Below are positions 1-64,000 of a stretch of 64,000 bases of DNA, one piece after another (the stretch's first letter is position 1; the number at the start of each line of letters is the position of its first letter). This DNA is from an uncultured Fimbriimonas sp. (lineage in GTDB: Bacteria; Armatimonadota; Fimbriimonadia; Fimbriimonadales; Fimbriimonadaceae): assembly GCA_945952345.1 (NCBI GenBank), contig CAMFIS010000004.1, positions 11,094 to 75,093 of the forward strand. The letters are read 5' to 3'. The notes under the pieces were generated by a model. That model ran no database searches, had not been told where the DNA came from, and was given only the letters and a program-made list of their open reading frames with translations. A program made the position numbers and the translations under genes.

Positions 1-124
1 GCAAGTATGGAGATCGTTACGACACCGACGACCGCAACCTGGCGCACGCGTCGCCACGGACCCATTTGCTTCCCCACGAATGCATAGACGTATTTTTGCT
101 GGAGATGAGTTCGGTCGACTCCGA

Positions 125-1225
125 TCAATATTCTTCGCGGAAGAAGAGGTACTGGGCGAGATTGGTGAACTGGGTAAACGCCGCCGCTTTCTTGCGGTTG
201 ACGAGGTCGGGGGCGAACATTCGGATGAGGTCCGTGTTCCTGGGATTTGTCTCCGCGTTTCGAAGGCAGCGTGACCAGGCATCGTCGACGACGAGGATCG
301 CATGGGTCGGGTCGTTTTTTGCATTGCTCGCGGCGATGGCGTCTTGTCCGGTGGTGAAGACTTCATACGTCCGAGATTCCAGTGCTTTTTCAACATTTGG
401 CAGATTGTGGAGGGCGGACTTCCAGGCGGGAAGTGGTTCGGGCTTTCGGTAATTGACCGTGGAGGCGTCGACTCTGAGTTTGCCGGTGGCCATTTGGTAG
501 GCTTCGAAGATTCGGAACTGCTCCTTGTTGAGAACTATCTCGAAGTGATAGGAAGTCAACATCGGCTGGCGGCAAGTTGCCAAGAGGGTGGCTTTCTTCT
601 CGGCCGAGACGTCCGACCGTCGGAATTCGGCAAGGGCATTCGCAATTCTCGCGCTGGCATCGGCACGATTGAGGAACGAGGCGAATGAGTATTCGGCCGA
701 CATTGCGGCCGCGATTTTGCAGGCGGCGGCAAAGGCGGATCTCTTCTCTTCGAAGTCGTGCTCGGAGTTGAGGGAACTCGCATAGTCGACGAGGATTTGC
801 ACGGTTACGCACAAATCTTTGCCTTGAGCATCCCACTCTTGGTCGCCTCCTCCGGCTTCCTTGGTGTCCGCACGGCCCAGTTCGGCAATGAAGGCGTGAA
901 CGGTTTCTGGCGGATAGGTGCCGGGCGTGAGGAGATGTCGCGCCTCAGCGAGACGATGGTAGGTCGTGAGCCGCTGGGTGTTGGTTGCCGAGACCGGAAT
1001 ACTCTGGATAGTCGCACGTGCTTGGTCAGCCTTCGTGAAGGCACCTCTACGTTCTGCTTTGGTCTTATTTGTATCCAACGAGGATGCGAGGACGTTGATG
1101 CCGTTGCTGATATAGAAGTAGGCGAATCCGAAGAGGACACCAATAATCAGCACAAAAACGCTGATCCCGATGAGCAGAGTTTTCCTCTCGAAGAAAAACT
1201 TAAATCTTCGGAGAAATCGCTTCAC
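125..1225 (-). CDS. hypothetical N-terminally membrane-anchored protein
   Basis: 366-aa ORF 36 nt downstream of rpoN on the same strand. It has a basic N-terminus followed by one hydrophobic helix (LLIGISVFVLIIGVLFGFAYFYI). No motif recognised. Confidence 0.55.
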   Translation of the reverse strand: MKRFLRRFKFFFERKTLLIGISVFVLIIGVLFGFAYFYISNGINVLASSLDTNKTKAERRGAFTKADQARATIQSIPVSATNTQRLTTYHRLAEARHLLTPGTYPPETVHAFIAELGRADTKEAGGGDQEWDAQGKDLCVTVQILVDYASSLNSEHDFEEKRSAFAAACKIAAAMSAEYSFASFLNRADASARIANALAEFRRSDVSAEKKATLLATCRQPMLTSYHFEIVLNKEQFRIFEAYQMATGKLRVDASTVNYRKPEPLPAWKSALHNLPNVEKALESRTYEVFTTGQDAIAASNAKNDPTHAILVVDDAWSRCLRNAETNPRNTDLIRMFAPDLVNRKKAAAFTQFTNLAQYLFFREEY

Positions 1226-1261
1226 TCTCTTCGTTATGAACGAAGAGAGGAGGCAATGTCG

Positions 1262-2647
1262 CTACGCCGATCGACGTTTTCGAGAACTCAGCAGTTTCGT
1301 GCGGTCGCGGTACTTGTTGACAGTACGTCGGGCGACGTGGACGCCCTTGTCCGCGAGGATTTGGGCGATTCTCTCGTCCGAAAGTGGATTGTCGGGATTC
1401 TCGGTGGCGAGAATCTCTTCGATCATCTTTTGCACTCGAAGTGCGGGCTTGAAGAACACATCGAACGACACGGTTTCTCCGTTGGCAAGTTGAACGAATT
1501 TGCCCTGGGTTGCTCGGCTGATCGTACTCTCGTGCAGCGAGAGGTCGTGGGCCAATTGGGTCCTCGTCAGGGGTAGTAAGAAGGTGGCATCCCCGGTCGT
1601 TACGAAGCCGCTTTGGCGCTGGATCAGATACTGGCCGATGCGTAACATGGTGCGGTGGCGCTGCTCGAGGCATTCGATGAAGTTGCTGGCTCGTTCCACA
1701 AAGTGGGATAGATGGCGTCGCTCATCTTTGTCCTTCCGACGATCTTCTTGGAGTTCGTCGAGGCGCTTCTTGTAGTAGCCGTTGAGCGAGAATTCGATAC
1801 TCGTGGGACCCTTGACCGAGACTTCCCAACCGAACTCAGATCTGGCGAGAACGATATCGGGTTGGATGGCAGGAAGGCGACTCTCGGACGTGCTCGACGA
1901 TGTGCTGAACCCTTCTCCTGGGAATGGGTTGCAGGCGAGGATGAGTTCGAAAACCTGTTGGATGACGTCGGTGGTGACGCTGAATTTTTTGGCGAGCTTG
2001 AGCTGCTTGCCCGCCGTGAAGAGGTCGAGATGATCGCGGACGATGCGCCGGGCGATCTTGCCTTCTAACGAATCAATGTGTCGAAGCTGAAGGATGAGTG
2101 ACTCTTGGATGCCATTGGCGCCGACGCCGGCTGGCTCACATTTCTTCAGCTGGACGATGACGTACTCGGCTTCTTCGATGGAGCAGTTTGAACCTAGAGC
2201 GATTTCCTCGACGGGTTCGTAGAGGTATCCGTTGGCGTTGAGACAGCCGATAACATATTCTCCAACGTGTCGAAGCGTTCCCGGAAGATTCGCAAGAAGC
2301 TGGCCAGAAATATGTTCTCCGAGAGTCGTATCCGACGCGGCGAGGTCGATCCAGGTTGGGGTGTCGTCGTCGGTGGGAAGACTGCGCCATAGCTCGCGGT
2401 CATCGCCGCGGGGCTTAAGGTCGCGGCCCGCAACGCTCTTCTCGATCATTCGATCGGTAAGGGGATCTTCTTCGGGAGCAACGCGCTCAAGTGCCGGGTT
2501 CTCATTCAGTTCGGTCTGAATCATTTGTTCGAGCTCCGGCTGAGTCAGCTGCAGAACTTGACTGGAAAGCAGGAGTTTGGGATCGACGCGTAATCCTGTC
2601 TCTAGCCGTTGACTGTTTCGATAACCGATATTCAAATACCCACTCAC
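1262..2647 (-). CDS. rpoN: RNA polymerase sigma-54 factor
   Basis: 461 aa. The N-terminal Gln/Leu-rich region I (LLLSSQVLQLTQPELEQMIQTELNENPALE) and the C-terminal RpoN box (ARRTVNKYRD) are typical of sigma-54. Confidence 0.95.
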   Translation of the reverse strand: MSGYLNIGYRNSQRLETGLRVDPKLLLSSQVLQLTQPELEQMIQTELNENPALERVAPEEDPLTDRMIEKSVAGRDLKPRGDDRELWRSLPTDDDTPTWIDLAASDTTLGEHISGQLLANLPGTLRHVGEYVIGCLNANGYLYEPVEEIALGSNCSIEEAEYVIVQLKKCEPAGVGANGIQESLILQLRHIDSLEGKIARRIVRDHLDLFTAGKQLKLAKKFSVTTDVIQQVFELILACNPFPGEGFSTSSSTSESRLPAIQPDIVLARSEFGWEVSVKGPTSIEFSLNGYYKKRLDELQEDRRKDKDERRHLSHFVERASNFIECLEQRHRTMLRIGQYLIQRQSGFVTTGDATFLLPLTRTQLAHDLSLHESTISRATQGKFVQLANGETVSFDVFFKPALRVQKMIEEILATENPDNPLSDERIAQILADKGVHVARRTVNKYRDRTKLLSSRKRRSA

Positions 2648-2804
2648 TTGGAACCCAGACCCATACGTGGGGTCAGGACTCCTGCAATTTTCATGCCATA
2701 TCGGCTGGGTGGTTTTGCCTGGTAGAGTTGCCAGCTAGCCGTGCGGACGCGAAATCTTCTCAACCGAATCGCGAGGATTGAAGTAGATTTAAGTAAGAGC
2801 TGAA

Positions 2805-3419
2805 ATGCTTTACCAAACACTATTCTTTACCGGCGCGCTCGGATTCTTGGCGCTTGTCCTAATGGGCAGCTTCCACGGCGCTCGCGGCGGCCACCATGCC
2901 CACGGGGGCCACAGCGGCCACGGCCACGGCCACTCGGGTCACGGAGGGCACGTTCATAAGGGGCATCATTCGATGGGTTCGAGCCTAGGCAAGTTTGCGA
3001 AGATGAAGCTGCTGCTTTCGATCTCGCCGCTGGATATCTTCGCGTTCTGTCTCGGATGCGGAGCTGCCGGGTTGCTGATTCCCAAAACGCTCGCCACGAC
3101 CGTGGTTCTGATGATCGCTATCGTCATTGGGGTCGCCTTTGACATCGCCTTCCTGAAGCCGATCTTCAACTTTGCGCTCACTTTTGTTTCGACTCCGAGT
3201 GACGGGTTGGAGGGAATGATCGCCAAGACGGCGGTCGCGGTTTCGAAGTTTGACTCGAAGGGGCAAGGCTTAGTGCGCGTGGTCATCGACGGCGAAGAGA
3301 AGCAGGTGCTGGCAAAGCTTGAAAGCGATGAGACCGGAACTCCGGTGGCTTCGGGGGATGAACTCTTGGTGACCGCGATTGATTCTAAGAAGAATGTGTG
3401 CCAGGTCAGCCGAGTTTAG
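2805..3419 (+). CDS. NfeD/YqiJ-like membrane protein with His/Gly-rich loop
   Basis: 204 aa with TM helices and a 32-residue loop carrying about 14 His (GGHHAHGGHSGHGHGHSGHGGHVHKGHH). The C-terminal soluble OB-like segment (GQGLVRVVIDGEEKQVLAKL...LLVTAID) resembles NfeD. It sits immediately upstream of a flotillin gene, as in E. coli yqiJ-yqiK. Confidence 0.7.
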   Translation: MLYQTLFFTGALGFLALVLMGSFHGARGGHHAHGGHSGHGHGHSGHGGHVHKGHHSMGSSLGKFAKMKLLLSISPLDIFAFCLGCGAAGLLIPKTLATTVVLMIAIVIGVAFDIAFLKPIFNFALTFVSTPSDGLEGMIAKTAVAVSKFDSKGQGLVRVVIDGEEKQVLAKLESDETGTPVASGDELLVTAIDSKKNVCQVSRV

Positions 3420-3466
3420 AAATGCAACTTAGGTACGCGTCCGACAGTAATATGGTTTGAAGAGCA

Positions 3467-4747
3467 ATGGAACTATCTAGTCCTATGATTTTTGCGATCG
3501 TCCTGGTGGTGGTCGTCCTATTTATCCCGATCGTGATCACGCGATTCCTTCGCACGGTCGAAGCGGGAACTATTCGGTTGGTGAGTTGGATGGGTGGTAC
3601 CACCCGCATCTATAAGGGGCCGGGCAAGGCTTTCGAGATTCCGCTGATTACGACAGGAACGACGATTCCGTCCAAGGTCATCAACATCGACCTCGACATT
3701 TCAGACCAGACTGCTGACGTGGGTCCGAACGGGCAGCCTCGGCCGATCAAGGTTCGCGTGCTTGCCAGCGCCATCGTTTGCGTCGGTGATGCCAACGAAT
3801 CGATCAAGACGGCAGCCAACCGATTCTTTGCGATGTCGGTTGAGACTCAGACGAACACCCTGACCGACCTGCTAACCTCGACCGGACGGCGAGCCATCAA
3901 CCTGCTTCACCACGACGAATTGTTTAACGCCAAAGGGCCGTCAGCGGCGCCGGTCGGCGCAAGTCCAGACTTGGCCGCCGCGATCGCCAACGACGACGAC
4001 GACCGACTGGCGATCATCATCAAGAGCGCCTGCTCTCGCGAACTGCAGGACCTTGGTTTGCTGTTCAATTCTTTGAACATCAAGAGTGTGCAGAGCGAAG
4101 TCGCCGAGGCTCGCCGACGCCAGTCTGCGGTTGAAGCCAAGGCGAATGCCGATATCGTTCAGGCCGACCAGGAGCGGCGCGCCCGGGAAGCTCAGCTCGC
4201 TGCCGAGCAGGCAGTCAACGACAAGGAACGAGACCTCTCGGAACGCAAGGCGCAGAACGCTGCCGTCATCGCCGAAGCCGAGGCCAAGAAGCAAGACTCC
4301 CTACGCGGTCTCCGCGAAGCTGAACTCCGAGCGACGCAGATCGCCCAAGCGGGAGCGGACGCCGATCGAAAGAAGATCGAAGCTGCTGCAACCGCCGAAG
4401 CGGAGGCCATCAAGCTAAGAACTGTGGCTGCGGCTCAAGCCGAAGCTATTCGAGAAGTCAATAAGGCCGTCGCCGAAGGTGGCAATGCCTACCTCCAGTT
4501 GAAGCAGCTTGAGATCCTGCCCACGATCGTTCCGCATATCGCCAACGCTTTGGCTCAGGCCAAGTTGGTAAATATTGCCAGCGACGGTAAGGGTGCGGCC
4601 AATGGTGCGACGGACCAGATTACTTCGGTGATCCAGACGGTGCTTGCGGCGCAGCTGGTTTCGAATAACGTGAACCTGGGTGGCAACGCTCCGGCCCAAC
4701 CGGCGCGGCCGGCGAAGCAAGAGAAGCAGGACAAACCCGCGGAGTAG
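3467..4747 (+). CDS. SPFH/flotillin family protein (YqiK-like)
   Basis: 426 aa with an N-terminal TM helix, an SPFH-like core, and a long Ala/Glu/Arg/Gln-rich coiled-coil (AEARRRQSAVEAKANADIVQADQERRAREAQLAAEQA...) typical of bacterial flotillins. Confidence 0.85.
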   Translation: MELSSPMIFAIVLVVVVLFIPIVITRFLRTVEAGTIRLVSWMGGTTRIYKGPGKAFEIPLITTGTTIPSKVINIDLDISDQTADVGPNGQPRPIKVRVLASAIVCVGDANESIKTAANRFFAMSVETQTNTLTDLLTSTGRRAINLLHHDELFNAKGPSAAPVGASPDLAAAIANDDDDRLAIIIKSACSRELQDLGLLFNSLNIKSVQSEVAEARRRQSAVEAKANADIVQADQERRAREAQLAAEQAVNDKERDLSERKAQNAAVIAEAEAKKQDSLRGLREAELRATQIAQAGADADRKKIEAAATAEAEAIKLRTVAAAQAEAIREVNKAVAEGGNAYLQLKQLEILPTIVPHIANALAQAKLVNIASDGKGAANGATDQITSVIQTVLAAQLVSNNVNLGGNAPAQPARPAKQEKQDKPAE

Positions 4748-4807
4748 GTCTCACTTATTTTGCGGCGCGAAGCCGCGTTCTCCGTGACCAAGCCCCTTTA
4801 CCCCTAA

Positions 4808-4832
4808 CCCCTTCTCTCTCGAGGAGAAGGGG
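4808..4832. repeat. GC-rich hairpin CCCCTTCTC-N7-GAGAAGGGG (member of CCCTTCCC/GGGAAGGG intergenic hairpin family)
   Basis: Perfect 9-bp inverted repeat 60 nt downstream of the flotillin stop. Related hairpins occur at 7629-7657 and 9009-9040. Confidence 0.5.
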
Positions 4833-4876
4833 AATCGGGCCTAGGGACCATTCGGGAAGTCGGGTAAGACTCGGCT

Positions 4877-5773
4877 ATGCTCGACTCCACTTCCGCTCTG
4901 ACTTCATTGAGTTCTTTCGTATACGGAACTACCCGACTGGGCGATGACAAGATCCCGTGGGGCGACCGTGTGGCAATTGCTAAGCAGGCCATCGACAGTG
5001 GAGTTTGGATTCACACGAGCGATCAGTATGGCGATGCACTCAAGGTTCTAAATGACGCAATTCGGGAAAGTCGGGTGCCTCGGCAAATATTCAAAATTGG
5101 CTGGGAGTCGATCGTACAGATTCGGCATTCGATGAGTTCTCAATTGGAAACGATTGGCTTAGGGGAGATGACGGTCGGCCAATTATGTCTTGGCGGCGCT
5201 TTAGCTGATGCATTTGGAAACGGCGAAGATCGCGCCTTTGAGTTAAATGATTTGATATCCGAAGGAAGAGCGTTGTCATATGTGCTCGAAGTCTTTCCCT
5301 GGACGAGTGCGAATCCACTGTCTGCTTTGCAGAAGGGTCATGCGAGCAAACTCGTGGATGCGTACATCTTCTATTTGAACCCTCTCCAGCGATTCGTAAC
5401 GAACGAGTTGTGGGACCTCATCGTCGAAAAAAAGTTTCCGGTGGTCGCGATGCGGACCGTATGTGGTGGGGATATCTGTTCGCTTGTGAATCGCGAAAGT
5501 TACATTGGCGAGCGGGCAAGGGAGCTCATGCCGTTGTTCGAGCAGTCCCATTGTGAAAGCTGGACCGAGTTCTGCGTGCGATTCCTTAAGGGCTTTCCCT
5601 TCGTCGTCGCGACCGTGGGGTCGACCTCAAACCCGAATAACCTCGAGGTGTTTCTTAACTACAGGTTGGAAGATGTGTCGCCACTGCCAAAGCGGATTCA
5701 GGACGAAATCTTAGTTTTGCAGAGAAAGTGGTCGGACGACGTGGATCGTCACGCCGAGCCTTGGACGATGTGA
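4877..5773 (+). CDS. aldo/keto reductase-like protein
   Basis: 298 aa. The N-terminal segment (YGTTRLGDD...AIAKQAIDSGVWIHTSDQYGDALKVLNDAI) loosely matches the AKR signature (lG...a...Al..Gi..iDTA..YG.sE). Divergent, so low certainty. Confidence 0.45.
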   Translation: MLDSTSALTSLSSFVYGTTRLGDDKIPWGDRVAIAKQAIDSGVWIHTSDQYGDALKVLNDAIRESRVPRQIFKIGWESIVQIRHSMSSQLETIGLGEMTVGQLCLGGALADAFGNGEDRAFELNDLISEGRALSYVLEVFPWTSANPLSALQKGHASKLVDAYIFYLNPLQRFVTNELWDLIVEKKFPVVAMRTVCGGDICSLVNRESYIGERARELMPLFEQSHCESWTEFCVRFLKGFPFVVATVGSTSNPNNLEVFLNYRLEDVSPLPKRIQDEILVLQRKWSDDVDRHAEPWTM

Positions 5774-5778
5774 TTCAT

Positions 5779-5816
5779 CAGAGAACAGAGAACAGAGAAC
5801 AGAGAACAGAGAACAG
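5779..5816. repeat. perfect tandem heptanucleotide repeat (CAGAGAA)x5 + CAG
   Basis: Read directly: five exact CAGAGAA units at 5779-5813 followed by CAG, starting 6 nt after the stop of the upstream CDS. A 7-nt period cannot be coding. Confidence 0.95.
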
Positions 5817-5903
5817 TGCAGGCTGTCGTCATTCCTCGAGTTCCCGTTGTCGCCCCCATCCCAACTATTGCCCCTGAAAAAGAGCAAGGGAAAGGGTTTT
5901 TAG

Positions 5904-6824
5904 CTAGCGGATGATTCCTTCGAGGTGGGCATACCATTTTGCGCCATCGAACCCAAACTTGTAGTATTTGATGACATTCGCAGGCGGGAACGAGATGAGG
6001 TTCGGGTTTGTGGGCGACCGGATTCCCCAAGTACAGATGCAAACCTGGCCATAGTTGGGAAAGTCGTTGTCGATGATTTGCTCGGTGCCAATGACTGACT
6101 CGCTGCTGAAATTCAGCATGATATTAGTGTATTTGCGATCTTGCCACAACTTCGCATTTCTGCGTGCCCCAAGAGATTGGATTCCAAATGTTGGCTCAAT
6201 GACTCCAAGCTGTGTACTTGGAGTCGATGTGAGAGATCGGCCAAGAAGGACAAAGCTAGCGCCACCTGAATGGTCGTTTCGATATGCTGGATAGGTGGCG
6301 ACCGTCATAGACGACATTACATTGTCTTGGGTTTGTCTGGGTTGACCATTGCCGAAGTCGATGGTTTGGATGTCGTGGGATCGTTCAAATAGCGAGTATT
6401 TAAATTGTTGGCTCTGCTCTTTCCAGCCAATCGTGTCGTGTCCGTCAACAACGATCATGGAGCGTTTTTGCATATCATGCTCGTTGAGAATGTTGGCTAA
6501 CTTCGCCCTGATAGGATCGTTGACGGCTTGTTCCTTGTCAAATTCAATGCTCGTTATCGGATGAACGTTGTTCGCCACCAAGTACAAATCTATGTCGAAT
6601 CTTGGCGCTGTGCTGTATATCTCTTGCGCCTGAAGCCCGGCTGAATGTCCACCAAAAAGTAATAATCCAATCATCCTTCCATCCCTTGTAGGTCCCGACG
6701 TTTGGCCCTTCAGAAAATTTACAAGCACTGGCCGTGGTAAGACTCCCATATGGTCCGGCTTCATGTGCGATTCGAAAATGCGCCGACATCTTTCGAGCCT
6801 TATGGTGCGATTCGTTTGGTGCAT
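5904..6824 (-). CDS. hypothetical protein (contains GHSAG nucleophile-elbow-like motif)
   Basis: 306-aa ORF with non-repetitive, protein-like composition. LLLFGGHSAGLQ resembles a GxSxG serine-hydrolase elbow but lies unusually close to the N-terminus. The start is uncertain because internal Met codons at 6764 and 6749 would remove the overlap with the divergent ORF at 6750. Confidence 0.5.
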   Translation of the reverse strand: MHQTNRTIRLERCRRIFESHMKPDHMGVLPRPVLVNFLKGQTSGPTRDGRMIGLLLFGGHSAGLQAQEIYSTAPRFDIDLYLVANNVHPITSIEFDKEQAVNDPIRAKLANILNEHDMQKRSMIVVDGHDTIGWKEQSQQFKYSLFERSHDIQTIDFGNGQPRQTQDNVMSSMTVATYPAYRNDHSGGASFVLLGRSLTSTPSTQLGVIEPTFGIQSLGARRNAKLWQDRKYTNIMLNFSSESVIGTEQIIDNDFPNYGQVCICTWGIRSPTNPNLISFPPANVIKYYKFGFDGAKWYAHLEGIIR

Positions 6825-7127
6825 CAGAGCCGGAAAGAGTATGTCGAGGGGAAGGCCAACACTTTTGCACTCGAGTTAGATCGAAAACTCGACCGGAGTG
6901 GAGAACTGCAGTGGTCGGGCGATGCCGTTCATTACCATGGTGACAAACGGCGGTTCATCTACTTTGCGTGGCTGTCGGAGTCTGGCAAGATGTTTCGCCG
7001 GATCAAGTTGTACTTGGACAAGATTCCTGGGTTGGAGTCGAGCGAGGTGACGATTCGAGTTGCGGGTCGTATGAAAGATGGCTCGCCGGCGTGCTCGACC
7101 GCGCGCATTCTCTCGGACAAGGAGTGA
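6750..7127 (+). CDS. hypothetical protein (DUF5990-like by recollection)
   Basis: 125-aa ORF. The segment RRFIYFAWLSESGKMFRRIKLYLDKIP resembles, from memory, the conserved core of a DUF-type family (RF.YL.W....FRRaKL.L..iP). Needs an HMM check. Confidence 0.45.
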   Translation: MVRLHVRFENAPTSFEPYGAIRLVHQSRKEYVEGKANTFALELDRKLDRSGELQWSGDAVHYHGDKRRFIYFAWLSESGKMFRRIKLYLDKIPGLESSEVTIRVAGRMKDGSPACSTARILSDKE

Positions 7128-7162
7128 TTGCGAGAAATAGTGGAACGCGCTACACTTCGCGC

Positions 7163-7573
7163 ATGAGTCGTCGCGCAATGTCAATATTGGCTCTGTTGGC
7201 ACTGCTAGGCTGCCATCACCGTTTGACTTTCCTGGGAGATTTCACGGCGCCAAACTCTGGTTACGAAGGTGGTCAGGACTACTACACGTTCAAGCCGGAT
7301 GGAACTTACACGCTGGCCACTTCGAGCCCGAGCATGGGAAAATTCTACATTGAGACGGGCACCTTCAAAGTGGACAAGGATGTGGTGGAGATCATCAGTA
7401 TGCAGCAGCAATTCCTGAGCAAGGACGGGCATGTCACGGGGAGATATCAGGGGTACTACGGTCGGCCAATCCTGGAAAAGAAGTATCAGTTCGTGGCCAA
7501 GGAGAATTCTTTCGTGCTACATCCGAAGTTCGATACGGATGTGAAAGAGGTAGAGCTGACGGCGAAGAAATGA
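7163..7573 (+). CDS. putative lipoprotein
   Basis: An internal ATG at 7163 gives MSRRAMSILALLALLGC, a signal peptide plus lipobox (LLGC). The longer 201-aa ORF from 6968 has a non-protein-like N-terminus. Confidence 0.6.
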   Translation: MSRRAMSILALLALLGCHHRLTFLGDFTAPNSGYEGGQDYYTFKPDGTYTLATSSPSMGKFYIETGTFKVDKDVVEIISMQQQFLSKDGHVTGRYQGYYGRPILEKKYQFVAKENSFVLHPKFDTDVKEVELTAKK

Positions 7574-7591
7574 CCCCATCACTACCCTCCT

Positions 7592-7624
7592 CATGAAAGG
7601 TTGCGCTTGTGGCAACCTTTCATG
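7592..7624. terminator. bidirectional stem-loop between convergent genes
   Basis: Perfect 13-bp inverted repeat CATGAAAGGTTGC / GCAACCTTTCATG with a 7-nt loop, between the lipoprotein stop (7573) and the serS stop (7665). A second imperfect CCCTTCCCT/AGGGGAAGG hairpin follows at 7629-7657. Confidence 0.6.
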
Positions 7625-7664
7625 TGGGCCCTTCCCTGCCAAAGAGTAAGGGGAAGGTCTTTAT

Positions 7665-8939
7665 TTAGCCGATTGATTTGGAGCCGAAATAGCCGTGAAG
7701 GGCTTCGGGGATTGAGATGTTTCCGCTGGCGTCCTGGAAGGTCTCCAAAATCGCAGCGTATAGTCGCGGCACGGCGACGCCCGAGCCGTTGAGGATATGG
7801 ACGAACTCCGGCTTGGCTCCGGCCTCTGGGCGGAAGCGGATGTTGGCCCGGCGAGATTGGTAGTCGCCGAAGTTGCCGCAGCTCGAGACTTCGAGGTATT
7901 TGCCCACTCCGGGGGACCAGACTTCGATGTCGTAGATCTTGGTCGCCTTCGAGCCCATGTCGCCAGTGCAGAGTTCGATGACGCGGTAGTGGAGACCCAA
8001 AGCTTGAAGGATTGCTTCGGCGTCCGTTACCAATGCTTCGAGCTCGTCGTAGCTGGTGGAGGGTTCGACGAATTTGACCATTTCGACCTTGTCGAACTGG
8101 TGGATTCGTTGGATACCTCGTGTGTCTTTTCCAGCTGCGCCCGCTTCGCGTCGGAAGCAGCCCGAGAATGCCGCGTGCTTGATCGGCAATTGGCCGGCAT
8201 CGAGGATTTCGTCGCGATACAGGTTGGTTACCGGGACTTCGGCGGTCGGAATAAGGAAGAAGTCATCGATGGTCTTGTACAAATCGTCTTCGAACTTCGG
8301 CAAGTTTCCGGTTCCGATCAGCGATTCGCGGTTGACCACGAACGGGGGGTAGATCTCCTCGTAACCGTTCTTGGTCGTTTGGAAATCGACCATGAAGTTG
8401 AAGAGCGCGCGCTGGAAGCGGGCACCGACTCCCTTGTACACGACCCATCCGGAGCCGGTGATCTTCGCGCCACGGGCGAGGTCGATCATGTTGTGCTGAT
8501 CGCACAGGTCCCAGTGGGGCTTGGGTTCGAAGTCGAACGACGGCTTGATTCCCCACTCGCGGATGACGGGATTCTGAGTTTCATCGTCGCCGTCGGGCGC
8601 GCTGTCGTGGGGGATATTGGGGAAATTGAGTTCAACGTCGTGGAGCTTGGCTTCGAGCAGGCGTTGCTGATCCTCGAGTTCTCCAACTCGCTTCTTGAGT
8701 TCGGCGGCTTGGGTCTTGGCAGCTTCTGCCTCGTCCTTCTTTCCCTGACCCATGAGCATGCCGATGCTCTTGGAAACCTGGTTCATCTCGGCCTGCGCGT
8801 TGCCGGTTTCGGTGGCCACGCGTCGGAAGTCGGCGTCCACGGCGAGGAATTCGTCGACGATCGACGAGTCCATTCGCTTGCGTTGGATTCCGGTCCGGAC
8901 GAGGTCCGGCTGCTTGCGAATGAGTTCTCGATCGAGCAT
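7665..8939 (-). CDS. serS: serine--tRNA ligase
   Basis: 424 aa. It has the N-terminal coiled-coil arm (MLDRELIRKQPDLV...), class II motifs (FRREAGAAGKDTRGIQRIHQF; GSGVAVPR) and the typical SerS length. Confidence 0.97.
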   Translation of the reverse strand: MLDRELIRKQPDLVRTGIQRKRMDSSIVDEFLAVDADFRRVATETGNAQAEMNQVSKSIGMLMGQGKKDEAEAAKTQAAELKKRVGELEDQQRLLEAKLHDVELNFPNIPHDSAPDGDDETQNPVIREWGIKPSFDFEPKPHWDLCDQHNMIDLARGAKITGSGWVVYKGVGARFQRALFNFMVDFQTTKNGYEEIYPPFVVNRESLIGTGNLPKFEDDLYKTIDDFFLIPTAEVPVTNLYRDEILDAGQLPIKHAAFSGCFRREAGAAGKDTRGIQRIHQFDKVEMVKFVEPSTSYDELEALVTDAEAILQALGLHYRVIELCTGDMGSKATKIYDIEVWSPGVGKYLEVSSCGNFGDYQSRRANIRFRPEAGAKPEFVHILNGSGVAVPRLYAAILETFQDASGNISIPEALHGYFGSKSIG

Positions 8940-8961
8940 AAGAGTTAGATTTTAGCTTATC

Positions 8962-9074
8962 CAGAGCACAAAGCACAGAGCACAGAGTGCCTTAAACCCC
9001 CATCCCAACCCTTTCCCCTCCCAAGGAGCAAGGGGAAGGGCCTGCCCAGAGTGCGGAGTGCAGAGTGTGAGGTT
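8962..9074. repeat. composite intergenic element: heptamer array / CCCCCATCCCAAC box / GC hairpin / heptamer array
   Basis: 8962-8989 reads CAGAGCA CAAAGCA CAGAGCA CAGAGTG. 8997-9009 is CCCCCATCCCAAC, identical to 5853-5865. 9009-9040 is the hairpin CCCTTTCCCCT...AGGGGAAGGG. 9047-9074 reads CAGAGTG CGGAGTG CAGAGTG TGAGGTT. Confidence 0.85.
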
Positions 9075-9097
9075 TGTGCCGATTCGCGAAATGTAGG

Positions 9098-9889
9098 TTA
9101 TTGCTTTGGGCGAATCACGAACGTTCCGTCCTCAAACTTCCAGTCGGCGTGCTTATCCAGGAGGACGAAGTCGAGGATGTTTGCAACAAGGAAGTTGTGA
9201 AGTTTGAGATGGACGGTACCCTTGACTTTCGCGTCGAGCGATACCTTGGCATTGACATCCCGCATCAAGACCTTGATGATCTCTCGAACCTCAGGGCCGC
9301 GATAGTCGGCTAACAATATTCCACGCTCGAGGCCTACCGGCTCAGCGAGAACCACCGACGGAGGCAATTTGCCTTTGGGGAAGACGATAAAGACATTGTT
9401 TTCAAAGCGGTACTCAGTTCCCGTCCGATCCATCAGGTCCTGGAATTCGGCCTCGAAGGATTGGTTCCCGAATTGAAAACTTGTCGATCCTTTGATGTCG
9501 GAAGATATCCAGAAATTGGCGTCGATCGTATCGAGCAGGGTTTCGATCCCCTTAATGGTTGAGCCGTTCTTAAACGTATGCAGGGGTAGGTGTCGATTGG
9601 ATTTCGGATCGCGGAAGATGGCGAAAACACCGTGTTCAAAGCCGTAGGTGCACCCCGCCGCGCGAAGTAGACCAAGCAAGTCCTTCCCAAAATTTGCTGG
9701 CCTGAGCTTCATCTCGACAATGCCCTCGACTCCATCGCCGAGCGAGTATGGGGCACCGGCAGCATGGAAGAGCCGTTTGATCGTCTCGCGAAGGTCGAGC
9801 CGATGAAATTCCATTGCTGGCATTGGGCGACCGAGATAGCTCGCCTCAGATGTTTGGCCAAGGGTAGCGATTGCGATCAGGGCGATCAT
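9098..9889 (-). CDS. secreted protein with three STN/secretin-N-like repeats
   Basis: 263 aa with a short signal peptide (MIALIAIATLGQTSEA). There are three ~80-aa repeats, each ending in a Y/W-x-FE-x-x-x-F-x-I/V motif (CTYGFEHGVFAIF, TEYRFENNVFIVF, ADWKFEDGTFVIR). This pattern resembles STN/secretin N-terminal small domains. Its start overlaps the upstream gene by 4 nt (ATGA). Confidence 0.6.
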   Translation of the reverse strand: MIALIAIATLGQTSEASYLGRPMPAMEFHRLDLRETIKRLFHAAGAPYSLGDGVEGIVEMKLRPANFGKDLLGLLRAAGCTYGFEHGVFAIFRDPKSNRHLPLHTFKNGSTIKGIETLLDTIDANFWISSDIKGSTSFQFGNQSFEAEFQDLMDRTGTEYRFENNVFIVFPKGKLPPSVVLAEPVGLERGILLADYRGPEVREIIKVLMRDVNAKVSLDAKVKGTVHLKLHNFLVANILDFVLLDKHADWKFEDGTFVIRPKQ

Positions 9890-11184
9890 GGCTTTTCTGG
9901 GTCTGACGCTTGGTCATCGGCGAGAATTCTTTTGGCGGCTTTGCGCCGGGCCCGAACGATGAGGAAGATGGGGAGGCCTACGGTGAGCATGCAGCAACCG
10001 CCGAGAATGCTTCCAATTGCGAGGACTTCTTTCTGGTCCTGGCGAAGCGTGGGTTCGAGAGAGGCGAGATCGACGTGCGGCGGTTCCTTCCAGTCATCCC
10101 AGAAGTGCGGATCGACATCGGGATGTCTCCCTTGCTTGAGTTTGCCTTTGATAAATCCGTCTAGGGTGGTCCGGTACAGGCTGGCGTTGTCGAGGAGCGC
10201 CTTGTATTGGCGGAAGAAAACGCCTGAATCCACCGGAAAATATGTCGCACTGGTGCGCAGGCCAGCAAAGGCTATCTTTTTTTCGCTGAGCTTCCTGATT
10301 CGCTGGTATGCGATTTGGTGAAGCAATCCTTTATCGTTAGGAATGGTGGCTTGCAGAGCCGCGATCAGGTCCGGAGAGTCAGGTCCACCTCCCAAAGTCA
10401 TCATGCCGATCACCCCTTTTGCCACCTTATCAGCACCGGTCTTTTCCACGAATTTCTCCCACTCGTCTTCGTTATCGCCGGGCATGTCGAGGTAGTTCTG
10501 CATTTCTAGGTTTGCTTGCGGGGAGGCAAGCTTCGACATGAGACCTTTGTGTGCAAGTTCAATCATCTTAACTTGAACAATTTCGCGTCCAAAGTGAGCA
10601 TCGGGATTAATCGAAATACACTTCTTGAGGTGGGCGATCGACTTGTCGAGGAGAGATTTATCTTGATGGTCGGCCGAGCGGAACCACGAGTGAGCTTCTA
10701 TCGTGCCGAGGTTTGCGTAGTAGCGGTACTCGTGCTCCTTGTTGGGATGGGCATCCAGAGCTTTGCGCTTGATTGCGGCATAGCGAAAGGCTTCTTTCGA
10801 GTTACCGAGCTTGTCATAAGCGACAATGAGATTATCGAGTTCATCCAAATTGGCTGGATCGTTGGCGACGATTTTTGACGATCGGTCGATGCGGAACTGG
10901 TAGTACTCAGGAGGATAAATTTGAATACGTCCAACCAAGGCATCGACAAGGTCGGGCAAACCCTTGGCCTCGGCCGACATGGTGTCGTAGTCCCAGGCGC
11001 AGGCGGCCGACATCGCCGCCATGGCAATCGTAGCTAGGATAGGAAGAATTTTGGCTCGCAAGGTTGGATTTCCTAGAATTTCGGACGAAGGATGGATCAG
11101 GACAAATTCCTCACATTTTTGAGAATTCTCAATATCGGGGGCTTTTTCGCTTGAACTGAATTTGAAAATAAGACAGAATAGCAT
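9886..11184 (-). CDS. TPR-like protein with N-terminal signal peptide and C-terminal membrane anchor
   Basis: 432-aa ORF. The likely true start is the TTG at 11061, giving (M)RAKILPILATIAMAAMSAACAWDYDT, a signal peptide followed by Cys. It has helical-repeat composition and a C-terminal TM helix (VLAIGSILGGCCMLTVGLPIFLIV) followed by a basic tail. Confidence 0.65.
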   Translation of the reverse strand: MLFCLIFKFSSSEKAPDIENSQKCEEFVLIHPSSEILGNPTLRAKILPILATIAMAAMSAACAWDYDTMSAEAKGLPDLVDALVGRIQIYPPEYYQFRIDRSSKIVANDPANLDELDNLIVAYDKLGNSKEAFRYAAIKRKALDAHPNKEHEYRYYANLGTIEAHSWFRSADHQDKSLLDKSIAHLKKCISINPDAHFGREIVQVKMIELAHKGLMSKLASPQANLEMQNYLDMPGDNEDEWEKFVEKTGADKVAKGVIGMMTLGGGPDSPDLIAALQATIPNDKGLLHQIAYQRIRKLSEKKIAFAGLRTSATYFPVDSGVFFRQYKALLDNASLYRTTLDGFIKGKLKQGRHPDVDPHFWDDWKEPPHVDLASLEPTLRQDQKEVLAIGSILGGCCMLTVGLPIFLIVRARRKAAKRILADDQASDPEKP

Positions 11185-11240
11185 TGGAAGCGTGCCGCCT
11201 GCCTGTCAGTCGGTCGTGCAATCCGAAGGTGTGGGTTTTA

Positions 11241-11259
11241 TAAGGAACATAGGAAAGTG
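11241..11259 (+). promoter_or_regulatory. conserved 19-mer TAAGGAACATAGGAAAGTG in the SLH-porin leader (copy 1)
   Basis: Identical 19-mer at 14119-14137 upstream of the paralogous gene, 83 and 94 nt before the respective ATGs. Flanks are similar (GGGTTTTA / GGGATTTG before, CCCC after). Confidence 0.6.
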
Positions 11260-11323
11260 TAAAGCCCCTCTGAAGGAGAGCCGTTCGACGATATTCGTCG
11301 GCATTAATCCGCAGGAGACATGG

Positions 11324-13234
11324 ATGAAGCGAACGTATAAGTACGCTCTGACGGTGGTCCTTGGTCTGGGGGTTGCTTCGGTAGCTTTTGGCCAAGATGG
11401 CTTTCCGGATGTAAAAGACACCCATTGGGCGGCCGATAGCGTCAATCGCTTGAAGTTGACCGGTCTTATCCACGGGGATAGCGACGGCAAATTCAACGGC
11501 GACCGCACAATGACTCGTTATGAAGTCGCGACGATCCTCTACGCGGTTTACAACAAACTGGTCGGTTTCAATGCCGATGTAGAGAAGAATCTTCGCGCGC
11601 TCGAAGCCAAAGTGAATAGCATGAAGGCTCCCGAGCAAGGTCCAAACATCGACCTTACCGACGTCAAATCGGCGATTGCCGATCTGCAACGGGAAGTAGG
11701 ATCGATGAAGTCCTGGAGCGCAGACCTGGCACAGCTGAAGAAGATGCTGCCGAACTACGCACAGGAACTGAAGTCGCTCGGCCAAGATGTCGACGACATG
11801 AAGAAGAAGGTCACGGATATTTCTTCCCGAGTTTCCAAGCTTGAGAAGGGTCCCGGCGGCGTTCAGATTTCTGGCGACATGAACACGTGGATGGCCTCCA
11901 CCTCGCCGTCGGCCGGTTCGACCGTGGTCTTCGACCAAGACGGACGATTCCTCCCGACGAGCAGCACGGCAGCAGGTTTCAACCCGCTGATCATGCTGCA
12001 CGAGCTGGGTGTCAAGTTTGCCGATCCGACCGCGAATGTGCCTTTCAAGGCGGAAGTCGTGATCGGTAACTCGGTAACTGACGGCCGAAACCTCGGTGGA
12101 TTTGGTTCGCAGACTTGGCTTCCGAGCCAGATCGCGACGCCGATCTTCAGTGGCGACGAAACGGTTTACATCAGCGAAGCAACCGCGATGTACAAGCCGA
12201 TGAACCTCCTCGTGGGTCGACAAGGCGTGATGCTGAACAAGTTCATCATGCGACGACCTGACAACACCTGGTCGTTCGACAACGAGCGATGGGACAACCA
12301 CAAGTACTCGTTCGACGGCGCCAACATGGGTCTGTTCAGCGACAAAGTACACGTGTTCACGGGTACGACCAACAACGTGATCAACTCGGCCGGCGGAAAC
12401 GTCCAGCCGTTGTTCTCGGGCGGTCTCCCGGTCGAGCGAATCTTTGGCGCAACGGCTGACTTCAGCTTTGGTGGCGACAAGGGTAAGGTTCAGGCTAGCT
12501 GGGTCAACTTCGATGGTTCGATCGGTTTCAATCCATTCGTGGCCAAGCCTCTCGGCGAAACCGGTCCTCCTCCTCCTCCTTCCGGAACGACCCGATACAA
12601 CGTGTACGGCGCTGACGCATCGTACAACTTCGGGGCCGTCCAAGCGGAGATCGGCGGTGGTAAGTCGACGGCGATTGGTATTCCTGAGCAAACCAACGCT
12701 GCTCAGCCGATGATCAGCACGCTGGTCGACACGGCTAACAGCCGATGGGATGCCTCGCTGAGTTCCAAGAACGACCGATTTGGTTGGAAGCTCGCATATC
12801 GAAGCGTGGAAATCAACTACTTTGCACCAGGCGACTGGGGTCGAGTAGGCATCCTCCGCAACCTTAACGACACCCGAGCGGTCACCGCTTCGGCCATGTT
12901 GAAGGCTACGGACAAGCTGCACCTGCACGGTTGGTATGAGCGCGGCGACGCGATCCAGGGTCCTGGCGACTACACCACGTGGCGCGCCGGTCTTGGCTAC
13001 CAGCTCACTCCGAAATGGATGATGGACTTCATGTACGACGATGCCAAGTTCCGAAATGGATACCAAGGCTTTGCCGCGAACACGGAAAGCAAGTTCTCCA
13101 CGGTCACCCTGGGCTACGATCTTGGCGAGAAGACGATGCTGAACCTCTTCGTTCAGAACTCGGACCTCAAGAACGTCATCAATGCCGCTAACAAGGGCTA
13201 CTTCTACGGCATGAACTTCTCTGTGAAGTTCTAA
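11324..13234 (+). CDS. SLH-domain / coiled-coil / beta-barrel outer-membrane protein (OmpM/SlpA-type porin-tether), paralog 1
   Basis: An internal ATG at 11324 gives the signal peptide MKRTYKYALTVVLGLGVASVAFGQ. An SLH motif follows (FPDVKDTHWAADSVNRLKLTGLIHGDSDGKFNGDRTMTRYEVATILY), then a ~100-aa coiled-coil, then alternating-hydrophobic beta strands ending in a C-terminal Phe (FSVKF). Confidence 0.85.
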   Translation: MKRTYKYALTVVLGLGVASVAFGQDGFPDVKDTHWAADSVNRLKLTGLIHGDSDGKFNGDRTMTRYEVATILYAVYNKLVGFNADVEKNLRALEAKVNSMKAPEQGPNIDLTDVKSAIADLQREVGSMKSWSADLAQLKKMLPNYAQELKSLGQDVDDMKKKVTDISSRVSKLEKGPGGVQISGDMNTWMASTSPSAGSTVVFDQDGRFLPTSSTAAGFNPLIMLHELGVKFADPTANVPFKAEVVIGNSVTDGRNLGGFGSQTWLPSQIATPIFSGDETVYISEATAMYKPMNLLVGRQGVMLNKFIMRRPDNTWSFDNERWDNHKYSFDGANMGLFSDKVHVFTGTTNNVINSAGGNVQPLFSGGLPVERIFGATADFSFGGDKGKVQASWVNFDGSIGFNPFVAKPLGETGPPPPPSGTTRYNVYGADASYNFGAVQAEIGGGKSTAIGIPEQTNAAQPMISTLVDTANSRWDASLSSKNDRFGWKLAYRSVEINYFAPGDWGRVGILRNLNDTRAVTASAMLKATDKLHLHGWYERGDAIQGPGDYTTWRAGLGYQLTPKWMMDFMYDDAKFRNGYQGFAANTESKFSTVTLGYDLGEKTMLNLFVQNSDLKNVINAANKGYFYGMNFSVKF

Positions 13235-13254
13235 GCTACGAAGCAGCCGAAATT

Positions 13255-13287
13255 CGAAGGGCCGGTCGATATTCGACCGGCCCTTCG
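13255..13287 (+). terminator. stem-loop downstream of SLH porin 1
   Basis: Perfect 15-bp inverted repeat CGAAGGGCCGGTCGA / TCGACCGGCCCTTCG with a 3-nt loop, 21 nt after the stop. No T-tract follows. Confidence 0.6.
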
Positions 13288-13292
13288 CAATT

Positions 13293-13334
13293 TAGCTGCT
13301 AGCGACAAGCCACAAGTTGCAAGAACCTTGCTAA
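13293..13334. repeat. 7-nt-phased array TAGCTGC TAGCGAC AAGCCAC AAGTTGC AAGAACC TTGCTAA
   Basis: Six consecutive heptamers with a conserved (T/A)AG...C frame, immediately after the 13255-13287 hairpin. Confidence 0.7.
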
Positions 13335-13343
13335 GATGGGTTC

Positions 13344-13820
13344 ATGCGCGGGCCGGCAATCCTATTCTTTTGTTTGGTTTCTTGTCTTGCGGGTGCAGCT
13401 AACGATCGAGAGCGAGATGGAGCGTGGGCGATTCGCGAAGCAGCAGCGCTGAAGATTGTTGAAATTCATTTGCCAACTTTGCCGAAGAAAGTCAGTCGCC
13501 TTCAAGTTGCGCAGATTTGTCTCCTCGCCAGCATTCGAATCCGAGAGTCTGTTGAACGTTTAGATAAGACCATACAGAAGCTGAACAACGACGTGGACGC
13601 AATGGCTAATGTCGAAATGAAAGAAGGCGATCCACGCATCGACGCATTGCGCCTAAAGGTCAAGGATATCAAATTTGCCATACGAGATTTGGGCAAGCCT
13701 GATCCGAGCGAGCTTAGGAGCTATGCGCGAAGGTATCGAAAGGAACTTCGGCGTCTCGGAGCGGATCCAGATGTGATTGACCGGCACCTCCATGAACTTG
13801 AAAATCGGAAGACTCATTAG
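13344..13820 (+). CDS. putative lipoprotein, helical/coiled-coil
   Basis: 158 aa. It has a signal peptide with lipobox (ILFFCLVSCLAG) and a charged helical remainder. It lies between the two SLH porin paralogs. Confidence 0.55.
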   Translation: MRGPAILFFCLVSCLAGAANDRERDGAWAIREAAALKIVEIHLPTLPKKVSRLQVAQICLLASIRIRESVERLDKTIQKLNNDVDAMANVEMKEGDPRIDALRLKVKDIKFAIRDLGKPDPSELRSYARRYRKELRRLGADPDVIDRHLHELENRKTH

Positions 13821-13842
13821 ATTTTGAATTCGGAGAAGTCAG

Positions 13843-13885
13843 CGATCAGGCGATTTCCCGTGAGTCGGGAGTGCTGATCGTTTTT
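13843..13885 (+). terminator. intrinsic terminator-like nested hairpin with T-tract
   Basis: CGATCAG...CTGATCG encloses TCCCG-TGAGT-CGGGA and is followed by TTTTT (13881-13885). Confidence 0.6.
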
Positions 13886-13930
13886 ACTGGTAAGCCTCCC
13901 TCATTCCTCGTGTCGCGTACCAGTGCCACG
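13886..13930. repeat. ACTGGTAA ... TACCAGTGCCACG inverted pair (TTACCAGTG repeat family)
   Basis: ACTGGTA (13886-13892) and TACCAGT (13918-13924) form a 7-bp inverted repeat. The 13-mer TACCAGTGCCACG matches 19479-19491. Confidence 0.7.
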
Positions 13931-14118
13931 ACTCTCTTTGGTCGAGAAGGTTCATGCATTCCGATTTGAATCTAAAACCTCAGTAAAATTGTCAGGCTTT
14001 TTGCCTAAAAAGGGCCTATTTTGCTTGCAAGGTTGAATTCAATCAGCCATAATAACCATGGCATATTGCCGATGATGCAGGACGCACATACGAGTGCGAG
14101 GTTCAGAAGCGGGATTTG

Positions 14119-14137
14119 TAAGGAACATAGGAAAGTG
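14119..14137 (+). promoter_or_regulatory. conserved 19-mer TAAGGAACATAGGAAAGTG in the SLH-porin leader (copy 2)
   Basis: Exact match to 11241-11259, 94 nt upstream of the ATG at 14213. Confidence 0.6.
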
Positions 14138-14212
14138 CATTTCCCCCGATGGCCGAGTACCACGATGGACTCCTGTGTCGTAAAAATTAACAGGAGAAAA
14201 CGACACAGTAAT

Positions 14213-16150
14213 ATGAACAAAACGTTCAAGTACGCAATCTCGGTCGTCCTCGCAGCAGGCATGGTAACCCCAGCCCTTGCACAGCGAGACAGCTTCCCGG
14301 ATGTCGCGGATACTCACTGGGCCTACGAAGCAGTCACTCGACTCAAGAAGGAAGGCATCATCACCGGTTATCCGGATGGCCTCTTCAAGGGAAATCGAAT
14401 GATCACCCGCTACGAAATGGCGGCTCTGCTCTACGCTCTGTACATGAACCTCAAGAACGTCACCGACGGCCTTGACGGACAGATCAAGACCCTCAACGAG
14501 AAGGTCGACAAGATGAGCGCTAACACCGGTGGCGGTGGTGGTGCTTCGGAAGCCGACGTCCAAGCCCTTCGCGACGCTGTTAACAGCCTTCGACGAGACG
14601 TCGATGCGATGAAGGGATGGGGCAACGACATCACCCAGCTTAAGAAGATGGCAAGCACCTACGAGAAGGAACTTTCTCAGCAGGGCGTCGACGTCGAAGC
14701 AATGAAGAAAGACATTGCTGACCTCGACAAGCGAGTCAAGATTCTTGAAGGCAAGAAGAGCAACCTCCAGATTTCCGGCGACGCCAACTTCTGGATGGCA
14801 GCAGGCGTGAAGGGTAACACCGGAACCGCTGCTCTTAACAGCGACGGTCGCTACTTCGGTGCGAGCGGAACTGGCGCTGGCATCGACACGCTCACGGTTC
14901 TCCACGAGCTTGGTCTTTCCATGAAGACCACCAACGAGACCGGTTCGAACGTGGTCAGCGAACTCGTCGTCGGCAACGCTCTTCAGGGCTTTGGCGACAT
15001 GTCCTCGACGACGTCGTTCAACGGCACGCAGTACAACAACTTCGGCACCGGCACTTCGGTTTATCTGAACCGACTTTACGGCACGCTGAACGACGGTATC
15101 GGCGGTCTGAACTTCAATGCCAAGATTGGTCGACAGGGCCTCAAGCTCGGTCGATTCGTCTTCCAGCGACCTGACACCACCTCGTTCTTCTCGAACGAGC
15201 GATGGGACAACGGCGAGTACGCTCTCGACGGCGCTTCGTTCAAGTTCGGCTTCGGTGCTAACACCGACCTGAACCTGTTCCTTGGCCAAGTCGCGAACAT
15301 CGTCGATGCTTCGGGCAACGCAGTTCAGCCGATCATGATCGGCGAGCCGCAAGCTGCTCAGGGCAGCCTGGCCGCTATGGGCCCGGCTCGCGCTATGGGT
15401 GGTAGCCTTGGCTTCAAGATCGGCGAGAATGGCAAGCTTATGCTTACCTACATCGATCTCGATGCTAACAGCACGGCCAACACTCCGGTTGCTAACCGAC
15501 TTGAGGTCTACGGAGCTGACTTTGACTACAAACTCAGCAACAACCTCAGCCTCTGGGCAGGTACCGGTAAGTCGCAGTTCAAGACCGGCAACAGCACTGT
15601 TGCATTCGGTTCGAAGAACACGCGAAGCAACGTTGGCGTCATGTTCAACGCAGGCGCACTTGGCGTCCACGCAAGCTATGCCGAAATCGGCGATGCTTAC
15701 TTGGCACCAGGCGACTGGAGCAAGGTTGCGATCTACCACAACCTGAACGACCTCAAGAAGACTTCGGTCCACGCGAGCTACACGATCAACGACAAGCTCA
15801 GCCTCCACGGCGGCTACATGCAGGGCGATCAGATGTCGGTTACGAACAAGAATGCTGTTAAGAGCACCACGTTCGGCGCAGACTTCAAGATCAACAGCAA
15901 CTGGAGCCTCATGGCTGACTACGAAGACAGCAAGTTCAAGGGCGGCTACGTCGTAGACGGCGCAACTCCTGAATTCAAGTTCACGACTCTTGGCTTCGGC
16001 TATGATATGGGCGCTAACACGCTCTTCAAGCTGTGGTACCAAGCCAGTGACATCACTGGAATCGGAGCCGGTTCGAGCTTCTTCGGTCTCACCTCCGCTG
16101 GCGCTATGAAGGGCGGCAGCTTCGGTGCTCAGTTCTCGGTTAAGTTCTAA
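14213..16150 (+). CDS. SLH-domain / coiled-coil / beta-barrel outer-membrane protein, paralog 2
   Basis: An internal ATG at 14213 gives MNKTFKYAISVVLAAGMVTPALAQ. An SLH motif follows (FPDVADTHWAYEAVTRLKKEGIITGYPDGLFKGNRMITRYEMAALLY), then a coiled-coil and a beta-barrel region. It ends FSVKF like paralog 1. Confidence 0.85.
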   Translation: MNKTFKYAISVVLAAGMVTPALAQRDSFPDVADTHWAYEAVTRLKKEGIITGYPDGLFKGNRMITRYEMAALLYALYMNLKNVTDGLDGQIKTLNEKVDKMSANTGGGGGASEADVQALRDAVNSLRRDVDAMKGWGNDITQLKKMASTYEKELSQQGVDVEAMKKDIADLDKRVKILEGKKSNLQISGDANFWMAAGVKGNTGTAALNSDGRYFGASGTGAGIDTLTVLHELGLSMKTTNETGSNVVSELVVGNALQGFGDMSSTTSFNGTQYNNFGTGTSVYLNRLYGTLNDGIGGLNFNAKIGRQGLKLGRFVFQRPDTTSFFSNERWDNGEYALDGASFKFGFGANTDLNLFLGQVANIVDASGNAVQPIMIGEPQAAQGSLAAMGPARAMGGSLGFKIGENGKLMLTYIDLDANSTANTPVANRLEVYGADFDYKLSNNLSLWAGTGKSQFKTGNSTVAFGSKNTRSNVGVMFNAGALGVHASYAEIGDAYLAPGDWSKVAIYHNLNDLKKTSVHASYTINDKLSLHGGYMQGDQMSVTNKNAVKSTTFGADFKINSNWSLMADYEDSKFKGGYVVDGATPEFKFTTLGFGYDMGANTLFKLWYQASDITGIGAGSSFFGLTSAGAMKGGSFGAQFSVKF

Positions 16151-16170
16151 GACTTAAACGCGAACAACGA

Positions 16171-16202
16171 AAAGAACCCAACTTCGGTTGGGTTCTTTTT
16201 TT
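16171..16202 (+). terminator. rho-independent terminator
   Basis: AAAGAACCCAAC-TTCG-GTTGGGTTCTTT is followed by a T-run, 21 nt after the porin-2 stop. Confidence 0.85.
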
Positions 16203-16228
16203 GTTAAGCTACAGGCTAAACTCTTGGC

Positions 16229-19200
16229 ATGAAGCTTTTATCCGGCGCGCTTGCGCTGGTCTTGTCGTCTGTCACTCTGGCCTCGACCATCAAACGAATT
16301 CAATATCCGGCAATCTCTCCGGATGGCGCTACCATCATCTTCAGTTGGCAAAACGATTTGTGGTCGGTTGCTCGCGCGGGCGGCATGGCGACTCGGCTCA
16401 CCGTTCACGCTGCAGTCGACTCTCGGCCCGTTTGGTTCCGCGATGGATCTCGCATCGCGTTCGCTTCGGCACGCTATGGCAGCACCGACGTTTTCACCAT
16501 GAAGCCGGACGGCACCGAACTGCACCGCGTGACGTACGATTCGAGTAGCGAGATTCCGACCACCGTCTCGCCCGACGGACGATTCATCTATGGCCAAACG
16601 AATCTGTGGAGCCGGGGCGATTTGTTCCGAGTGCCGGTGAATGGCGGCGATCTTCAGCGACTCACCAACCACCCCTTCGAAGCTCCGTTCGCTCCGTTCG
16701 TTTCTCCCGACGGCACCAAGGTGTATTACAACCGCGGTGCCTACCGCGAAACGGCTTGGCAAAAACCGACGATGCAATCTTCCGCATTGCCCGAGATTTG
16801 GGTTGCGGACAATACCGTTCCGCTCTCCAACCATAAGCGAGTGACGAACAACGAATTCACCGATTTGACTCCGAATGTGATGCCCGATGGGACGATCTAT
16901 GCCATTTCAAATCGAGGTGGGTTCCCGAATGTTTGGAAGCTTGGTGGAAAGGGAGAGAAGGAATTGACGCACCACAAGGACGGCACGAGCCGCAACTTGT
17001 CCGTCAGCAAAGACGGTAAGGTCATGGCGTACGAATTTGAATCGTCGCTGATGGTGTACGAAGCCGACAAAGATGCCGCGCGCGAAGTGGTGGTGACGGT
17101 GCCGGACGACGATCGAATGAACCCGATGCAAGAGATTTCCTTGACCACGGGAATTCAGCAAATGGCGGTTTCGCCGGATGGCAAGCGGATGGCGGCGTCG
17201 GCTCGGGGAGACATTTTCGTCCTGCCCGAGAAAGGAGGCACGACTCGGCGGTTGACCACAAACCCAGGGCGAGATTTCGCTCCTCAATGGATCGACTCGA
17301 AGACGATCGTCTACACGACGTTAGAGGGAACGCGACGGCGATTGAAAACGGTTTCTGTCGATGGGGTGGTGAAGGACTACATGTCCGATCCTAAGCTCGA
17401 AGTGCTGTGCGCTTCGGTCGCTCCGGATGCCAAAACGGTGGCGTTTCATAAAGGTGACAGCGAGATTTGGACCTGCGAGCCCAACGGTTCGAATCCGAAG
17501 CTGCTTGTGCGCGGAAACTTCCGGAACGCGCTCGACAGCGGTTCGCCTACTTTCTCGTGGTCACCGGATAGCAAGTACATCGTAACGACCCTGGTCGAGG
17601 GACGACGAACCGATGTGGTTCTCGTGGATGCCAAGTCGGGAACGTCAACCGTCATCGCCAAAATGGTCGATCGACCTCAGAAGGGGGACGTCTCAGTTCC
17701 GCAATTCTTGCCCAACGGTCGTGGTGTGGTCTTCACGTCGCCGGAGTTTGACGATCCCGACCTATTCATTGTTGACTTGGTACCGCCGGACGTGACGTTC
17801 TCGGAAGACGATCTTGACAAGATCGATAATCCGCCAAGCAAAGAGAAGCCGGTCGTGGACGTCAAGGTTTATGAGCCAAACCTGAAGCAGAGGCTTCGAC
17901 GGTTGACGCTGCGAGGCTGCGCTGCCTTCACTCCGTCGGGCGATGGCCGCACAATCTACGCAGTGACGGATGCCGGTTTGCAATCGATCAATGCTTCAAC
18001 TGGAGCCGCTACCACGATCATGCCTGCCGGTGCAGGTCTTGCCGTTCAGGATCTTCAGTTCACGAACGGAAAGCTGTACGTGCTGAACAATGGATCGATG
18101 GCGACGCTGAATACGGCCGGTCCTGCCCCGGCGATGGCGCCCATCTCGTTCAATGCCCAATACACCATCGATGCGAAGGCGGAAGAAATGGCGCTCTTCG
18201 AAGAGATTTGGTGGGCGATGGGCCAGCTGTATTACAACCCGGAGATGAACAAGAAGAACTGGGTGGCGATGCGAGACAAGTACAGCAGGATCGTGCCGTT
18301 CGCATACGATCGATCCGACTTCTATCGCATGATGGGCGAGATGATGGAGGAGTTGGACTCCTCGCACCTCGGTTCGACGGCGCCTCCGGCAGACTTCCCG
18401 GGGACGAATAACGAAGCTACGGCATTCCTCGGCGTCGACCTCGACCCGGTCTCGCTGAACGCGGGAACGTGGGTGGTTGGTCGCGTGGTGCCAAACTCTC
18501 CAGCCGATCAGCCTTCGAGTCTGCTCAAGCCGGGTGATCGAATTGTTGAAGTTGATGGCGAGAAAGTTGGCCCGACTCCTTTGGCGGCATTGCTGAATCG
18601 CAAGGCGGCGAAGAAGGTTGTGCTGACGATCGAGCGAGATGGCGGCCGCATGGCGGTGACGATCAAACCTGCGGCAAATGCTATACGCACTGCGTTGGAG
18701 TACAACGCGTGGGTCGAGCAGGAGCGCAAGATGGTCGATAAGCTGAGCAATGGCCGGCTGGGCTATCTGCATATTCAAGCAATGGACAAGCGATCGCTTG
18801 ATCAATTCCTTCGTGAAATCCGTACGGAGGGTGAAGGCAAGAAGGGCATGATCATCGACGTTCGGTTCAACGGCGGCGGCTCGACCGCGGTCGACGTGCT
18901 TGGAGTCTTGATCAAGACTCCCTGGCTGATTCGAACCACGCGCGGTGAGTTTGGCGTGAAGCTGAGCGAGAACATCTACCGCGGCGACGCCTTGGAATTG
19001 CCGACGGCATTGATGTCGAATAGCTTCTCGTTCTCGAACGCTGAGGTCATTACGGAAGGCTTCCGAAAACTGAAGCTGGGTCCCATCGTTGGTGAGCGTA
19101 CTCCGGGCTACGTCATTGGTACGGGCGCGTTCAGCCTGTGGGATGGCGGCATGATTCGCATGCCTGCAATCGGTGCATACGCGGTCGACATGAGCAATCT

Positions 19201-19321
19201 GGAGAACGATGGACGCCGACCGGACCACGTGGTCTGGTTCGATCCGAACGCATGGGGCGAGGGTCGAGACCTTCAGATCGAGCGTGCAGTAACGGAGCTG
19301 CTGAAGACGATCGCGAATTAG
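16229..19321 (+). CDS. tricorn-like protease (S41 family; beta-propellers + PDZ + C-terminal peptidase), paralog 1
   Basis: 1030 aa with a signal peptide. It has repeated TolB/WD40-like PD40 motifs (SPDG...IAF.S.R.G..D), a PDZ-like segment (LLKPGDRIVEVDG) and an S41-type C-terminal domain (IIDVRFNGGGS). Confidence 0.85.
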   Translation: MKLLSGALALVLSSVTLASTIKRIQYPAISPDGATIIFSWQNDLWSVARAGGMATRLTVHAAVDSRPVWFRDGSRIAFASARYGSTDVFTMKPDGTELHRVTYDSSSEIPTTVSPDGRFIYGQTNLWSRGDLFRVPVNGGDLQRLTNHPFEAPFAPFVSPDGTKVYYNRGAYRETAWQKPTMQSSALPEIWVADNTVPLSNHKRVTNNEFTDLTPNVMPDGTIYAISNRGGFPNVWKLGGKGEKELTHHKDGTSRNLSVSKDGKVMAYEFESSLMVYEADKDAAREVVVTVPDDDRMNPMQEISLTTGIQQMAVSPDGKRMAASARGDIFVLPEKGGTTRRLTTNPGRDFAPQWIDSKTIVYTTLEGTRRRLKTVSVDGVVKDYMSDPKLEVLCASVAPDAKTVAFHKGDSEIWTCEPNGSNPKLLVRGNFRNALDSGSPTFSWSPDSKYIVTTLVEGRRTDVVLVDAKSGTSTVIAKMVDRPQKGDVSVPQFLPNGRGVVFTSPEFDDPDLFIVDLVPPDVTFSEDDLDKIDNPPSKEKPVVDVKVYEPNLKQRLRRLTLRGCAAFTPSGDGRTIYAVTDAGLQSINASTGAATTIMPAGAGLAVQDLQFTNGKLYVLNNGSMATLNTAGPAPAMAPISFNAQYTIDAKAEEMALFEEIWWAMGQLYYNPEMNKKNWVAMRDKYSRIVPFAYDRSDFYRMMGEMMEELDSSHLGSTAPPADFPGTNNEATAFLGVDLDPVSLNAGTWVVGRVVPNSPADQPSSLLKPGDRIVEVDGEKVGPTPLAALLNRKAAKKVVLTIERDGGRMAVTIKPAANAIRTALEYNAWVEQERKMVDKLSNGRLGYLHIQAMDKRSLDQFLREIRTEGEGKKGMIIDVRFNGGGSTAVDVLGVLIKTPWLIRTTRGEFGVKLSENIYRGDALELPTALMSNSFSFSNAEVITEGFRKLKLGPIVGERTPGYVIGTGAFSLWDGGMIRMPAIGAYAVDMSNLENDGRRPDHVVWFDPNAWGEGRDLQIERAVTELLKTIAN

Positions 19322-19336
19322 TCAGCGGAATGAAGT

Positions 19337-19491
19337 CGTGGCACTGGTAACGAGATCTGCCTTGAGTTCGTTCATTTTCACGAAGGATGAGTGAGAACGG
19401 ACTGAGGCTGCGAGTTACCAGTGTTTTTGGTCGAAGAATAACACTGGTAAATCCCAGTTCCTTCGTCACAGGCGTCTTTACCAGTGCCACG
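19337..19491. repeat. nested inverted repeats built on the 9-mer TTACCAGTG
   Basis: Outer perfect 14-bp pair: CGTGGCACTGGTAA (19337-19350) / TTACCAGTGCCACG (19478-19491). Inner perfect 11-bp pair: TTACCAGTGTT (19415-19425) / AACACTGGTAA (19440-19450). The four core copies alternate in orientation. Confidence 0.9.
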
Positions 19492-19543
19492 TCTAAATTC
19501 TGGTGCCATGATACAGCGTCAATCAGTTGGTATTGTCCTCTTT

Positions 19544-19578
19544 CGCTGGCTTTGCCGCTTCTTACACTTCCCTCACTC
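19544..19578. repeat. dispersed module CGCTGGCTTTGCCGCTTC ... CTTCCCTCACTC (copy upstream of blaI)
   Basis: The 18-mer at 19544-19561 is identical to 32813-32830. CTTCCCTCACTC at 19567-19578 is identical to 32847-32858. The module ends 81 nt before the blaI ATG. Confidence 0.85.
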
Positions 19579-19604
19579 AAAAGAATTCTTTGCACAAATC
19601 GTCA

Positions 19605-19641
19605 TTTACCGTAGTAAACTATAATCGTTTACCATGGTAAA
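19605..19641 (+). promoter_or_regulatory. two dyad operators flanking a TATAAT box (putative BlaI-family autoregulated promoter)
   Basis: TTTACCGTAGTAAA (19605-19618, imperfect dyad) and TTTACCATGGTAAA (19628-19641, perfect palindrome) are 23 bp centre-to-centre. A perfect TATAAT lies between them at 19620-19625. GGAG lies 8 nt before the ATG at 19659. Confidence 0.6.
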
Positions 19642-19658
19642 TCTATTGGAGTAGAACA

Positions 19659-20036
19659 ATGGCGATTCGTATTGGAAGTCAGCAGTTGAAGATCATGCGG
19701 GTGTTGTGGCGCGATGGGGAAGCGACCGCCAAGCACATCACCGAGGAACTCTCGAAGAGCGAGCCGGTGGCGCACTCCACCATCCAGACCTTGCTGCGAA
19801 AGCTGCAGGCGAAAGGAGCGGTGACGCACGAGGGTCGAGAGCGGACGTTTTACTTCCGCGCGTTGGTGAGTGAGGACGAGATTGCTCAGACCGCGACGCA
19901 GGATTTGATCGGCAAGGTCTTTAACGGTTCCCTCTCGGGCCTGGTCGCGCATGTTCTGGAGAATGAGGACGTATCAGCAGCCGAGCTGAACGAGTTGAAG
20001 CGGTTGATCGACGAGAAATCGAAGGAGCTGAAATGA
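19659..20036 (+). CDS. BlaI/MecI/CopY-family transcriptional repressor
   Basis: 125 aa. It has a winged-helix N-terminus (QLKIMRVLWRDGEATAKHITEEL....HSTIQTLLRKLQAKGAV) and a C-terminal dimerisation helix. It overlaps the downstream M56 gene by 4 nt. Confidence 0.9.
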   Translation: MAIRIGSQQLKIMRVLWRDGEATAKHITEELSKSEPVAHSTIQTLLRKLQAKGAVTHEGRERTFYFRALVSEDEIAQTATQDLIGKVFNGSLSGLVAHVLENEDVSAAELNELKRLIDEKSKELK

Positions 20037-22861
20037 ATCCCGTGTCCATTTTGATCCAGTCGACGTTGTGCTTTGGCGTCGCCGCCTTGGCGCTCCTGGT
20101 GTTCCGGCGATCGCCTCAGGCGCGAGTCTTTATCTGTCGGCTTGCAATGGTGAGTTTCGTCGTGGCATGCATTGCAACTCCACGCCTGGTGTCTCCGTTC
20201 CGCACGGTTCCGGCTTTGCCTGAGACCAATCCCGTAGTTACGAACCAAGTGGAGAAGCCCGCTTCGTCTACTTCAGTCTCCAAGCACTCCGAAATCATTG
20301 AGCCCACACTAGGTTCGGTAGCGCCAAGCGATGTGAACGAGAAACTTCCCCGAGCGTTTGAGGTCGATTGGGGACTGGTCGCTGGCATTTTGTATCTGAC
20401 AGGAGTTGTAATTGGCCTGGGGTCGCTTATCGGTGGCTTAACTCAACTGTTGGGCATTGTGAACCGTTCCGTGCCGGTCGTCGAGTCTCAGGTGGTTGGG
20501 CTGGTCGCTCGTCGAGCCCAGCAAATGAAAGTCCGCAAACCTCGATTGCGGAGCTCGGCCGAGATCGCGAGTCCATGCGTAACCGGACTCTTCCGACCAA
20601 CCTTGCTAATGCCCGACTTCATGTTGGCCGACGATCTCGAGGCAGTCATCGACCATGAACTCTGTCATCTTAGGAATCGAGACGTGCTTTGGCTGCTGGT
20701 AACCCGGTTAATGTGTATTGCCTTCTGGTGCCAGCCCTTTGTTTGGGTGATCGAGCGTGCTCATCGGATAGCCACGGAGGAACGATGTGACATGGCAGTA
20801 ATAGAATCTGGAGCGTCAGCTCCCGCGTATGCATCGACCTTAGTTGGACTCCAGGAAGCGTCGCAATTTCCCATCCCTCTGCCTGGCGTCGGTGTCGTGA
20901 GTGGCAATTCAAATTTAGGTCGAAGAGTAAGAGCGATCCTAGAGCCAAGTTGGCGGAGATTTGGAATCGGATCTCGGTTGATGGCATTGCTGGCTATCGG
21001 TTGTGTTGGAGGATTGTCGGCACTGCTCTTTGCGCAGCCGGGAGTTCGAGGGCAAGTCGATTTTGGGACGATTCGTGCTGTCGACGAAGGAGGCAAGCCA
21101 GTCGTACTTAAGTGGGCACAAGCTTATGTGTGGGCCCAATCGATACCCGAGACCAAGACTCTCCAACTCGCGACGCGAGGCGACCGTATTGAGATTGGAA
21201 AGCATCAGTGGCATCACCGAACGGTTGCCCTTATGTGTGAAGCCGAAGATGGCCGAGTGGATACGGCTTACTTGATCGATGATCGACCAGTCGACAAGTT
21301 CATTTTCCACAAGACCAGCACGATTCGAGGACGCGTTGTCCTGCCAGGCGGGAATGACGGAACTCTTAGAGCCAGATTATGGTTGGTGGGACGCGACCGT
21401 CGCGATGAAGAAGGTTCGGACATTGGCATGCCAATTGTCCCAAGTCTCCCTCTGGCGAAAACAGTCCCGATCGATAAAGAGGGCAAGTTCGAGATGTCTG
21501 GAATTCCGGTTGGTAGCGACCCCGAAATTGAAATCGACGATGACCGATTCTATAAAGTGCGTACATCACCTAAATCCCGCGTCGAAATGGACGGATCGTC
21601 AAAGCCGATTGTTGTGGAGTTTGGCTGGTCGGGCCATATCGAGGGGAGGTTGACGAACCACGGCGTGCCAATTGCAGGAACTTGGGTTGGGGCCCAGATG
21701 GAGCGGCCCTACAACTGGGGCCATGCGGTTACGGATGCCGATGGTAAGTATCGAATATCTCGAATCGCTCCAGGAAAATACAACTTGGCCGTACTGGAGA
21801 AAGAGGTCGGAGCAGTGAGAGCTCGCGTCGGCGTTGAAGTACCGGCGAAGGTTCCAGTCAGAGATGTCGACTTAACGACCGAGGTCGGCGGATATCTGGA
21901 AGGACAGATACTGAAGTACGATGGCTCGCCAGATTCAGGCGCTCGCGTCGGAGTCTATGGGCCAGCGCACCCTAGGACTGGTGGTTGGGTTGACTGGAAA
22001 GAATCGGATGTCAACGGTCGATTTCGGTTCCATGTTCCAACGGGGGAGAACTTCGTTTATTCGATGAACGAACCTAAGGTTGGACAGACCGTACGTATAA
22101 GTCAAGACCAAACCACGAAAGTGACCTTGCAATTTCCCAAGGACACCTTTGGAAACAGTCCCTTCGAGTTTCTGTTCACGGACTCTCAGGCTATTGCGGT
22201 AGATATTCCGGAAACGCGGTTCTTGGGCAGCGACCAGCCGACTCATGCTTTGCTGGGTGGCCTGGTCGATATCCGGACGGCGACTCCGGTGATTTGGCAT
22301 CCGGATGGTACAAGAGTTCCAATGTCTCCGGCGTTGGCCAAGGCGATCCAGGATTGGCTGAAGAAGTTCAACCGATTCGACTCAAGGATGTTTGCGATGG
22401 TTCGCATGACTTCGCTGCCGTGCGATCAGGATCGGTTCATCTTTGGCTTTGGGCACACAAGAGGGTCAGGCGAATATCATGGCGCGAACAAAACTGCGAC
22501 TCTCATGGTGCCAATTTCCATGGGCGAAGGGTTGGCCCGCGCGGATCTCCGTGTCGGAATTCCGGCCGAGTTGCCCAAGACGGTTTTCAAGGGCAAAGCA
22601 GATCAGTTGATGCGGCCGATGAAGCAAGTCCCGGGAATGCCGCATTACCAATTGCGCCTTGGGGCCTATGCCAAGGACAAGGATTGGTCCCTGACGATGG
22701 ACCTCGAGGATGGCCGTGCTTTCCATGCAGTAGGCTACGGCGACAATGAGACGGTGGTGATTGGCATGACTCCGAAGGATAAGCTACGGAATGTCTCGGT
22801 AACGGCTCGGAAGGTTGGTTGGGCGACGTTTAACAACGTCGCATTGCGGCCGAAGTCGTAG
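20033..22861 (+). CDS. BlaR1/M56-family membrane metalloprotease sensor with ~600-aa extracytoplasmic extension
   Basis: 942 aa with N-terminal TM helices, the HEXXH motif (IDHELCHLRNRD) and a further TM helix (LMALLAIGCVGGLSALLFA). A large beta-rich region includes a carboxypeptidase-regulatory-like repeat (GRLTNHGVPIAGTWVGA...TDADGKYRISRIAPGKYNLAV). Confidence 0.85.
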   Translation: MNPVSILIQSTLCFGVAALALLVFRRSPQARVFICRLAMVSFVVACIATPRLVSPFRTVPALPETNPVVTNQVEKPASSTSVSKHSEIIEPTLGSVAPSDVNEKLPRAFEVDWGLVAGILYLTGVVIGLGSLIGGLTQLLGIVNRSVPVVESQVVGLVARRAQQMKVRKPRLRSSAEIASPCVTGLFRPTLLMPDFMLADDLEAVIDHELCHLRNRDVLWLLVTRLMCIAFWCQPFVWVIERAHRIATEERCDMAVIESGASAPAYASTLVGLQEASQFPIPLPGVGVVSGNSNLGRRVRAILEPSWRRFGIGSRLMALLAIGCVGGLSALLFAQPGVRGQVDFGTIRAVDEGGKPVVLKWAQAYVWAQSIPETKTLQLATRGDRIEIGKHQWHHRTVALMCEAEDGRVDTAYLIDDRPVDKFIFHKTSTIRGRVVLPGGNDGTLRARLWLVGRDRRDEEGSDIGMPIVPSLPLAKTVPIDKEGKFEMSGIPVGSDPEIEIDDDRFYKVRTSPKSRVEMDGSSKPIVVEFGWSGHIEGRLTNHGVPIAGTWVGAQMERPYNWGHAVTDADGKYRISRIAPGKYNLAVLEKEVGAVRARVGVEVPAKVPVRDVDLTTEVGGYLEGQILKYDGSPDSGARVGVYGPAHPRTGGWVDWKESDVNGRFRFHVPTGENFVYSMNEPKVGQTVRISQDQTTKVTLQFPKDTFGNSPFEFLFTDSQAIAVDIPETRFLGSDQPTHALLGGLVDIRTATPVIWHPDGTRVPMSPALAKAIQDWLKKFNRFDSRMFAMVRMTSLPCDQDRFIFGFGHTRGSGEYHGANKTATLMVPISMGEGLARADLRVGIPAELPKTVFKGKADQLMRPMKQVPGMPHYQLRLGAYAKDKDWSLTMDLEDGRAFHAVGYGDNETVVIGMTPKDKLRNVSVTARKVGWATFNNVALRPKS

Positions 22862-22876
22862 CGACAGTCCACCTGC

Positions 22877-23314
22877 CTATGCAATTGGAACGTACTCGTA
22901 GTACAAGTCCCACTCTTCTTCGTGGGTGAGTTTGAACCCGTGGCGCTGGTAGAAGCGGTTTGAGTCACTGTCCCTCAGCGCGCCAAGCCTGATTGGGAGT
23001 TCGAGGCTCGCGGCTTCGCTTTGCAAGGAAGCCAAGACTAGGGAGCCTAGGCGTTTGCCCTGGTGCGTCGGCGAGATATAGAGGTGGTCGAGGTAAAGGT
23101 GGTCGGGATGGCGAGTGAGGGCATAGAATCCAACCGGCTCTCCATCGACCAGGATCCAGAACGCGTTTTCGGGCACGAAGGAACTCAAGAATCGTTCCCG
23201 AGATCGCTCGGGCGAGTAGCGTCCAATTCGCTCCAGGCTCTCACGCATGGCTTCGAGTCGGAGGGAGCAAAGCGCCTCCGCGTCGTCGATTGTCGTTGCC
23301 TTGTATTCGATCAC
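22877..23314 (-). CDS. GNAT family N-acetyltransferase
   Basis: 145 aa with an acetyl-CoA binding motif region (LYISPTHQGKRLGSLVL) and RFYQRHGF near the C-terminus. Confidence 0.8.
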   Translation of the reverse strand: MIEYKATTIDDAEALCSLRLEAMRESLERIGRYSPERSRERFLSSFVPENAFWILVDGEPVGFYALTRHPDHLYLDHLYISPTHQGKRLGSLVLASLQSEAASLELPIRLGALRDSDSNRFYQRHGFKLTHEEEWDLYYEYVPIA

Positions 23315-24339
23315 ACGGTTCGGCCAACGTAGCCGGAGAGGCCACGAAGATCGTTCATGAGATCGCGGAAGGTATCTGGCACAAGGGCTTGCGAGCCGTC
23401 ACTCAGGGCTTCCTTTGGATTCGGGTGCATCTCGACCATGACACCATCGGCACCTGCGACCATGGCGGCTTTCGCCATCGCCCGGACGTAGCGAGCGACA
23501 CCGGTTCCGTGCGATGGGTCCGCAATGACAGGTAGATGAGAGAATTCTTTTAGTACAGGTACGATGCCCAAATCTAGGACATTTCGCGTATACGTACTGT
23601 CGAAAGCCATGATGCCTCGCTCGCAGAGCATGACATTGTGATTGCCCTGATTCATCACGTATTCGGCGGCGAGGAGGAACTCGTCGACGCCAGCCGAAGG
23701 TCCGCGCTTGAGGAAGACCGGCTTGCCGCTCTTGCCGGCTTCGATGAGAAGCGGAAAGTTCTGCATCGACCGGGCGCCGATCTGAATGATGTCGGCGTAC
23801 TTGGCGACGAGGGGAACCATGTCGCCACTCATTGCCTCAGTGATCGTGACGAGGCCAAACTTATCTCCGACCTCTTTCATGATCTTCAAGCCTTCTTCGG
23901 CGAGACCTTGGAAGGAATAGGGCGAGGTGCGGGGCTTGAATGCGCCACCGCGAAGGATGGTCGCGCCAGAATCTTTAACGACGGCGGCGGCAGCTTCGAA
24001 CTGGTCGTACGATTCGACCGAGCATGGGCCGCCCATGACGACAAACTTATTGCCCCCGATTTCAACGTCCTTGACCTTGATGACGGTGTTCTCGCGCTTG
24101 TATTCGCGACTGGCCAGTTTGTAAGGGTGCGAAGTCTGGGTGACCCGGCTGACGCCCTCCATCGCGCTGATGTTGGCGGCGATGTTGGTGCGTTGATCGT
24201 TGTTGAGCGAGGCGGGAATGCCGATCGCGGTGCGGCCCTCGCCGGGCAGGATCAGCGGTTCAAATCCGCGGTCGCGGATGAAGGAAGCAACGGCCTCAAT
24301 CTGCGCCTCGGTGGCGCCAACTTGCATAACAATGATCAT
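23311..24339 (-). CDS. aroF: 3-deoxy-7-phosphoheptulonate (DAHP) synthase, type I-beta with N-terminal regulatory domain
   Basis: 342 aa. It has an N-terminal ferredoxin/ACT-like ~70 aa followed by a KDO8P/DAHPS-like barrel (GPCSVES, LRGGAFKPRTSPYSFQG, IGARSMQNF, DPSHG). The architecture matches the Thermotoga-type enzyme. Confidence 0.9.
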   Translation of the reverse strand: MIIVMQVGATEAQIEAVASFIRDRGFEPLILPGEGRTAIGIPASLNNDQRTNIAANISAMEGVSRVTQTSHPYKLASREYKRENTVIKVKDVEIGGNKFVVMGGPCSVESYDQFEAAAAVVKDSGATILRGGAFKPRTSPYSFQGLAEEGLKIMKEVGDKFGLVTITEAMSGDMVPLVAKYADIIQIGARSMQNFPLLIEAGKSGKPVFLKRGPSAGVDEFLLAAEYVMNQGNHNVMLCERGIMAFDSTYTRNVLDLGIVPVLKEFSHLPVIADPSHGTGVARYVRAMAKAAMVAGADGVMVEMHPNPKEALSDGSQALVPDTFRDLMNDLRGLSGYVGRTV

Positions 24340-24353
24340 TTGATACCTGTACG

Positions 24354-26561
24354 TTACCCTCTTGCGAGGTTCTTAAGCTTCAGCAGCATGGCGTATGCCA
24401 ATGTCTTGTCCAGAGCTTCATTTCCCAGTTCGCAACCGGGAAGATAGAGGCAACCTGGGCATCCGGATTGACATTCGCACCGTCTTAGCCTGTCGATCGC
24501 AGCGTCGACCAGCTCGTCTGCTCGCTGGTAAATCGCCTCCGAAAGTCCGATTCCGCCCGGGGTTTGATCATAGATGAAAATGGAAGGGCAAAGGGTCTCG
24601 TGGAACATCGCGTACCAGCAGGAACCGAGGTCGTTGGGATCGCATGCGGCGAAAAGCGGAGCGAGAGAGAGGAGCGAATGTTCGACGCCGTGGACTCCGG
24701 CGGCTTGAAGTTCGAATTGCTCCATGTCGAGCTGGGGCAGTTCGACCCGAAAGCAGACCGTGTGGAAGGTTTCGGGCGGGAGCTCGAGGGCCTGAACATC
24801 CATGACGGTGTCACCATCGAAGGTCTTTCGTGAGTAGCCGATTACCTGCGAAGTGACCGCGCAACCTGACCAGGAATAAGGACCGTCCAGGAGGATGGGC
24901 TTGCCGGGTTCGAGGAATGTTTGGACCTTGGGGGACGTGTAATAGTCGCCCCGGAAGCGGGACATGCGTGCTTCCATCCGGTCGAGATCGAGTTCTAACA
25001 CTTCGAACGGATCGCCACGGTGAAGGTAAACCGCTCCTTCGTGGGCTTGCCGGAGGGCGCGCGAATATTCCATCGTACCGATCTCCTGGCCCTCGACGGT
25101 GAGGCGTACCGTCTCGCCGCCGGCTCCGCGGATGTTGATCTTGAGGGCGGGGGGATCGATGGCGGGGTAATAGAAGTGCCCGCCTTGGAACGACAGTTCA
25201 CCAGTGCGGTCCTTTTCTTCGGCGATCTCGAGGGCGTTCTCGCCGAACTGTTCGCATTCACTCGGGGCGAGGGGCCGCTCGTAGGCCGCGCACAACAGTT
25301 GGGGACCGAGGATGTTGGGGTTCTGGGGCTGGACAGTGACGTTCTCGTTGCGAACGTTGAGGAGTCTTTCCGGATTGTCCAGGAGATACTGCTCGAGGGG
25401 ATTGTCGCCCGCAATGTACATCGCCAAGGCGTCCTTGGTTCCGCGTCCAGCGCGGCCAATCTGCTGCCAGAAGCTGGCTTGCGAACCGGGGTATGTGTTT
25501 AAGATAACGGCATCTAAGTTACCGATATCGACACCGAGCTCTAGCGCATTGGTGGCGGTGATGCCCTTGATCTTGCCCTTCAAAACCGCTTGCTCGATCT
25601 GCCTTCTCTCTTTCGGAGTGTAGCCGGCGCGGTAGCTTTCCACTTGGTCGGCGAGGGATTCGTCGAGTCGTTTGCGAGTGTAGCGAAGGGTTAGCTCGGT
25701 GGCGATGCGCGAGCGGTTGAAAGCGAGGGTGGTGACCCCCGCTTCGACAAGCGACGCCAGAGCCTCGCTGGTGACGATGTTGGTGCTCAGTCGCTCCATC
25801 GAAGGGAGCAACGGCGGGTTCATGAAGACGATCGTTCGCTTGCCGCTGGGCGACCCGTCCTCATCGACCAGCACCGGCTTTCGACCCGTCAACTTCTCGA
25901 AGAGTTCGGAAGGATTGCCAATGGTGGCGGAACTGGCGATGATCTGCGGATAGTTGTGGTACCAGGCGCAGAGCCGAAGGAGTCGGCGGAGGACGAGAGC
26001 GACGTGCGATCCGAAGACGCCCCGATAGCTATGGAGTTCATCGATGGCGATAACGCGGACGGATTTGAGGAATTTGGTCCAGTTGGAGTGGCCGGGCAGG
26101 ACAGACATGTGAAGCATGTCCGGATTGGTGAGGACGATATTGCAGAGATTGCGGATTCCTGAGCGGTGACTCTTGGGAGTGTCCCCATCATATGTCGAGA
26201 CTCGAACGCTCAGTTCGGTCCCCATTGCGGCAAGCCGACCCATCTGGTCTTGAGCAAGGGCTTTGGTGGGATAGAGGAACAAAGCCCGCGCCATTGGCTC
26301 TTCGACGCAATTGGCGAGGGCAGGAATCTGAAAGCAGAGCGACTTGCCCGAGTTTGTGCCCGTAACCACCAGGACATCCTTTCCTTCGCGAGCGGCTTTG
26401 ATCGCGTCGTACTGATGCCGATAGAGTTCGGGCGGCATGACCGCCTTCACCTTGTCGGGAAGGCGGATGTCATTCAGGACGGTCTGTGCGTTCCTCCGCT
26501 CGATTTCTTCAACGTAAACGATCTGATCCGATATCTGACTAGGGAACTCAGGCGTCCTCAT
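24354..26561 (-). CDS. DEAD/DEAH-box helicase with C-terminal DUF1998 zinc module (MrfA/YprA-like)
   Basis: 735 aa. It has Walker A (TGTNSGKS), DELH (AIDELHSY), helicase C motifs (QQIGRAGRG) and a C-terminal Cys cluster (RRCECQSGCPGCLYLPGCE). Confidence 0.85.
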   Translation of the reverse strand: MRTPEFPSQISDQIVYVEEIERRNAQTVLNDIRLPDKVKAVMPPELYRHQYDAIKAAREGKDVLVVTGTNSGKSLCFQIPALANCVEEPMARALFLYPTKALAQDQMGRLAAMGTELSVRVSTYDGDTPKSHRSGIRNLCNIVLTNPDMLHMSVLPGHSNWTKFLKSVRVIAIDELHSYRGVFGSHVALVLRRLLRLCAWYHNYPQIIASSATIGNPSELFEKLTGRKPVLVDEDGSPSGKRTIVFMNPPLLPSMERLSTNIVTSEALASLVEAGVTTLAFNRSRIATELTLRYTRKRLDESLADQVESYRAGYTPKERRQIEQAVLKGKIKGITATNALELGVDIGNLDAVILNTYPGSQASFWQQIGRAGRGTKDALAMYIAGDNPLEQYLLDNPERLLNVRNENVTVQPQNPNILGPQLLCAAYERPLAPSECEQFGENALEIAEEKDRTGELSFQGGHFYYPAIDPPALKINIRGAGGETVRLTVEGQEIGTMEYSRALRQAHEGAVYLHRGDPFEVLELDLDRMEARMSRFRGDYYTSPKVQTFLEPGKPILLDGPYSWSGCAVTSQVIGYSRKTFDGDTVMDVQALELPPETFHTVCFRVELPQLDMEQFELQAAGVHGVEHSLLSLAPLFAACDPNDLGSCWYAMFHETLCPSIFIYDQTPGGIGLSEAIYQRADELVDAAIDRLRRCECQSGCPGCLYLPGCELGNEALDKTLAYAMLLKLKNLARG

Positions 26562-27522
26562 GGTCAGATTCGGTCGGCTTCGTTGCCTGATCCTTGAAGT
26601 CGTTATCGGGCTGCTTCAGCGCTTTCTTGCCTTTCTTCGATGATTCCTCGTCGTCGTCCTCGAATCCGCCAAACAGGAATTCTGACTGTTTCTTGCCCTT
26701 TTGGACATATCGCACGGCGTACGCGCTAATCATAAAGAGGATGGTGAGCGGAATCGCCATCATCAGCATCGTTGGGATGTCGTTGCTGGGGGTGATGGCG
26801 CCGGAGATGAAGAAGATCGCAACGGCGCCCTGCCGCCAGTACTTCATGAGCGTTCTGGAGGACAGCAGGTTGAGCGAGCCGAGGATGAAGACGACAAGCG
26901 GAAGCTGAAAGCCGATGCCGAATGCGAGAATGCTCTTAAGGGAGAACATCGCCATTGTGCCGGCTTCCTGGTTCAGGTCCGTTTGCTTAAAGTAGACGAG
27001 GTAATCGGCAAACCAACTGAACGCTGCGGGGAGGATGAGCCAGCAGAAGAAGGCTCCCATGCAGAAGAGGAATAGGCTGACTGGCCCAATCCGCTTCAGG
27101 GGCTTTTGCTCTTCGGGCTTGAGGCCTGGAGCAATGAAACCCCATAGCTGCATCACGAGCAAGGGGAAGGAAAAGACCAATGCCAAGTAAAACGAGACCT
27201 TGAACACGAGCATGAACGGGTCAGACGCGTGTAGAAATTGCTCCGAGAACTTGGAACCTGGAGGTAGATGTGCTCGAACTGCGGCGACGGCACGATCGGT
27301 GAGGAGGTTATAGACAGGCGTGAACGCAAACCAGGCGATGATCCAGAAACCGCAAACGATAAGAAAGCTTCGGATGATCCGCTGGCGCAGCTCTTCGAGA
27401 TGTTCGCCGAGGGATAAACGAAAATTCTCCGGATCGTGATCCGGAGAATTCCATGGGAGGTTTCGTTTCGGCTTCCCTTGCCGTTTTTCCGTACTTTCGT
27501 CCTCTTGGCGGTTTTCGTCCAC
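26548..27522 (-). CDS. tatC: twin-arginine translocase subunit TatC
   Basis: 324 aa. It has the LGEHLEELRQRIIRS signature, six TM helices, and extended charged N- and C-terminal tails. It overlaps the helicase start by 14 nt. Confidence 0.9.
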   Translation of the reverse strand: MDENRQEDESTEKRQGKPKRNLPWNSPDHDPENFRLSLGEHLEELRQRIIRSFLIVCGFWIIAWFAFTPVYNLLTDRAVAAVRAHLPPGSKFSEQFLHASDPFMLVFKVSFYLALVFSFPLLVMQLWGFIAPGLKPEEQKPLKRIGPVSLFLFCMGAFFCWLILPAAFSWFADYLVYFKQTDLNQEAGTMAMFSLKSILAFGIGFQLPLVVFILGSLNLLSSRTLMKYWRQGAVAIFFISGAITPSNDIPTMLMMAIPLTILFMISAYAVRYVQKGKKQSEFLFGGFEDDDEESSKKGKKALKQPDNDFKDQATKPTESDHEDA

Positions 27523-27531
27523 CTTTAGAGT

Positions 27532-29016
27532 TTACTTCTCAAGAACAAAAAGCATCTGCATTCGGACTCGAACAAATCCTGCGCTGCCGCTTTGTTGTCC
27601 AGTTCCCATGCCTCCGCCTTGGCCCATACCGGGTGCGCCAGGTGCGCCCATGCCAGGTCCACCGGTCGGTCGTCCGCCTTGTCCGGGAGCGCCTCGGCTC
27701 GGTCCTTGGTGGAAGTCGCCGGCATTGATGCCGCCATTTCCGCCCTTACCGTTGCTTCGAGGACCTGAACTGCCTTGACCAGCTGAAGTGGGACCTTGCG
27801 ATGCTCCACCGCCGCTACCGCCGTCGGTGAGACCGAAGTCGGCCTTACCTTCTACGGTGATGTCGCGGAAGTACTTGATGACGGTGCCGGTGTCGAGGGC
27901 GAACCAGATCGTTTCTTCCATCGAAACCTTTCGGTCGGAAATCTTCGTTCCGCCAGGACCCTCAGCGCTTGCGCCTCGGACCTTGCTTGGCGCCGAACCT
28001 TGAGCGATCGAATTCTTGATCTTTGCGCAAGGATGGCCCATTTCCCATTCCACGCCGAGGAACTCGCCTCGGGCAGGAACGATTTCGACCACTGACTTCT
28101 GCGTGTGCAGATTTTGGAGGTCGATGGATCCGAGCTGGAAGTTGGACTGCCAGGTGGACATGACCGGGTCGCCCGGCTTCACTCGCTTCGAAGGAAGCGT
28201 GGGAAGCGGGAAGTCGGCCCAGAGGCTGTATCGAGCGCCGACGCCTGCATTTCCATCGAGTCCGAAGTAGTCAGGAATTGCGCCAAACTGCTCTCGACCT
28301 TGCGGAGTAACTCGCATGTAGATGCCAGCCATGTCTTCAGGATAAATCTTCTTGGGTACGCCGCCCGAACTGCTCGTCGTCAGGTAAGCGAATTCTCGAT
28401 TCTTGATTCCCTTGTCCGGCACGACTTGCATCCGAATGAGGCCGTCGCCATTGGAGTAAGAGTTGTCGCATGCGTACAGCATCTTGAGTGACTCACCTTC
28501 TTCTTGAATCTGGAAGGGGCGGGAGCCCTGCTTCTTCTGATTCTCCTCGGTGATAGCGCTGGTGAAAACTCGTTGCTGAAGTCGGTAGATATGTTCGGTT
28601 CCGGGCACGAACTTGTACTTAAGCATGAAGCCATCCTCGGGAACCGGGATGCTCGTTTCGTTTGCAATCACGACGTCGACGCTCGAGGTGTCGACAATGC
28701 GCGGCTGGTTGCTGTAGTCCACATAAAGCTTGGCTTCCAGTTTGTGGTTGCCATCCTTAAATGCCTTGGTATCCAAGGTGTATTCGAAATACTTCTTATC
28801 GGCCGAAAGCTTGGGCGAGATCGCCTCGACAAATTCGCCGTCCACGAAGATGCCGACGTATCCCGTATCCTTGGGAACGCTGCTAGCCGGGAAGAGGACC
28901 TTGACCATTTCACGAACCTTGGAGCCATCGAATGGCCTCACAATCGTGAAGGAGCCCTGCGCCACTGCGAACAGTGTGGCACCGGCAAAAATTAAGCTAC
29001 TTAATGCCCGTTTCAT
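27532..29016 (-). CDS. secreted protein with Gly-rich C-terminal region
   Basis: 494 aa with a signal peptide (MKRALSSLIFAGATLFAVAQG) and a beta-rich body. About 90 aa are Gly/Pro/Ser/Gln-rich (GGSGGGASQGPTSAGQGSSGPRSNGKGGNGG...GMGQGGGMGTGQQSG), followed by a short hydrophobic/basic terminus. It lies 9 nt upstream of tatC. Confidence 0.6.
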   Translation of the reverse strand: MKRALSSLIFAGATLFAVAQGSFTIVRPFDGSKVREMVKVLFPASSVPKDTGYVGIFVDGEFVEAISPKLSADKKYFEYTLDTKAFKDGNHKLEAKLYVDYSNQPRIVDTSSVDVVIANETSIPVPEDGFMLKYKFVPGTEHIYRLQQRVFTSAITEENQKKQGSRPFQIQEEGESLKMLYACDNSYSNGDGLIRMQVVPDKGIKNREFAYLTTSSSGGVPKKIYPEDMAGIYMRVTPQGREQFGAIPDYFGLDGNAGVGARYSLWADFPLPTLPSKRVKPGDPVMSTWQSNFQLGSIDLQNLHTQKSVVEIVPARGEFLGVEWEMGHPCAKIKNSIAQGSAPSKVRGASAEGPGGTKISDRKVSMEETIWFALDTGTVIKYFRDITVEGKADFGLTDGGSGGGASQGPTSAGQGSSGPRSNGKGGNGGINAGDFHQGPSRGAPGQGGRPTGGPGMGAPGAPGMGQGGGMGTGQQSGSAGFVRVRMQMLFVLEK

Positions 29017-29137
29017 ATCGTCTGTAATATCTCCGGAATTCTTGTCTACCGATATTGACGCCCCATTTTAGCGTGAAGTTACACCTTCCGACAAGGGTTT
29101 TCCCGGCATAATTCTAAATGAAGCCTCCTGGACCTCC

Positions 29138-31348
29138 ATGAATTCCCACTCTGCCGACCTGAATCTCGACTCCCTGAACCCGGAGCAGTTCGAGGCGGTA
29201 GCCTATCCTGCGGGCCCTCTCCTCATTTTTGCCGGGGCTGGATCGGGCAAAACCAGAGTCATTACCACTCGAATCGCTCGACTTCTGAACGATGGCGTGC
29301 CGCCGTATCGAATCCTTGCCGTCACGTTTACCAACAAGGCGGCTCGCGAGATGTTGGAACGCATCGAAAAAATGGCGGGGGAGAAGTCGAAGGGTATGTG
29401 GATTGGCACATTTCACTCCATTTGCGCTCGGATTTTGCGCATGGAAGGATCGGCGATCGGGATCGACCGAAACTTTGTGATCTACGACGATGGCGATCAG
29501 CTGTCGCTAGTCAAAGACATTCTGAAGCAGAAGAACATCGACGATAAGTCGATTCAGCCGCGAGCGGTCCTGAACGAAATCTCGAACGCAAAAGAGAAAC
29601 TCCAATCGCCGGAAACCTATGCGGGTCGAGCGGCTGGGTTTTTCGAGCAAACGGTGTCCGGTATCTATAAGGTGTATAACCAGTCGCTGCAGAGGGCCAA
29701 CGCGTTGGACTTCGACGACATTCTCTATTACGCCAACCGCCTGTTCGAGCAGCGAAGAGAAGTGCTGGAGAAATACCAAGAGCGATTCCTGCATGTGCTC
29801 GTGGACGAGTACCAGGACGTGAATCTGGCTCAGTACAACATCGTGCACATGATTGCAGGCAAGCACCGCAACGTGGTGGTGGTGGGCGACGATGACCAGT
29901 CGATCTACGCCTGGCGCGGGGCGGATGTGAGTTTGATTCTGAGATTTGGCAGCGACTATCCGGATGCCAAGATCGTGAAGTTGGAGCGAAACTACCGCTC
30001 GACACAGACGATTCTGACCGCAGCCAACGAGGTCATCAAGAAGAATCGCTCGCGCGCGAACAAACAGTTATGGACCGACAACGGCGAGGGCGCGCCGGTC
30101 TCGCTGACAATGTCGGGCACTGAGCAAGAAGAGGCGATGAACATCGCGACTCAGATCGTGAACGATGTTCGACGGGGTCGGAGAACTTACCGCGACTTTG
30201 CAGTTTTATACCGAACCAACGCCCAGAGCCGAGTTTTGGAAGAAGCCTTCCTCACCATGCGGGTGCCACACATTCTGATCGGCGGGCAGCGGTTCTACGA
30301 GCGCAAGGAGATCAAGGACATGCTGGCGTACCTGCGGTTGATCTACAACGCAAGGGACGACATCAGCTTCAAGCGAATCATCAACGTACCGGCTCGCGGC
30401 ATTGGAAACACCGCCGTCGCGGCAATGGAGGAGTTTGTTCGCCGCACCGAGCAGACGTTCTTCGATGCCGCCAACGATCAGGGCGTCCAAGCCGGATTGC
30501 AAAAGAAAGCCGCGAGTTCGATGGGAGTATTTTGTGACGCCATCCGCGAAGCTCAGGAGCTGGCCGACCAAGGTCCGGTAACGCCGGTGCTTCGGCTCAT
30601 CATGAACCAGAGCGGTTACTTGGAAGCTTTGAAGCAGGATCACAGCGACGACAGCATCGCTCGGTTGGAGAACTTGCAGGAACTCCTCAACGTGACGAGC
30701 CAATACGACGAGACGTCGGACGAACCTTCTCTGGGAGGTTTCCTCGAGAGCGTGGCGCTGGTGGCCGACATCGATAACTTGGTAGAAGGTGGCGACGCGG
30801 TAACGCTGATGACGCTGCACTCGGCAAAGGGCCTCGAGTTCCCGGTCGTGTTCCTGGCGGGATTGGAAGAAGGCGTCTTCCCGCACTCTCGGTCGCTTTA
30901 TTCGGATTCGGAATTGGAAGAAGAGCGGCGGTTGGCGTATGTGGGCATGACTCGCGCTCGCGAGGAGCTGCACCTCAGCCATGCGCATCGCCGGTCCCTG
31001 TACGGAATGCCGAACTTTAACGCTCGCTCGCGATTTGTCGACGACGTTCCAGCGCAAATTCTGGATATTCGTGGCGATGCCGGATATGTTTACAATCCGC
31101 CGGTGCGGGCCGTAACCCAGATGCGAACGGGCACGTATACGATTACCGAGCCCCAAGCGCCGAAACCCGAGCGGGTGGTGAAGCCCCTGTTCGACGTGGG
31201 TGATAGAGTCAAACACGCGAAGTTTGGAATCGGAATCGTGGTGGCTTGCAATCCGATCAAGGACGACTCGGAAGTGACAGTTGCGTTTACAGGTGTCACC
31301 GGCGTGAAGAAATTGGTGCAAAAGCTCGCTAAACTGGAAAAGGTATGA
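29138..31348 (+). CDS. pcrA: ATP-dependent DNA helicase PcrA/UvrD
   Basis: 736 aa with UvrD family motifs: AGAGSGKT, VDEYQDVN, VGDDDQSIYAWRGA, NYRST, LHSAKGLEFPVVF, YVGMTRA. Confidence 0.92.
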   Translation: MNSHSADLNLDSLNPEQFEAVAYPAGPLLIFAGAGSGKTRVITTRIARLLNDGVPPYRILAVTFTNKAAREMLERIEKMAGEKSKGMWIGTFHSICARILRMEGSAIGIDRNFVIYDDGDQLSLVKDILKQKNIDDKSIQPRAVLNEISNAKEKLQSPETYAGRAAGFFEQTVSGIYKVYNQSLQRANALDFDDILYYANRLFEQRREVLEKYQERFLHVLVDEYQDVNLAQYNIVHMIAGKHRNVVVVGDDDQSIYAWRGADVSLILRFGSDYPDAKIVKLERNYRSTQTILTAANEVIKKNRSRANKQLWTDNGEGAPVSLTMSGTEQEEAMNIATQIVNDVRRGRRTYRDFAVLYRTNAQSRVLEEAFLTMRVPHILIGGQRFYERKEIKDMLAYLRLIYNARDDISFKRIINVPARGIGNTAVAAMEEFVRRTEQTFFDAANDQGVQAGLQKKAASSMGVFCDAIREAQELADQGPVTPVLRLIMNQSGYLEALKQDHSDDSIARLENLQELLNVTSQYDETSDEPSLGGFLESVALVADIDNLVEGGDAVTLMTLHSAKGLEFPVVFLAGLEEGVFPHSRSLYSDSELEEERRLAYVGMTRAREELHLSHAHRRSLYGMPNFNARSRFVDDVPAQILDIRGDAGYVYNPPVRAVTQMRTGTYTITEPQAPKPERVVKPLFDVGDRVKHAKFGIGIVVACNPIKDDSEVTVAFTGVTGVKKLVQKLAKLEKV

Positions 31349-31947
31349 AGCGTCTCGACATCTTGTTGCCGTTGGGTTGCGTGGTGGCCTGCGGGCAGGG
31401 TGGTCCGTCATACATGCCGCTGGTCGACGAGAAGCAGTGGACCTACAACGTCGTCAGTAATTTTCAGAACAACGTTCAGAAGTTCACCGTGGCCGGGCAT
31501 ACGAGCGTTGGTGGTGTCGACGGCCGAGTCATCTCAAGCGAAATGGGTGAATCGCGATTGGCGTGGGACCGCAGAAAGCTGATCTGTTCCGAGATGGGAA
31601 GTACGGTGTTCATTCCTCCCATTCCGATCTTTATGGAAGACAAGATTCCCGAAAAGAAAAAAGGGCGAGAGTCGGAATTGATGCCCGCGACCGATTGGTC
31701 GGGAACGTTTCAGGCCCTGGGCAAGACCCGCCACGCCAAGGGAATTCTGAGCCAGAGCCGGGGAGTCTTGCAGTCGCAGAACGGTGACCTCGACGTGGTG
31801 GAGACCGTGTTCAAAGTCCAAATTGAAGGCGCGAAAGACGATGTTCCGCTCGAGATTCGAACCTGGTTTGCGAGGGGAATTGGCATTGTTCGGCAAGAGC
31901 AGCGCACCGACCGCAATTTGGTCGTAAGTTTAGAATTGTTAAGGTAA
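31345..31947 (+). CDS. putative lipoprotein
   Basis: 200 aa with a signal peptide plus lipobox (LLPLGCVVACGQG). It overlaps the pcrA stop by 4 nt. Confidence 0.55.
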   Translation: MKRLDILLPLGCVVACGQGGPSYMPLVDEKQWTYNVVSNFQNNVQKFTVAGHTSVGGVDGRVISSEMGESRLAWDRRKLICSEMGSTVFIPPIPIFMEDKIPEKKKGRESELMPATDWSGTFQALGKTRHAKGILSQSRGVLQSQNGDLDVVETVFKVQIEGAKDDVPLEIRTWFARGIGIVRQEQRTDRNLVVSLELLR

Positions 31948-31952
31948 ATCGA

Positions 31953-32645
31953 ATGGCAGAGCAAGTTAGTATCTCCGGTCCCAAGTTGATCACGGTGAAG
32001 GATGTGAAGGCCAATCCGAAGGTCAAGAAGTTGATCGACGGGGCGAACGAGGTGATGAAGGCGATGGGCTACACCGAGCATGGCCACCGCCACGTAGGCG
32101 TGGTCTCGTCGATCACTCGGTACATCTTGGAGAACCTGGGGACTGCACCCCGTGACGTCGAGCTGGGAATGATCGCGGGATACCTGCACGATATTGGGAA
32201 CGTGATCAATCGCATCAATCACCCGATGCATGGCGCAGCGATTTCGTTTACGATCCTGAATGAAATGGGAATGGACTGCTTGGAGATTGCGCCGATTCTG
32301 GGCGCGATTGGTAATCACGAAGAGACCGGCGGCATGGCGATCTCGACGATGAGCGCGGCGCTGATCATCGCGGACAAGAGCGACGTCCACTTCAGCCGAG
32401 TTCAGAACCCAATTGTGGAGACGTATGACATCCACGACCGTGTGAATGCGGCGGTGCAGAAGAGCCGGGTGGAGATGGACAACGACGCGCGGACGATCCA
32501 GTTGACGCTGGAGATCGATACGACGCTGGCCACGGTGATGGAGTACTTCGAGATTTTCTTGAACCGTATGATCATGTGCCGGCAGTCGGCGGAGCTGTTT
32601 GGCTACGAGTTCAAGCTGAGCGTGAACGGGACGCTGCTCGAATAG
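31953..32645 (+). CDS. HD-domain phosphohydrolase
   Basis: 230 aa with an H...HD signature (EHGHRHVGVV...AGYLHDIGN) and further His residues (NHPMHG, GNHEE). Confidence 0.75.
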   Translation: MAEQVSISGPKLITVKDVKANPKVKKLIDGANEVMKAMGYTEHGHRHVGVVSSITRYILENLGTAPRDVELGMIAGYLHDIGNVINRINHPMHGAAISFTILNEMGMDCLEIAPILGAIGNHEETGGMAISTMSAALIIADKSDVHFSRVQNPIVETYDIHDRVNAAVQKSRVEMDNDARTIQLTLEIDTTLATVMEYFEIFLNRMIMCRQSAELFGYEFKLSVNGTLLE

Positions 32646-32670
32646 CTGCAGGGCCAGCGGAAGAAGCGCA

Positions 32671-32858
32671 GGAAGCGGCAAAGCCAGCGCAAAGAAGGAA
32701 AAGAAGTAAGGGAAGATATCTTTTGCTTTCGGATTGGCAAGCAATCTCTCGATTCGAGGATGAGTTCACTGGCGCGCACCGAAAACGGCAGGCAAGAGTG
32801 GATGGTTTCCTCCGCTGGCTTTGCCGCTTCCCCGCGCTTCTTTGCGCTTCCCTCACTC
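32671..32858. repeat. 19-bp perfect inverted repeat pair plus CT-rich module upstream of rpsF
   Basis: GGAAGCGGCAAAGCCAGCG (32671-32689) is the exact reverse complement of CGCTGGCTTTGCCGCTTCC (32813-32831). AGCGCAAAGAAG (32686-32697) is inverted at 32837-32848. The right arm plus CTTCCCTCACTC (32847-32858) recurs at 19544-19578. Confidence 0.9.
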
Positions 32859-32932
32859 CCCCAATGTGGTATCCTTTCCATTCCACTCTCTGTTCCGGCT
32901 GCGTCCGGAGCTGACAGACCAAAGGGAGCAAA

Positions 32933-33226
32933 ATGGCAAACAAGAATTACGAAGCGATTTACATCGTTCGCCCGGACCTCAAGGACGGCGACATTCAGAA
33001 GATTACCGACCGATTTAAGAAGGTCGTCGAGGACAAAGGCGGCGAAGTCGCCAAGGCTGAGAAGTGGGAGAAGCGAAAGCTTGCTTACGAAATCGCCGGT
33101 CTGAAAGAAGGCAACTACATCCTCATGGACTTCACGGCTCCTGGCGATGCGATCGCTGAGTTGAACCGATTGATGCGAATCAGCGACGACGTGGTGCGCC
33201 ACCTCGTAACGCTCAAAGAGGCCTAA
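32933..33226 (+). CDS. rpsF: 30S ribosomal protein S6
   Basis: 97 aa. MANKNYEAIYIVRPDL...KWEKRKLAYEI...GNYILMDF is the typical S6 signature. Confidence 0.95.
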   Translation: MANKNYEAIYIVRPDLKDGDIQKITDRFKKVVEDKGGEVAKAEKWEKRKLAYEIAGLKEGNYILMDFTAPGDAIAELNRLMRISDDVVRHLVTLKEA

Positions 33227-33231
33227 GAACC

Positions 33232-33681
33232 ATGAGCGTGAACCGCGTTGTTTTGATCGGACGCCTGACCCGCGATCCCGAATTGCGAACGACCAGCACG
33301 GGTAAAAACGTGGTCGAATTCAGCATCGCGGTTAACAAGCGCATTAAGCCTCAGGACGGCTCGCCGGACGCGGACTTTTTCCGCATTAAGGCATGGGGCC
33401 AGACGGCAGATTACGTCAACAACTACCTTGCCAAGGGCCGATTGGTCGCAGTCGACGGTCGCCTCGAGACCCGAAAGTGGACGGACCAGAACGGTTCGAA
33501 CCGAGAGACCGTGGAAGTGGTTGCGGATAACGTGAATGGCCTCGATCGACCCCGCGACGGTGAAGGCGGCGGTGGTGGTGGAAACTACGAAGGCGGAAAC
33601 AGTGGCGGCGGTCAGCGCGCGTCGCGACCGGTTTCAGCTGCGCCGAGCGAAGACGAATACGATCCGTTTGCGGACGAATAA
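33232..33681 (+). CDS. ssb: single-stranded DNA-binding protein
   Basis: 149 aa. It has an OB-fold N-terminus (MSVNRVVLIGRLTRDPELRTTSTGKNVVEFSIAVNK...), a Gly-rich linker and an acidic tip (DEYDPFADE). Confidence 0.95.
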   Translation: MSVNRVVLIGRLTRDPELRTTSTGKNVVEFSIAVNKRIKPQDGSPDADFFRIKAWGQTADYVNNYLAKGRLVAVDGRLETRKWTDQNGSNRETVEVVADNVNGLDRPRDGEGGGGGGNYEGGNSGGGQRASRPVSAAPSEDEYDPFADE

Positions 33682-33749
33682 GCCGGAGCATGGGCGTCTC
33701 GCCCGTGGAACGAAAAAGCGAGTGCGGGAATCCGGACTCGCTTTCTTGT
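33674..33749 (+). repeat. 76-nt repeat copy 1 (ssb 3' end + double hairpin + T-tract)
   Basis: ACGAATAAGCCGGAGCATGGGCGTCTCGCCCGTGGAACGAAAAAGCGAGTGCGGGAATCCGGACTCGCTTTCTTGT. It contains GGGCG-TCT-CGCCC and AGCGAGT...ACTCGCT stems and includes the ssb stop codon. Confidence 0.9.
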
Positions 33750-33869
33750 TTTAGAGCCCCGGGCACAGAAGAAGGAATCAGTGGTCATTTTTGTCGGAGC
33801 GTGTTTCGCTATCCCCCGGTTCGTTCCTCACCGACCCCTTCGCCAAGGGGTAGTTTAGGATATCTGCGC

Positions 33870-33945
33870 ACGAGTAAGCCGGAGCATGGGCATCTCGCCC
33901 GTGGAAAGAAAGAGCGAGTGCGGGAATCCGGACTCGCTTTTTTGT
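33870..33945 (+). repeat. 76-nt repeat copy 2
   Basis: 71/76 identical to copy 1 and 196 nt downstream. Both stems are preserved, and it is followed by TTTTTT. Confidence 0.9.
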
Positions 33946-34018
33946 GTCAGCGAACGGGGCAGTGCATTCGTACATAGGCGTGGCACTGATACGCGTAACG
34001 AGGAACGAGTGGAGCTTA

Positions 34019-34642
34019 TCAGTGTTCTCTTCTCGCCGTCTCGCCGGTCGCAACGTCGGGGCCGCCATTTTCCTTCAGCCTGAGCGCCTTCGCAGCCCGG
34101 CTCGCGTTCGTTTCAAGATTGAGCATTTCGTAATCGGAGTACAAGATGACCTTAAAATCGCGCCCAACTAGACTCTTTAGCGTTTTCTCAAGCGTGAAAT
34201 TGTTCTCAAGGTACTGATTGAAGGTGATGAGATTGCCGGACTCGAAGAGGACGTGAAAGTAGTCCACATAGTTACCTCGATTCCCAATTGAAAGTTTCGA
34301 ATTGTAGATTTGCGCAATGTGGCGCAAGTCGTCGGATACTTGTAGTTTTCCAGTCGAGTCGAAGAGCGAAATCTGACTACCAGTAACCTCGATCCTTGCT
34401 TGAGTATGGTTGTCTCGGTAGAGTCTCCTTAACGAAAAGTAGGTCAAGACAACGCTAATGATTGCCCAGGAGACTCCGAGGGGCACATAAGATTTCGGAG
34501 GGAAGAAAAAGCTGGTCAGGAATGCGGCTGGGAAAGCCGAAATCGCCGTGCACAAGAAGAGTGTGAGGCAGCAGGAAAAGAGAAGATTGTCGGTTGTTTT
34601 GACTTGATAAACCTTCGGACTTGGCTGCGGAATCTCCTCCAC
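34019..34642 (-). CDS. hypothetical two-TM membrane protein
   Basis: 207 aa with two N-terminal hydrophobic helices (FSCCLTLFLCTAISAFPAAFL; VSWAIISVVLTYFSL) followed by a ~130-aa soluble domain. No motif recognised. Confidence 0.55.
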   Translation of the reverse strand: MEEIPQPSPKVYQVKTTDNLLFSCCLTLFLCTAISAFPAAFLTSFFFPPKSYVPLGVSWAIISVVLTYFSLRRLYRDNHTQARIEVTGSQISLFDSTGKLQVSDDLRHIAQIYNSKLSIGNRGNYVDYFHVLFESGNLITFNQYLENNFTLEKTLKSLVGRDFKVILYSDYEMLNLETNASRAAKALRLKENGGPDVATGETARREH

Positions 34643-34981
34643 ACAGCCATGCTACCTCTACCTATGGGGACTGTTCGTGTCGAATTTATGGACCTTGGCG
34701 CTGACGCGCGGGTCGCTTCGCTCCTCGGACTAAGACGTCAATGGCTTCGGACCCAGGCCCGCACATCGATTTTCGCCTAGGCTCAGTCTCGCTTAGCCTG
34801 GGCTGAACTATTGCCGCCCCATTGGGGCTGATTTGTCGAACGGAGGCAATTGGTCGGGGCTGGTCCGAGCTCACCGCTTGCCTTGGGCAGAAAATTGAAG
34901 CCTTTTGGGGGCATAGGCGTCCCGCCTGTGTTCTTGCGAACAGTCCCATCCCACAAATCCTGACCAAGTAAACTAGCAGGC

Positions 34982-36037
34982 ATGTCCATCGACCTTAATT
35001 CCCGCGAAGCCGTGACCGCACTCGACCCGAAAGGCATGCTCCATTTCACCGAGGAGTATCCCAACCAGTGCCGAACCGCGTTGAAGCTAGTCGATGGAGT
35101 CGAGCTTCCTAAAGGCGGTGACTACACGGTTGCGTTGCTGACCGGTCTCGGTGGATCGGCTGTGGGCGGCGACTATGTTCGCGCGATGTTCGATGCGTTC
35201 GGCAAGATTCCGTTCATCGTCAATCGCGACTACCATTTGTCATCGTATGTCGGGCCCAAGACGCTGGTGTTCGCGACCAGCTACAGCGGCAACACCGAGG
35301 AGACTTTGAGCGCTTATGCCGATGCCAAGAAGGCGGGCGCGCAGGTGGTCTGCGTTACCAGCGGCGGCAAGCTGAAGGAGCAGGCGCTGGCAGACGGTTA
35401 TCCGGTCATCACGGTTCCCGGCGGACAGCCGCCGCGAACGGCACTCGGCTTTATGCTGATCCCAGTTTTGGCGGCGTGTGTGAAGATGGGCTTGCTGCCT
35501 GAACAGAATTTCGCCGCTACCTTTGACCTGCTCGAAGGTCTTTGTGGCGAGTGGACGGTTGAAGGCTCGGACCCGATTGCGAAGGATTTGGCGACGTCGC
35601 TTCATGGCAACCTCGGAATCTTGTATGGTCTGGGCGGCTGGCAGGCGATTATCGCCAACCGATGGAAGGGGCAGATCAACGAGAACGCGAAGAATCATAT
35701 CTTCGTGAATGCGTTCCCCGAGCTCAACCATAACGAGATATTGGGCTGGGTGAAGGCGGATGGGCAAGGCGTCGCGAAGTACGTCGGTATGGTTCTGGAA
35801 GATGGCGATGAGAGCGCGAAGATGAAGAAGCGCGCCGAGGTGACGGAAGGGCTGGTGAAGGACCTCTGCTCATTTACGCACGTTCAGGCGGTTGGTTCGA
35901 CGCTGCTGGAGAAGCTGCTGTCGCTGACGTACCTGGGCGATTTCGTGAGCCTGTATCTGGCCGCGCTGAACCAAGTCGATCCGGAGAACATCGACTCGAT
36001 CAATATTCTGAAAACTGAGCTTTCGAAAGTTCAGTAA
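34982..36037 (+). CDS. bifunctional phosphoglucose/phosphomannose isomerase (SIS-domain PGI/PMI type)
   Basis: 351 aa with a SIS motif (LTGLGGSAVGGD), SYSGNTEET, and a C-terminal region typical of the archaeal/bacterial PGI-PMI family. Confidence 0.8.
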   Translation: MSIDLNSREAVTALDPKGMLHFTEEYPNQCRTALKLVDGVELPKGGDYTVALLTGLGGSAVGGDYVRAMFDAFGKIPFIVNRDYHLSSYVGPKTLVFATSYSGNTEETLSAYADAKKAGAQVVCVTSGGKLKEQALADGYPVITVPGGQPPRTALGFMLIPVLAACVKMGLLPEQNFAATFDLLEGLCGEWTVEGSDPIAKDLATSLHGNLGILYGLGGWQAIIANRWKGQINENAKNHIFVNAFPELNHNEILGWVKADGQGVAKYVGMVLEDGDESAKMKKRAEVTEGLVKDLCSFTHVQAVGSTLLEKLLSLTYLGDFVSLYLAALNQVDPENIDSINILKTELSKVQ

Positions 36038-36040
36038 TTC

Positions 36041-36074
36041 GTGCGAGTGCGAGAAAGGATTCTTGCACTCGCAC
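36041..36074. terminator. bidirectional stem-loop between convergent genes
   Basis: Perfect 10-bp inverted repeat GTGCGAGTGC / GCACTCGCAC with a 14-nt loop, between the PGI/PMI stop (36037) and the GyrI-like stop (36089). Confidence 0.55.
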
Positions 36075-36088
36075 TGCTCGCTTGCACT

Positions 36089-36607
36089 CTATTTGACCAT
36101 ATAGGCGATCTCAGACTTCCACTTGGACGGGTCTTTCTCGGTGTCCGGATTGGAGTAGTAGTATTCGATCCTCGACGCAAAGACATCTGGCTTCGACATC
36201 TTGATCGTCTTGCCATGTGCCTTCGCCCAATCCTGTACCGCACCGTTCTGCGGAATGAGGTTGTAGAAGTTTCCGAAGTGGGTGAGTGAGACGTACTTGC
36301 CGCCGGGGACCTTACCGGTTCGGATCTCGCCTTCGCCGGGGATCACCTTATCGACCACTACGCCAAGCTCGATCTCAAGTCCTTTGTCCATATCGACCTT
36401 GTAGTAGCGCAGGAATCCGGCGGTGTCCTTTAGGTGATGCTTTACGCACCAATCGCGAATCTTGGGCATGAGGCGGGGGAAGACGGTCGAAAGGGTTTTG
36501 ATGGTTTCTTTCGAGCGGATGGCGACATAGGGCACCGGCTTGCGGGTGACAAGCTCGGGCGTTTCGGGTTTCTGCTGAGTTAGGGCAAGGGCGATGAGAG
36601 GCGTCAT
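36089..36607 (-). CDS. GyrI-like / AraC effector-binding-domain protein
   Basis: An internal ATG at 36607 (GGAG upstream) gives 172 aa beginning MTPLIALALTQQ. The duplicated beta-alpha-beta-beta pattern (PYVAIRSKETI..., GGKYVSLTHFG) is typical of GyrI-like small-molecule-binding proteins. The 103 upstream residues of the 275-aa ORF cross a GC hairpin and look non-coding. Confidence 0.65.
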   Translation of the reverse strand: MTPLIALALTQQKPETPELVTRKPVPYVAIRSKETIKTLSTVFPRLMPKIRDWCVKHHLKDTAGFLRYYKVDMDKGLEIELGVVVDKVIPGEGEIRTGKVPGGKYVSLTHFGNFYNLIPQNGAVQDWAKAHGKTIKMSKPDVFASRIEYYYSNPDTEKDPSKWKSEIAYMVK

Positions 36608-36688
36608 GTTGGCTCCTTGAGAGTCAGTCGAATGATAGAGTTGGAAATCGACAGGTGTTGCGTTTTCGTTGTAAATACTTACCCAATT

Positions 36689-36754
36689 GCCCTCACCCCC
36701 CAACCCCTCTCCCAATTGAAGCCCATCTCGGAAAGGCTTCAATTGGGAGAGGGG
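36689..36754. repeat. GC-rich palindromic element (CCCTCACCCCCCAACCCCTCTCCCA box + 20-bp perfect hairpin); likely terminator of tricorn paralog 2
   Basis: CCCCTCTCCCAATTGAAGCC (36704-36723) pairs perfectly with GGCTTCAATTGGGAGAGGGG (36735-36754) across an 11-nt loop. It lies 12 nt downstream of the minus-strand stop at 36766. The prefix is shared with 40097-40125. Confidence 0.8.
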
Positions 36755-36765
36755 GGGGGCACCGA

Positions 36766-39700
36766 TTAACCTCCCTGCTTTGTGCCGGGTTTGGTGGGGA
36801 GCTTGGATTTGTCTGGGAAGTTGGCCAGCGCCGGTCGCGGCAGTTTGTAGTTCGCCATTTGCTTCACAACCTCGGCGATCGCAGCTTCGAGCTGGGCATC
36901 GCGGCCCTGTCGCCACATGTACGGATCCAGTTCGACTTCGATGTTTGGCGATGTGCCTTCGTTCTCAATGATCCAGTCGCCGGTACTGGCAAGCATCATC
37001 GCGTCGTCGGGAGCGGTGACACTGCCACCGTCTCGAAGCGGGAAGCCCGACGCCGAGATCATTGCGCCCCAGGTTCGTCGCCCAACGAGCGCGCCGACCT
37101 TGTGCAGCTTGAAGATGTATGGGAAAATGTCGCCACCTGAGCCGGCCATCTCGTTGATGAGCATGACCTTGGGACCGTAAACCGCGGCGCTAGGGTCGAG
37201 AATGCGCGAGCCGTAGCGAGCCTTATCGATGAAGTCGAGAGGCTTTTCGAGTTCGCGAACCATGTAATCATTCACCAATCCGCCGTGGTTGAAGCGGTCG
37301 TCGAGGATCATGCCTTCCTTGTCGGTTTGCGAATAGAAGTAGCGCTGGAACGCCTCGAATCCACCGCCGCCGGTGTCGGGCACGTGCACATATCCCACGC
37401 GGCCGTTGGTGGCTTTGGCGATAATGCGGCGGTTGTCCTCGGTCCAGGATCGGAAGCGAAGATTGAACTCGTTGGCGATGGGGACAACCGTGACTTCTCG
37501 AGCATCTTCCATCTTGGCGGTCGGTCCGATCTTGATCTTGACCTGCTTGCCAGCCTTACCCTCGAGTTCGAGGTAGATGTCCTTGGCATCCGTGAGTTCC
37601 ACACCGTCGATGGCGAGGAGGTACTCGCCAACTTTGGCGTTGATGCCTGGCTGAGCTAGCGGGGCGGTGAGGTTGGGGTTCCAACGCTCGCCGTCATAGA
37701 TTCGGGTGAACCGGTAGTGCCCGTTTTCGAAACTGTAATCCGCCCCAAGCAGACCACCGGCGACACCCGGCTTCCTGCTCGGCATGTCGCCACCGCGGAT
37801 GAACATGTGCCCCACGCAGAGCTCGCCGAGCATGTCCGTGAAAAGGTAGTTGAGGTCGTCGCGACTGACGATGTTATCGAGGAACGGCTCGTATCGGCGG
37901 ACCATTTCGTCGGCGTCGATGCCGTGGAGGTTCGGCGCATAGAGGAGCATCTTCTCGTTTCGCCACACCTCGTGGAACATCGCTTTCCACTCGGTCTTAG
38001 GATCGATCTTGACCTTGAGATCGGAAAGTTCAAGGGTGCCCTGGCCAGGTGCGGGAGGCGCCGTGGCCGACACAATGCTGATGCCACCTGGACCCTGGAT
38101 GAGGAGCTTCGCGCCATCGAAAGTGGTGCCCATGATCGCGCCGCCATCGAGGAACTTCATCGGTTTGCGATCGGCGAAGCTGTACTTCGTGATGCCATCG
38201 TTGCCACCCCGGCGACGACCACCGCCGCTGGCGACGGCGAAGAAGGATCCGGCGGGTCCGGCTTCGAGTTGGCCGTAGTTCTGGGCGGGCAGAGGAACCG
38301 CGATGATGCGCTGCTCGATGTTGTCGAGATCGATCGAGAATGGGGCGGGCTTGGGAGCTTCTCCCGGTGCTGCGGGTTTTGTTGGCCTTGCGCCCTCTTC
38401 ATCGCTTTCGGGCTGGAGTGGATTAGGCAAATCCTTGCGCAGTACGACAGCGTAAATTGTCGAGGTTGGCGGCTCGGCGGTGAGCGTCGTCACGTCCTCG
38501 AAGTGCGCGCCGTGGCCCACATCGGTCGATGCCGTGAAGTAAAGATGCTTGCCGTCGCGGTCGAAGACGGGGTTCTGAGCATCGGAAAGTCCGTCGGTGA
38601 TTTGAGTAACTTTGCCGCTCACAAGACTATACAAAAAGATCGCGCTGTAAAGGTTAGAGAGGTCTCGATTGTAGGTGATCCACTTGGAGTCGGGAGACCA
38701 CTTGGGATTGATTTCGGCGCGGCCCCGGTACGTCTGCTTGTCCACTGTCTTGTTCTCGCCGGTGGCGATATCGACGATGTTGAGGGTCAGCTTTTCGCTG
38801 GAATAGGCGATCTTGGTTCCATCCGGAGACCAGACGAGATTCTTGTAGTAGCCCGAGCCATCGGCCAATGGAATTCGCTTTTCGGTATTGGTCGCGATGT
38901 CGAGAAGGGCGAGCTTCTGGTCGCCGTCTTCATCGCTGATGTAGGCGATGGTCTTGCCATCCGGGGACCAGATGGGTTCACGACGATTCACGCCCTGCTT
39001 CCCGCCCAGGCTGCGGATATCACCCTTGGAAGCGGGAGCCGTCAATGCCCAGCCCCGAGCGGTGATGACGACTCGCTGCCCACTGGGCGAGAGCGCCATT
39101 CCCGTAATCAGAGGTTGGACATTCTTGAATTGGGTTCGAACTTCTTGGAAGTCTCCCTTGATGTCGATGGGGACCCGCTTGCTTTGGTGCGAGGAGAGAT
39201 CGTAAAGGTTAATCGAACCGAGTCGCTCGTAGACGATCGCACCGGGGCCAGCCGAGGCCGACTTGAGGTCAAATCCTTCGCCGGGAATCTCGACCGAGAC
39301 GCTTCCTGTCTTAGTGTCGTACCGACTGAGGCCCACAGGCCCGGTCGGATCGGTCATGAAGTAAATGCTGTCGCCAACCCACATCGGATGGTTGTCGTTG
39401 GTGTTGTGATGCGGCACCGATTTCCAGTGCGAATCGGCCAGGTCGAGAATCCAAATCGGGGTGGTTTGGCCGCCGCGATAGCGTTTCCAAGCTTCTTGCC
39501 ACTTGCCATTGGGCACGTAGGCGATGTGCTTGCCATCGGCCGACATCGAGCCTTCGACGCCCGCGGGAAGAGGCAGGGCCTCCGGCATGCCACCGTTCTT
39601 AGAAACCGTGAACAGACGTGGATAGTCGGTGTTGGAAAGCATGTTGGACGAAAAGATGACGCGCTGGCCATCGGGTGTCCAACCCACGGCGATGTCGGGT

Positions 39701-40020
39701 GATGGATGGGCGGTGAGTCGCTTGGGGATGCCACCTTCGACGGGCATGGTGTAGACGTCGGTGTTGCCGTCGTATTGGCCGGTAAAGGCAACGGCTTTTC
39801 CGTCGGGGGAGAAGATGGGATTCGACTCAATTCCGGGCGAATCGGTGAGGCGCTTGGCTTGTCCGCCGGTGCGGGGCACCGACCAAAGATCGCCGGCATA
39901 TTGGAACACGATGGTGGTCGCGCTGAGGGTTGGATTTCGCATCAGCAGCGGATTGGGTCCCGGGTCGAACGCAGTGTCTTTATGGGCAGCGTGGAGAACC
40001 AACAGGCTGGCGAGAATCAT
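36766..40020 (-). CDS. tricorn-like protease (S41 family), paralog 2
   Basis: 1084 aa with a signal peptide and PD40/TolB-like repeats (SPDGK.IAF...DG..DIY). It has a PDZ-like segment and an S41 C-terminal domain (ILDDRFNHGG; NEMAGSGGDIF). Confidence 0.85.
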   Translation of the reverse strand: MILASLLVLHAAHKDTAFDPGPNPLLMRNPTLSATTIVFQYAGDLWSVPRTGGQAKRLTDSPGIESNPIFSPDGKAVAFTGQYDGNTDVYTMPVEGGIPKRLTAHPSPDIAVGWTPDGQRVIFSSNMLSNTDYPRLFTVSKNGGMPEALPLPAGVEGSMSADGKHIAYVPNGKWQEAWKRYRGGQTTPIWILDLADSHWKSVPHHNTNDNHPMWVGDSIYFMTDPTGPVGLSRYDTKTGSVSVEIPGEGFDLKSASAGPGAIVYERLGSINLYDLSSHQSKRVPIDIKGDFQEVRTQFKNVQPLITGMALSPSGQRVVITARGWALTAPASKGDIRSLGGKQGVNRREPIWSPDGKTIAYISDEDGDQKLALLDIATNTEKRIPLADGSGYYKNLVWSPDGTKIAYSSEKLTLNIVDIATGENKTVDKQTYRGRAEINPKWSPDSKWITYNRDLSNLYSAIFLYSLVSGKVTQITDGLSDAQNPVFDRDGKHLYFTASTDVGHGAHFEDVTTLTAEPPTSTIYAVVLRKDLPNPLQPESDEEGARPTKPAAPGEAPKPAPFSIDLDNIEQRIIAVPLPAQNYGQLEAGPAGSFFAVASGGGRRRGGNDGITKYSFADRKPMKFLDGGAIMGTTFDGAKLLIQGPGGISIVSATAPPAPGQGTLELSDLKVKIDPKTEWKAMFHEVWRNEKMLLYAPNLHGIDADEMVRRYEPFLDNIVSRDDLNYLFTDMLGELCVGHMFIRGGDMPSRKPGVAGGLLGADYSFENGHYRFTRIYDGERWNPNLTAPLAQPGINAKVGEYLLAIDGVELTDAKDIYLELEGKAGKQVKIKIGPTAKMEDAREVTVVPIANEFNLRFRSWTEDNRRIIAKATNGRVGYVHVPDTGGGGFEAFQRYFYSQTDKEGMILDDRFNHGGLVNDYMVRELEKPLDFIDKARYGSRILDPSAAVYGPKVMLINEMAGSGGDIFPYIFKLHKVGALVGRRTWGAMISASGFPLRDGGSVTAPDDAMMLASTGDWIIENEGTSPNIEVELDPYMWRQGRDAQLEAAIAEVVKQMANYKLPRPALANFPDKSKLPTKPGTKQGG

Positions 40021-40096
40021 GGGGCGATTCTACCTAGGGAGTTAAGTCAAGGGCGATCTGCTTGGCGCGGATTTCGCACGATGCATTTAGCAGTCA

Positions 40097-40143
40097 GCCC
40101 TCACCCCCCCAACCCCCTCTCCCAGGCGAGCTGGGAGAGGGGG
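40097..40143. repeat. GC-rich palindromic element, second copy
   Basis: GCCCTCACCCCCCCAACCCCCTCTCCCA prefix, with a 13-bp perfect hairpin CCCCCTCTCCCAG (40113-40125) / CTGGGAGAGGGGG (40131-40143). It lies in a divergent intergenic region. Confidence 0.8.
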
Positions 40144-40204
40144 CTTAAAATTCCCAATTCCTTCGCATCCTCTTTAGCGGCTGGCGCGTCCCTACCTTTC
40201 CTGC

Positions 40205-41995
40205 ATGCATTCCCGAGACGCCGCGGCTAAGGTTTTATTGCGCCCGTACCAAGCCAAAGCTTTGGGGCAGATCGTCGCATGTCGAGACCGAGGACTCAAG
40301 CGCGTTCTCGCAGTTCTTCCCACAGGAACGGGAAAAACCACCCTCTTCTCCGCTCTGATTGGGCAACTCTACAAAGAGACGAAGGCGTCGACGCTGGTTC
40401 TCGCCCACCGCCGCGAACTGCTGGAGCAGGCAGCCGCGCGCATCGCGCTCCAGAACCCGAAGCTGCGGGTCGATATCGAAGCCAACCTCAAGGAGCGACC
40501 GTCGAAACAGCAAGTGCTAGTCGGGTCGGTGCAGACTCTTGGCCGCGAAGACACGACGCGGCTGGGAGACTGGCGGCCGGGATGTCTCATCATCGACGAG
40601 GCGCACCACGCAGCAGCGGATAGTTACCAAAACGCCATGCGTTTGGCGGGATCGTACGACGAGAATTGCTTCACGGTCGGAGTCACGGCGACTCCGCATC
40701 GCATGGACAATCGTCCGCTGCACGGCGAAGAAGAGGCGATCTTCGAAGAAGTCGCGTTCACCTATACATTAAAGGAGGCGATCGCCGATGGGTGGCTTGC
40801 TGACCTACGCGGTTACCGGGTCGCAACGGGCGTCGACCTCAGTCGAGTGCGGATTGTGCACGGCGACTACTCCTCGAAGCAGCTTCAGGATGCGGTGAAC
40901 ACCGAAAGCCGAAATCGGACGGCACTGGAAAACTGGCAGAACATCGCGCAGGACCGGAAGACGATTGTGTTCTGCACTGGCGTCGAGCACGCAAAGGCGG
41001 TTGCGGAAATGTTTCGTGAGTCGGGGATTCGGGCGGAGTCGGTCGATGGTTCAATGCGGCCCGAAGAGCGGCGCAATATCATGAACCGCTTCGCGACGGG
41101 CAGGACGCAAGTTCTCGCTAACGTCGAAATCGCGACTGAAGGCTTTGATGTTCCCGATGTCGGCTGCGTGCTGTTGCTGAGACCGACCAAGAGTTGGGCG
41201 CTGTTCTGTCAGATGATCGGGCGAGGATTACGGGTTCTCCCAAACACGATCGAAGGCGTTCCCGACGCTTCGGCGAGGCGAGAGAAGATTCGGAATTCGG
41301 GAAAGGCGGATTGCCTGGTCATCGATGTGGTGGATAACGGCAAGCGATCCGCCGCTCCAAAGCCAGAAAAAGAAGAAGAAAAGCCTTCGCTCAGCGCGGT
41401 CGTCGGTCTGCCGGAGGACTTCGATCTCGAAGGGCACACGTTGCTCGAGGCGATGCAGAAGTGGGATCAGCTTGACCCGCGAGCCCAGGCACTACTTTTC
41501 CGACGCAATATCAACTTCGACGATCTCGATAGCTCGTTGACGGCAGTGGACATCCTCGCCGAACTGACGCCGCCGGAGGAGATCATTGGAGTCAGTCGCA
41601 ACGCATGGATGAAGGTGGGCGACGGTCGCTACCTGCTCGCCTGTGGATCGTCGAAGCAAGAGGGACATCGTATGGCTGCGATTGAAGAAGATGCGCTTGG
41701 TTTCTATCACCTGATGGTCACATCCGCATCGCGCGATCCGCTCGAATTTGAACTTGGGCGCGACGTCGCCGATGCATTCCGAAGGGCAGACCGCAGGATC
41801 AAAGACATTTGGCCATTTACCAGCGGACTGACGATGTCCAACACGGGTTGGCGGAACGGGAACGTATCCAATGAACAGAAGGAAGAGCTTAGAACATTGG
41901 GGGTCGAGGAGACGGTGTTGGCAATGCTCGACACGGCGGGGCAGGCTTGGACATTGCTGGAATTGAAGAAGCGAGAACTGGCAAATCGACTGTAA
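40205..41995 (+). CDS. superfamily-2 DEAD/DEAH-box helicase (type III restriction Res / XPB-like core) with C-terminal extension
   Basis: 596 aa with motif I (LPTGTGKT), motif II (IIDEAHH), GVTATP, RPTKS and QMIGRGLR. The ~170-aa C-terminal domain has unknown function. Confidence 0.8.
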   Translation: MHSRDAAAKVLLRPYQAKALGQIVACRDRGLKRVLAVLPTGTGKTTLFSALIGQLYKETKASTLVLAHRRELLEQAAARIALQNPKLRVDIEANLKERPSKQQVLVGSVQTLGREDTTRLGDWRPGCLIIDEAHHAAADSYQNAMRLAGSYDENCFTVGVTATPHRMDNRPLHGEEEAIFEEVAFTYTLKEAIADGWLADLRGYRVATGVDLSRVRIVHGDYSSKQLQDAVNTESRNRTALENWQNIAQDRKTIVFCTGVEHAKAVAEMFRESGIRAESVDGSMRPEERRNIMNRFATGRTQVLANVEIATEGFDVPDVGCVLLLRPTKSWALFCQMIGRGLRVLPNTIEGVPDASARREKIRNSGKADCLVIDVVDNGKRSAAPKPEKEEEKPSLSAVVGLPEDFDLEGHTLLEAMQKWDQLDPRAQALLFRRNINFDDLDSSLTAVDILAELTPPEEIIGVSRNAWMKVGDGRYLLACGSSKQEGHRMAAIEEDALGFYHLMVTSASRDPLEFELGRDVADAFRRADRRIKDIWPFTSGLTMSNTGWRNGNVSNEQKEELRTLGVEETVLAMLDTAGQAWTLLELKKRELANRL

Positions 41996-42060
41996 CCTAA
42001 GGCTCGTGAGGCCCAAAATAACGACAAAAAACCTATGCGTAAGTCCGCAAATGAATCTAT

Positions 42061-44007
42061 TTGCCTGAGCGGATGGGGTTTAATAAGGTTGTCGAGTCGA
42101 TGAAAGAGCCTCCAAGTTTCAATATTTTCAGAAACTTCGTTGCATACCCCCGAAACGAAGCGGGGACCCGGCTCGCTGGCAACTCCCATTACGCGAAATT
42201 CGCTTGGTTCGCCCTTCTTTACAACTTAATCGTTGTGGGATGGGGTGTATTCCTTCGCTCGATGGGGCTCGGCGACGGTTGCGGGAAGAATTGGCCGCTT
42301 TGCGAAGGCGCCAAGGACCCGGCGAAGGGCCCATTTGCCACCCTCATTGAGTTTTCTCACCGCGCGTCGACCGCGCTCGTGGGCGTGTTGGCTATCGTGA
42401 TGCTCGTTTGGTCCTATAAGGCATTCGAGAAAGGCCATCTGTCCCGCAAAGCCAGCTGGGTCTTCATGATTTTCACCCTCGCCGAGGGATGGATTGGTCG
42501 TCACTTGGTCGTAAATGGCCTCGTGACAAGCAACGACACGGTTCAGCGCGCGATATGGATGGGTGTTCATGTCTTAAGCACGTTCATGCTTCTGGGTTCG
42601 ATCGCGATCGCCGCACTGTCGGCGAGCCAGATTCGGCCACTGAAGTTGAAATCGCAAGGTACGGTTGGCTGGCTGCTGTTCTTTGGATTTGTGGGGACGA
42701 TGATTCTTGGGGTCAGCGGAGCGATTTCTGCATTTGGCCATCAGGTTCGCCCCGATATCGAGGGGCTCACCGAAATGATGAAGCCGACCGCGTTTTGGGC
42801 CAATAAGCTCGCCCTCGCTCACCCGGTTGGTTCCGCATCGATTGGACTCTATCTGCTCCTGATGTGCAGTCTCGTACAGCACCTGCGTCCCGATCCTTTT
42901 GTGAAGAACGCCTCAAAAGCGCTGATCGCGATCCTCATTGTCCAGTTACTTGCCGGCGCGATCAATATCTATCTGAAGGCGCCAGTTGCCATTCAGATGA
43001 TCCACTTGGTCCTCGCTGACCTGAACTGGGTGAGTGTAGTGATTCTTGCGGTAGCCGCGTTCGGTGTCGGTATCGAACCCGTGGAGGCTCGACCAGCACC
43101 GGCTGAAGCGGAAAACATGGATCCGCTGAAAGGGCGCGATCTGATCAAGGCGTACGTTGCCCTCACGAAGCCACGTGTGATCAGCCTGTTGCTGTTTACC
43201 ACGATGACGGCGATGATCGCGGCCAAGGGCGCTTGGCCAGGATTTTGGCTCTTCACGCTGGTGAGCGTGGCGGGTTACATGGTCGCTGGTGCGGCGAACG
43301 CCATCAACATGGTCATCGATCGCGACATCGATATCTCGATGAAACGAACGGCGAAGCGTCCGACGGTCACGCAAAGCATCTCAAGCGTGAACGCGCTGGT
43401 GTTTGCGTTCACGCTGGCAACGCTCTCGTTTACGATTCTTTGGGTCTTGTGTAGCTCTCCGTTGAGTGCGTTGATGGCGCTGAGCGGTTTGGTGTTCTAT
43501 GTCGTGATCTACACGATGCTGCTCAAGCGGCGCACGTGGCAGAACATCGTCATTGGTGGCGCGGCTGGCGCATTCCCCCCGCTCGTCGGATGGGCAGCGG
43601 TCACGAATACGTTGCCTCCCCTTGCGCTCTATCTTTTCGGAATCATCTTCGTGTGGACGCCCGTTCACTTCTGGGCGCTCGCGTTGCTCATCAAGGATGA
43701 CTACGCTGCTGCCGGAGTTCCGATGCTTCCCGTCGTGAAAGGTGACCGAGTTACCGTGATCCAGATCGGCGTCTACACGGTCGCGACGATCATCGCGACT
43801 TTTGTGCCAGTTTTCTTCCCGCAAGTGGGATGGATCTACACAATTAGTGCAATTGTGCTGAATTTAATCCTCATTCGTAGTTTTTGGCGACTTTGGAAAA
43901 ACATGTCCGATCGGCCGCGCGCGAGCGGTTTGTTCCATTACAGCATGCTGTACTTGGCCATTTTGTTCCTTATGTTTGCCATCGATAGGGTCGTGGTGAT
44001 GGGATGA
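42061..44007 (+). CDS. ctaA-ctaB: fused heme A synthase (CtaA/COX15) - protoheme IX farnesyltransferase (CtaB/CyoE)
   Basis: 648 aa. The N-terminal ~330 aa is a multi-TM COX15-like domain with a Cys pair (GDGCGKNWPLCEG) and conserved His residues (FSHR..., IHLVLADLNW). The C-terminal ~300 aa is UbiA-type (LTKPRVISLLLFT, NMVIDRDIDISMKRT). The start is uncertain: TTG 42061, ATG 42073 or ATG 42100. Confidence 0.85.
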   Translation: MPERMGFNKVVESMKEPPSFNIFRNFVAYPRNEAGTRLAGNSHYAKFAWFALLYNLIVVGWGVFLRSMGLGDGCGKNWPLCEGAKDPAKGPFATLIEFSHRASTALVGVLAIVMLVWSYKAFEKGHLSRKASWVFMIFTLAEGWIGRHLVVNGLVTSNDTVQRAIWMGVHVLSTFMLLGSIAIAALSASQIRPLKLKSQGTVGWLLFFGFVGTMILGVSGAISAFGHQVRPDIEGLTEMMKPTAFWANKLALAHPVGSASIGLYLLLMCSLVQHLRPDPFVKNASKALIAILIVQLLAGAINIYLKAPVAIQMIHLVLADLNWVSVVILAVAAFGVGIEPVEARPAPAEAENMDPLKGRDLIKAYVALTKPRVISLLLFTTMTAMIAAKGAWPGFWLFTLVSVAGYMVAGAANAINMVIDRDIDISMKRTAKRPTVTQSISSVNALVFAFTLATLSFTILWVLCSSPLSALMALSGLVFYVVIYTMLLKRRTWQNIVIGGAAGAFPPLVGWAAVTNTLPPLALYLFGIIFVWTPVHFWALALLIKDDYAAAGVPMLPVVKGDRVTVIQIGVYTVATIIATFVPVFFPQVGWIYTISAIVLNLILIRSFWRLWKNMSDRPRASGLFHYSMLYLAILFLMFAIDRVVVMG

Positions 44008-44092
44008 TGGGACAGCAAAACCGCTCGACGACTCGGTATCATCATTTTTCGTTTGCAGGCATCAGTTTTGCAAACCGTGACGACCGGCAAGG

Positions 44093-44905
44093 ATGCCGGT
44101 TCAACACAACCAATATGGAGCTTCACGAATAGATATGGGTTCGCAGGTCTTTAAACCAAACGCCAACTCAATTGCCCACATGGCGATCATCGGTATCGCG
44201 GTCGGGCCATTGACGATTGGTCTCGCGCTCGCGGCGCTTTCGCGCTCGCCAGCCAATACCAAGGTTAACATTGCTAAGAATCAGCCAGTTCCCTTTTCCC
44301 ACCAACACCACAACTGGGAATTAGGAATCGACTGTCGATACTGCCATACCAGTGTCGAAAAGTCGAGCTTCGCCGGCATCCCGTCGACGGAGACCTGTAT
44401 GAGCTGCCACAGCCAGATTTGGACGAACTCGCCGCTCCTCGAGCCTGTCCGACAAAGCTATGAGACCAACACTCCGATCAAGTGGAACAAGGTCAACAAG
44501 CTGCCAGATTTCGTCTATTTCAACCACTCGATCCATATCAATCGAGGACTTCAGTGCAATATCTGCCATGGCTCGATGCAGGATGAGCACATCACGATGA
44601 AAGGTAACTCTTTCCAAATGGCTTGGTGTCTGCAGTGTCACCGCGCTCCGGAGCGATATCTCGCTTGGAACAAGGACCTCAAGAAGGAATATCCCGGCCT
44701 GACTCCCCGCGAGCTCGTCTTCAAGTACTACTGGAAACTCCAGAAGGAAGGCAAGGGCAACCTCTCTCAGAGTGAGACTCAAATCGCAAACAACACCTAT
44801 AACGGCGAAGAGAGTCCGAAGGATGTCGAAGACGGCAAGGCAATCATCAAAGAACTGGGCATCAAGCCACAGCAGCTTGCGGATTGTACGGTGTGCCACC
44901 GCTAA
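44093..44905 (+). CDS. actA: Alternative Complex III subunit ActA (pentaheme cytochrome c)
   Basis: 270 aa with one TM helix and five CxxCH motifs (CRYCH, CMSCH, CNICH, CLQCH, CTVCH). Confidence 0.85.
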   Translation: MPVQHNQYGASRIDMGSQVFKPNANSIAHMAIIGIAVGPLTIGLALAALSRSPANTKVNIAKNQPVPFSHQHHNWELGIDCRYCHTSVEKSSFAGIPSTETCMSCHSQIWTNSPLLEPVRQSYETNTPIKWNKVNKLPDFVYFNHSIHINRGLQCNICHGSMQDEHITMKGNSFQMAWCLQCHRAPERYLAWNKDLKKEYPGLTPRELVFKYYWKLQKEGKGNLSQSETQIANNTYNGEESPKDVEDGKAIIKELGIKPQQLADCTVCHR

Positions 44906-44913
44906 GGGTTTTT

Positions 44914-47900
44914 ATGGATACGCAGAAGATGAACAAACAAGAAGCCCTGGATAAGATGCGTGCCGAATTGGAAGGCAAGCGCGGTCAGCAGTACTGGCGC
45001 TCGCTCGACGAGGTTTCGCAATCGAAGGAGTTTAAGTCCTGGTTCGAAGACGAATTCCCGAATCGCCAAGAGCTTTTCCAGATCGACCGACGCACGCTCC
45101 TGAAATTTGCAGGCGCCTCGCTCGCTCTCGCCGGCCTCTCGGGTTGCCGTGGAGTGTTTCTTCCTGAAGAGAAAGTCATTCCGTTTGTAAAAGCTCCGGA
45201 AGAGATGGTGCCAGGCAAGGCTCTGTTCTATGCCTCAGCCGTTACGCTGGCAGGCTATGCAACCGGTGTCTTGGTCGAGCAGCACGAAGGTCGACCGATT
45301 AAGCTTGAAGGTAACCCAGATCACCCGGCTTCGCTGGGTTCGCTCGGTTCGATCGCTCAGGCCGAAGTCCTGAACTTCTACGATCCGGATCGCGCTGGGA
45401 ATGTTTACGCCCTGGACGAGATTTCGACTTGGGAAGAATTTAACAAGGAGCTGAAAAGTCAGCTCGATGCCCATGTCGCGACCAAGGGCAAGGGTATTGC
45501 GGTCTTGTTCGGGACGATCACCTCGCCGACGCACGCGGCGATGATCGAGCAGTTTAAGAAGAAGTATCCCGAAGCTAAGGTTTACGCTTGGGAGCCGGTA
45601 GGTCGAACCTCGCTGACGGCAGCCGTGAAGGCAGTTACGGGCAAGGATGGCGTTCCGGTTTACGACTTCAGCAAGGCGAAGGTTGTTGTCACCCTCGATG
45701 GAGACTTCCTCTCGCCGACCGAAACTCCGGGCGCGCTCATCTACGCTCGACAGTTCGCTCAGGCGCGAAAAGTAACGGGTTCGAAGGGTGAAATGAGCCG
45801 ACTGTACGCAATCGAATCAAATTGCGGACTAGTCGGAGCGAGCGCCGATCACCGGTACACGGTCAAGCCGAGTGAGGTTTACCAGTCCGCGTTGGCCCTC
45901 GCCAAGGAAGTTGGCCTTTCGGTTCCTGGAGTCAATGCTCCGGGCCGACTGCAGACTGATCTGCCCGCGATTGTGAAGGACCTCAAGGCGCATATGGGCG
46001 AGAGCGTCGTGGTGGCCAGCGAGCAGGCTCCGGCTGAGGTGCAAATCGCCGCGTTCCTCATCAATAACGCGCTGGGCAACATCGGCAAGACGGTCAAATT
46101 TGTCGCCACACCTGAAGCCTCGACGGGCATGGGGCAGATTGCTGACCTCGTGAAGGACATGAAGTCCAACGCGGTCGATTTGATCTTCATCTCGAACTGC
46201 AATCCTGTTTACACCGCGCCGGCCGACCTCGCGTTTGGCGACGCTCTTAAGAGTGTCAAAACCAAGGTCCACCTGGCAAGTCACTTCGACGAGACTTCGG
46301 CACTGTGCGATTGGAAGCTTCCTCTCGCCCACTCGCTGGAGGCATGGGGCGACGCTCGATCCTTCGAAGGAACGGCCTCGATTATCCAGCCGCTTATCGC
46401 TCCGATCTTTGACGGACGAAGCGAAATCGAAGTCATGTCGAACTTCCTTGGCGAGAACCGAGGCGGATACGACCTGGTTCGCGATTACTGGAAGTCACAG
46501 AAGCTGGGTGGCGCCGAGTTTGAAAAGGGCTGGCGAACTGCAGTTCACAACGGAACGATTCCGAACACGGCTTCCGCTCCGTTGGCAATGACCTCGACCT
46601 CGGCAAGCCTGCCGAGTCCGGTCGCATCCGGATCGGGATTGGAAGCAAGCTTTATGGCTGACCCGGCCATTTTCGATGGACGACATGCGAATAACGGCTG
46701 GCTGCAAGAGCTGCCGCGACCGTTGACGAAAGTCGTTTGGGATAACGTCATCACGCTCTCTGCGGCGGATGCGAAGAATTTGGGTGTCAAAACCGACGAA
46801 TACGTTCGAGTCTCGTCCGGTTCGGCTGAGATCGACGGCATCGTCTTCGTCCTCCCCGGCCAGCCAGTGGGTTCGGTTACGATCAACCTTGGATACGGGC
46901 GAACGGCCGGTGGCACGCTCGCCACGATCGCAACGGTGGGCAACACACCGGGCGACCAGGGCGGCGGCTGCAACGCCTATGCGCTGCGAACTTCAAAGAA
47001 TCTCAACTTTACGCCCGTCCAAATCAAGTCGCTTGGTACGGAAATGCACCTCGCCAGCACGCAGGGCCACAGCCCCCTGGGTGGTAACCGAATGCCGGAT
47101 GAGCCAATTCATCGAGACGTGATCCGAGCGGGAACGTTAGAGGAATTCAACAAGGCTGGCGAAGAAGCTGAGAAGTCTGGCGATTTGGTCAAAAAGGGCG
47201 AGATTTACGCAGAGGCGCTCAGCAATGGTAACCACATCGTGGAGGATAAGGAAATTGCCGAGGGCAACCTTTATCCCGAAGAGACTTTCGAGTGGGACGG
47301 CGACCAATGGGGCATGACGATCGACATGAACGCATGTACCGGTTGCGGCGCTTGTGTCACAGCTTGCCAAGCCGAGAACAACATCTCGGTAGTCGGTAAA
47401 GAGCAGGTTGGCAAGGGCCGTGAAATGCACTGGATTCGAATCGACCGCTACTACAGCGGATCGGACGAAAATCCGGATGTTGCCTGGCAGCCCGTCGCTT
47501 GTGTCCACTGCGAGAAAGCTCCATGCGAACCGGTTTGTCCGGTCGCGGCAACGATTCATAGCCATGAGGGTCTGAACCAGATGGTTTACAACCGCTGCGT
47601 CGGAACCCGATATTGCTCCAACAACTGTCCCTATAAAGTTCGTCGGTTTAACTACCTCAACTGGACGGATAACCAAGAGCAGTTCACAAAGAAGACTTCG
47701 CCGATCAATACGCGCGTCATCCCAGGCCCGATCCGCGAGCCAAAGGCGGAAGGCGTGCAGCTCCTGAAGCTCCTCAACAACCCGGACGTCACAGTCCGTG
47801 GCCGAGGTGTCATGGAGAAGTGTTCGTACTGCGTTCAGCGCATCAACGAAGCAAGAATCGAGTCGAAGAAGGCTGGTCGAAGGATTGCAGATGGTGACGT

Positions 47901-48117
47901 GATCACGGCATGTCAGCAAGCCTGTCCGAGCCAAGCCATCGTTTTTGGAAACCTCGCCGATAAGAACAGCCAAGTCGCCAAGATGAAGGCTGACCCAAGA
48001 AGCTACCAGCTACTGAAGGAACTTCAGACTCGGCCGCGAACTTCGCACATGGCAAAGCTTCGCAATCCAAACCCTGAGATCAAGAGTGCAAATGAGACCA
48101 CGGAGGCCCATTCCTAA
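44914..48117 (+). CDS. actB: Alternative Complex III subunit ActB (molybdopterin-oxidoreductase-like + 4Fe-4S ferredoxin domains, Tat signal)
   Basis: ATG at 44914 (the track ORF starts at TTG 44884, inside actA). It has a twin-Arg signal (DRRTLLKFAGASLALAGLSGC), a large MopB-like domain and FeS clusters (CTGCGACVTAC, CVHCEKAPCEPVCP, CVGTRYCSNNCP, CSYC...CQQACP). Confidence 0.88.
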   Translation: MDTQKMNKQEALDKMRAELEGKRGQQYWRSLDEVSQSKEFKSWFEDEFPNRQELFQIDRRTLLKFAGASLALAGLSGCRGVFLPEEKVIPFVKAPEEMVPGKALFYASAVTLAGYATGVLVEQHEGRPIKLEGNPDHPASLGSLGSIAQAEVLNFYDPDRAGNVYALDEISTWEEFNKELKSQLDAHVATKGKGIAVLFGTITSPTHAAMIEQFKKKYPEAKVYAWEPVGRTSLTAAVKAVTGKDGVPVYDFSKAKVVVTLDGDFLSPTETPGALIYARQFAQARKVTGSKGEMSRLYAIESNCGLVGASADHRYTVKPSEVYQSALALAKEVGLSVPGVNAPGRLQTDLPAIVKDLKAHMGESVVVASEQAPAEVQIAAFLINNALGNIGKTVKFVATPEASTGMGQIADLVKDMKSNAVDLIFISNCNPVYTAPADLAFGDALKSVKTKVHLASHFDETSALCDWKLPLAHSLEAWGDARSFEGTASIIQPLIAPIFDGRSEIEVMSNFLGENRGGYDLVRDYWKSQKLGGAEFEKGWRTAVHNGTIPNTASAPLAMTSTSASLPSPVASGSGLEASFMADPAIFDGRHANNGWLQELPRPLTKVVWDNVITLSAADAKNLGVKTDEYVRVSSGSAEIDGIVFVLPGQPVGSVTINLGYGRTAGGTLATIATVGNTPGDQGGGCNAYALRTSKNLNFTPVQIKSLGTEMHLASTQGHSPLGGNRMPDEPIHRDVIRAGTLEEFNKAGEEAEKSGDLVKKGEIYAEALSNGNHIVEDKEIAEGNLYPEETFEWDGDQWGMTIDMNACTGCGACVTACQAENNISVVGKEQVGKGREMHWIRIDRYYSGSDENPDVAWQPVACVHCEKAPCEPVCPVAATIHSHEGLNQMVYNRCVGTRYCSNNCPYKVRRFNYLNWTDNQEQFTKKTSPINTRVIPGPIREPKAEGVQLLKLLNNPDVTVRGRGVMEKCSYCVQRINEARIESKKAGRRIADGDVITACQQACPSQAIVFGNLADKNSQVAKMKADPRSYQLLKELQTRPRTSHMAKLRNPNPEIKSANETTEAHS

Positions 48118-49514
48118 TGGCTGATAGCCGAATTAACGATCTGCTGATTACCGGCGATCAGAACTACGCGACCATTGACCATTCGGTTGGCCGCCTGGTC
48201 CTTGACTCCAAGGCTCACTCGATTGCCTGGTTCAAGTGGCTGATCGTTGGCGTGATGGGATCTGGCCTGCTGATGGTAAGCATCGCATGGTTGATCTTCC
48301 AAGGCACTGGCACCTGGGGTAACAATATCCCGGCCGCGTGGGGCTTTGACATCGTCAACTTCGTTTGGTGGATTGGTATCGGCCACGCAGGAACGCTGAT
48401 CTCGGCGATCTTGCTCCTGCTTCGGCAGCAATGGAGAAACTCGATCAACCGCTTCTCCGAAGCGATGACGATCTTCGCGGTTATGTGCGCGGGCTTGTAC
48501 CCGCTCTTGCACACGGGACGACCCTGGAACGACTACTGGCTGTTCCCGTATCCAAACATTCTGGGTATGTGGCCGCAGTTCCGATCGCCGCTTCTGTGGG
48601 ACGTGTTTGCAGTTTCGACGTACTTCAGCGTTTCGCTCGTGTTCTGGTTCGTGGGTCTGGTACCTGACTTTGCCACCTTGCGAGACAAGGCGACCAACCG
48701 CTATGCCAAGCTCATTTTCGCTTTGCTTGCGATGGGATGGCGAGGCAGCGCCAAACACTGGCACCGATACGAGCAGATGTACTACATCCTGGCGGGCATC
48801 AGCGCTCCACTGGTTCTTTCGGTTCACAGTATCGTTAGCTTCGACTTTGCGATTTCGATCGTCCCTGGCTGGAACGTTACCGTCTTCCCACCGTACTTCG
48901 TTGCTGGCGCGGTCTTTGCTGGCTTTGCGATGGTTATCATTTGGGGCATCCCGCTGCGAAAGTACTACAAGCTGGAGCACCTGATCACCAATCGTCACAT
49001 GGACTGGATGGCGAAGATTCTCCTCGCAACCGGACTCATCGTTTTCTACGGCTACTTCTTGGAAGTGTTCTACTCCTGGTATAGCGGCAACTCGTACGAA
49101 TTCAAGCTTCTCATGAAGACGCGATTCGACGGAATGTATGCCAAGTTTTACTGGGCGCTGATCTTCTGTAACGGTCTCTGTCCGCAGATCTTCTGGTGGA
49201 ACAAAGCGCGAACCAGCACGTTCTGGCTCATCTTCGTCTCCATCATGGTCAGCATTGGCATGTGGCTCGAGCGATTCGTAATCATTCCGATGTCGCTGAC
49301 GAACAACTACTTGCCAAGTAGCGACAAGCCTTACTATCCATCGTTCTGGGACTTGGCGATGTTCGCAGGAACCCTGGGCTTCTTCACGATGCTCATGATC
49401 CTCTTCATCCGATTCCTACCAACGATCAACATCTTCGAAGTCAAGGACCTGTTGTTCAAGATGAAGGGCAAGAAAGAATTCGTCGAAGGCCAAGAGCCGG
49501 TGGAGGTTGCATAA
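48117..49514 (+). CDS. actC: Alternative Complex III subunit ActC (NrfD/PsrC-like quinol-interacting membrane subunit)
   Basis: 465 aa, polytopic and NrfD-like. TAATG overlap with actB. Confidence 0.85.
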   Translation: MADSRINDLLITGDQNYATIDHSVGRLVLDSKAHSIAWFKWLIVGVMGSGLLMVSIAWLIFQGTGTWGNNIPAAWGFDIVNFVWWIGIGHAGTLISAILLLLRQQWRNSINRFSEAMTIFAVMCAGLYPLLHTGRPWNDYWLFPYPNILGMWPQFRSPLLWDVFAVSTYFSVSLVFWFVGLVPDFATLRDKATNRYAKLIFALLAMGWRGSAKHWHRYEQMYYILAGISAPLVLSVHSIVSFDFAISIVPGWNVTVFPPYFVAGAVFAGFAMVIIWGIPLRKYYKLEHLITNRHMDWMAKILLATGLIVFYGYFLEVFYSWYSGNSYEFKLLMKTRFDGMYAKFYWALIFCNGLCPQIFWWNKARTSTFWLIFVSIMVSIGMWLERFVIIPMSLTNNYLPSSDKPYYPSFWDLAMFAGTLGFFTMLMILFIRFLPTINIFEVKDLLFKMKGKKEFVEGQEPVEVA

Positions 49515-50066
49515 ATGGCACACGATTATTCCGATCCAGTAGGTTTGTATGCGACGGTGGGTGAGTTCGCCACGCCGGAAATGTTGGAGCATGCTACCGA
49601 GGAAGCGCGCCACGCGGGTTACACCGTGATGGATGCTTACTCGCCGTTCCCGCTGCATGGTATGAGCGAAGCGTTGGGCTTCCGCGATACCAAGGTGCCG
49701 TGGACGGTCATCATCTTCGGCATCATCGGTTTGACCTGCGGCTACACGCTGCAGTTCTACACCTCGGTCATCGACTATCCGATGAACGTGGGCGGCAAGC
49801 CGCTGAACTCCATTCCGGCATTCATTCCGGTCACCTACGAATGTACGATTCTCTTCTCCGCGTTTAGCGCAGCGATCGGAATGTTCGTGTACAACCGGCT
49901 GCCGATGCCGTACCACCCGATCTTCAATGCCAAGAACTTCGAGCGGGCTTCGCAAGATCGATTCTTTTTGGCGATCGAAGCAAAGGACCCAAATTACGAC
50001 GGTGAAGCGATCGAGAAGCTGATGCGCAGCAATGGCGCGTTGGAGGTATCCACATGCGATTACTAA
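49515..50066 (+). CDS. actD: Alternative Complex III subunit ActD (DUF3341-type)
   Basis: 183 aa. It has a soluble N-terminal part (GLYATVGEFATPEMLEHATEEARHAGYTVMDAYSPFP) followed by two TM helices. Its position after actC matches ACIII operons. Confidence 0.8.
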   Translation: MAHDYSDPVGLYATVGEFATPEMLEHATEEARHAGYTVMDAYSPFPLHGMSEALGFRDTKVPWTVIIFGIIGLTCGYTLQFYTSVIDYPMNVGGKPLNSIPAFIPVTYECTILFSAFSAAIGMFVYNRLPMPYHPIFNAKNFERASQDRFFLAIEAKDPNYDGEAIEKLMRSNGALEVSTCDY

Positions 50067-50671
50067 GAACTCTCTTGCTAGGTTCGGTTGCCCTCTTTTT
50101 GGTGGGCTGCAACACCGACATGTGGGTGCAAAACAAGCAGGCACCGATGTCCGAAAGCGAGTTCTTCGCCGACGGATCTTCGATTCGTCCGCTCGTTCCC
50201 GGCACGATTCCTCGTGGCCATCTTCGAGAAGATGGTGCATTCTACACGGGCATCGTTGATGGCAAGTGGATCGATAAGATTCCGGTCCCGGTCACGAACG
50301 AACTCATGGCTCGCGGAAAGGATCGATTCGATGTCTACTGCACGCCTTGCCACGGACGTCTCGGCGACGGACAGGGAATGATCGCGCAGCGCGGATTCCA
50401 ATTGAAGCGACCGGTTGGCAACTACCACACGGATCGTCTCCGCAAGATGCCAGTCGGGCACTTTTACGATGTCATCACCAATGGCTACGGCGCCATGTAC
50501 AGCTATGCTTCCCGAATCGAACCTCAAGATCGATGGGCAGTGGTGGCGTATATCCGAGCGCTGCAGCTGAGCCAAAGCTCTTCGGTCAACGACTTGACGG
50601 AAGCAGAAAAGGCCAAGCTCAACGAAAAGATGGAACCTAAGAAAGAACACGCCGAAGGGGAGGGCCACTAA
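50054..50671 (+). CDS. actE: Alternative Complex III subunit ActE (monoheme cytochrome c lipoprotein)
   Basis: 205 aa with a lipobox (LFLVGC), a single CxxCH (CTPCHG) and a distal Met region (GYGAMYSY). Confidence 0.8.
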   Translation: MRLLRTLLLGSVALFLVGCNTDMWVQNKQAPMSESEFFADGSSIRPLVPGTIPRGHLREDGAFYTGIVDGKWIDKIPVPVTNELMARGKDRFDVYCTPCHGRLGDGQGMIAQRGFQLKRPVGNYHTDRLRKMPVGHFYDVITNGYGAMYSYASRIEPQDRWAVVAYIRALQLSQSSSVNDLTEAEKAKLNEKMEPKKEHAEGEGH

Positions 50672-51903
50672 TGAGCGCCGTTCTCAAGAACGACTCGATG
50701 ATGCAGGGCGATCCGACTCAGCCGAGCTTCCTTCGCCTCAAGCCATTGTTCCAACTTTTGGGAATCGTGGTCGGTCTTCCGGTCTGGGGTTACCTGGCAT
50801 TCGGAAGCGGCGAGGCTCACACGTGGGCGCTCAATAGCTACATGTACGGTTGGATTTTCTGGCTGATGGCGACCCTCGGGTGCCTCGCGCTGACCTTGCT
50901 CCACGGTTCGATCAACTGTATGTGGACGATTGCCGTGCTCCGAGTCTTTGAAGCAGGATCGAGCTGGGTGATGTTCGCCTTGTTGGCGTTCTTCTTCATC
51001 CCGATACGGCTGCACATGGGGGACGTTTATCCCTGGGTGAATGCAGACGCCAACGACATAGTTCTCAACTTTAAGCGCGCTTATTTGAACCAAAACGGAT
51101 TCGATCTTCGTTTCCTTGGTTCGATGGCGCTCATGGGATTCATGTCGTTCATGATGTCCCGATCCTCGCGACGACAAGACAAGTCTGGCAACGATAAGGA
51201 ACGACAATTCCGAACGAACTTCGGAACGCCAGGTATGGTCGCACTCGCGCTCATCATCACCTTCTTCCTTACCGACGTTGCGATGTCGATGACTCCTCAT
51301 TGGTACAGCACCATCTACCCGCTGTGGCTGATGGTTGGCGGCGCGCAGACGGCCCTGACGATCTCGATCATCATGGTCTGCAGCAATGCGAAGAAGCAGC
51401 CATATGCCGAGCAGATGTCGCCCGCTCTTACGAGGGACCTCGGCAACATGATGTTCGTGCTGACGATGCTGTGGGGTTACACCTCGGTTTCGCAGCTCAT
51501 CATTCTTTGGAATGGAAACCTGCCGGATACGGCCATCTTCTACGCAGTCCGCGGCGCCGACTTCAAGTTGGGCTGGAACTTTGTAGGAGCCGCTTCGGTG
51601 GTGGGTTGTTTCTTCATTCCATTCTCGAGTCTTCTTTCGACCCGGCTGAAGCGATATGCGGACCGAATTCGAAACGTCGCCTTGATCATCTTGGTGTTCC
51701 GATTCGTAGACGTGTACTGGATCATTGCTGCATCTTCGCCGCATCGCGAGCACAACTTTGCGGTTCCAACGATGTGGGACGTGATCGGTTTGGTCGCCAT
51801 GGGTCTGGCTTGGATGGGCGCAATGCTCACTCTGGTCGCAAAGCACCCACTTCTGCCGCAATATGACAACCGCTTGAAGGAGCTGAAATCGAATGCACAC
51901 TGA
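50671..51903 (+). CDS. actF: Alternative Complex III subunit ActF (second NrfD-like membrane subunit)
   Basis: 410 aa, polytopic. Its start overlaps the actE stop by 1 nt. Confidence 0.8.
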   Translation: MSAVLKNDSMMQGDPTQPSFLRLKPLFQLLGIVVGLPVWGYLAFGSGEAHTWALNSYMYGWIFWLMATLGCLALTLLHGSINCMWTIAVLRVFEAGSSWVMFALLAFFFIPIRLHMGDVYPWVNADANDIVLNFKRAYLNQNGFDLRFLGSMALMGFMSFMMSRSSRRQDKSGNDKERQFRTNFGTPGMVALALIITFFLTDVAMSMTPHWYSTIYPLWLMVGGAQTALTISIIMVCSNAKKQPYAEQMSPALTRDLGNMMFVLTMLWGYTSVSQLIILWNGNLPDTAIFYAVRGADFKLGWNFVGAASVVGCFFIPFSSLLSTRLKRYADRIRNVALIILVFRFVDVYWIIAASSPHREHNFAVPTMWDVIGLVAMGLAWMGAMLTLVAKHPLLPQYDNRLKELKSNAH

Positions 51904-52384
51904 GTTTAAACCAGAAGATCCAGAAGTCCTAAGGGAAATGGGTTATGACACCCGTGATATGAAGATGCCGCTTCTGCGGAAGTACATCATTTGGATTACG
52001 GCGTCATGCGTTGCGAGTTTCCTTATTGCAGTTCCGGCATATAACTACTTCTCGACAGACGGAAGCTTGCTGGCCCGCCTCACTGGGTCGGAGCGGCAAC
52101 CGGGGCAGAAGTCGAAAAACCATATTCAGCCTCCGAACCCACTTCTGCAGGACAACTTCACAACCAAGAAAGACATCAAGGACCTTCGACGTCATGAGGA
52201 TGACGTTCTTGGCTCCTATGGCTGGGTCGATCAGAACAAGGGTCAAGTCCATATTCCGATTGAAAAGGCTATGTCTGAAATCGTGAAGAACGGAGTTTCG
52301 ACCGGTAACGTCGTTCCCGCAAAGACTGAAGGCAATACGATCAAGCAGAACGCCGTTGGACCTGGCTCGAGCCAGCAACACTAA
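51893..52384 (+). CDS. single-pass membrane protein between ACIII and oxidase genes (possible accessory subunit)
   Basis: 163 aa with one TM helix (YIIWITASCVASFLIAVPAY). It overlaps the actF stop by 11 nt. No motif recognised. Confidence 0.55.
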   Translation: MHTEFKPEDPEVLREMGYDTRDMKMPLLRKYIIWITASCVASFLIAVPAYNYFSTDGSLLARLTGSERQPGQKSKNHIQPPNPLLQDNFTTKKDIKDLRRHEDDVLGSYGWVDQNKGQVHIPIEKAMSEIVKNGVSTGNVVPAKTEGNTIKQNAVGPGSSQQH

Positions 52385-52388
52385 GGAC

Positions 52389-53321
52389 ATGAGTAACAAG
52401 ACTGCCCCCATCTGGATTCCACTCGCCGTACTGGCGGTGGTGGTCGGGGCGCTTGTCACGATCCGATCTAGTAAGTCGAATGGAATCTGGAGTCAGAAGT
52501 ACGACCTGAAGCCTCAGCTCGGCGCGCAATTGCCCGTCGACGCTCAGCTTACAGAGTCCGATGGTTCGACTCACATGTTCGGCGAGTACTTCCGCTCGGG
52601 CCGACCAGTGATGCTCCTCCCGATTTTCTACGGCTGCAACGGAGTTTGCTATACCGAGACCGAGGCGTTGATCAAGACGCTGTTGGTCGAGACGGCCCTC
52701 AGTACGAAGAAGTCGGTGGACTCGGTGGTGCCAGGTCGGGATTTCGATCTCGTCGTGGTGAGCATTCATCCCAAGGAAACTCCGGCGCTGGCAAATGCCA
52801 AGCGAACCGAATTCCTGGATGCCTTCCACGCAGCTTGGAATAACCAAACGCCTCAGCGTCAGCAGGAACTGGGTGCTTACCTCGATAAAGGTGTTCACTT
52901 TACGGTTGGTAAGCCAGCCGAAGTTCAGAAGTTGACCGATGCCATGGGCTTTTACTACAGCTTCGACGAGAAGCGAAACTGGGTAAACCACCCTGCGGCC
53001 GCAGCGTTCCTTGCTCCGTCAGCAAAGATCGTGGCCTACAACACTGGTAGCGAGTTCCAGACGAAGAATCTGCGTAACAACGTCCACGAAGCCACCAAGG
53101 GCAAGGTTCAGCCCATCGGCGACGTCTTCCTCCTCGGTTGTTTCCGAATGGAGGCTGCCAGTCCGAGAACCCGATCCATCGTTTTCATTCTTAACTCTTG
53201 CGTCATCGCCACGTTCTTGGGAGCAATCTTCATGATCTGGCGATACAACAAGTCCTATCCCAGCAATACGCTTTTCTCAGGAAGTCCTAAGGACGAAGCC
53301 GGAGATCCTCATCAGTCATGA
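52389..53321 (+). CDS. SCO1/SenC-like thioredoxin-fold copper chaperone with N- and C-terminal TM helices
   Basis: ATG at 52389 (MSNKTAPIWIPLAVLAVVVGALV). It has a CxxxC motif (YGCNGVCY), SIHPKETP (compare SvDPerDtP) and a distal His (VNHPAAAAFLAPSAKIV). There is an extra C-terminal TM helix (IVFILNSCVIATFLGAIFMIW). Confidence 0.7.
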   Translation: MSNKTAPIWIPLAVLAVVVGALVTIRSSKSNGIWSQKYDLKPQLGAQLPVDAQLTESDGSTHMFGEYFRSGRPVMLLPIFYGCNGVCYTETEALIKTLLVETALSTKKSVDSVVPGRDFDLVVVSIHPKETPALANAKRTEFLDAFHAAWNNQTPQRQQELGAYLDKGVHFTVGKPAEVQKLTDAMGFYYSFDEKRNWVNHPAAAAFLAPSAKIVAYNTGSEFQTKNLRNNVHEATKGKVQPIGDVFLLGCFRMEAASPRTRSIVFILNSCVIATFLGAIFMIWRYNKSYPSNTLFSGSPKDEAGDPHQS

Positions 53322-54448
53322 ACTTTGCGAACTTTCCCTTCAATCCGCCAGCCGCATCGAACTTTGCGTCCGAAATGGACACACTGTTCTATTCGATCCT
53401 GATCTTGTCAGTGTTCTTTGCGGTGGTGACGTTCTTCTTCGTTCTGTACTTTGCTTTCAAGTACCGAGCGGGTTCTTCGGCGGATCGGTCTAGCCCCGTG
53501 TACGAGAACATGAAGATGGAAATCGTGTGGATTATCGTTCCGACGATCCTTGCGATTATCTTCTTCGTGTGGGGTGCCAAGGTTTATGCCGATACGCGAA
53601 TTCCCCCGAAGGACGCCAAAGAGATTTATGTGGTTGGCAAGCAGTGGATGTGGCATATTCAGCATCCGAATGGAGTGCGCGAGAACAATACGCTACACGT
53701 GCCGATCGACACCGATATCAAGCTGACGATGATCGCCCAGGATGTTATTCATGACTTCTACATCCCAGCGTTCCGAACTCAGTTCATGGTCGTCCCAGGT
53801 CGATACACCCAGATGTGGTTCCGACCGACGATGATCGGGAAGTATCACTTGTTCTGCAACATGTACTGCGGTGCACAGCACTCCGAAATGGGTGGCACCG
53901 TCATCGTCATGAGCAAGCGAGACTACGCTGAATGGCTCGCGAACAACGGTTCGACCCGCCAGAACCTCACGCCGGAGCAAGCTGGCGAGAAGCTGTTCAC
54001 CAAGATCGGATGCGGCAACTGCCACGGTCCGGCCGACTTGCCGCCGCGCGCTCCGTCGCTTCATGGCCTGTACAACCAGCCGCGAGAGATGGACAACGGC
54101 CAGAAGTTCTTGGCAGACGAGACCTACATTCGTGAATCGATCCTTCGCCCTTCCGAGAAGGTGCGCAAGGGATACATGAACACGATGCCGGTTTATGACA
54201 AACAGCTGAGCGAAGAAGAGATCATGTCCCTCATCGCTTACATCAAGGCAGGAGCAAACCCTGCTCTGCCGGCTGGAAATATCGCCGCCTCAGTCCCGGG
54301 TCATGAAGCCCAGGTTGATGGCAAGGCAGGACTGAATTCGAATGCGCTTGAGTTCAACGCTCAAAGCGCAGATGCAACACCCACACAACGCGGTCGCAGC
54401 CTCGCGGTTGGTGCAATGGCTGCAGAAAAGGTTGATCACAAACCATGA
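53318..54448 (+). CDS. ctaC: cytochrome c oxidase subunit II with fused C-terminal cytochrome c domain (caa3-type)
   Basis: 376 aa with two TM helices, CuA ligands (VIHDF...[13 protein letters not shown]) and a C-terminal CxxCH (CGNCHG). Confidence 0.92.
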
Positions 54449-56130
54449 GCACGACGGTAAAAACTCCAATTGGTAATGTCGAACCGGCCAAACCGAGGCT
54501 GAATTACCTGACCAATGGCCATTCGCTAAAGACTTGGCTCCTCACCGAGGATCACAAGAGAATTGCCATCCTGTACCTCATCTCTGTCAGCTTCTTCTTC
54601 TTGCTCGGTGGCTCGTTCGCGGGCATGATTCGATGGGAACTCATGTCGCCTGCTGGCAACGTGTTCGAATCGGATGCTTACAACCGCATCTTCACCGCTC
54701 ACGGCGCGATCATGGTCTTCCTGTTCTTGTTGGTTGCGGTGCCGGCGGTTTTGGGCAACTTCTGTTTGCCGTTGATGATTGGCGCGCGGGACCTTGCATT
54801 CCCAAGAATTAACCTTCTAAGTTGGTATCTCTATACTGCTGCGGGAACGTTAATCTTGATCTCGGTCGTCACCGGTGGTGTTGACGCGGGATGGACGTTC
54901 TATACGCCGTATTCGAGCCTCTATTCAAACAGTAACGTTTCGCTCTGTTTGGTCGGAGTTTTCATCGGTGGATTCAGCTCGATCACCACAGGCGTTAACT
55001 TCATCGCGACAACGCACCGCATGCGTGCTCCAGGCATGACTTGGTTCCGATTGCCGCTCTTTGTATGGGCGCAATACGCAACCGGCATTATCATGATGCT
55101 GGGGACCCCAGTTGTTGCCATTACGCTGCTCTGCGTCGTGTTCGAACGAACCTTCCAGTTGCCGATCTTCAGCCCTGAGCTCGGCGGCGACCCGGTTCTG
55201 TTCCAGCACATGTTCTGGTTCTATAGCCACCCGGCGGTGTACATCATGGTGCTTCCATCGTTCGGTGTCATCTCGGAAGTTATCACGGCCTTCTCTCGAA
55301 AGCGTGTGTTCGGCTACCACTTCATTGCCTTCAGCTCTCTGGCGATCGCGTTCCTTGGCTTCCTCGTTTGGGGCCACCACATGTTCGTCTCCAGTCAGTC
55401 GATGTACCAAGGCGTTGCGTTCTCACTGATGACGTTCTTGCTCGCGGTTCCGTCCGCCATCAAGATCTTCAACTGGACCGCGACGATGTGGAAGGGCAAC
55501 ATCCACCTCAACTCGCCAATGATCTACGCGATCGGCTTTATGGGTCTGTTCCTTATCGGTGGTCTAACGGGTCTGTTCTTGGCTTGTATGGGCACCGACG
55601 TTCACCTCACGGCGACGTACTTCATCGTGGCTCACTTCCACTATGTCATGGTGGGTGGTACGGTTATGGGCTTCCTCGCCGGTATCCACTTCTGGTGGCC
55701 GAAGATGACGGGCAAACTGTTCAACGACAACGTGGCGCGTTGGAACGCAATTGTCGTGTTCCTTGGCTTTAACCTAACCTTCTTCCCGCAATTCGTGGTG
55801 GGCTGGATGGGTATGCCGCGACGATATCACTACTACTACTTCGCGCCAGAATATCAAGCGTTCAACATTATGTCGACGCTGGGTGCTACGGTTCTCGGAA
55901 TTGGTTTTGTGGTCCCCGTTTGCTACCTAATCTCGTCGCTCTTCAAGGGTAAGCCAGCGGGCGATAATCCTTGGGGCGCTCATGGTCTTGAGTGGCAGAC
56001 AACGTCGCCTCCTCCGACTGAAAACTTCTATTACGATCCGATCGTCACCGACGACGTTTACGACTACGATCCGGTTGCTGAGCACGAGCAGTACCTGGAG
56101 CGACAACGACAACTAGGAGCACAAGCTTAA
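54445..56130 (+). CDS. ctaD: cytochrome c oxidase subunit I
   Basis: 561 aa with canonical heme-copper oxidase motifs ([29 protein letters not shown]). Confidence 0.97.
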
Positions 56131-56132
56131 GA

Positions 56133-56822
56133 ATGGCAGCACACACGGATAGTCCGGTCAAGTTCCAGTACCACGACATCGATCAGCAGAACGATACGTA
56201 CATCATCGGCATGTGGTCGTTCATGGTCACGGAGATCATGTTCTTTGGTGGTCTGTTCCTGATCTACTCGCTCTACCGCGGAAACTACCAAGCCGACTGG
56301 TATAAGGCGCACGAGCATCTGAGTTGGCAGTGGGGTGGTGTCAACACGGCGAACCTGCTCGTAAGCTCGATGTTCATGGCGCTTGCGGTTCGAGCGGCTC
56401 AACGAAAGGATCGAACTTCAGTTTTGGCCATTCTCCCGGTAGTCATAGGATGCGGTGCGCTCTTCATGGCGATCAAGTACTGGGAGTATTCAACCAAGAT
56501 TCAAGACCACTTGTACCCAGGTCCGAGCTTTACGACTGACCCAGCAATGGTGCACCACGCCAACCTCGACCATGCACAGCTGTTTTACGGTCTCTACTTC
56601 GGTATGACCGGTTTGCATGGTGTGCACGTTGTGGTGGGAATGCTTATCATCTCGGTGCTGTGGCTCAAATGGTATCAGCGAAAGAAAATCGTCACGGAGG
56701 ATTTCATTCCAACTGAACTGGTCGGTCTGTATTGGCACTTCGTGGACATCGTCTGGATCTTCCTGTATCCGCTGTTCTATCTCATGCCTCGACCGTATAA
56801 CTTGATCGAGGGAGGTCACTAA
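56133..56822 (+). CDS. ctaE: cytochrome c oxidase subunit III
   Basis: 229 aa with a subunit III-like polytopic pattern (GMWSFMVTEIMFFGGLF, YWHFVDIVWIFLY). Confidence 0.9.
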   Translation: MAAHTDSPVKFQYHDIDQQNDTYIIGMWSFMVTEIMFFGGLFLIYSLYRGNYQADWYKAHEHLSWQWGGVNTANLLVSSMFMALAVRAAQRKDRTSVLAILPVVIGCGALFMAIKYWEYSTKIQDHLYPGPSFTTDPAMVHHANLDHAQLFYGLYFGMTGLHGVHVVVGMLIISVLWLKWYQRKKIVTEDFIPTELVGLYWHFVDIVWIFLYPLFYLMPRPYNLIEGGH

Positions 56823-56824
56823 TC

Positions 56825-57295
56825 ATGGCAAAATCTCCACTTCACGCCGACGATCACGGGCATCACATTCACTCACGGGGGATGTATTGGACGACCGCTG
56901 GAGTCCTCGCTGCTTTCATGCTTCTCACGATTGGCGCGGCGCAAGTGAACATTGGCGACTATATCCATAACGCCAAACTTGGTTACTACGCCAACAACGG
57001 AATCGCATGGGTGATCGCGGGTATCAAAGCATACATCGTTGTCATGTACTTCATGCACCTCAAGTGGGCGTCGAGCACGGCTAAGATTTGGGCTCTGATG
57101 GGCTTCTTCTTCTTGCCGATTCTGTTCTCCGTCTACTGCGATTACTACACTCGATCGCATGAGGTGGTTGATGGGTGGATCCCGGGCCAACACGAGACTG
57201 CGTTGCCGCGGGTTATCGGCTCGAAGGACCAGGAAGAGCTGCCATCGAAGTATGCGAATGAGCAGAACCGTAATCCAAAGAGTAGCCTTTGGTAA
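56825..57295 (+). CDS. ctaF: cytochrome c oxidase subunit IV family protein (prokaryotic)
   Basis: 156 aa. It has a His-rich N-terminus followed by three TM helices (HGHHIHSRGMYWTTAGVLAAFMLLT...). It occupies the last position of the oxidase operon. Confidence 0.7.
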   Translation: MAKSPLHADDHGHHIHSRGMYWTTAGVLAAFMLLTIGAAQVNIGDYIHNAKLGYYANNGIAWVIAGIKAYIVVMYFMHLKWASSTAKIWALMGFFFLPILFSVYCDYYTRSHEVVDGWIPGQHETALPRVIGSKDQEELPSKYANEQNRNPKSSLW

Positions 57296-57296
57296 T

Positions 57297-57384
57297 CAGA
57301 GAACAGCAAGCTGAGAACCGTGAATAGTTAAGAGGGAGTTGGGTAGCCAACTCCCTCTTTTCATTGAGCAATGAGCGATGAGGT
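57297..57384. repeat. heptamer-phased arrays flanking the cta terminator
   Basis: 57297-57331 reads CAGAGAA CAGCAAG CTGAGAA CCGTGAA TAGTTAA. 57362-57384 reads CATTGAG CAATGAG CGATGAG. The hairpin at 57330-57359 lies between the two arrays. Confidence 0.75.
57330..57361 (+). terminator. rho-independent terminator of the ACIII-caa3 transcription unit
   Basis: AAGAGGGAGTTGG-GTAG-CCAACTCCCTCTT is followed by TT, 35 nt after the ctaF stop. Confidence 0.8.
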
Positions 57385-57415
57385 GCGGACGTACCAGTGT
57401 CCTAAGAACGCCAGC

Positions 57416-58582
57416 CTAATGAATGGTCAACGCGGCGACGTTATCCTTCGGGGACATCCAGTTCTCGGTTCGGTATGACTTGATCTTTCGAATGAGATCG
57501 GCTTCGGAGTCATGGAACGGGTCAGCGGCATCGATCTTTCCTCCAGGTCGATAGAGGCCCCAGTTGCCAACCGGACCGCCTGCGCCACAAGCCTTCCACG
57601 CCCATGAACACCAAGACCAGCCCTGCTTGCTCATCTCGGCGGTGAACTCCTTGGTGCCGAGGGCAGAGTATTGCGGTTCGAGCTGAAACTCTCCAACGTA
57701 GATCGGCGAGTTTCGGTAGCCCTGAAGTTCACGTATCTTCGGATCCTCCTTCAGGCGATTCTTGAGGTGGTCTTCCGGTGTCTTAGCATCGAAGTTATAA
57801 AAATGAAGGGAGAAGGCGACGTTGGTCCACCCAGGCACGTTTGGATGCGGAGTTGTGTCGAATCCCTTGTAGCCGTCATCCACGAGGACGACCTTGTTTG
57901 GGTCGACCTTTCGGATCGCACGAATCACGCGATCGTACACTAAGTGCAGCATGGCCGGGTTCGGTGCGCCCATCGGCTCGTTCATGATGTCGTACACCGC
58001 GACGGTAGGGTCGTCGCGGAACATGGTGGCGAGGCGCGTCCATTTGCGCTCCATCTCTGAGATATTCTCGACGTCGAACCATAGCCGGTTGCGGTTTTCT
58101 TTGCCCGTATGGTGCTCGTTGCTTTGGCCACCAGGGCAGCCGTGCATGTCGAGTACAACGTAGAGTCCTTCGCGCTTCGCCATCGCAACGGCTTTCTTTA
58201 GTCTCTCTTCCCCTCCCGGCTCGTCGATGAGGTCATGGAGGATGGGCAGTCGAATGTGGTTAAGACCCATGGACTTCACTCGATGGAAGTCTTCCTGGGT
58301 GATCCAGTTGTCTCGCCATGTGTTTCTCACTCGAATCATCGCATCATGGCCCAGGCGCTTCTCGATGGTGGACCAAAGGGAGTCGTGGTCGCGCACCGTT
58401 TCCTTTGCACTCTCGCTCTCTTTGTTCTTCCACGGAGTCATCCAAATCTCTTCGACAAACCAACTGCCAAAATTGATGCCTCGGAGTAGGACGGTCTTTC
58501 CGCTTGGGTCGACGAGATTCTCGCCTTTGGTGTGGAGTGGGGCGAGGGCTTGATAGGTGAGAAGAGCGGTCGCAAGCAGCAT
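57416..58582 (-). CDS. glycoside hydrolase family 5 (cellulase/mannanase-like)
   Basis: 388 aa with a signal peptide and GH5 signatures: GLNHIRLP, the acid/base motif YDIMNEP, and a nucleophile region (IYVGEFQ). Confidence 0.8.
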   Translation of the reverse strand: MLLATALLTYQALAPLHTKGENLVDPSGKTVLLRGINFGSWFVEEIWMTPWKNKESESAKETVRDHDSLWSTIEKRLGHDAMIRVRNTWRDNWITQEDFHRVKSMGLNHIRLPILHDLIDEPGGEERLKKAVAMAKREGLYVVLDMHGCPGGQSNEHHTGKENRNRLWFDVENISEMERKWTRLATMFRDDPTVAVYDIMNEPMGAPNPAMLHLVYDRVIRAIRKVDPNKVVLVDDGYKGFDTTPHPNVPGWTNVAFSLHFYNFDAKTPEDHLKNRLKEDPKIRELQGYRNSPIYVGEFQLEPQYSALGTKEFTAEMSKQGWSWCSWAWKACGAGGPVGNWGLYRPGGKIDAADPFHDSEADLIRKIKSYRTENWMSPKDNVAALTIH

Positions 58583-58649
58583 AGGATTAGCCTTTTGACG
58601 AGCTTATCACGAGCTGATTTCAGGTGGGAAGGTGATAACGGGAGGAAAT

Positions 58650-58789
58650 CAGTGAACTGTAAGCAGCGAGCAGCGAACAGGGTAAAGAATGAAGAAAGAA
58701 GGGAGAAGGGAGAAGTAAAAAATGAATAGCCAGCTCACGAGGAACTGGCTATTCTGATTTCTGATCTCTGCTTACTGTTCTCTGGTTAC
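58650..58789. repeat. inverted heptamer-phased arrays around a 10-bp hairpin
   Basis: 58650-58726 is eleven phased heptamers (CAGTGAA CTGTAAG CAGCGAG CAGCGAA CAGGGTA AAGAATG AAGAAAG AAGGGAG AAGGGAG AAGTAAA AAATGAA). The hairpin is GAATAGCCAG (58724-58733) / CTGGCTATTC (58745-58754). 58755-58789 is the opposite-orientation array (TGATTTC TGATCTC TGCTTAC TGTTCTC TGGTTAC). Confidence 0.85.
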
Positions 58790-60153
58790 TTGCTCGACTT
58801 TCCAGTGTCGAGGTTGACGAATGTACCCATCAGCGTCTTCTCGGCGGCACCCTTGTCGCCGCTTTGCAGCGCACGGAGAGCCATCGTGACTTCTTGCGCT
58901 TCGGCGGTGCGTCCTTCGTTGACCAGGAGCATCTGCGTCTTCTGCAGTTCTTGGATAGCACCCATCTGAGTGATGGCGCCCGTCTTGAGGCCCATAACCG
59001 TCTTCTCGATCGCTTTGCTCGAGGCAACGATCTGAGCGGCCTGAGAAACGCGAGGATTGACGGGAGACGAGTAGCGAGCCGAGTCGGACGAGAATTCCAT
59101 CTCGAAGTCGAGATCAAGCGTTACATGCTGACCCGTCATCAGGTCTTCGTAATTTAGCTTGCCACCCAAGACTCGGTAATGCCCGAGCGGGTGATTGGCG
59201 AATTCGAGATCGATGACTTGTTGGATCGTCGTACCGCGCTCCATATCGGCGAGACCCACCGTGACAGTTCCATCGGTCGCTTGCTGGGGTGATCGCATGG
59301 AGACCCAACGCGCCAGCTTAAGCTCGAGCGACATGTTGCGAGTGACCGTCGTCATCAGCTTTTCTAGCTCAGACCGGAAGATTTCGGGGATCATCTGCGG
59401 TTGAGGAATGAAGTAGTAGTTTCCGCCTGCCTTCTTTGCCATACCGGCGAGAAGTTCTTCATTGTAATCGGGACCAAATCCGAGGAATGTGACCGAGATA
59501 CCGCGGTTTCGTAGCTCGCCCGCGTGATTGACCAAGGCGGTGTAATCCTTGATTCCTGCCGTCGGGTCGCCGTCGGTCAAGACGATCATTCGTGTTGCCC
59601 GGTTAGATTCGATGAACTGCATCACTTGCTGCATTGCAAGCGAGATGCCGTCGTACAGGTTCGTGGTGTTGCCAGCCTGAAGTCGAGCGATGCCAGCCTT
59701 AACCATGTCTTTGTTCGTGAGCTGCTGGGGAGGCATCAGAACTTCAACCATCTCTTCGAAGGTGACGATGCTGAGAACGTCGGTAGGAAGGAGCAGGTCG
59801 ACCACGTGCGAACAGGCCTGCTTGACGTACTCAAGCGGTTGCCCTTCCATAGAACCTGATCGGTCGATGACGAGACAAAGATTCATCGGAGTTCGCCCAC
59901 CGCTGACGATGCCGCCAAAGGTTTCGCCTCCGCCACCAGCGCGAAGCTCGAGCAGGTACTGCTCGCGTGCTGGGCCGTTGGCCATGGTGCAGGTGCGTCC
60001 CGCGATGATCTCGACCTCGAGGGCTTTCATGGGCGCCATCACCGAGGTACGACCCATGTCGGTTGGGCTCATTGCCACGGTTCTTTGTCCACCCGCAGTT
60101 GGGGCGCTCGTCATAACGGTTTGGTTGATATCTACTCTTTGTGTAAGGTCCAT
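58786..60153 (-). CDS. cytoplasmic von Willebrand factor A (vWA) domain protein
   Basis: 455 aa with no signal peptide. The MIDAS motif is intact (LVIDRSGSMEG ... NTTNLYDG ... LTDGDPT). It has a Thr/Ser/Met-rich N-terminal ~60 aa and a C-terminal beta-rich plus helical region. Confidence 0.85.
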   Translation of the reverse strand: MDLTQRVDINQTVMTSAPTAGGQRTVAMSPTDMGRTSVMAPMKALEVEIIAGRTCTMANGPAREQYLLELRAGGGGETFGGIVSGGRTPMNLCLVIDRSGSMEGQPLEYVKQACSHVVDLLLPTDVLSIVTFEEMVEVLMPPQQLTNKDMVKAGIARLQAGNTTNLYDGISLAMQQVMQFIESNRATRMIVLTDGDPTAGIKDYTALVNHAGELRNRGISVTFLGFGPDYNEELLAGMAKKAGGNYYFIPQPQMIPEIFRSELEKLMTTVTRNMSLELKLARWVSMRSPQQATDGTVTVGLADMERGTTIQQVIDLEFANHPLGHYRVLGGKLNYEDLMTGQHVTLDLDFEMEFSSDSARYSSPVNPRVSQAAQIVASSKAIEKTVMGLKTGAITQMGAIQELQKTQMLLVNEGRTAEAQEVTMALRALQSGDKGAAEKTLMGTFVNLDTGKSSK

Positions 60154-60165
60154 GGTATTGCCCTA

Positions 60166-61680
60166 TTAAGATTCTATGCGAAAACTGGTGGCTCCAACTT
60201 TAACGATGTCGCCATTTTTTGCCATTGCAGTCGTGACTCGCTGGCCATTTACAAAAGTTCCGTTCGTGCTTCCCAGATCGGAGACATTCACGAACATGCC
60301 GGAGGGTTCAAGTCGAGCATGCCGACGGCTTGCGCTGGTGTCGTTGCTCATGGGAACCTGCATCGATTCTCGGCCGAGTTCAATCGGACCAGCAAGCGGG
60401 AATCGTTGCCCCATCAGAGGTCCGTCGATCGCGACGAGGGAGGCCATGCCGGTTTGGACGGCCATTGTTGGTTGAAGGTTTGGCTGGGCAGGAACCGCGA
60501 CGGTTGGCTGCATTCCAGGTTGGGATGGAACCATCATTGTTGGCTGCATGGCCGGATTCATCATCGTCGGCTGCATGGAGGGAACACCCATGACAGTAGG
60601 TTGCATTCCCGGCACGGGCTGCATGCCCATAACGGTCGGCTGCATTGGCTGCATGCCCGGCATTGGTTGCATCGGCTGCATTCCAGGCACAGGCTGCATT
60701 GGCGCGCCACCCGCGGGATATGCGGCCATACCGCGCAGGTTTTCCGGACCCCGGTTTGGCACTTTGGAGTTCTTCAAGAGAAAGCGCAGATTGAAACTGC
60801 CAATCTGGATCATATCGCCCCCGCTCAGCATCGCTTGCTGAACGCGCTGGCCGTTGACCATGAGACCTGCCGGAGCGCCACGATCGACGATCGTGTATTG
60901 CTGTCCATTCTTTTGGATGATCGCGTGCTCTTGACCAACGTTTTGATCACCAAAGAGAGGAATATCGGCTCGCTCTGATCGACCAATCATCATCAAGCCC
61001 TTGTCGATTGCCCACTCTTTTCCTTCGTTTCGTCCGAGCTCAAGGCGAATCCAGGCAGATCGGAAAAGGGCCTCGATGATGCCAATCATCAGGGCGATGG
61101 CACCGCATAGAATTGCTGCAAAGAGTCCACGCCCAAAAGTTCCGACCTCGGTTGCTTGGTTCGGTCCAACGTGTTGCAGTTGAAGCATGATGCCGCCCGT
61201 GATCGAGGAAACGGGATCAAACAGCATTCCTCCGATCGCACCTCCGATCAAGCCGCCGATCGCGCCTTGAACGCCACGGCGAAGAACGAAGGTACTAAAG
61301 CCAATTCCCGCGCCCATTCCCATTCCGAAGACTGTAAGGGCCACGACGCGCCCAACATAATGGGCAACGCCAATTGGACTATTGATCAACATCTGGATCG
61401 GGGCGAGCAGTCCCATTGCCATCGCCATCCCGATGATCGCGAACAGAATGGAAAGACCACCTTCCTTCAGTGCTTTGAGTTTGCTTCCGCGTTGATATCC
61501 GCTGAGGAAACCAACCGAACCGCCCAAGGCGATGGCCCAGCCCCAGTAAAGCTTTTGTTCGAAGGCCAACCATTCAAGGCTGTAGAAGTTGACGGTATGG
61601 GGCTTGAAGGGTTCGATGAGAGCCCACACGAGGACCCCCGCCAACATTCCCATGATTGCTTTGAAAAGGATGCTTCCCAT
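60166..61680 (-). CDS. polytopic membrane protein with two FHA domains separated by an MQP-repeat linker
   Basis: 504 aa with about six Gly-rich TM helices. FHA-1 covers residues ~222-300 (MMIGRSERADIPL...QEHAII...VNGQRV). The linker at 318-412 is rich in MQP/PGMQP. FHA-2 covers ~413-503 (ELGRES...SRRHARL...GSTNGTFVNGQRV). Confidence 0.85.
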   Translation of the reverse strand: MGSILFKAIMGMLAGVLVWALIEPFKPHTVNFYSLEWLAFEQKLYWGWAIALGGSVGFLSGYQRGSKLKALKEGGLSILFAIIGMAMAMGLLAPIQMLINSPIGVAHYVGRVVALTVFGMGMGAGIGFSTFVLRRGVQGAIGGLIGGAIGGMLFDPVSSITGGIMLQLQHVGPNQATEVGTFGRGLFAAILCGAIALMIGIIEALFRSAWIRLELGRNEGKEWAIDKGLMMIGRSERADIPLFGDQNVGQEHAIIQKNGQQYTIVDRGAPAGLMVNGQRVQQAMLSGGDMIQIGSFNLRFLLKNSKVPNRGPENLRGMAAYPAGGAPMQPVPGMQPMQPMPGMQPMQPTVMGMQPVPGMQPTVMGVPSMQPTMMNPAMQPTMMVPSQPGMQPTVAVPAQPNLQPTMAVQTGMASLVAIDGPLMGQRFPLAGPIELGRESMQVPMSNDTSASRRHARLEPSGMFVNVSDLGSTNGTFVNGQRVTTAMAKNGDIVKVGATSFRIES

Positions 61681-62942
61681 TAGCCCTCGTATCGATATTC
61701 AATGCTTCCGAATCGAACCTTGTCGCCAGGAGTGAGGGTTTGCGAACCCGCAACTTTCATCCCGTTTACCCAGGTTCCGTTGGTGCTGCCGTGATCTTGA
61801 ACTTCGACGCTTGTTCCCATTTTCAGTATGGTTGCGTGTTTTCTTGAGACCGTATCGTTCGGAACCACGAGCCCATTGCCAAATTCTCGTCCGACGACGG
61901 TTTCGCCGTCGGGCAGATCAAATGCACTACCATCGCTTGCGATGAGTTTCGGGATACCGGTCATAACCGGTGCGGCCGTGGAAGGCATCGAAATTGGACC
62001 AGCCGATGGGGATGCCACCGGTGATGGCGCTGCGCCGTCGAGAATGATCTGCTGCATTGGCTGGGGCGCGATAGGTGCGATCGGCACCGGATCCTGAGCT
62101 GCATTATCTTGGCCAGGCTGTGGAATGTCGGCACCCAGCTTGGTGAGGGTGTCCTTCACCTTGTCTGGATTCTTCATGACGAATTTCCACAGGAAGTACG
62201 CAACGCCGCCGATAAATGCCAAACCGAGAACCGTGCCCAGGAGATTCCCGGCAGGATTGGTTGAGCCGTCGCCCTGAGAAGTGTTGGCCGCTGGGGCGCC
62301 AGTTGCAGCCGCGGGGGCATTTCCTGCAGCCGTGGTGGCAGTTGCCTTCGCGGGAATAGCTTCGCCATCCGGGAGGGCGATTTTGAGTGTAGCGTCTTTG
62401 TCTCCGCCAACGGTAAAGCTCTGCTTGACCGGTTCCTTGTCCTTCCCATCTGCTTTGTAAGTGACCGCGACTTTAACCTCGCCGGGTTTCACAAACAAGA
62501 AAGCCGCTTCTCCGTTGGAGGAAGGGTCAATCAATTTGGTTCGCTTGCCGGATGCGTCATTGAATTCAACCGATGCGGCCGCGACCGGACCTTTGGGGGT
62601 CGAAACATCCACCTTCACCTTATAGACATTGGAGAACTCCTCCTTCGTGATCGTCCACGTATTGTTTTGGATGTCGCCAATCGCTTTGGTCGCAACCTTG
62701 CCCGACTGAACATCGACGACGTAAATATGATCCGCCTTGTTCGTCGAATCAACCGTATAATCGGCTTTCACAGCCTTAAATGTGGTCGACTTCGCCGGAT
62801 CCTCTTTGGGCCAGGTGGCCGACTCGAAAACGATCTTATCAGTTGCATCGGGAAACCCGAGCGTAACGGCGGTGCCAGCAAAAGCGGCGGACGACAGCAG
62901 TACAAATCCTAAAGCAGGAACCCTTCTCAACACTCTGAGCAC
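61680..62942 (-). CDS. single-pass membrane protein: extracytoplasmic beta-rich domain + cytoplasmic C-terminal FHA domain
   Basis: 420 aa with a signal peptide (VPALGFVLLSSAAFAG) and a CarboxypepD_reg-like beta segment (ASVEFNDASGKRTKLIDPSSNGEAAFLFVKPGEVKVAV). It has a low-complexity Ala/Thr spacer and a TM helix (LLGTVLGLAFIGGVAYFLWKFVM). The FHA domain is VVGREFGNGLVVPNDTVSRKHATI...GSTNGTWVNG. TAATG overlap with the next gene. Confidence 0.85.
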   Translation of the reverse strand: MLRVLRRVPALGFVLLSSAAFAGTAVTLGFPDATDKIVFESATWPKEDPAKSTTFKAVKADYTVDSTNKADHIYVVDVQSGKVATKAIGDIQNNTWTITKEEFSNVYKVKVDVSTPKGPVAAASVEFNDASGKRTKLIDPSSNGEAAFLFVKPGEVKVAVTYKADGKDKEPVKQSFTVGGDKDATLKIALPDGEAIPAKATATTAAGNAPAAATGAPAANTSQGDGSTNPAGNLLGTVLGLAFIGGVAYFLWKFVMKNPDKVKDTLTKLGADIPQPGQDNAAQDPVPIAPIAPQPMQQIILDGAAPSPVASPSAGPISMPSTAAPVMTGIPKLIASDGSAFDLPDGETVVGREFGNGLVVPNDTVSRKHATILKMGTSVEVQDHGSTNGTWVNGMKVAGSQTLTPGDKVRFGSIEYRYEG

Positions 62943-62978
62943 ATTCTAACCCCTAAACGCTTAGAAGCGAAATATTCT

Positions 62979-64000
62979 TTAACGTTCCATACACGCGGAA
63001 ACAATTCGCGATCTTGCGAATGGAAGCGCTTTCGCAACGTCCGAAGCACGATATCCAACCTGGCCGATTTCCTCGGCGCAGATGTCTGCGGCGGCTCCGT
63101 GCCAAAACATTCCGCAGCCTGCGGCATAGTATCCAGGAAGGTCTTGCCCCATTAGCGTAGCGATCACGCCCCCGAGCACGTCGCCCATCCCTGCACTGGC
63201 CTGGCCCGGGTTGCCCGTGCAGTTCACGAGCAACGGTTGGCCAGGCTCGCCCACGATACTATAGGGACCCTTGAGTAGGACGCAGTGCCCTAGTTCGTCC
63301 ACTGCAGACCGAATGGTGCGGAATCGGTCGCATTGAATCTCGGCGATGCTAGAGTGAAGGAGGCGACTCATCTCGCCGGGGTGAGGAGTCAGGACGCAGT
63401 CGGTCTGGGGAAGCTTTACGCCCATCGCGACACAGTTTAAGGCATCGGCATCCACAACGCACGGTAAATGCCACTGGCGGAAGAAGGCGTCCAGAAAGTC
63501 GCGCGAGGCTTCTTCCGTGCTCATTCCTGGGCCGACCAGCGTGGATTCAAATTTGTGTTCGAGGTCGACGAGTGTCTTGACCGCTGCAGGGCTAATAACT
63601 CCGTCGATTTCGGGCAAAGGCAGAAGGAGCGCTTCGGGCACGTGGCTTGCTACTGCGTCGCAGACGCTAGGCACGGACGCGACGGTAACCAGTCCTGCTC
63701 CAGAGGAAAGAGCCGACATGGCGGCGAGGACTGCCGCGCCGCGCATCCACTTGCTACCAGCGACGATGAGCACGTGGCCATTGTCGCCTTTGTGGCTGGA
63801 CTTTAGGCGTTCGGGGAGCAGACTGGCTACCCATTCCCCGTCGAGAACTCTTGCCTCGGAAGGCTCGGTGAGGAGAACCTGGGGGAAGCCAATCTCGGAT
63901 ACCGACCAGAAGCCGGCGTGCTCGAGGCCGATGCCTTGGAAAAGATAAGGCTTGGCCATACCGAAGGTGATTGTCCGTAGCGCCCAGATGCTTTCACCCA
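62979..64000 (-). CDS. nnr: bifunctional NAD(P)H-hydrate repair enzyme Nnr (dehydratase domain complete; epimerase domain runs off the window)
   Basis: YjeF_C-type carbohydrate-kinase fold motifs (HKGDNGHVLIVAGS, LTPHPGEM, TGNPGQASAGMGDVLGG). The reading frame stays open upstream of Met-63959 to the window edge (..TITFGMAKPYLF), which matches the linker of fused NnrE-NnrD proteins. Confidence 0.85.
   Translation of the reverse strand, partial: GESIWALRTITFGMAKPYLFQGIGLEHAGFWSVSEIGFPQVLLTEPSEARVLDGEWVASLLPERLKSSHKGDNGHVLIVAGSKWMRGAAVLAAMSALSSGAGLVTVASVPSVCDAVASHVPEALLLPLPEIDGVISPAAVKTLVDLEHKFESTLVGPGMSTEEASRDFLDAFFRQWHLPCVVDADALNCVAMGVKLPQTDCVLTPHPGEMSRLLHSSIAEIQCDRFRTIRSAVDELGHCVLLKGPYSIVGEPGQPLLVNCTGNPGQASAGMGDVLGGVIATLMGQDLPGYYAAGCGMFWHGAAADICAEEIGQVGYRASDVAKALPFARSRIVSACMER

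Follow-up and report, generated by a model that had tools for sequence, protein, structure and literature searches.

Genes and repeats at the locus

The window analysed here, a 64-kb stretch of DNA from a genome of the phylum Armatimonadota, carries at positions 5779-5816 five exact CAGAGAA units followed by CAG, called by TRF at period 7 with 5.4 copies, 100% match and a score of 76. As a preliminary description of this DNA had reported, the perfect run lies just past a stop codon. The TGA at 5771-5773, which closes the plus-strand ORF 4877-5773, is followed by the 5-nt spacer TTCAT and then by the array. The features concerned are:

4877-5773, plus strand: upstream coding sequence of 298 aa, weakly aldo/keto-reductase-like (from the ORF list; best of six frames by codon score)
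5779-5816, plus strand: (CAGAGAA)x5.4 array abutting the stop codon, with six in-phase AG dinucleotides in the sense of the upstream gene
5853-5897, plus strand: degenerate copy of a REP-like element (CCCCCATCCCAAC, a CCC..GGG hairpin and a run of T), with the array on one side and the convergent gene on the other
5904-6824, minus strand: convergent coding sequence of 306 aa without a Pfam match, with its gene end at 5904
8962-8989, plus strand: left half of a CAGAGCA/CAGAGTG array, AG in phase in 4 of 4 units
8990-9046, plus strand: REP-like element within the serS-side array, with CAGAGTG on both flanks
9047-9074, plus strand: right half, a CAGAGTG array in direct orientation with 8962-8989, AG in phase in 3 of 4 units
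13293-13334, plus strand: degenerate array (TAGCTGC TAGCGAC AAGCCAC AAGTTGC AAGAACC), AG in phase in 5 of 6 units, under the TRF threshold
57296-57331, plus strand: degenerate array (CAGAGAA CAGCAAG CTGAGAA CCGTGAA TAGTTAA), AG in phase in 3 of 5 units
57362-57384, plus strand: short array after a hairpin (GAGCAAT GAGCGAT GAGGT), AG in phase in 3 of 3 units
58650-58726, plus strand: eleven-unit array, left arm of a convergent pair round the hairpin 58724-58754, AG in phase in 9 of 11 units
58755-58789, minus strand: right arm of that pair (on the minus strand CAGAGAA CAGTAAG CAGAGAT CAGAAAT), AG in phase in 4 of 5 units

The upstream gene has orthologues at 71-74% identity in genomes of the same genus, and its match to Pfam PF00248 (E 2.6e-5) falls just under the family cut-off. 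Arrays also stand at the end of this gene in four close relatives. The convergent gene ends 87 nt downstream of the array, a strict terminator scan of 5600-6100 returned no terminator, and Rfam covariance models gave no match at gathering score anywhere in the window. The array is solitary: within 150 nt of it there is no inverted partner.

The box CCCCCATCCCAAC occurs at 5853-5865 and again, verbatim, at 8997-9009, as described previously. It does not belong to the heptamer system, being the 5' portion of a distinct palindromic, REP-like element about 45 bp long (consensus CCCCCATCCCAACCCTTCCCCCTCCCAAAGAGCAAGGGGAAGGGCT), most of whose approximately 25 genomic copies lie away from heptamer arrays. 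The fold of the copy at 5853-5897 is not significant (z -1.07).

The remaining arrays listed in the preliminary description are all phased at 7 nt, judged by their in-phase AG counts. Read in the direction of serS (7665-8939, minus strand), the array at 8962-8989 is CT-type and stands 22 nt before the ATG of this gene, a distance that includes a -10-like TAAAAT. That at 13293-13334 follows a hairpin (13255-13287) downstream of the gene 11162-13234. For the COX4-like gene, the array begins 1-2 nt past the TAA (57293-57295) and reaches the hairpin 57331-57359, while the right arm at 58755-58789 begins 2 nt past the TAA of the vWA gene (58786-60153, minus strand) and is followed by a hairpin and T run. 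The proximity to hairpins noted previously is real within the window and does not extend to the genome, where canonical hairpin and T-run terminators follow 17 of 79 stop-abutting arrays versus 146 of 600 array-less genes, with no enrichment.

Genome-wide excess of period-7 arrays

Across the whole genome, TRF identified 295 arrays of period 7, versus 95 and 89 at periods 6 and 8, respectively. At a score of at least 50, the corresponding counts were 50, 4 and 0. The pattern (AGNNNTS)x3+AG occurs at 52 loci, while its equivalents at periods 5, 6, 8 and 9 do not occur. Autocorrelation of intergenic DNA reaches 0.2578 at lag 7 versus about 0.251 at neighbouring lags, and this excess vanishes after 231 arrays are masked. 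The arrays are concentrated outside genes: 238 of the 295 fall within the 16% of the genome that is outside called coding sequence, giving 370 arrays per Mb of intergenic versus 17 per Mb of coding DNA, a 21-fold difference that rests on heuristic gene calls. Their median length is about four units, and unit types include CAGAGAA, CAGGCTT, GAGTTGT, CAGCAGT and CAGAGCA. Among them, the cyanobacterial STRR units CCCCAGT, TTGGTCA and CAACAGT are absent.

The scan for 7-nt periodicity in intergenic DNA that the preliminary description had proposed is therefore positive genome-wide, and its suggestion of a heptamer-based intergenic repeat system is borne out by TRF, pattern search and autocorrelation alike. 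(CAGAGAA)x5 is one of approximately 230 intergenic heptanucleotide arrays, belonging to the class of STRR or long simple-sequence repeats. Repeats of the STRR kind are thus found in a non-cyanobacterial genome, as had been noted. The kind of repeat is already known and the lineage, Armatimonadota, is new; a search of the available literature found no paper on heptamers in this phylum.

An AG core and a single geometric rule

The arrays share the consensus AG-Y-N-N-T-S. An AG recurs in phase every 7 nt in 215 of 238 arrays (about 90%), while the next best dinucleotide does so in 137. Deviation within arrays is 2.3% at the A and 0.6% at the G, versus 13-20% at positions 4-5. Unsupervised alignment of the units misoriented the CAGAG families (98 versus 96), and polarity was seen after arrays were oriented by gene sense and AG phase.

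Once oriented, the arrays obey a single geometric rule: every array occupies the edge of a spacer, and its G/T-rich AG strand points away from the gene. In 78 of 124 cases, a co-directional stop codon is no more than 10 nt from the 5' end of the AG strand, whereas a convergent stop is that close to its 3' end in only 8 of 119. Among stop-abutting arrays, 83 of 87 carry AG in the sense strand, G exceeds C in 72 versus 10, and the sense strand is 33% G and 19% C. Anchoring extends to the stop codon itself, as TAG stops are in phase with the array in 33 of 45 cases, often forming its first unit, and TGAG in 11 of 20. The arrays span precisely the distance between the stop codon and whichever functional element comes next. 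For tRNA genes, 5 of 42 have a sense array 5-10 nt after the 3' end and none has an array before it. Start-codon-proximal arrays, which sit 4-60 nt upstream of the start codon and in many cases upstream of a -10-like box, are CT-type in the sense of the gene in 42 cases versus AG-type in 6. It also follows, since the AG strand reads away from the adjacent gene, that two arrays in one spacer are convergent. Indeed, pairs within 150 nt are convergent in 22 cases and divergent in none. By contrast with these regularities, 82 of 231 arrays fall outside all of the positional classes. Separately, the arrays mark true gene ends, which is useful in annotation.

At the level of folding, complementarity of -25 kcal or below is found on the 3' side of 56 arrays versus the 5' side of 20, and only about 20% of arrays fall in pairs called by TRF. 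The folding energy of 50-nt array flanks is the same as that of random intergenic DNA, and the strand-specific folding energy of array pairs has no asymmetry that would prove constraint at the RNA level.

Turnover among relatives

At the same gene end in relatives, both the unit and the copy number of the array differ. For example, at the end of the COX4-like gene, arrays have been gained or lost between a conserved stop codon and a conserved terminator, and in one relative (G004) the array appears to have been seeded from a TTCAGCC at the foot of the hairpin. Two paralogous loci of the studied genome, C7:33162 and C7:45691, differ in copy number alone (5.6 versus 9.6). At the vWA gene end, arrays are absent from nine relatives with 87-93% protein identity. 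Together with the mixed presence of arrays at the COX4-like gene end, this indicates that there is no locus-specific conservation, and the vWA result argues against any locus-specific function. Arrays of the same style are patchy across Armatimonadota, and patchy even within one genus. Several contigs of the studied assembly (C141, C149, C297 and C91) end in arrays.

Association with PF05635 genes

The studied genome has nine genes of the family PF05635, a 23S-rRNA-IVS/Avd-like four-helix bundle, among them C44:8477-8851 and C109:10255-10644. Three of the nine have TRF arrays within 130 nt on both sides, versus 7 of 2832 genes overall (p 2.6e-6), and arms are visible by eye around three to four more. 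Brackets of inverted arms enclose the gene on contigs C44, C109, C172 and C228, with partial brackets on C199 and C272, and the same arrangement is found in three further genomes (G003, G004 and G049). In at least 10 related species, a PF05635 gene is located between groES and groEL. Its arms there are inverted with a period of 7 or 10, and the unit differs by species while complementarity is kept, a reading drawn mainly from alignments, as the z of 170-nt flank duplexes is noisy (z of -3 or below in 9 of 21).

Across the phylum, array count correlates with PF05635 count (rho 0.50, for genomes uncorrected for shared ancestry or size), and 70% of genomes with at least five PF05635 copies are array-rich versus 4% of those with none. 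This correlation is partly trivial if each gene brings two arms. Array-rich genomes with zero or one PF05635 gene also exist (G152, G253, G060 and G082).

The closest solved structure to the PF05635 proteins is the five-chain XCC0516 of the heptamer-rich Xanthomonas campestris. They also match weakly the nucleic-acid-binding DGR protein Avd, which was reportedly described as a pentamer by Alayyoubi et al. in 2013. An RVT_1 search of the studied genome found no reverse transcriptase, which excludes a DGR-like role for this Avd relative here.

No PF05635 gene was found on contig C4, and hence there is none in the window or around the array at 5779. An IVS-like cassette would consist of two inverted arms and an enclosed PF05635/TIGR02436 ORF, and neither is present at 5779-5816. 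Most likely, the array is a solitary 5'-type arm lacking partner and cargo, either a remnant or an incipient arm. As such, it would simply occupy the 3' untranslated spacer that separates the stop codon from the REP-like hairpin, and would have no regulatory role specific to the gene.

Comparison with known repeats

Tandem heptanucleotide repeats of heterocystous cyanobacteria were reportedly described as STRR sequences by Mazel et al. in 1990. The present arrays are likewise tandem, intergenic and of several unit families per genome, but differ from the STRR in their units and in their host.

The heptamers of Xanthomonas (GGGAATC) and Nostoc PCC 7120 (GGGGA(C/T)T) offer a close parallel, with approximately 180-230 arrays per genome, about 90% of them intergenic and about four units long (Rehm et al. 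2015, PMC4692102). As here, those arrays lie nearer the upstream ORF, form many convergent inverted pairs, are depleted between divergent genes, and vary in length and sequence among close relatives; for Xanthomonas, the same polarity and convergent pairs were described. However, the present genome has dozens of unit types that share the AG core alone in place of a single G-tract unit, and most of these are unable to form G-quadruplexes. Stop-codon phasing and the tie to PF05635 are not reported in that study, which concerns other phyla.

The TAACTGA repeats of marine Beggiatoaceae, some Cyanobacteria and Bacteroidetes are also intergenic heptamer arrays, of 2-6 units (MacGregor 2015, PMC4679880). 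Their reverse complement, AGTTATC, conforms to the AGYNNTS consensus of the present arrays, and they lie in CT orientation just upstream of starts, as do the start-proximal arrays of this genome. Unlike the present arrays, most of which abut stop codons, they consist of a single unit and are concentrated at ribosome-binding positions.

A different parallel is provided by the 23S rRNA IVS of Coxiella and Leptospira, in which a PF05635 gene is also enclosed by inverted arms inside a transcription unit. In Coxiella burnetii, RNase III cleaves the stem of the IVS, which carries an S23p/PF05635 ORF and is considered a selfish element (Warrier et al. 2016, PMC4990558). In contrast, the inserts described here lie in mRNA spacers (between groES and groEL, or after stop codons) and not in rRNA, their arms are tandem heptamers or decamers, and cleavage would apply to them only by analogy. 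Moreover, most arm pairs here enclose no gene and many arrays are solitary, including the one at 5779.

Origin and possible role of the arrays

The favoured candidate role for the arrays is as slippage-made arms of IVS-like RNA hairpins, a reading to which we give an even chance of being correct. Under this scheme, arrays would originate from local heptamers and be resized by replication slippage. They persist only in untranslated spacers. Convergent arrays would pair in the transcript as a long stem that tolerates shifts of register, and the full form of this stem encloses a small Avd-like PF05635 gene. By analogy with the RNase III-excised 23S rRNA IVS, the arms may allow such an insert to sit inside a transcription unit, for instance between groES and groEL. 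The polarity could reflect transcription of the G-rich arm first, so that single-stranded, C-rich RNA attractive to Rho would not be exposed before the stem closes. The stem alone accounts neither for the invariant AG nor for the period of 7.

The rapid turnover between species, the orthologous gene ends without arrays, the apparent seeding from local sequence and the paralogous C7 loci that differ just in copy number would also be expected if the arrays were pure mutational filler, produced by a 7-nt slippage bias (the hypothesis of Mrazek), purged from coding and regulatory DNA, and hence accumulating between stop codons, terminators and promoters. In many bacteria, no class of long SSR is commoner than the heptamers, according to Mrazek 2007 as relayed in PMC4679880 and PMC4692102, and the exact extension of arrays from the stop codon up to the following functional element fits as well. 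The arrays would then be functionless, and the tie to PF05635 spurious, arising from shared permissive spacers. Yet neutral slippage predicts no strand rule (AG orientation at stops is 78 versus 8, and pairs are 22:0 convergent) and should lead to uniform decay, whereas variation at AG is 5-30 times lower than at positions 4-5. It also leaves unexplained the AGYNNTS style common to distant families of the phylum, as well as the complementary arms kept round one gene over genus-level divergence despite sequence change, and patchiness within one genus fits a property of the core replicase poorly. We therefore regard mutational filler as possible but somewhat unlikely. The contrast between an invariant AG at exact 7-nt spacing and variable positions 4-5 is instead the signature of a recognition core, which raises the idea of a periodic binding platform. 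Here, an oligomeric protein would read one AG heptamer per subunit on RNA or single-stranded DNA, in the manner of HutP on (UAG-N4)3 or of cold-shock domains with their 7-nt footprint, and the arrays would be regulatory or maintenance sites. A median of about four units, the strict strand polarity and an array richness that rises in a dose-like manner with PF05635 copy number are consistent with this, with PF05635 pentamers as possible readers in view of the five-chain XCC0516 and the weak Avd match. In addition, S1/Csp/CsrA binding has been proposed for the TAACTGA repeats (MacGregor 2015, PMC4679880), whose AGTTATC complement fits the consensus. Nevertheless, the units are very diverse outside AG, the period-10 arms round the same gene in some species misfit a fixed 7-nt register, array-rich genomes with zero or one PF05635 gene exist, and a DGR-like role for the Avd relative is excluded, so that a binding platform appears distinctly unlikely.

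Two further explanations are more improbable still. The symmetric polarity at both gene ends, together with a sense strand of 33% G and 19% C and the presence of Rho in the genome, could point to Rho-based insulators, in which transcripts entering a gene from outside, by antisense read-in at its 3' end or read-through at its 5' end, would carry the C-rich strand and be terminated, while those leaving it would be G-rich. However, the primary site of Rho prefers YC, whereas the invariant dinucleotide of the C-rich strand is CU. That strand has only 33% C, with 19% G, many arrays have 3-4 units (20-30 nt), far below the length of a rut site, and the 7-nt period is unexplained. The Rho of this genome has no unusual RNA-binding insertion and is ordinary apart from a short N/Q/R-rich tail, so the idea of an unusual Rho was rejected; overall, insulation by Rho is very improbable. 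Perfect tandem repeats are prone to slippage and several contigs terminate in arrays, which would speak for a contingency (phase-variation) tract, as suggested in the preliminary description, or for an assembly artefact, readings we consider exceedingly improbable. The flanking genes are of housekeeping type, and the arrays lie after stops or tRNAs or upstream of core promoters, not in the coding or promoter spacers of variable surface genes. As the tract at 5779 is 3' of a stop codon, gain or loss of units can alter neither a reading frame nor the spacing within a promoter. An artefact is disfavoured by similar arrays inside the contigs of dozens of independent assemblies, closed genomes included.

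Other candidates were tried and rejected. A general role as back-up stop codons fails because the major unit families CAGGCTT, CAGCAGT and CAGAGCA lack a stop codon and because arrays are also found behind tRNA genes. For mobilisation by Y1 (IS200/RAYT-type) transposases, 4 of 26 Y1_Tnp genes have an array within 600 nt versus about 2.4 expected, and Y1 transposase count correlates only weakly with array count across the phylum (rho 0.25). The idea of primase sites, with primers starting AG at CTG/CTA templates, was dropped because AG arrays occur on both strands of one spacer and polarity tracks genes, not replication.

Beyond the hairpin-arm reading, a broader and rather doubtful extension is that the heptamer and decamer arrays are cis elements of a pan-bacterial, selfish IVS-type cassette. 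A PF05635 pentamer would read arrays with one conserved dinucleotide in each unit, or help to propagate them, and the cassette would have left pairs without a gene and solitary arrays as its traces.

Implications for heptamer repeats

To our knowledge, intergenic heptamer repeats have been known since 1990, at hundreds per genome in cyanobacteria, Xanthomonas and others, and neither their function nor the mechanism that generates them has been established. The present genome extends them to a further phylum and places three constraints on any explanation, namely an invariant AG per 7 nt, one geometric rule and stop-codon phasing. The AG core, the strict polarity at gene ends, the stop-codon phasing and the PF05635 link had all escaped the preliminary description. 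At a practical level, many of the contig breaks seen when genomes of this lineage are assembled are accounted for by the arrays.

The groES-groEL cassette has been held across a genus while its arms were rewritten, and the link to PF05635 provides a testable clue to the role of the arrays. If true, the cassette reading would provide one mechanism for the cyanobacterial STRRs, the GGGAATC repeats of Xanthomonas and the TAACTGA repeats of Beggiatoa, more than 35 years after their discovery.

The array behind the 298-aa gene

The short spacer between two convergent genes in the window holds a heptamer array and a palindromic element, a second copy of which lies elsewhere in the window:

4877-5773, plus strand: gene encoding 298 aa, with TGA stop at 5771-5773
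5779-5816: five CAGAGAA units plus CAG, separated from the stop by TTCAT
5853-5897: REP-like palindromic element
5904-6824: gene convergent with the 298-aa gene
8990-9046: second copy of the REP-like element

Tandem Repeats Finder (TRF) gives the array a score of 76, with period 7, 5.4 copies and 100% matches. Together with direct reading of the window, this bears out the perfect fivefold repeat that the preliminary description placed right after a stop codon, and the other window arrays that it named are likewise each phased on one AG per 7 nt. The upstream reading frame is a genuine gene; it has the top codon score among the six frames and 71-74% identity to orthologues in related genomes. 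Codon usage is atypical in both convergent genes (log-odds 7 and 2, versus ~30-130 in neighbours) and the 298-aa gene is missing from most species of the genus, suggesting that the pair was recently acquired.

No Rfam family matches anywhere in the window, a strict scan of 5600-6100 found no terminator, and the 3' spacer of the 298-aa gene folds no better than shuffled sequence (z -1.07). The array has neither an inverted partner nor a cargo gene. We read it as a solitary arm (one half of the inverted pairs described below), remnant or incipient, that occupies the sequence from the stop codon to the REP-like hairpin.

The box CCCCCATCCCAAC was said to recur verbatim at 8997-9009, and it does. 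It is the head of the REP-like element, CCCCCATCCCAACCCTTCCCCCTCCCAAAGAGCAAGGGGAAGGGCT, a separate repeat of ~45 bp with ~25 copies in the genome, the majority of them far from any heptamer array. Some copies have longer inserts between the two halves. The copy at 8990-9046 lies inside a heptamer array with CAGAGTG on either side; the arrangement resembles either insertion of the element into that array or duplication of 7 bp. In the relatives G011 and G018, the orthologous spacer at the vWA gene is filled by elements related to this one.

Period-7 arrays across the genome

The window's assembly comprises 3.96 Mb in 304 contigs at 55% G+C. TRF detects 295 period-7 arrays, with periods 6 and 8 yielding 95 and 89; at scores of at least 50, the counts are 50, 4 and 0. 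By a heuristic gene caller of our own, which predicts 3274 genes and 84% coding sequence, non-coding DNA holds 238 of the 295 arrays, or 370 per Mb versus 17 per Mb in coding DNA. Intergenic identity at lag 7 is 0.2578 versus ~0.251, and masking the 231 merged arrays, 7 kb altogether, abolishes this excess, so the signal stems from discrete arrays. The genome-wide intergenic enrichment envisaged in the preliminary description is thus found by both TRF and autocorrelation. Its possible origin as an assembly artefact is not borne out: several contigs have an array at their end, which accounts for assembly breaks, since like arrays lie inside contigs of many independent assemblies. GCTTTCG/CGAAAGC arrays (C69:16493, C21:21757, C21:22571, C9:39243, C141:1 and C91:1) are part of a bigger dispersed repeat whose copies have flanks in common, with GGCATCCCGAGAGCGTCAAGCGAATCGGGA upstream, and which interrupts the assembly at several contig ends.

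Unit families are diverse, including CAGGCTT (18 loci), GAGTTGT (16), CAGCAGT (13), TAGCGTT (11) and CAGAGCA (9). What they share is an in-phase AG, present in at least 80% of units in 215 of 238 arrays, versus 137 for the runner-up dinucleotide; coding period-7 arrays show no comparable preference. The A differs from its array's own consensus in 2.3% of units and the G in 0.6%, versus 13-20% at positions 4-5; the overall consensus is AG-Y-N-N-T-S. The degenerate pattern (AGNNNTS)x3+AG occurs at 52 loci and its equivalents of period 5, 6, 8 and 9 at none (pattern-search counts are of overlapping matches).

Position and polarity

Of 248 distances measured from an array to a neighbouring gene's 3' end, 89 are at most 10 nt, versus ~23 expected, with no matching excess at gene 5' ends. 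The preliminary description left orientation relative to flanking genes to be tabulated, and the polarity is strong. In 78 of 124 cases a co-directional stop is found no more than 10 nt from the AG strand's 5' end; a convergent stop is equally near its 3' end in just 8 of 119. Among 87 stop-abutting arrays, the sense strand carries AG in 83, and has G>C in 72 versus 10 with the reverse. The stop codon itself supplies the first AG in 33 of 45 TAG cases and, as TGAG, in 11 of 20 TGA cases; TAA stops show no register preference. Sense AG arrays also follow tRNA genes at 5-10 nt (5 of 42) and precede none, so the rule is not about translation.

On the start side, 54 arrays in CT orientation (the complement of AG) precede a start codon by 4-60 nt, and within 40 nt CT-type arrays in the gene's sense outnumber AG-type by 42 to 6. 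A -10-like TANNNT is frequent between such arrays and the ATG. Taken together, the stop, tRNA and start-side patterns reduce to one geometry: arrays sit at spacer edges, their AG strand running 5' to 3' into the spacer. Neighbouring arrays up to 150 nt apart are convergent in 22 cases, direct in 8 and divergent in none, and complementary partners at -25 kcal or below number 56 on the array's 3' side versus 20 on its 5' side. Canonical terminators follow arrays no more often than they follow genes lacking arrays (17/79 versus 146/600); where one exists, it begins ~5 nt past the array.

At window 8940-8961 and ~25 other promoters, TANNNT (TAAACT, TATACT, TAGACT) stands just 7-20 nt before the start with no visible Shine-Dalgarno sequence, which points to frequent use of short-leader or leaderless mRNAs in this organism. 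The rho gene (C248:505-1908, minus strand) is followed on its 3' side by a TTAGCGN array, then a terminator hairpin and finally another array (C248:457-620), and its product has an N/Q/R-rich N-terminal tail of 35 aa.

PF05635 genes and inverted arms

The genome encodes nine PF05635 proteins, annotated as TIGR02436 'four helix bundle protein', with a weak match to the DGR protein Avd and Xanthomonas campestris XCC0516 as the nearest solved structure. TRF arrays lie within 130 nt on both sides of three of the nine genes, versus 7 of 2832 genes overall (p 2.6e-6), and inspection of the flanks by eye reveals arms beside a further three or four. In every case the AG arm precedes the gene and the CT arm follows it. 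In G003, G004 and G049, 3.3-kb loci contain just two period-7 arrays, inverted, either side of a PF05635 gene. In at least 10 species of the genus, such a gene lies between the groES stop and the groEL start:

Relatives, from alignment A3 of these loci: L052, L054-L056, L058, L059, L066, L067, L069, L070
The window's own genome: C176:1-421

There it is always inside inverted tandem-repeat arms, whose sequence and period (7 or 10) vary by species. The same location with differing arms indicates an old insertion whose arms are rewritten in place yet still complementary, a complementarity that in relatives rests on reading A3 and a noisy duplex statistic. Nothing hints more strongly at a constraint on pairing than its retention through rewriting.

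Across the phylum, PF05635 copy number correlates with array count (rho 0.50), and array-rich genomes rise from 4% with no copy to 14% with one, 25% with 2-4 and 70% with at least five, kinship being ignored in both figures; part of this is expected if every gene brings two arms. Inverted arms around one PF05635 gene (C20:11400-12200) are built of a second, purine-rich repeat family (GAAGCGGCAGGGCCAGCGCAAAGAAG-like), which also flanks heptamer arrays at C7:33162, C7:45691, C119:9766 and C212:1088. No reverse transcriptase was found in this genome.

Y1 transposases were rejected as the agent mobilising the arrays, with no association in cis and only a weak phylum correlation. The genome has 26 copies (IS200/RAYT-type, ~150 aa), the genus maximum, unassociated with heptamer arrays. 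Many were overlooked by the codon-usage gene caller, suggesting atypical composition. Examples are:

C54:12889-13341
C202:3132-3584
C101:1475-1927
C127:6351-6788

Distribution and turnover

About 15 of 46 species in the GTDB genus are array-rich and ~25 have zero or one array. In the phylum sample, 81 of 201 genomes have at least one match and ~35 have at least 20, the latter spread over many families with a common unit style. Arrays also occur in three close relatives where the orthologue of the 298-aa gene ends, built from a different unit (TTTCAGC/CTGAAAG) and with other copy numbers. The vWA gene end has an array in none of nine relatives. At the COX4-like gene, where stop and terminator are both conserved, some species have an array between them and others do not; the one in G004 appears to have been seeded from TTCAGCC at the hairpin foot. 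Since unit, copy number and presence differ at orthologous ends, arrays arise locally, change size and vanish fast, with no locus-specific conservation.

Possible mechanisms and relation to known repeats

The arrays are discrete, polar, anchored at gene ends, convergent if paired, fast-turning, and bracket PF05635 genes. They may grow by slippage from local seeds, and paired arms would form a register-tolerant stem in the transcript. Such a stem could let an insert be tolerated within a transcription unit, much like 23S rRNA intervening sequences, which are excised by RNase III and carry the same gene family (PMC4990558). With the G-rich arm transcribed first, no single-stranded C-rich RNA would be exposed to Rho before the stem closes. 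That the arrays are slippage-made arms of this intervening-sequence-like kind, with the 5779 array a solitary, spacer-filling one, has in our judgement roughly even chances. Pure neutral filler is a good deal less probable. A periodic protein-binding platform is less probable again; the stem reading does not account for the invariant AG and the preference for period 7, which leaves scope for an array-reading protein. The small remainder is shared by Rho insulators, contingency tracts and artefact.

Among long simple repeats, heptamers rank first in many bacteria, with polymerase slippage proposed as their origin (Mrazek et al. 2007, as summarised in PMC4679880 and PMC4692102). Rehm et al. 2015 (PMC4692102) described ~185 GGGAATC arrays in Xanthomonas and GGGGAYT arrays in Nostoc, ~90% intergenic, nearer the upstream ORF and scarce between divergent genes, with 70-75 convergent pairs and differences between close relatives. 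TAACTGA repeats lie immediately upstream of start codons (MacGregor 2015, PMC4679880); their reverse complement, AGTTATC, matches AGYNNTS, in the orientation of the start-proximal arrays here. A Nostoc preprint reports modest regulatory effects, without mechanism. No literature on heptamer repeats was found for Armatimonadota. Because their architecture equals that of the Xanthomonas and Nostoc repeats, the Fimbriimonas arrays represent a new lineage for a known, unexplained repeat class.

Follow-up and report, generated by a model that had tools for sequence, protein, structure and literature searches.

The archaeal ArnA/ArnB switch is built around the pairing of an FHA domain with a vWA domain; in it, the FHA domain of ArnA binds ArnB in a phosphothreonine (pThr)-dependent manner (PMC6509490; PMC12852372). 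A relationship of ArnB to Sec23/Sec24 has also been noted (PMC12852372). The Sulfolobus acidocaldarius proteins (8s05, 5a8i, 5a8j) act in motility repression. FraH combines a zinc ribbon with an FHA domain. Mycobacterium tuberculosis Rv1747 is an ABC transporter with two N-terminal FHA domains, FHA-1 and FHA-2, which both bind pThr and are separated by a disordered linker containing pThr sites. TerY is a short protein that consists of a vWA domain only, and TerY-P triads and vWA-PP2C-STPK clusters were reportedly described by Anantharaman et al. in 2012. A kinase-PP2C-vWA theme is known from actinobacteria (PMC7159879). Furthermore, the Deinococcus radiodurans operon DRA0331-DRA0334 encodes a vWA protein, an STPK, an FHA protein reported to be FraH-like and a KI-FHA-PP2C protein (bioRxiv 10.64898/2026.01.23.701218).

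Here, we analyzed a window of 64,000 nucleotides from an uncultured Fimbriimonas sp. (Armatimonadota), in which a preliminary description had singled out three genes, termed g1, g2 and g3 below.

Organization of the locus

Three packed reading frames were found on the minus strand, exactly at the coordinates and lengths described before: g1 (61680-62942, 420 aa), g2 (60166-61680, 504 aa) and g3 (58786-60153, 455 aa). All features below are given for the minus strand. The described junctions were likewise present in the sequence, namely a TAATG stop/start overlap between g1 and g2, a gap of 12 nt between g2 and g3 and one of 36 nt between nnr and g1. Downstream of g3, the claimed stem-loop (58724..58754) was recovered as a 13-bp stem followed by a T-run; it resembles an intrinsic terminator at the operon end. 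The region shows a flat GC profile, the block genes are single-copy and the flanks consist of housekeeping genes.

The C-terminal part of nnr (NAD(P)HX dehydratase/epimerase; 62979..64000; Carb_kinase E 1e-51) has an open frame that reaches the window end, where the gene is truncated. While nnr had been treated as a neighbor only, its adjacency to g1 goes further than that: in nearly all close and more distant loci (classes A and B) it lies directly upstream of g1, overlapping it or at most 40 nt away. Hence, the conserved block starts with nnr, which is probably co-transcribed with g1-g2-g3.

The membrane proteins g1 and g2 carry FHA domains

Reading frame, Pfam matches, alignment and hydropathy identify g1 as a bitopic membrane protein. 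It starts with a signal-like segment, hydrophobic at aa 10-28, followed by an ectodomain that is rich in beta structure and poorly conserved, a TM helix (aa 234-252; 62187..62243; Kyte-Doolittle score 1.93), a Pro/Gln-rich linker and a C-terminal FHA domain (aa 348-412; 61707..61901). Pfam recovered this single FHA domain as claimed (E 9e-16); a CarboxypepD_reg domain, also proposed as a check, stayed below threshold in g1 (17.5 vs 32.3 bits). The pThr pocket is canonical (G351-R352, S366-R367-x-H369, S386-T387-N388-G389); its residues do not vary among 11 orthologues, and 31 of 33 sequences have the canonical form. Within the linker, the orthologue alignment revealed a motif Q-Q-I-I-L-D (aa 297-302; 62037..62054) with I299, L301 and D302 invariant, and one may speculate that it serves as a MIDAS ligand.

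According to reading frame, Pfam, alignment and AlphaFold model, g2 is a polytopic membrane protein with a cytoplasmic tandem FHA-linker-FHA region. The model of its glycine-rich membrane domain (aa 1-205; 61066..61680) contains six confident helices within aa 2-205, four of which exceed the Kyte-Doolittle threshold of 1.5; pLDDT is mostly 84-95, with three lower stretches (55-74). No Pfam family matched aa 1-205, and Foldseek found no TM match for this domain among solved folds. Both claimed FHA domains were detected by Pfam (E 1e-27). In the alignment, FHA-1 (aa 209-302; 60775..61056) directly follows the last TM helix. It retains the pocket Arg and has Gly in place of the SxxH Ser, a position that is mostly Ala in the family (Ser in only 11/154 sequences). 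At the S-T-N position it reads A-P-A, the family typically having S-P-hydrophobic. The alignments thus indicate a domain that is conserved, yet degenerate in its pThr pocket, throughout the family. A disordered M/Q/P-rich linker (aa 309-410; 60451..60756; pLDDT <50) with six Q-P-T-[VM]-[MA]-x repeats leads to FHA-2 (aa 413-503; 60172..60444), delimited by Pfam and alignment. FHA-2 is fully canonical, with G436-R437, S451-R452-x-H454 and S471-T472-N473-G474 invariant, and its best Foldseek matches are the GarA/OdhI FHA domains. In family counts, the pockets of the g1 FHA and of FHA-2 are canonical in >90 % of sequences. The idea of three pThr readers therefore stands for these two domains, but not for the family-wide degenerate FHA-1. 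Together, g1 and g2 place three FHA domains on one side of the membrane, two of them canonical and one atypical but conserved.

The vWA protein g3 is modeled as ArnB-like

AF2 modeling and Foldseek describe g3 as a soluble ArnB-like vWA protein with an architecture like the Sec23/24 core, and its conservation is far above that of g1 and g2. The model (pLDDT 76) comprises a disordered tail (aa 1-41; 60031..60153; pLDDT <40), strands at aa 45-72, the vWA domain (aa 90-267; 59353..59886; Pfam VWA E 1e-22), the C-terminal part of a beta-sandwich (aa 269-354; 59092..59349), assigned from modeled secondary structure and ArnB topology (PMC12852372), and four helices (aa 367-450; 58804..59055) seen in alignment, model and Foldseek matches. 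The MIDAS is intact, as had been claimed: D97/S99/S101, T163-T164 and D194-G195-D196 do not vary among 20 orthologues. Foldseek returned ArnB (8s05; E 6e-23, TM 0.64/0.75) as top hit, then 4fx5 and 5a8j, followed by Sec23/24, and ArnB was also the best PDB match by sequence (E 1e-12). Because of this top structural match and the tripartite architecture of the model, we regard g3 as ArnB-like: the model shows a beta-sandwich split by the vWA/MIDAS domain and followed by a four-helix bundle. By sequence, the bundle matched no Pfam family, ArnB_C included, which is a difference to ArnB; in the model it corresponds structurally to the ArnB regulatory helical bundle. Conserved [EQ]-[KR]-T-x-M motifs are found in it at T385, T406 and T440.

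With the Sec23/Sec24 inner-coat core of COPII, g3 shares the order vWA "trunk", beta-sandwich and helical domain (Foldseek E 1e-12 to 1e-10; query-normalized TM score ~0.45-0.50), at a sequence identity of only 10-15 %. Unlike Sec23/Sec24, it lacks a gelsolin domain, a Sar1/GTPase partner and a zinc finger within its own chain, and any membrane recruitment of g3 would proceed via pThr-FHA binding.

A threonine motif recurs in tails and linkers

In the otherwise variable g3 tail, T12, T25 and T36 are invariant and lie within D-P-x-[RK]-T-x-x-M repeats, which also occur in distant family members. The form D-P-N-[RK]-T-Q-[AM]-[MI]-G is found in vWA tails and in ZnR-FHA tails, and a related motif in the inter-FHA linkers. 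In phylogenetically related sequences, on which these statistics were computed, enrichment around Thr was 6-fold for D at -4, 6-fold for R/K at -1, 4.5-fold for Q at +1 and 3.3-fold for M at +3. Thr-centered enrichment in the inter-FHA linkers comprised P/K at -1, Q/V/M at +1, A/M/V at +2 and hydrophobic residues at +3. A Ser-centered control of the enrichment revealed no such pattern. T12, T25 and T36 are thus predicted phospho-acceptor and FHA-docking sites.

Gene order, kinase and phosphatase in relatives

The order nnr-g1-g2-g3 is kept in 11/11 genome loci, and nearly all close relatives within the Armatimonadota show this synteny. The g1 orthologue adjoins g2 in all assessable close relatives, and among the 25 closest loci an FHA gene lies directly upstream of g3 in 23 of the 24 that could be assessed. 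The vWA gene stands alone in one close relative (L084) and in several others, and therefore physical linkage is not obligatory. Genes for a kinase, a phosphatase, MoxR or secretion are absent from the window itself, in line with the preliminary description: Pfam analysis of all large reading frames and a motif scan found none, and a six-frame phmmer search of the window with FHA, PP2C and kinase seeds matched g1 and g2 only. Among the closest loci, 19 extend 2 kb or more downstream, and none of these has ZnR-FHA, PP2C or STPK genes either.

The picture changes in 22 more distant loci, where g1/g2-like genes occur with vWA and ZnR-FHA genes. Where downstream sequence sufficed, PP2C was present in 14/14 and an STPK in 9/14. 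The longer cluster reads nnr-g1-g2-vWA, then an ArnA-like ZnR-FHA-FHA gene, PP2C and often a Pkinase-TPR kinase; PP2C and Pkinase+TPR were confirmed by curated Pfam models. Catalytically, the kinases of these clusters are intact, and a single activation-loop signature is common to them. Other lineages have vWA, [J-]ZnR-FHA, PP2C and STPK as a core in the absence of g1/g2. Hence, the term "kinase-less" is correct for this locus but not for the system. In two Fimbriimonadaceae-type contigs, ZnR-FHA-FHA and PP2C form a separate two-gene operon at a second locus, and the matching ZnR-FHA-FHA orthologues bear the names Fimbriimonadaceae or Fimbriimonas sp. Extrapolating from these same-clade contigs, we infer that the window organism carries ZnR-FHA-FHA/PP2C at another locus, and its kinase is presumably also encoded elsewhere in the genome.

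Discussion

[quoted passage not shown] In contrast to ArnA/ArnB it is bacterial, has additional tandem-FHA architectures and is linked to nnr, and its FHA proteins in the window, g1 and g2, are membrane proteins without zinc finger. The mapped pThr sites of ArnB lie in the helical bundle, whereas the main sites predicted for g3 are in the N-terminal D-P-x-[RK]-T-x-x-M tail, which ArnB lacks. The phosphatase of ArnB is a PP2A, that of the present system a PP2C.

By domain type, DRA0331-DRA0334 is also similar, with vWA, Hanks kinase, FHA and PP2C in one operon. Gene order and architectures differ: the Deinococcus kinase is transmembrane, FHA is fused to PP2C, and TM-FHA proteins and nnr are absent from that operon. 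Stand-alone vWA proteins coupled genomically to PP2C and a Hanks kinase, as in TerY-P/vWA-PP2C-STPK clusters, are likewise seen in class B and C relatives. Those clusters are described without an obligatory FHA partner, g3 differs from the vWA-only TerY in its ArnB-type sandwich and helical bundle, and the window locus has neither PP2C nor kinase. Like Rv1747, g2 is a membrane protein with two FHA domains joined by a disordered, Thr-containing linker of ~100 residues, a layout that by analogy suggests clustering and pThr-FHA binding within or between molecules. Unlike in Rv1747, the pair follows a glycine-rich membrane domain that is not a transporter, and FHA-1 is degenerate.

We consider it fairly probable that nnr and g1-g2-g3 constitute the membrane-anchored half of an FHA-vWA switch that depends on Thr phosphorylation and is a bacterial counterpart of ArnA/ArnB. 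A kinase-independent, self-contained envelope scaffold, with FHA binding without phosphorylation and the link to ZnR-FHA, PP2C and kinase lost when the cluster split, appears unlikely. Such a scaffold would fit the absence of kinase and phosphatase within 8 kb in every closest locus and the degenerate FHA-1 pocket, and phospho-independent FHA contacts are known from YscD-type proteins of the T3SS. A weak phospho-independent contact between the ArnA zinc finger and ArnB exists as well (PMC12852372). However, all pThr-contacting residues are invariant in two of the three FHA domains, T12, T25 and T36 stay invariant in a kinase-/FHA-like motif of an otherwise variable tail, and the same clade retains a ZnR-FHA-FHA/PP2C operon whose ZnR-FHA-FHA tail bears the same motif. 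Slightly less likely still is a growth or division regulator of the FhaA/FhaB (FipA) type, in which membrane-tethered FHA proteins would recruit peptidoglycan or division proteins phosphorylated by a PknB-like kinase, with the vWA protein as an accessory. FhaB/FipA is the best NCBIfam match of the FHA domains, g1 recalls the bitopic TM-linker-FHA layout of FipA, and the genes are single-copy beside housekeeping genes. The scores (52 and 98.8) nevertheless remain below the family cut-off of 125 bits, none of the loci examined has ftsW, pbpA, pstP or pknAB nearby, which agrees with the earlier exclusion of the mycobacterial fhaA-fhaB context, the cluster kinase has TPR repeats and no PASTA domains, and the invariant partner, an ArnB-like vWA protein, is absent from the mycobacterial system.

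An FHA module of a secretion or pilus machine encoded elsewhere (T6SS TagH/Fha1-PpkA-PppA or a T3SS YscD-like sorting platform) is improbable. In the H1-T6SS, PpkA works together with Fha1 and PppA, a PP2C phosphatase. A vWA domain is present in the Pseudomonas aeruginosa kinase PpkA (PMC1262709), the machine under ArnAB control is type-IV-pilus-like, and Pfam Yop-YscD_cpl and weak TIGR03354 matches were obtained. Yet Yop-YscD_cpl is a generic FHA-like model, TIGR03354 scored 39.6 against a cut-off of 120, secretion or pilus machinery was found neither in the window nor in ~100 related loci, and nearby N_methyl prepilin-like genes vary in position; the T6SS-Fha context had been rightly set aside. 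Chance juxtaposition, named earlier as the alternative to co-conservation of the triad, or a mobile anti-phage island has next to no probability and is refuted by operon synteny: gene order is kept in dozens of loci, down to ~40 % identity, start and stop codons overlap, GC is flat between housekeeping flanks, and a PADLOC defence search returned no matches.

The suggestion of an envelope-associated phosphothreonine unit was reasonable, with domain calls and operon co-conservation borne out. That the system is uncharacterised holds only in part, given the ArnB architecture of g3, the FHA-vWA pairing known from ArnA/ArnB and the likeness to DRA0331-DRA0334. In the proposed FHA-vWA switch, a Hanks kinase encoded elsewhere, likely an orthologue of the cluster kinase, would phosphorylate the repeated Thr motifs in the g3 tail, the g2 linker and probably the g3 helical bundle. 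The canonical FHA domains of g1, g2 and soluble ZnR-FHA-FHA would bind these pThr sites, a pairing suggested by motif conservation and analogy. Binding may capture g3 at the membrane, or free it from there, within a multivalent complex, and PP2C would reset the switch. The present system has no archaellum, and therefore its output must differ from that of ArnA/ArnB; the g3 MIDAS, together with the g1 ectodomain or the g2 membrane domain, may couple the switch with an input or client on the envelope side.

Results

The preliminary description had placed three co-directional genes on the minus strand of the window, and open reading frames are indeed found at exactly these positions: g1, encoding a TM-FHA protein (61680-62942, start codon GTG), g2, encoding a membrane FHA-linker-FHA protein (60166-61680), and g3, encoding a vWA protein (58786-60153). 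The TAATG stop/start overlap, the 12-nt gap between g2 and g3 and the stem-loop following g3 (13 bp plus a T-run, 58754-58724, minus strand) were all read in the sequence. Immediately upstream of g1 and on the same strand lies nnr (62979-64000), encoding an NAD(P)HX repair enzyme with YjeF_N and Carb_kinase domains; the 36 nt between its end and g1 were read as well. Pfam searches bore out the proposed FHA domains, a single one in g1 and a pair in g2, as well as the VWA domain of g3. For the g1 ectodomain, the match to CarboxypepD_reg stayed under threshold. Hydropathy analysis revealed a hydrophobic N-terminal segment and a single TM helix in g1 and no TM segment in g3. The membrane domain of g2 is glycine-rich and was modeled by AlphaFold as six helices, mostly with pLDDT 84-95, four of which exceed a simple hydropathy threshold; Foldseek with the full g2 model returned FHA domains only.

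Homologues place the organism in the Armatimonadota, Fimbriimonadia group, and the remaining window encodes housekeeping functions (sigma-54, SerRS, SLH proteins, tricorn-like proteases, helicases, alternative complex III, cytochrome oxidase). Two large tricorn-like proteases (16229-19321, plus; 36766-40020, minus) each combine PD40 beta-propeller repeats with Tricorn_C1, PDZ and Peptidase_S41 domains. A BlaI/BlaR1-like pair of repressor and sensor-protease is encoded at 19659-22861 (plus), with CarboxypepD_reg as an additional domain in the BlaR1-like protein, a fold type for which the g1 ectodomain gives a weak hint as well. An MrfA-like helicase gene (24354-26561, minus; DEAD/Helicase_C plus an MZB zinc-binding domain) adjoins tatC and a DAHP synthase gene. 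A respiratory block (42061-57295, plus) with a CtaA-CtaB fusion, a multihaem cytochrome, alternative complex III subunits including ActD and cytochrome c oxidase subunits lies directly upstream of a GH5 gene, which follows the module.

All 11 Armatimonadota loci of a first set had the gene order nnr-g1-g2-g3, the complete Fimbriimonas ginsengisoli genome, CP007139, being among them. In 25 loci with a g3 identity to the window of about 54 % or more, an FHA gene lies directly upstream of g3 in 23 of the 24 that could be assessed; the block is syntenic in nearly all close relatives. Since nnr overlaps g1 in these relatives or is separated from it by 40 nt or less, the block is probably a four-gene operon, judging from its spacing. 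The same position of nnr, immediately upstream of g1 and often overlapping it, was seen in window-like and seven-gene forms (loci L001-L011, L018-L081, L099), and in a Capsulimonadaceae genome with a rearranged module nnr is still located about 4 kb upstream. A search of genome contigs with the g2 protein alone yielded eight loci, one of them (L012) spurious. Conservation of g3 is far above that of g1 and g2: between the window and F. ginsengisoli g3 is 67 % and g2 44 % identical, and on shared contigs the values are 93 % for g3 and 61-75 % for g2.

We therefore turn to g3. Its AlphaFold model (pLDDT 76) starts with a tail that is disordered (aa 1-41). The two strands that come next (aa 45-72) become part of a beta-sandwich further along the chain (aa 269-354), from which they are separated by the vWA domain (aa 90-267), and a four-helix bundle (aa 367-450) forms the C-terminus. 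The best Foldseek match was ArnB in the Sulfolobus ArnA-ArnB complex (8s05; E 6e-23, TM 0.64/0.75, 419 aligned columns), followed by a Catenulispora vWA protein (4fx5), an ArnB paralogue (5a8j) and then Sec23/24. A sequence-profile search of the PDB also returned ArnB as best match, inside the vWA domain (E 1e-12). [quoted passage not shown] Pfam gave VWA only and did not detect ArnB_C (IPR040929) in g3, and four isolated C-terminal bundles had no relevant match at E up to 10. Because the bundle has no match to ArnB_C or another Pfam family, we term g3 ArnB-like in architecture only; as modeled, it is placed outside the ArnB_C sequence family. The MIDAS motif D-x-S-x-S ... T ... D is intact, and D97, S99, S101, T163/T164 and D194-G-D196 are invariant.

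Across 20 orthologues the g3 tail is variable except for the invariant residues T12, T25 and T36. Each of these lies inside a D-P-x-[RK]-T-x-x-M repeat, present in four copies in some orthologues, and the same repeats occur in distant members, including loci with a vWA gene alone; the tail of one such locus, L032, contains DPNRTQAI, DPSRTQAM and DPNRTQAV. Position-specific analysis covered 691 Thr residues in 158 non-redundant tails, which are phylogenetically related sequences, so that the statistics are descriptive: D at -4 (45 %) and R/K at -1 (55 %) are each 6-fold enriched and M at +3 is 3.3-fold enriched, with P at -3, N at -2, Q at +1, A at +2 and G at +4 at the other positions. FHA domains classically prefer ligands with a hydrophobic residue at +3. 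Ser-centred controls did not show the pattern. The motif was also found in the N-tails of ZnR-FHA proteins (zinc-ribbon proteins with FHA domains). Inter-FHA linkers contain a related motif, [NQ]-[PK]-T-[QVM]-[AMV]-hydrophobic, represented in the window's g2 linker by six Q-P-T-[VM]-[MA]-x repeats. The strongest point about this putative Thr motif is its recurrence in three non-homologous segments. Conserved [EQ]-[KR]-T-x-M motifs are furthermore present in the bundle helices of g3, at T385, T406 and T440.

Regarding the FHA domains, the pThr-contacting residues (GR, SxxH, S-T-N-G) of g1-FHA and g2-FHA-2 are all invariant in the orthologue alignments. Family-wide, more than 90 % of sequences have canonical pockets in these two domains, and the same is true of the two FHA domains of the ZnR partner. 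On the contrary, g2 FHA-1, which directly follows the last membrane helix, retains the pocket Arg but has the Ser in only 11 of 154 sequences, mostly replaced by Ala, and carries S-P-hydrophobic in place of S-T-N. Measured against the residues of a PF00498 pThr reader, g1-FHA and g2-FHA-2 are complete, whereas in FHA-1, despite its profile match, the Ser and the Asn are missing. Of the three pThr readers proposed initially, two therefore stand; the third, with its degenerate pocket, is probably not a standard reader, and its conservation suggests that it is functional. A further conserved element, Q-K-I-x-L-D with an invariant I-x-L-D core, lies in the otherwise variable cytoplasmic linker of g1 (62037-62054, minus; aa 297-302). 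One may speculate that this Asp-containing short motif is a candidate MIDAS ligand for g3.

[quoted passage not shown] Gene contexts were classified by local searches for distant members and 80 metagenome loci, the metagenome scan using a 7-sequence alignment as query, and form a graded series. In window-like loci (class A, g3 bit score at least 524) the order is nnr-g1-g2-vWA, and among the 19 loci in which 2 kb or more of sequence followed vWA, none had an FHA, PP2C or kinase gene there. In class B (22 loci, bit score mostly about 340-415, up to about 470) the same four genes are followed directly by a zinc-ribbon-FHA-FHA gene, and, where downstream sequence sufficed, by PP2C in 14 of 14 loci and a kinase in 9 of 14; curated Pfam confirmed PP2C and Pkinase plus TPR. 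Class C (about 210-400) lacks nnr, g1 and g2 and combines vWA with a [J-domain-]Zn-ribbon-FHA gene, PP2C and a kinase, while class D (about 405-590) consists of vWA alone. The Zn-ribbon plus FHA partner has the architecture of ArnA.

The cluster kinases are catalytically intact and have one activation-loop signature in common. They belong to one lineage, Pkinase with C-terminal TPR repeats (L040-L081, e.g., L047 9350-11044), and the loop, EPS[IL]TxxGQ[IV]FGTPSYMSPE, is a usable signature for the cognate kinase where the cluster is split. In several distant lineages the N-terminal region of the ArnA-like partner resembles a J-domain (DnaJ), hinting toward a link to Hsp70 chaperones on sequence grounds (L013 11673-12809; L014 11319-12395; L016 8999-9688; L051, L061, L068, L074, L078-L080). 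Several loci encode an ArnB-like vWA protein with full DPNRTQA[MIV] tail repeats, while FHA, PP2C and kinase genes are all absent up to a distance of 6 kb (L032, L033, L036-L039, L042, L082, L084), indicating that the system tolerates complete dispersal of its genes.

How, then, is the "kinase-less" state of the window to be read? For the locus itself the description is accurate: Pfam on all large ORFs, a motif scan and six-frame phmmer with seeds detected no Hanks kinase, PP2C, MoxR or secretion gene in the window. For the system it fails, since class B and C relatives encode PP2C and kinase. A MAG labeled "Fimbriimonadia bacterium" has the contiguous six-gene form nnr-g1-g2-vWA-ZnR-FHA-FHA-PP2C. 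Fimbriimonadaceae and Fimbriimonas sp. commonly have ZnR-FHA-FHA orthologues, about 45-50 % identical, and in both contigs inspected ZnR-FHA-FHA shares with PP2C a two-gene operon of its own that is not near any vWA gene. Consequently, the best account of the window is that the larger cluster has split, the enzymes not being lost from the system.

Discussion

The module had been put forward as uncharacterised. This view has to be revised, because g3 has an ArnB-like architecture and ArnA/ArnB is a close known system. As in ArnA/ArnB, FHA and vWA genes are adjacent and co-conserved at the window and in relatives. A zinc-finger/ribbon-FHA partner beside the vWA gene is lacking at the window, where neither g1 nor g2 contains a Cys4 motif, but an ArnA-like ZnR-FHA(-FHA) gene lies directly downstream of vWA in relatives and at a second locus in contigs of the window's clade. 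The vWA-PP2C-STPK cluster of the TerY-P-like or DRA0331-0334-like kind is likewise missing at the window locus and present in class B and C relatives. Besides ArnA/ArnB, the closest known systems include the Deinococcus DRA0331-0334 operon, the vWA-PP2C-kinase themes of comparative genomics and the PpkA-Fha1 pathway. TM-FHA receptors, a degenerate juxtamembrane FHA, nnr linkage and the D-P-N-R-T-Q-A-M repeat code are absent from all four. A literature search on Armatimonadetes and FHA proteins found no paper, and one on FraH, FHA and zinc found nothing useful. We regard the module as a variant of known systems, neither categorically new nor truly kinase-less.

Other FHA contexts fit poorly. 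A type VI secretion role of the TagH/Fha kind with PpkA-PppA would go with TIGR03354, which scored 39.6 bits against a cut-off of 120, and no T6SS genes occur in the window or related loci. For the mycobacterial FhaA/FhaB(FipA) division cluster, NF049868 gave 52 and 98.8 bits, its cut-off being 125, and the pstP-rodA-pbpA-pknAB neighbourhood is absent at the window and related loci. Both contexts are thus excluded, as the preliminary description had argued, and a T3SS context was rejected on the same grounds of scores under family cut-offs and a missing neighbourhood. A MoxR-type AAA+ ATPase is found neither in the window nor beside the vWA gene in Pfam-labelled related loci; an AAA+ gene does occur in one distant locus, at about 2.5 kb upstream of vWA and not next to it. 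PADLOC returned no matches for g1, g2 or g3, against a role in anti-phage defence. N_methyl prepilin-like genes near several loci were dropped as a link because their positions vary.

We propose that a Hanks kinase encoded elsewhere, probably the Pkinase-TPR orthologue, phosphorylates the repeated Thr motifs of g3 and of the g2 linker. The pThr sites would be bound by the canonical FHA domains that g1 and g2 anchor in the membrane, in competition or cooperation with soluble ZnR-FHA-FHA; g3 would thereby be kept at the membrane as part of a multivalent complex, and PP2C would reset the system. Through its invariant MIDAS site g3 would contact a client, and the g1 ectodomain and g2 membrane domain could provide envelope-side input. 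The predicted central step, conversion of the vWA protein to an FHA-binding state by a Hanks kinase and its reversal by a phosphatase, is supported indirectly by the invariant Thr motifs, the canonical pockets and the PP2C and Pkinase genes of related clusters. Taken as a whole, we give this model somewhat better than even chances; the statements on homology and on the split cluster are considerably more secure. A bolder and rather improbable reading is that transmembrane FHA receptors recruit a Sec23/24-core-like (ArnB-like) protein to the cytoplasmic membrane in a reversible manner, via multivalent D-P-N-R-pT-Q-A-M repeats, which would amount to a prokaryotic phosphorylation-gated membrane-adaptor or coat-like assembly. 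If true, this would bear on how the COPII inner-coat core gained membrane recruitment, and the system might sense an extracytoplasmic cue through the g1 ectodomain.

To our knowledge, the ArnA/ArnB FHA-vWA phospho-switch has so far been studied in Sulfolobus only. The module described here extends this type of switch to a whole bacterial phylum. Beyond what has been reported of ArnAB, it has FHA receptors anchored in the membrane, an FHA domain that is degenerate yet conserved, a repeated and sharply defined Thr motif common to three different proteins, and a dedicated Pkinase-TPR and PP2C pair. It also teaches that a seemingly "kinase-less" locus can be a fragment of a split operon. The Thr motif and the pocket residues are precise mutational targets, and the cultured F. 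ginsengisoli, which bears the four-gene block, is a possible model for the role of ArnB-like (Sec23/24-core-like) proteins in bacteria.
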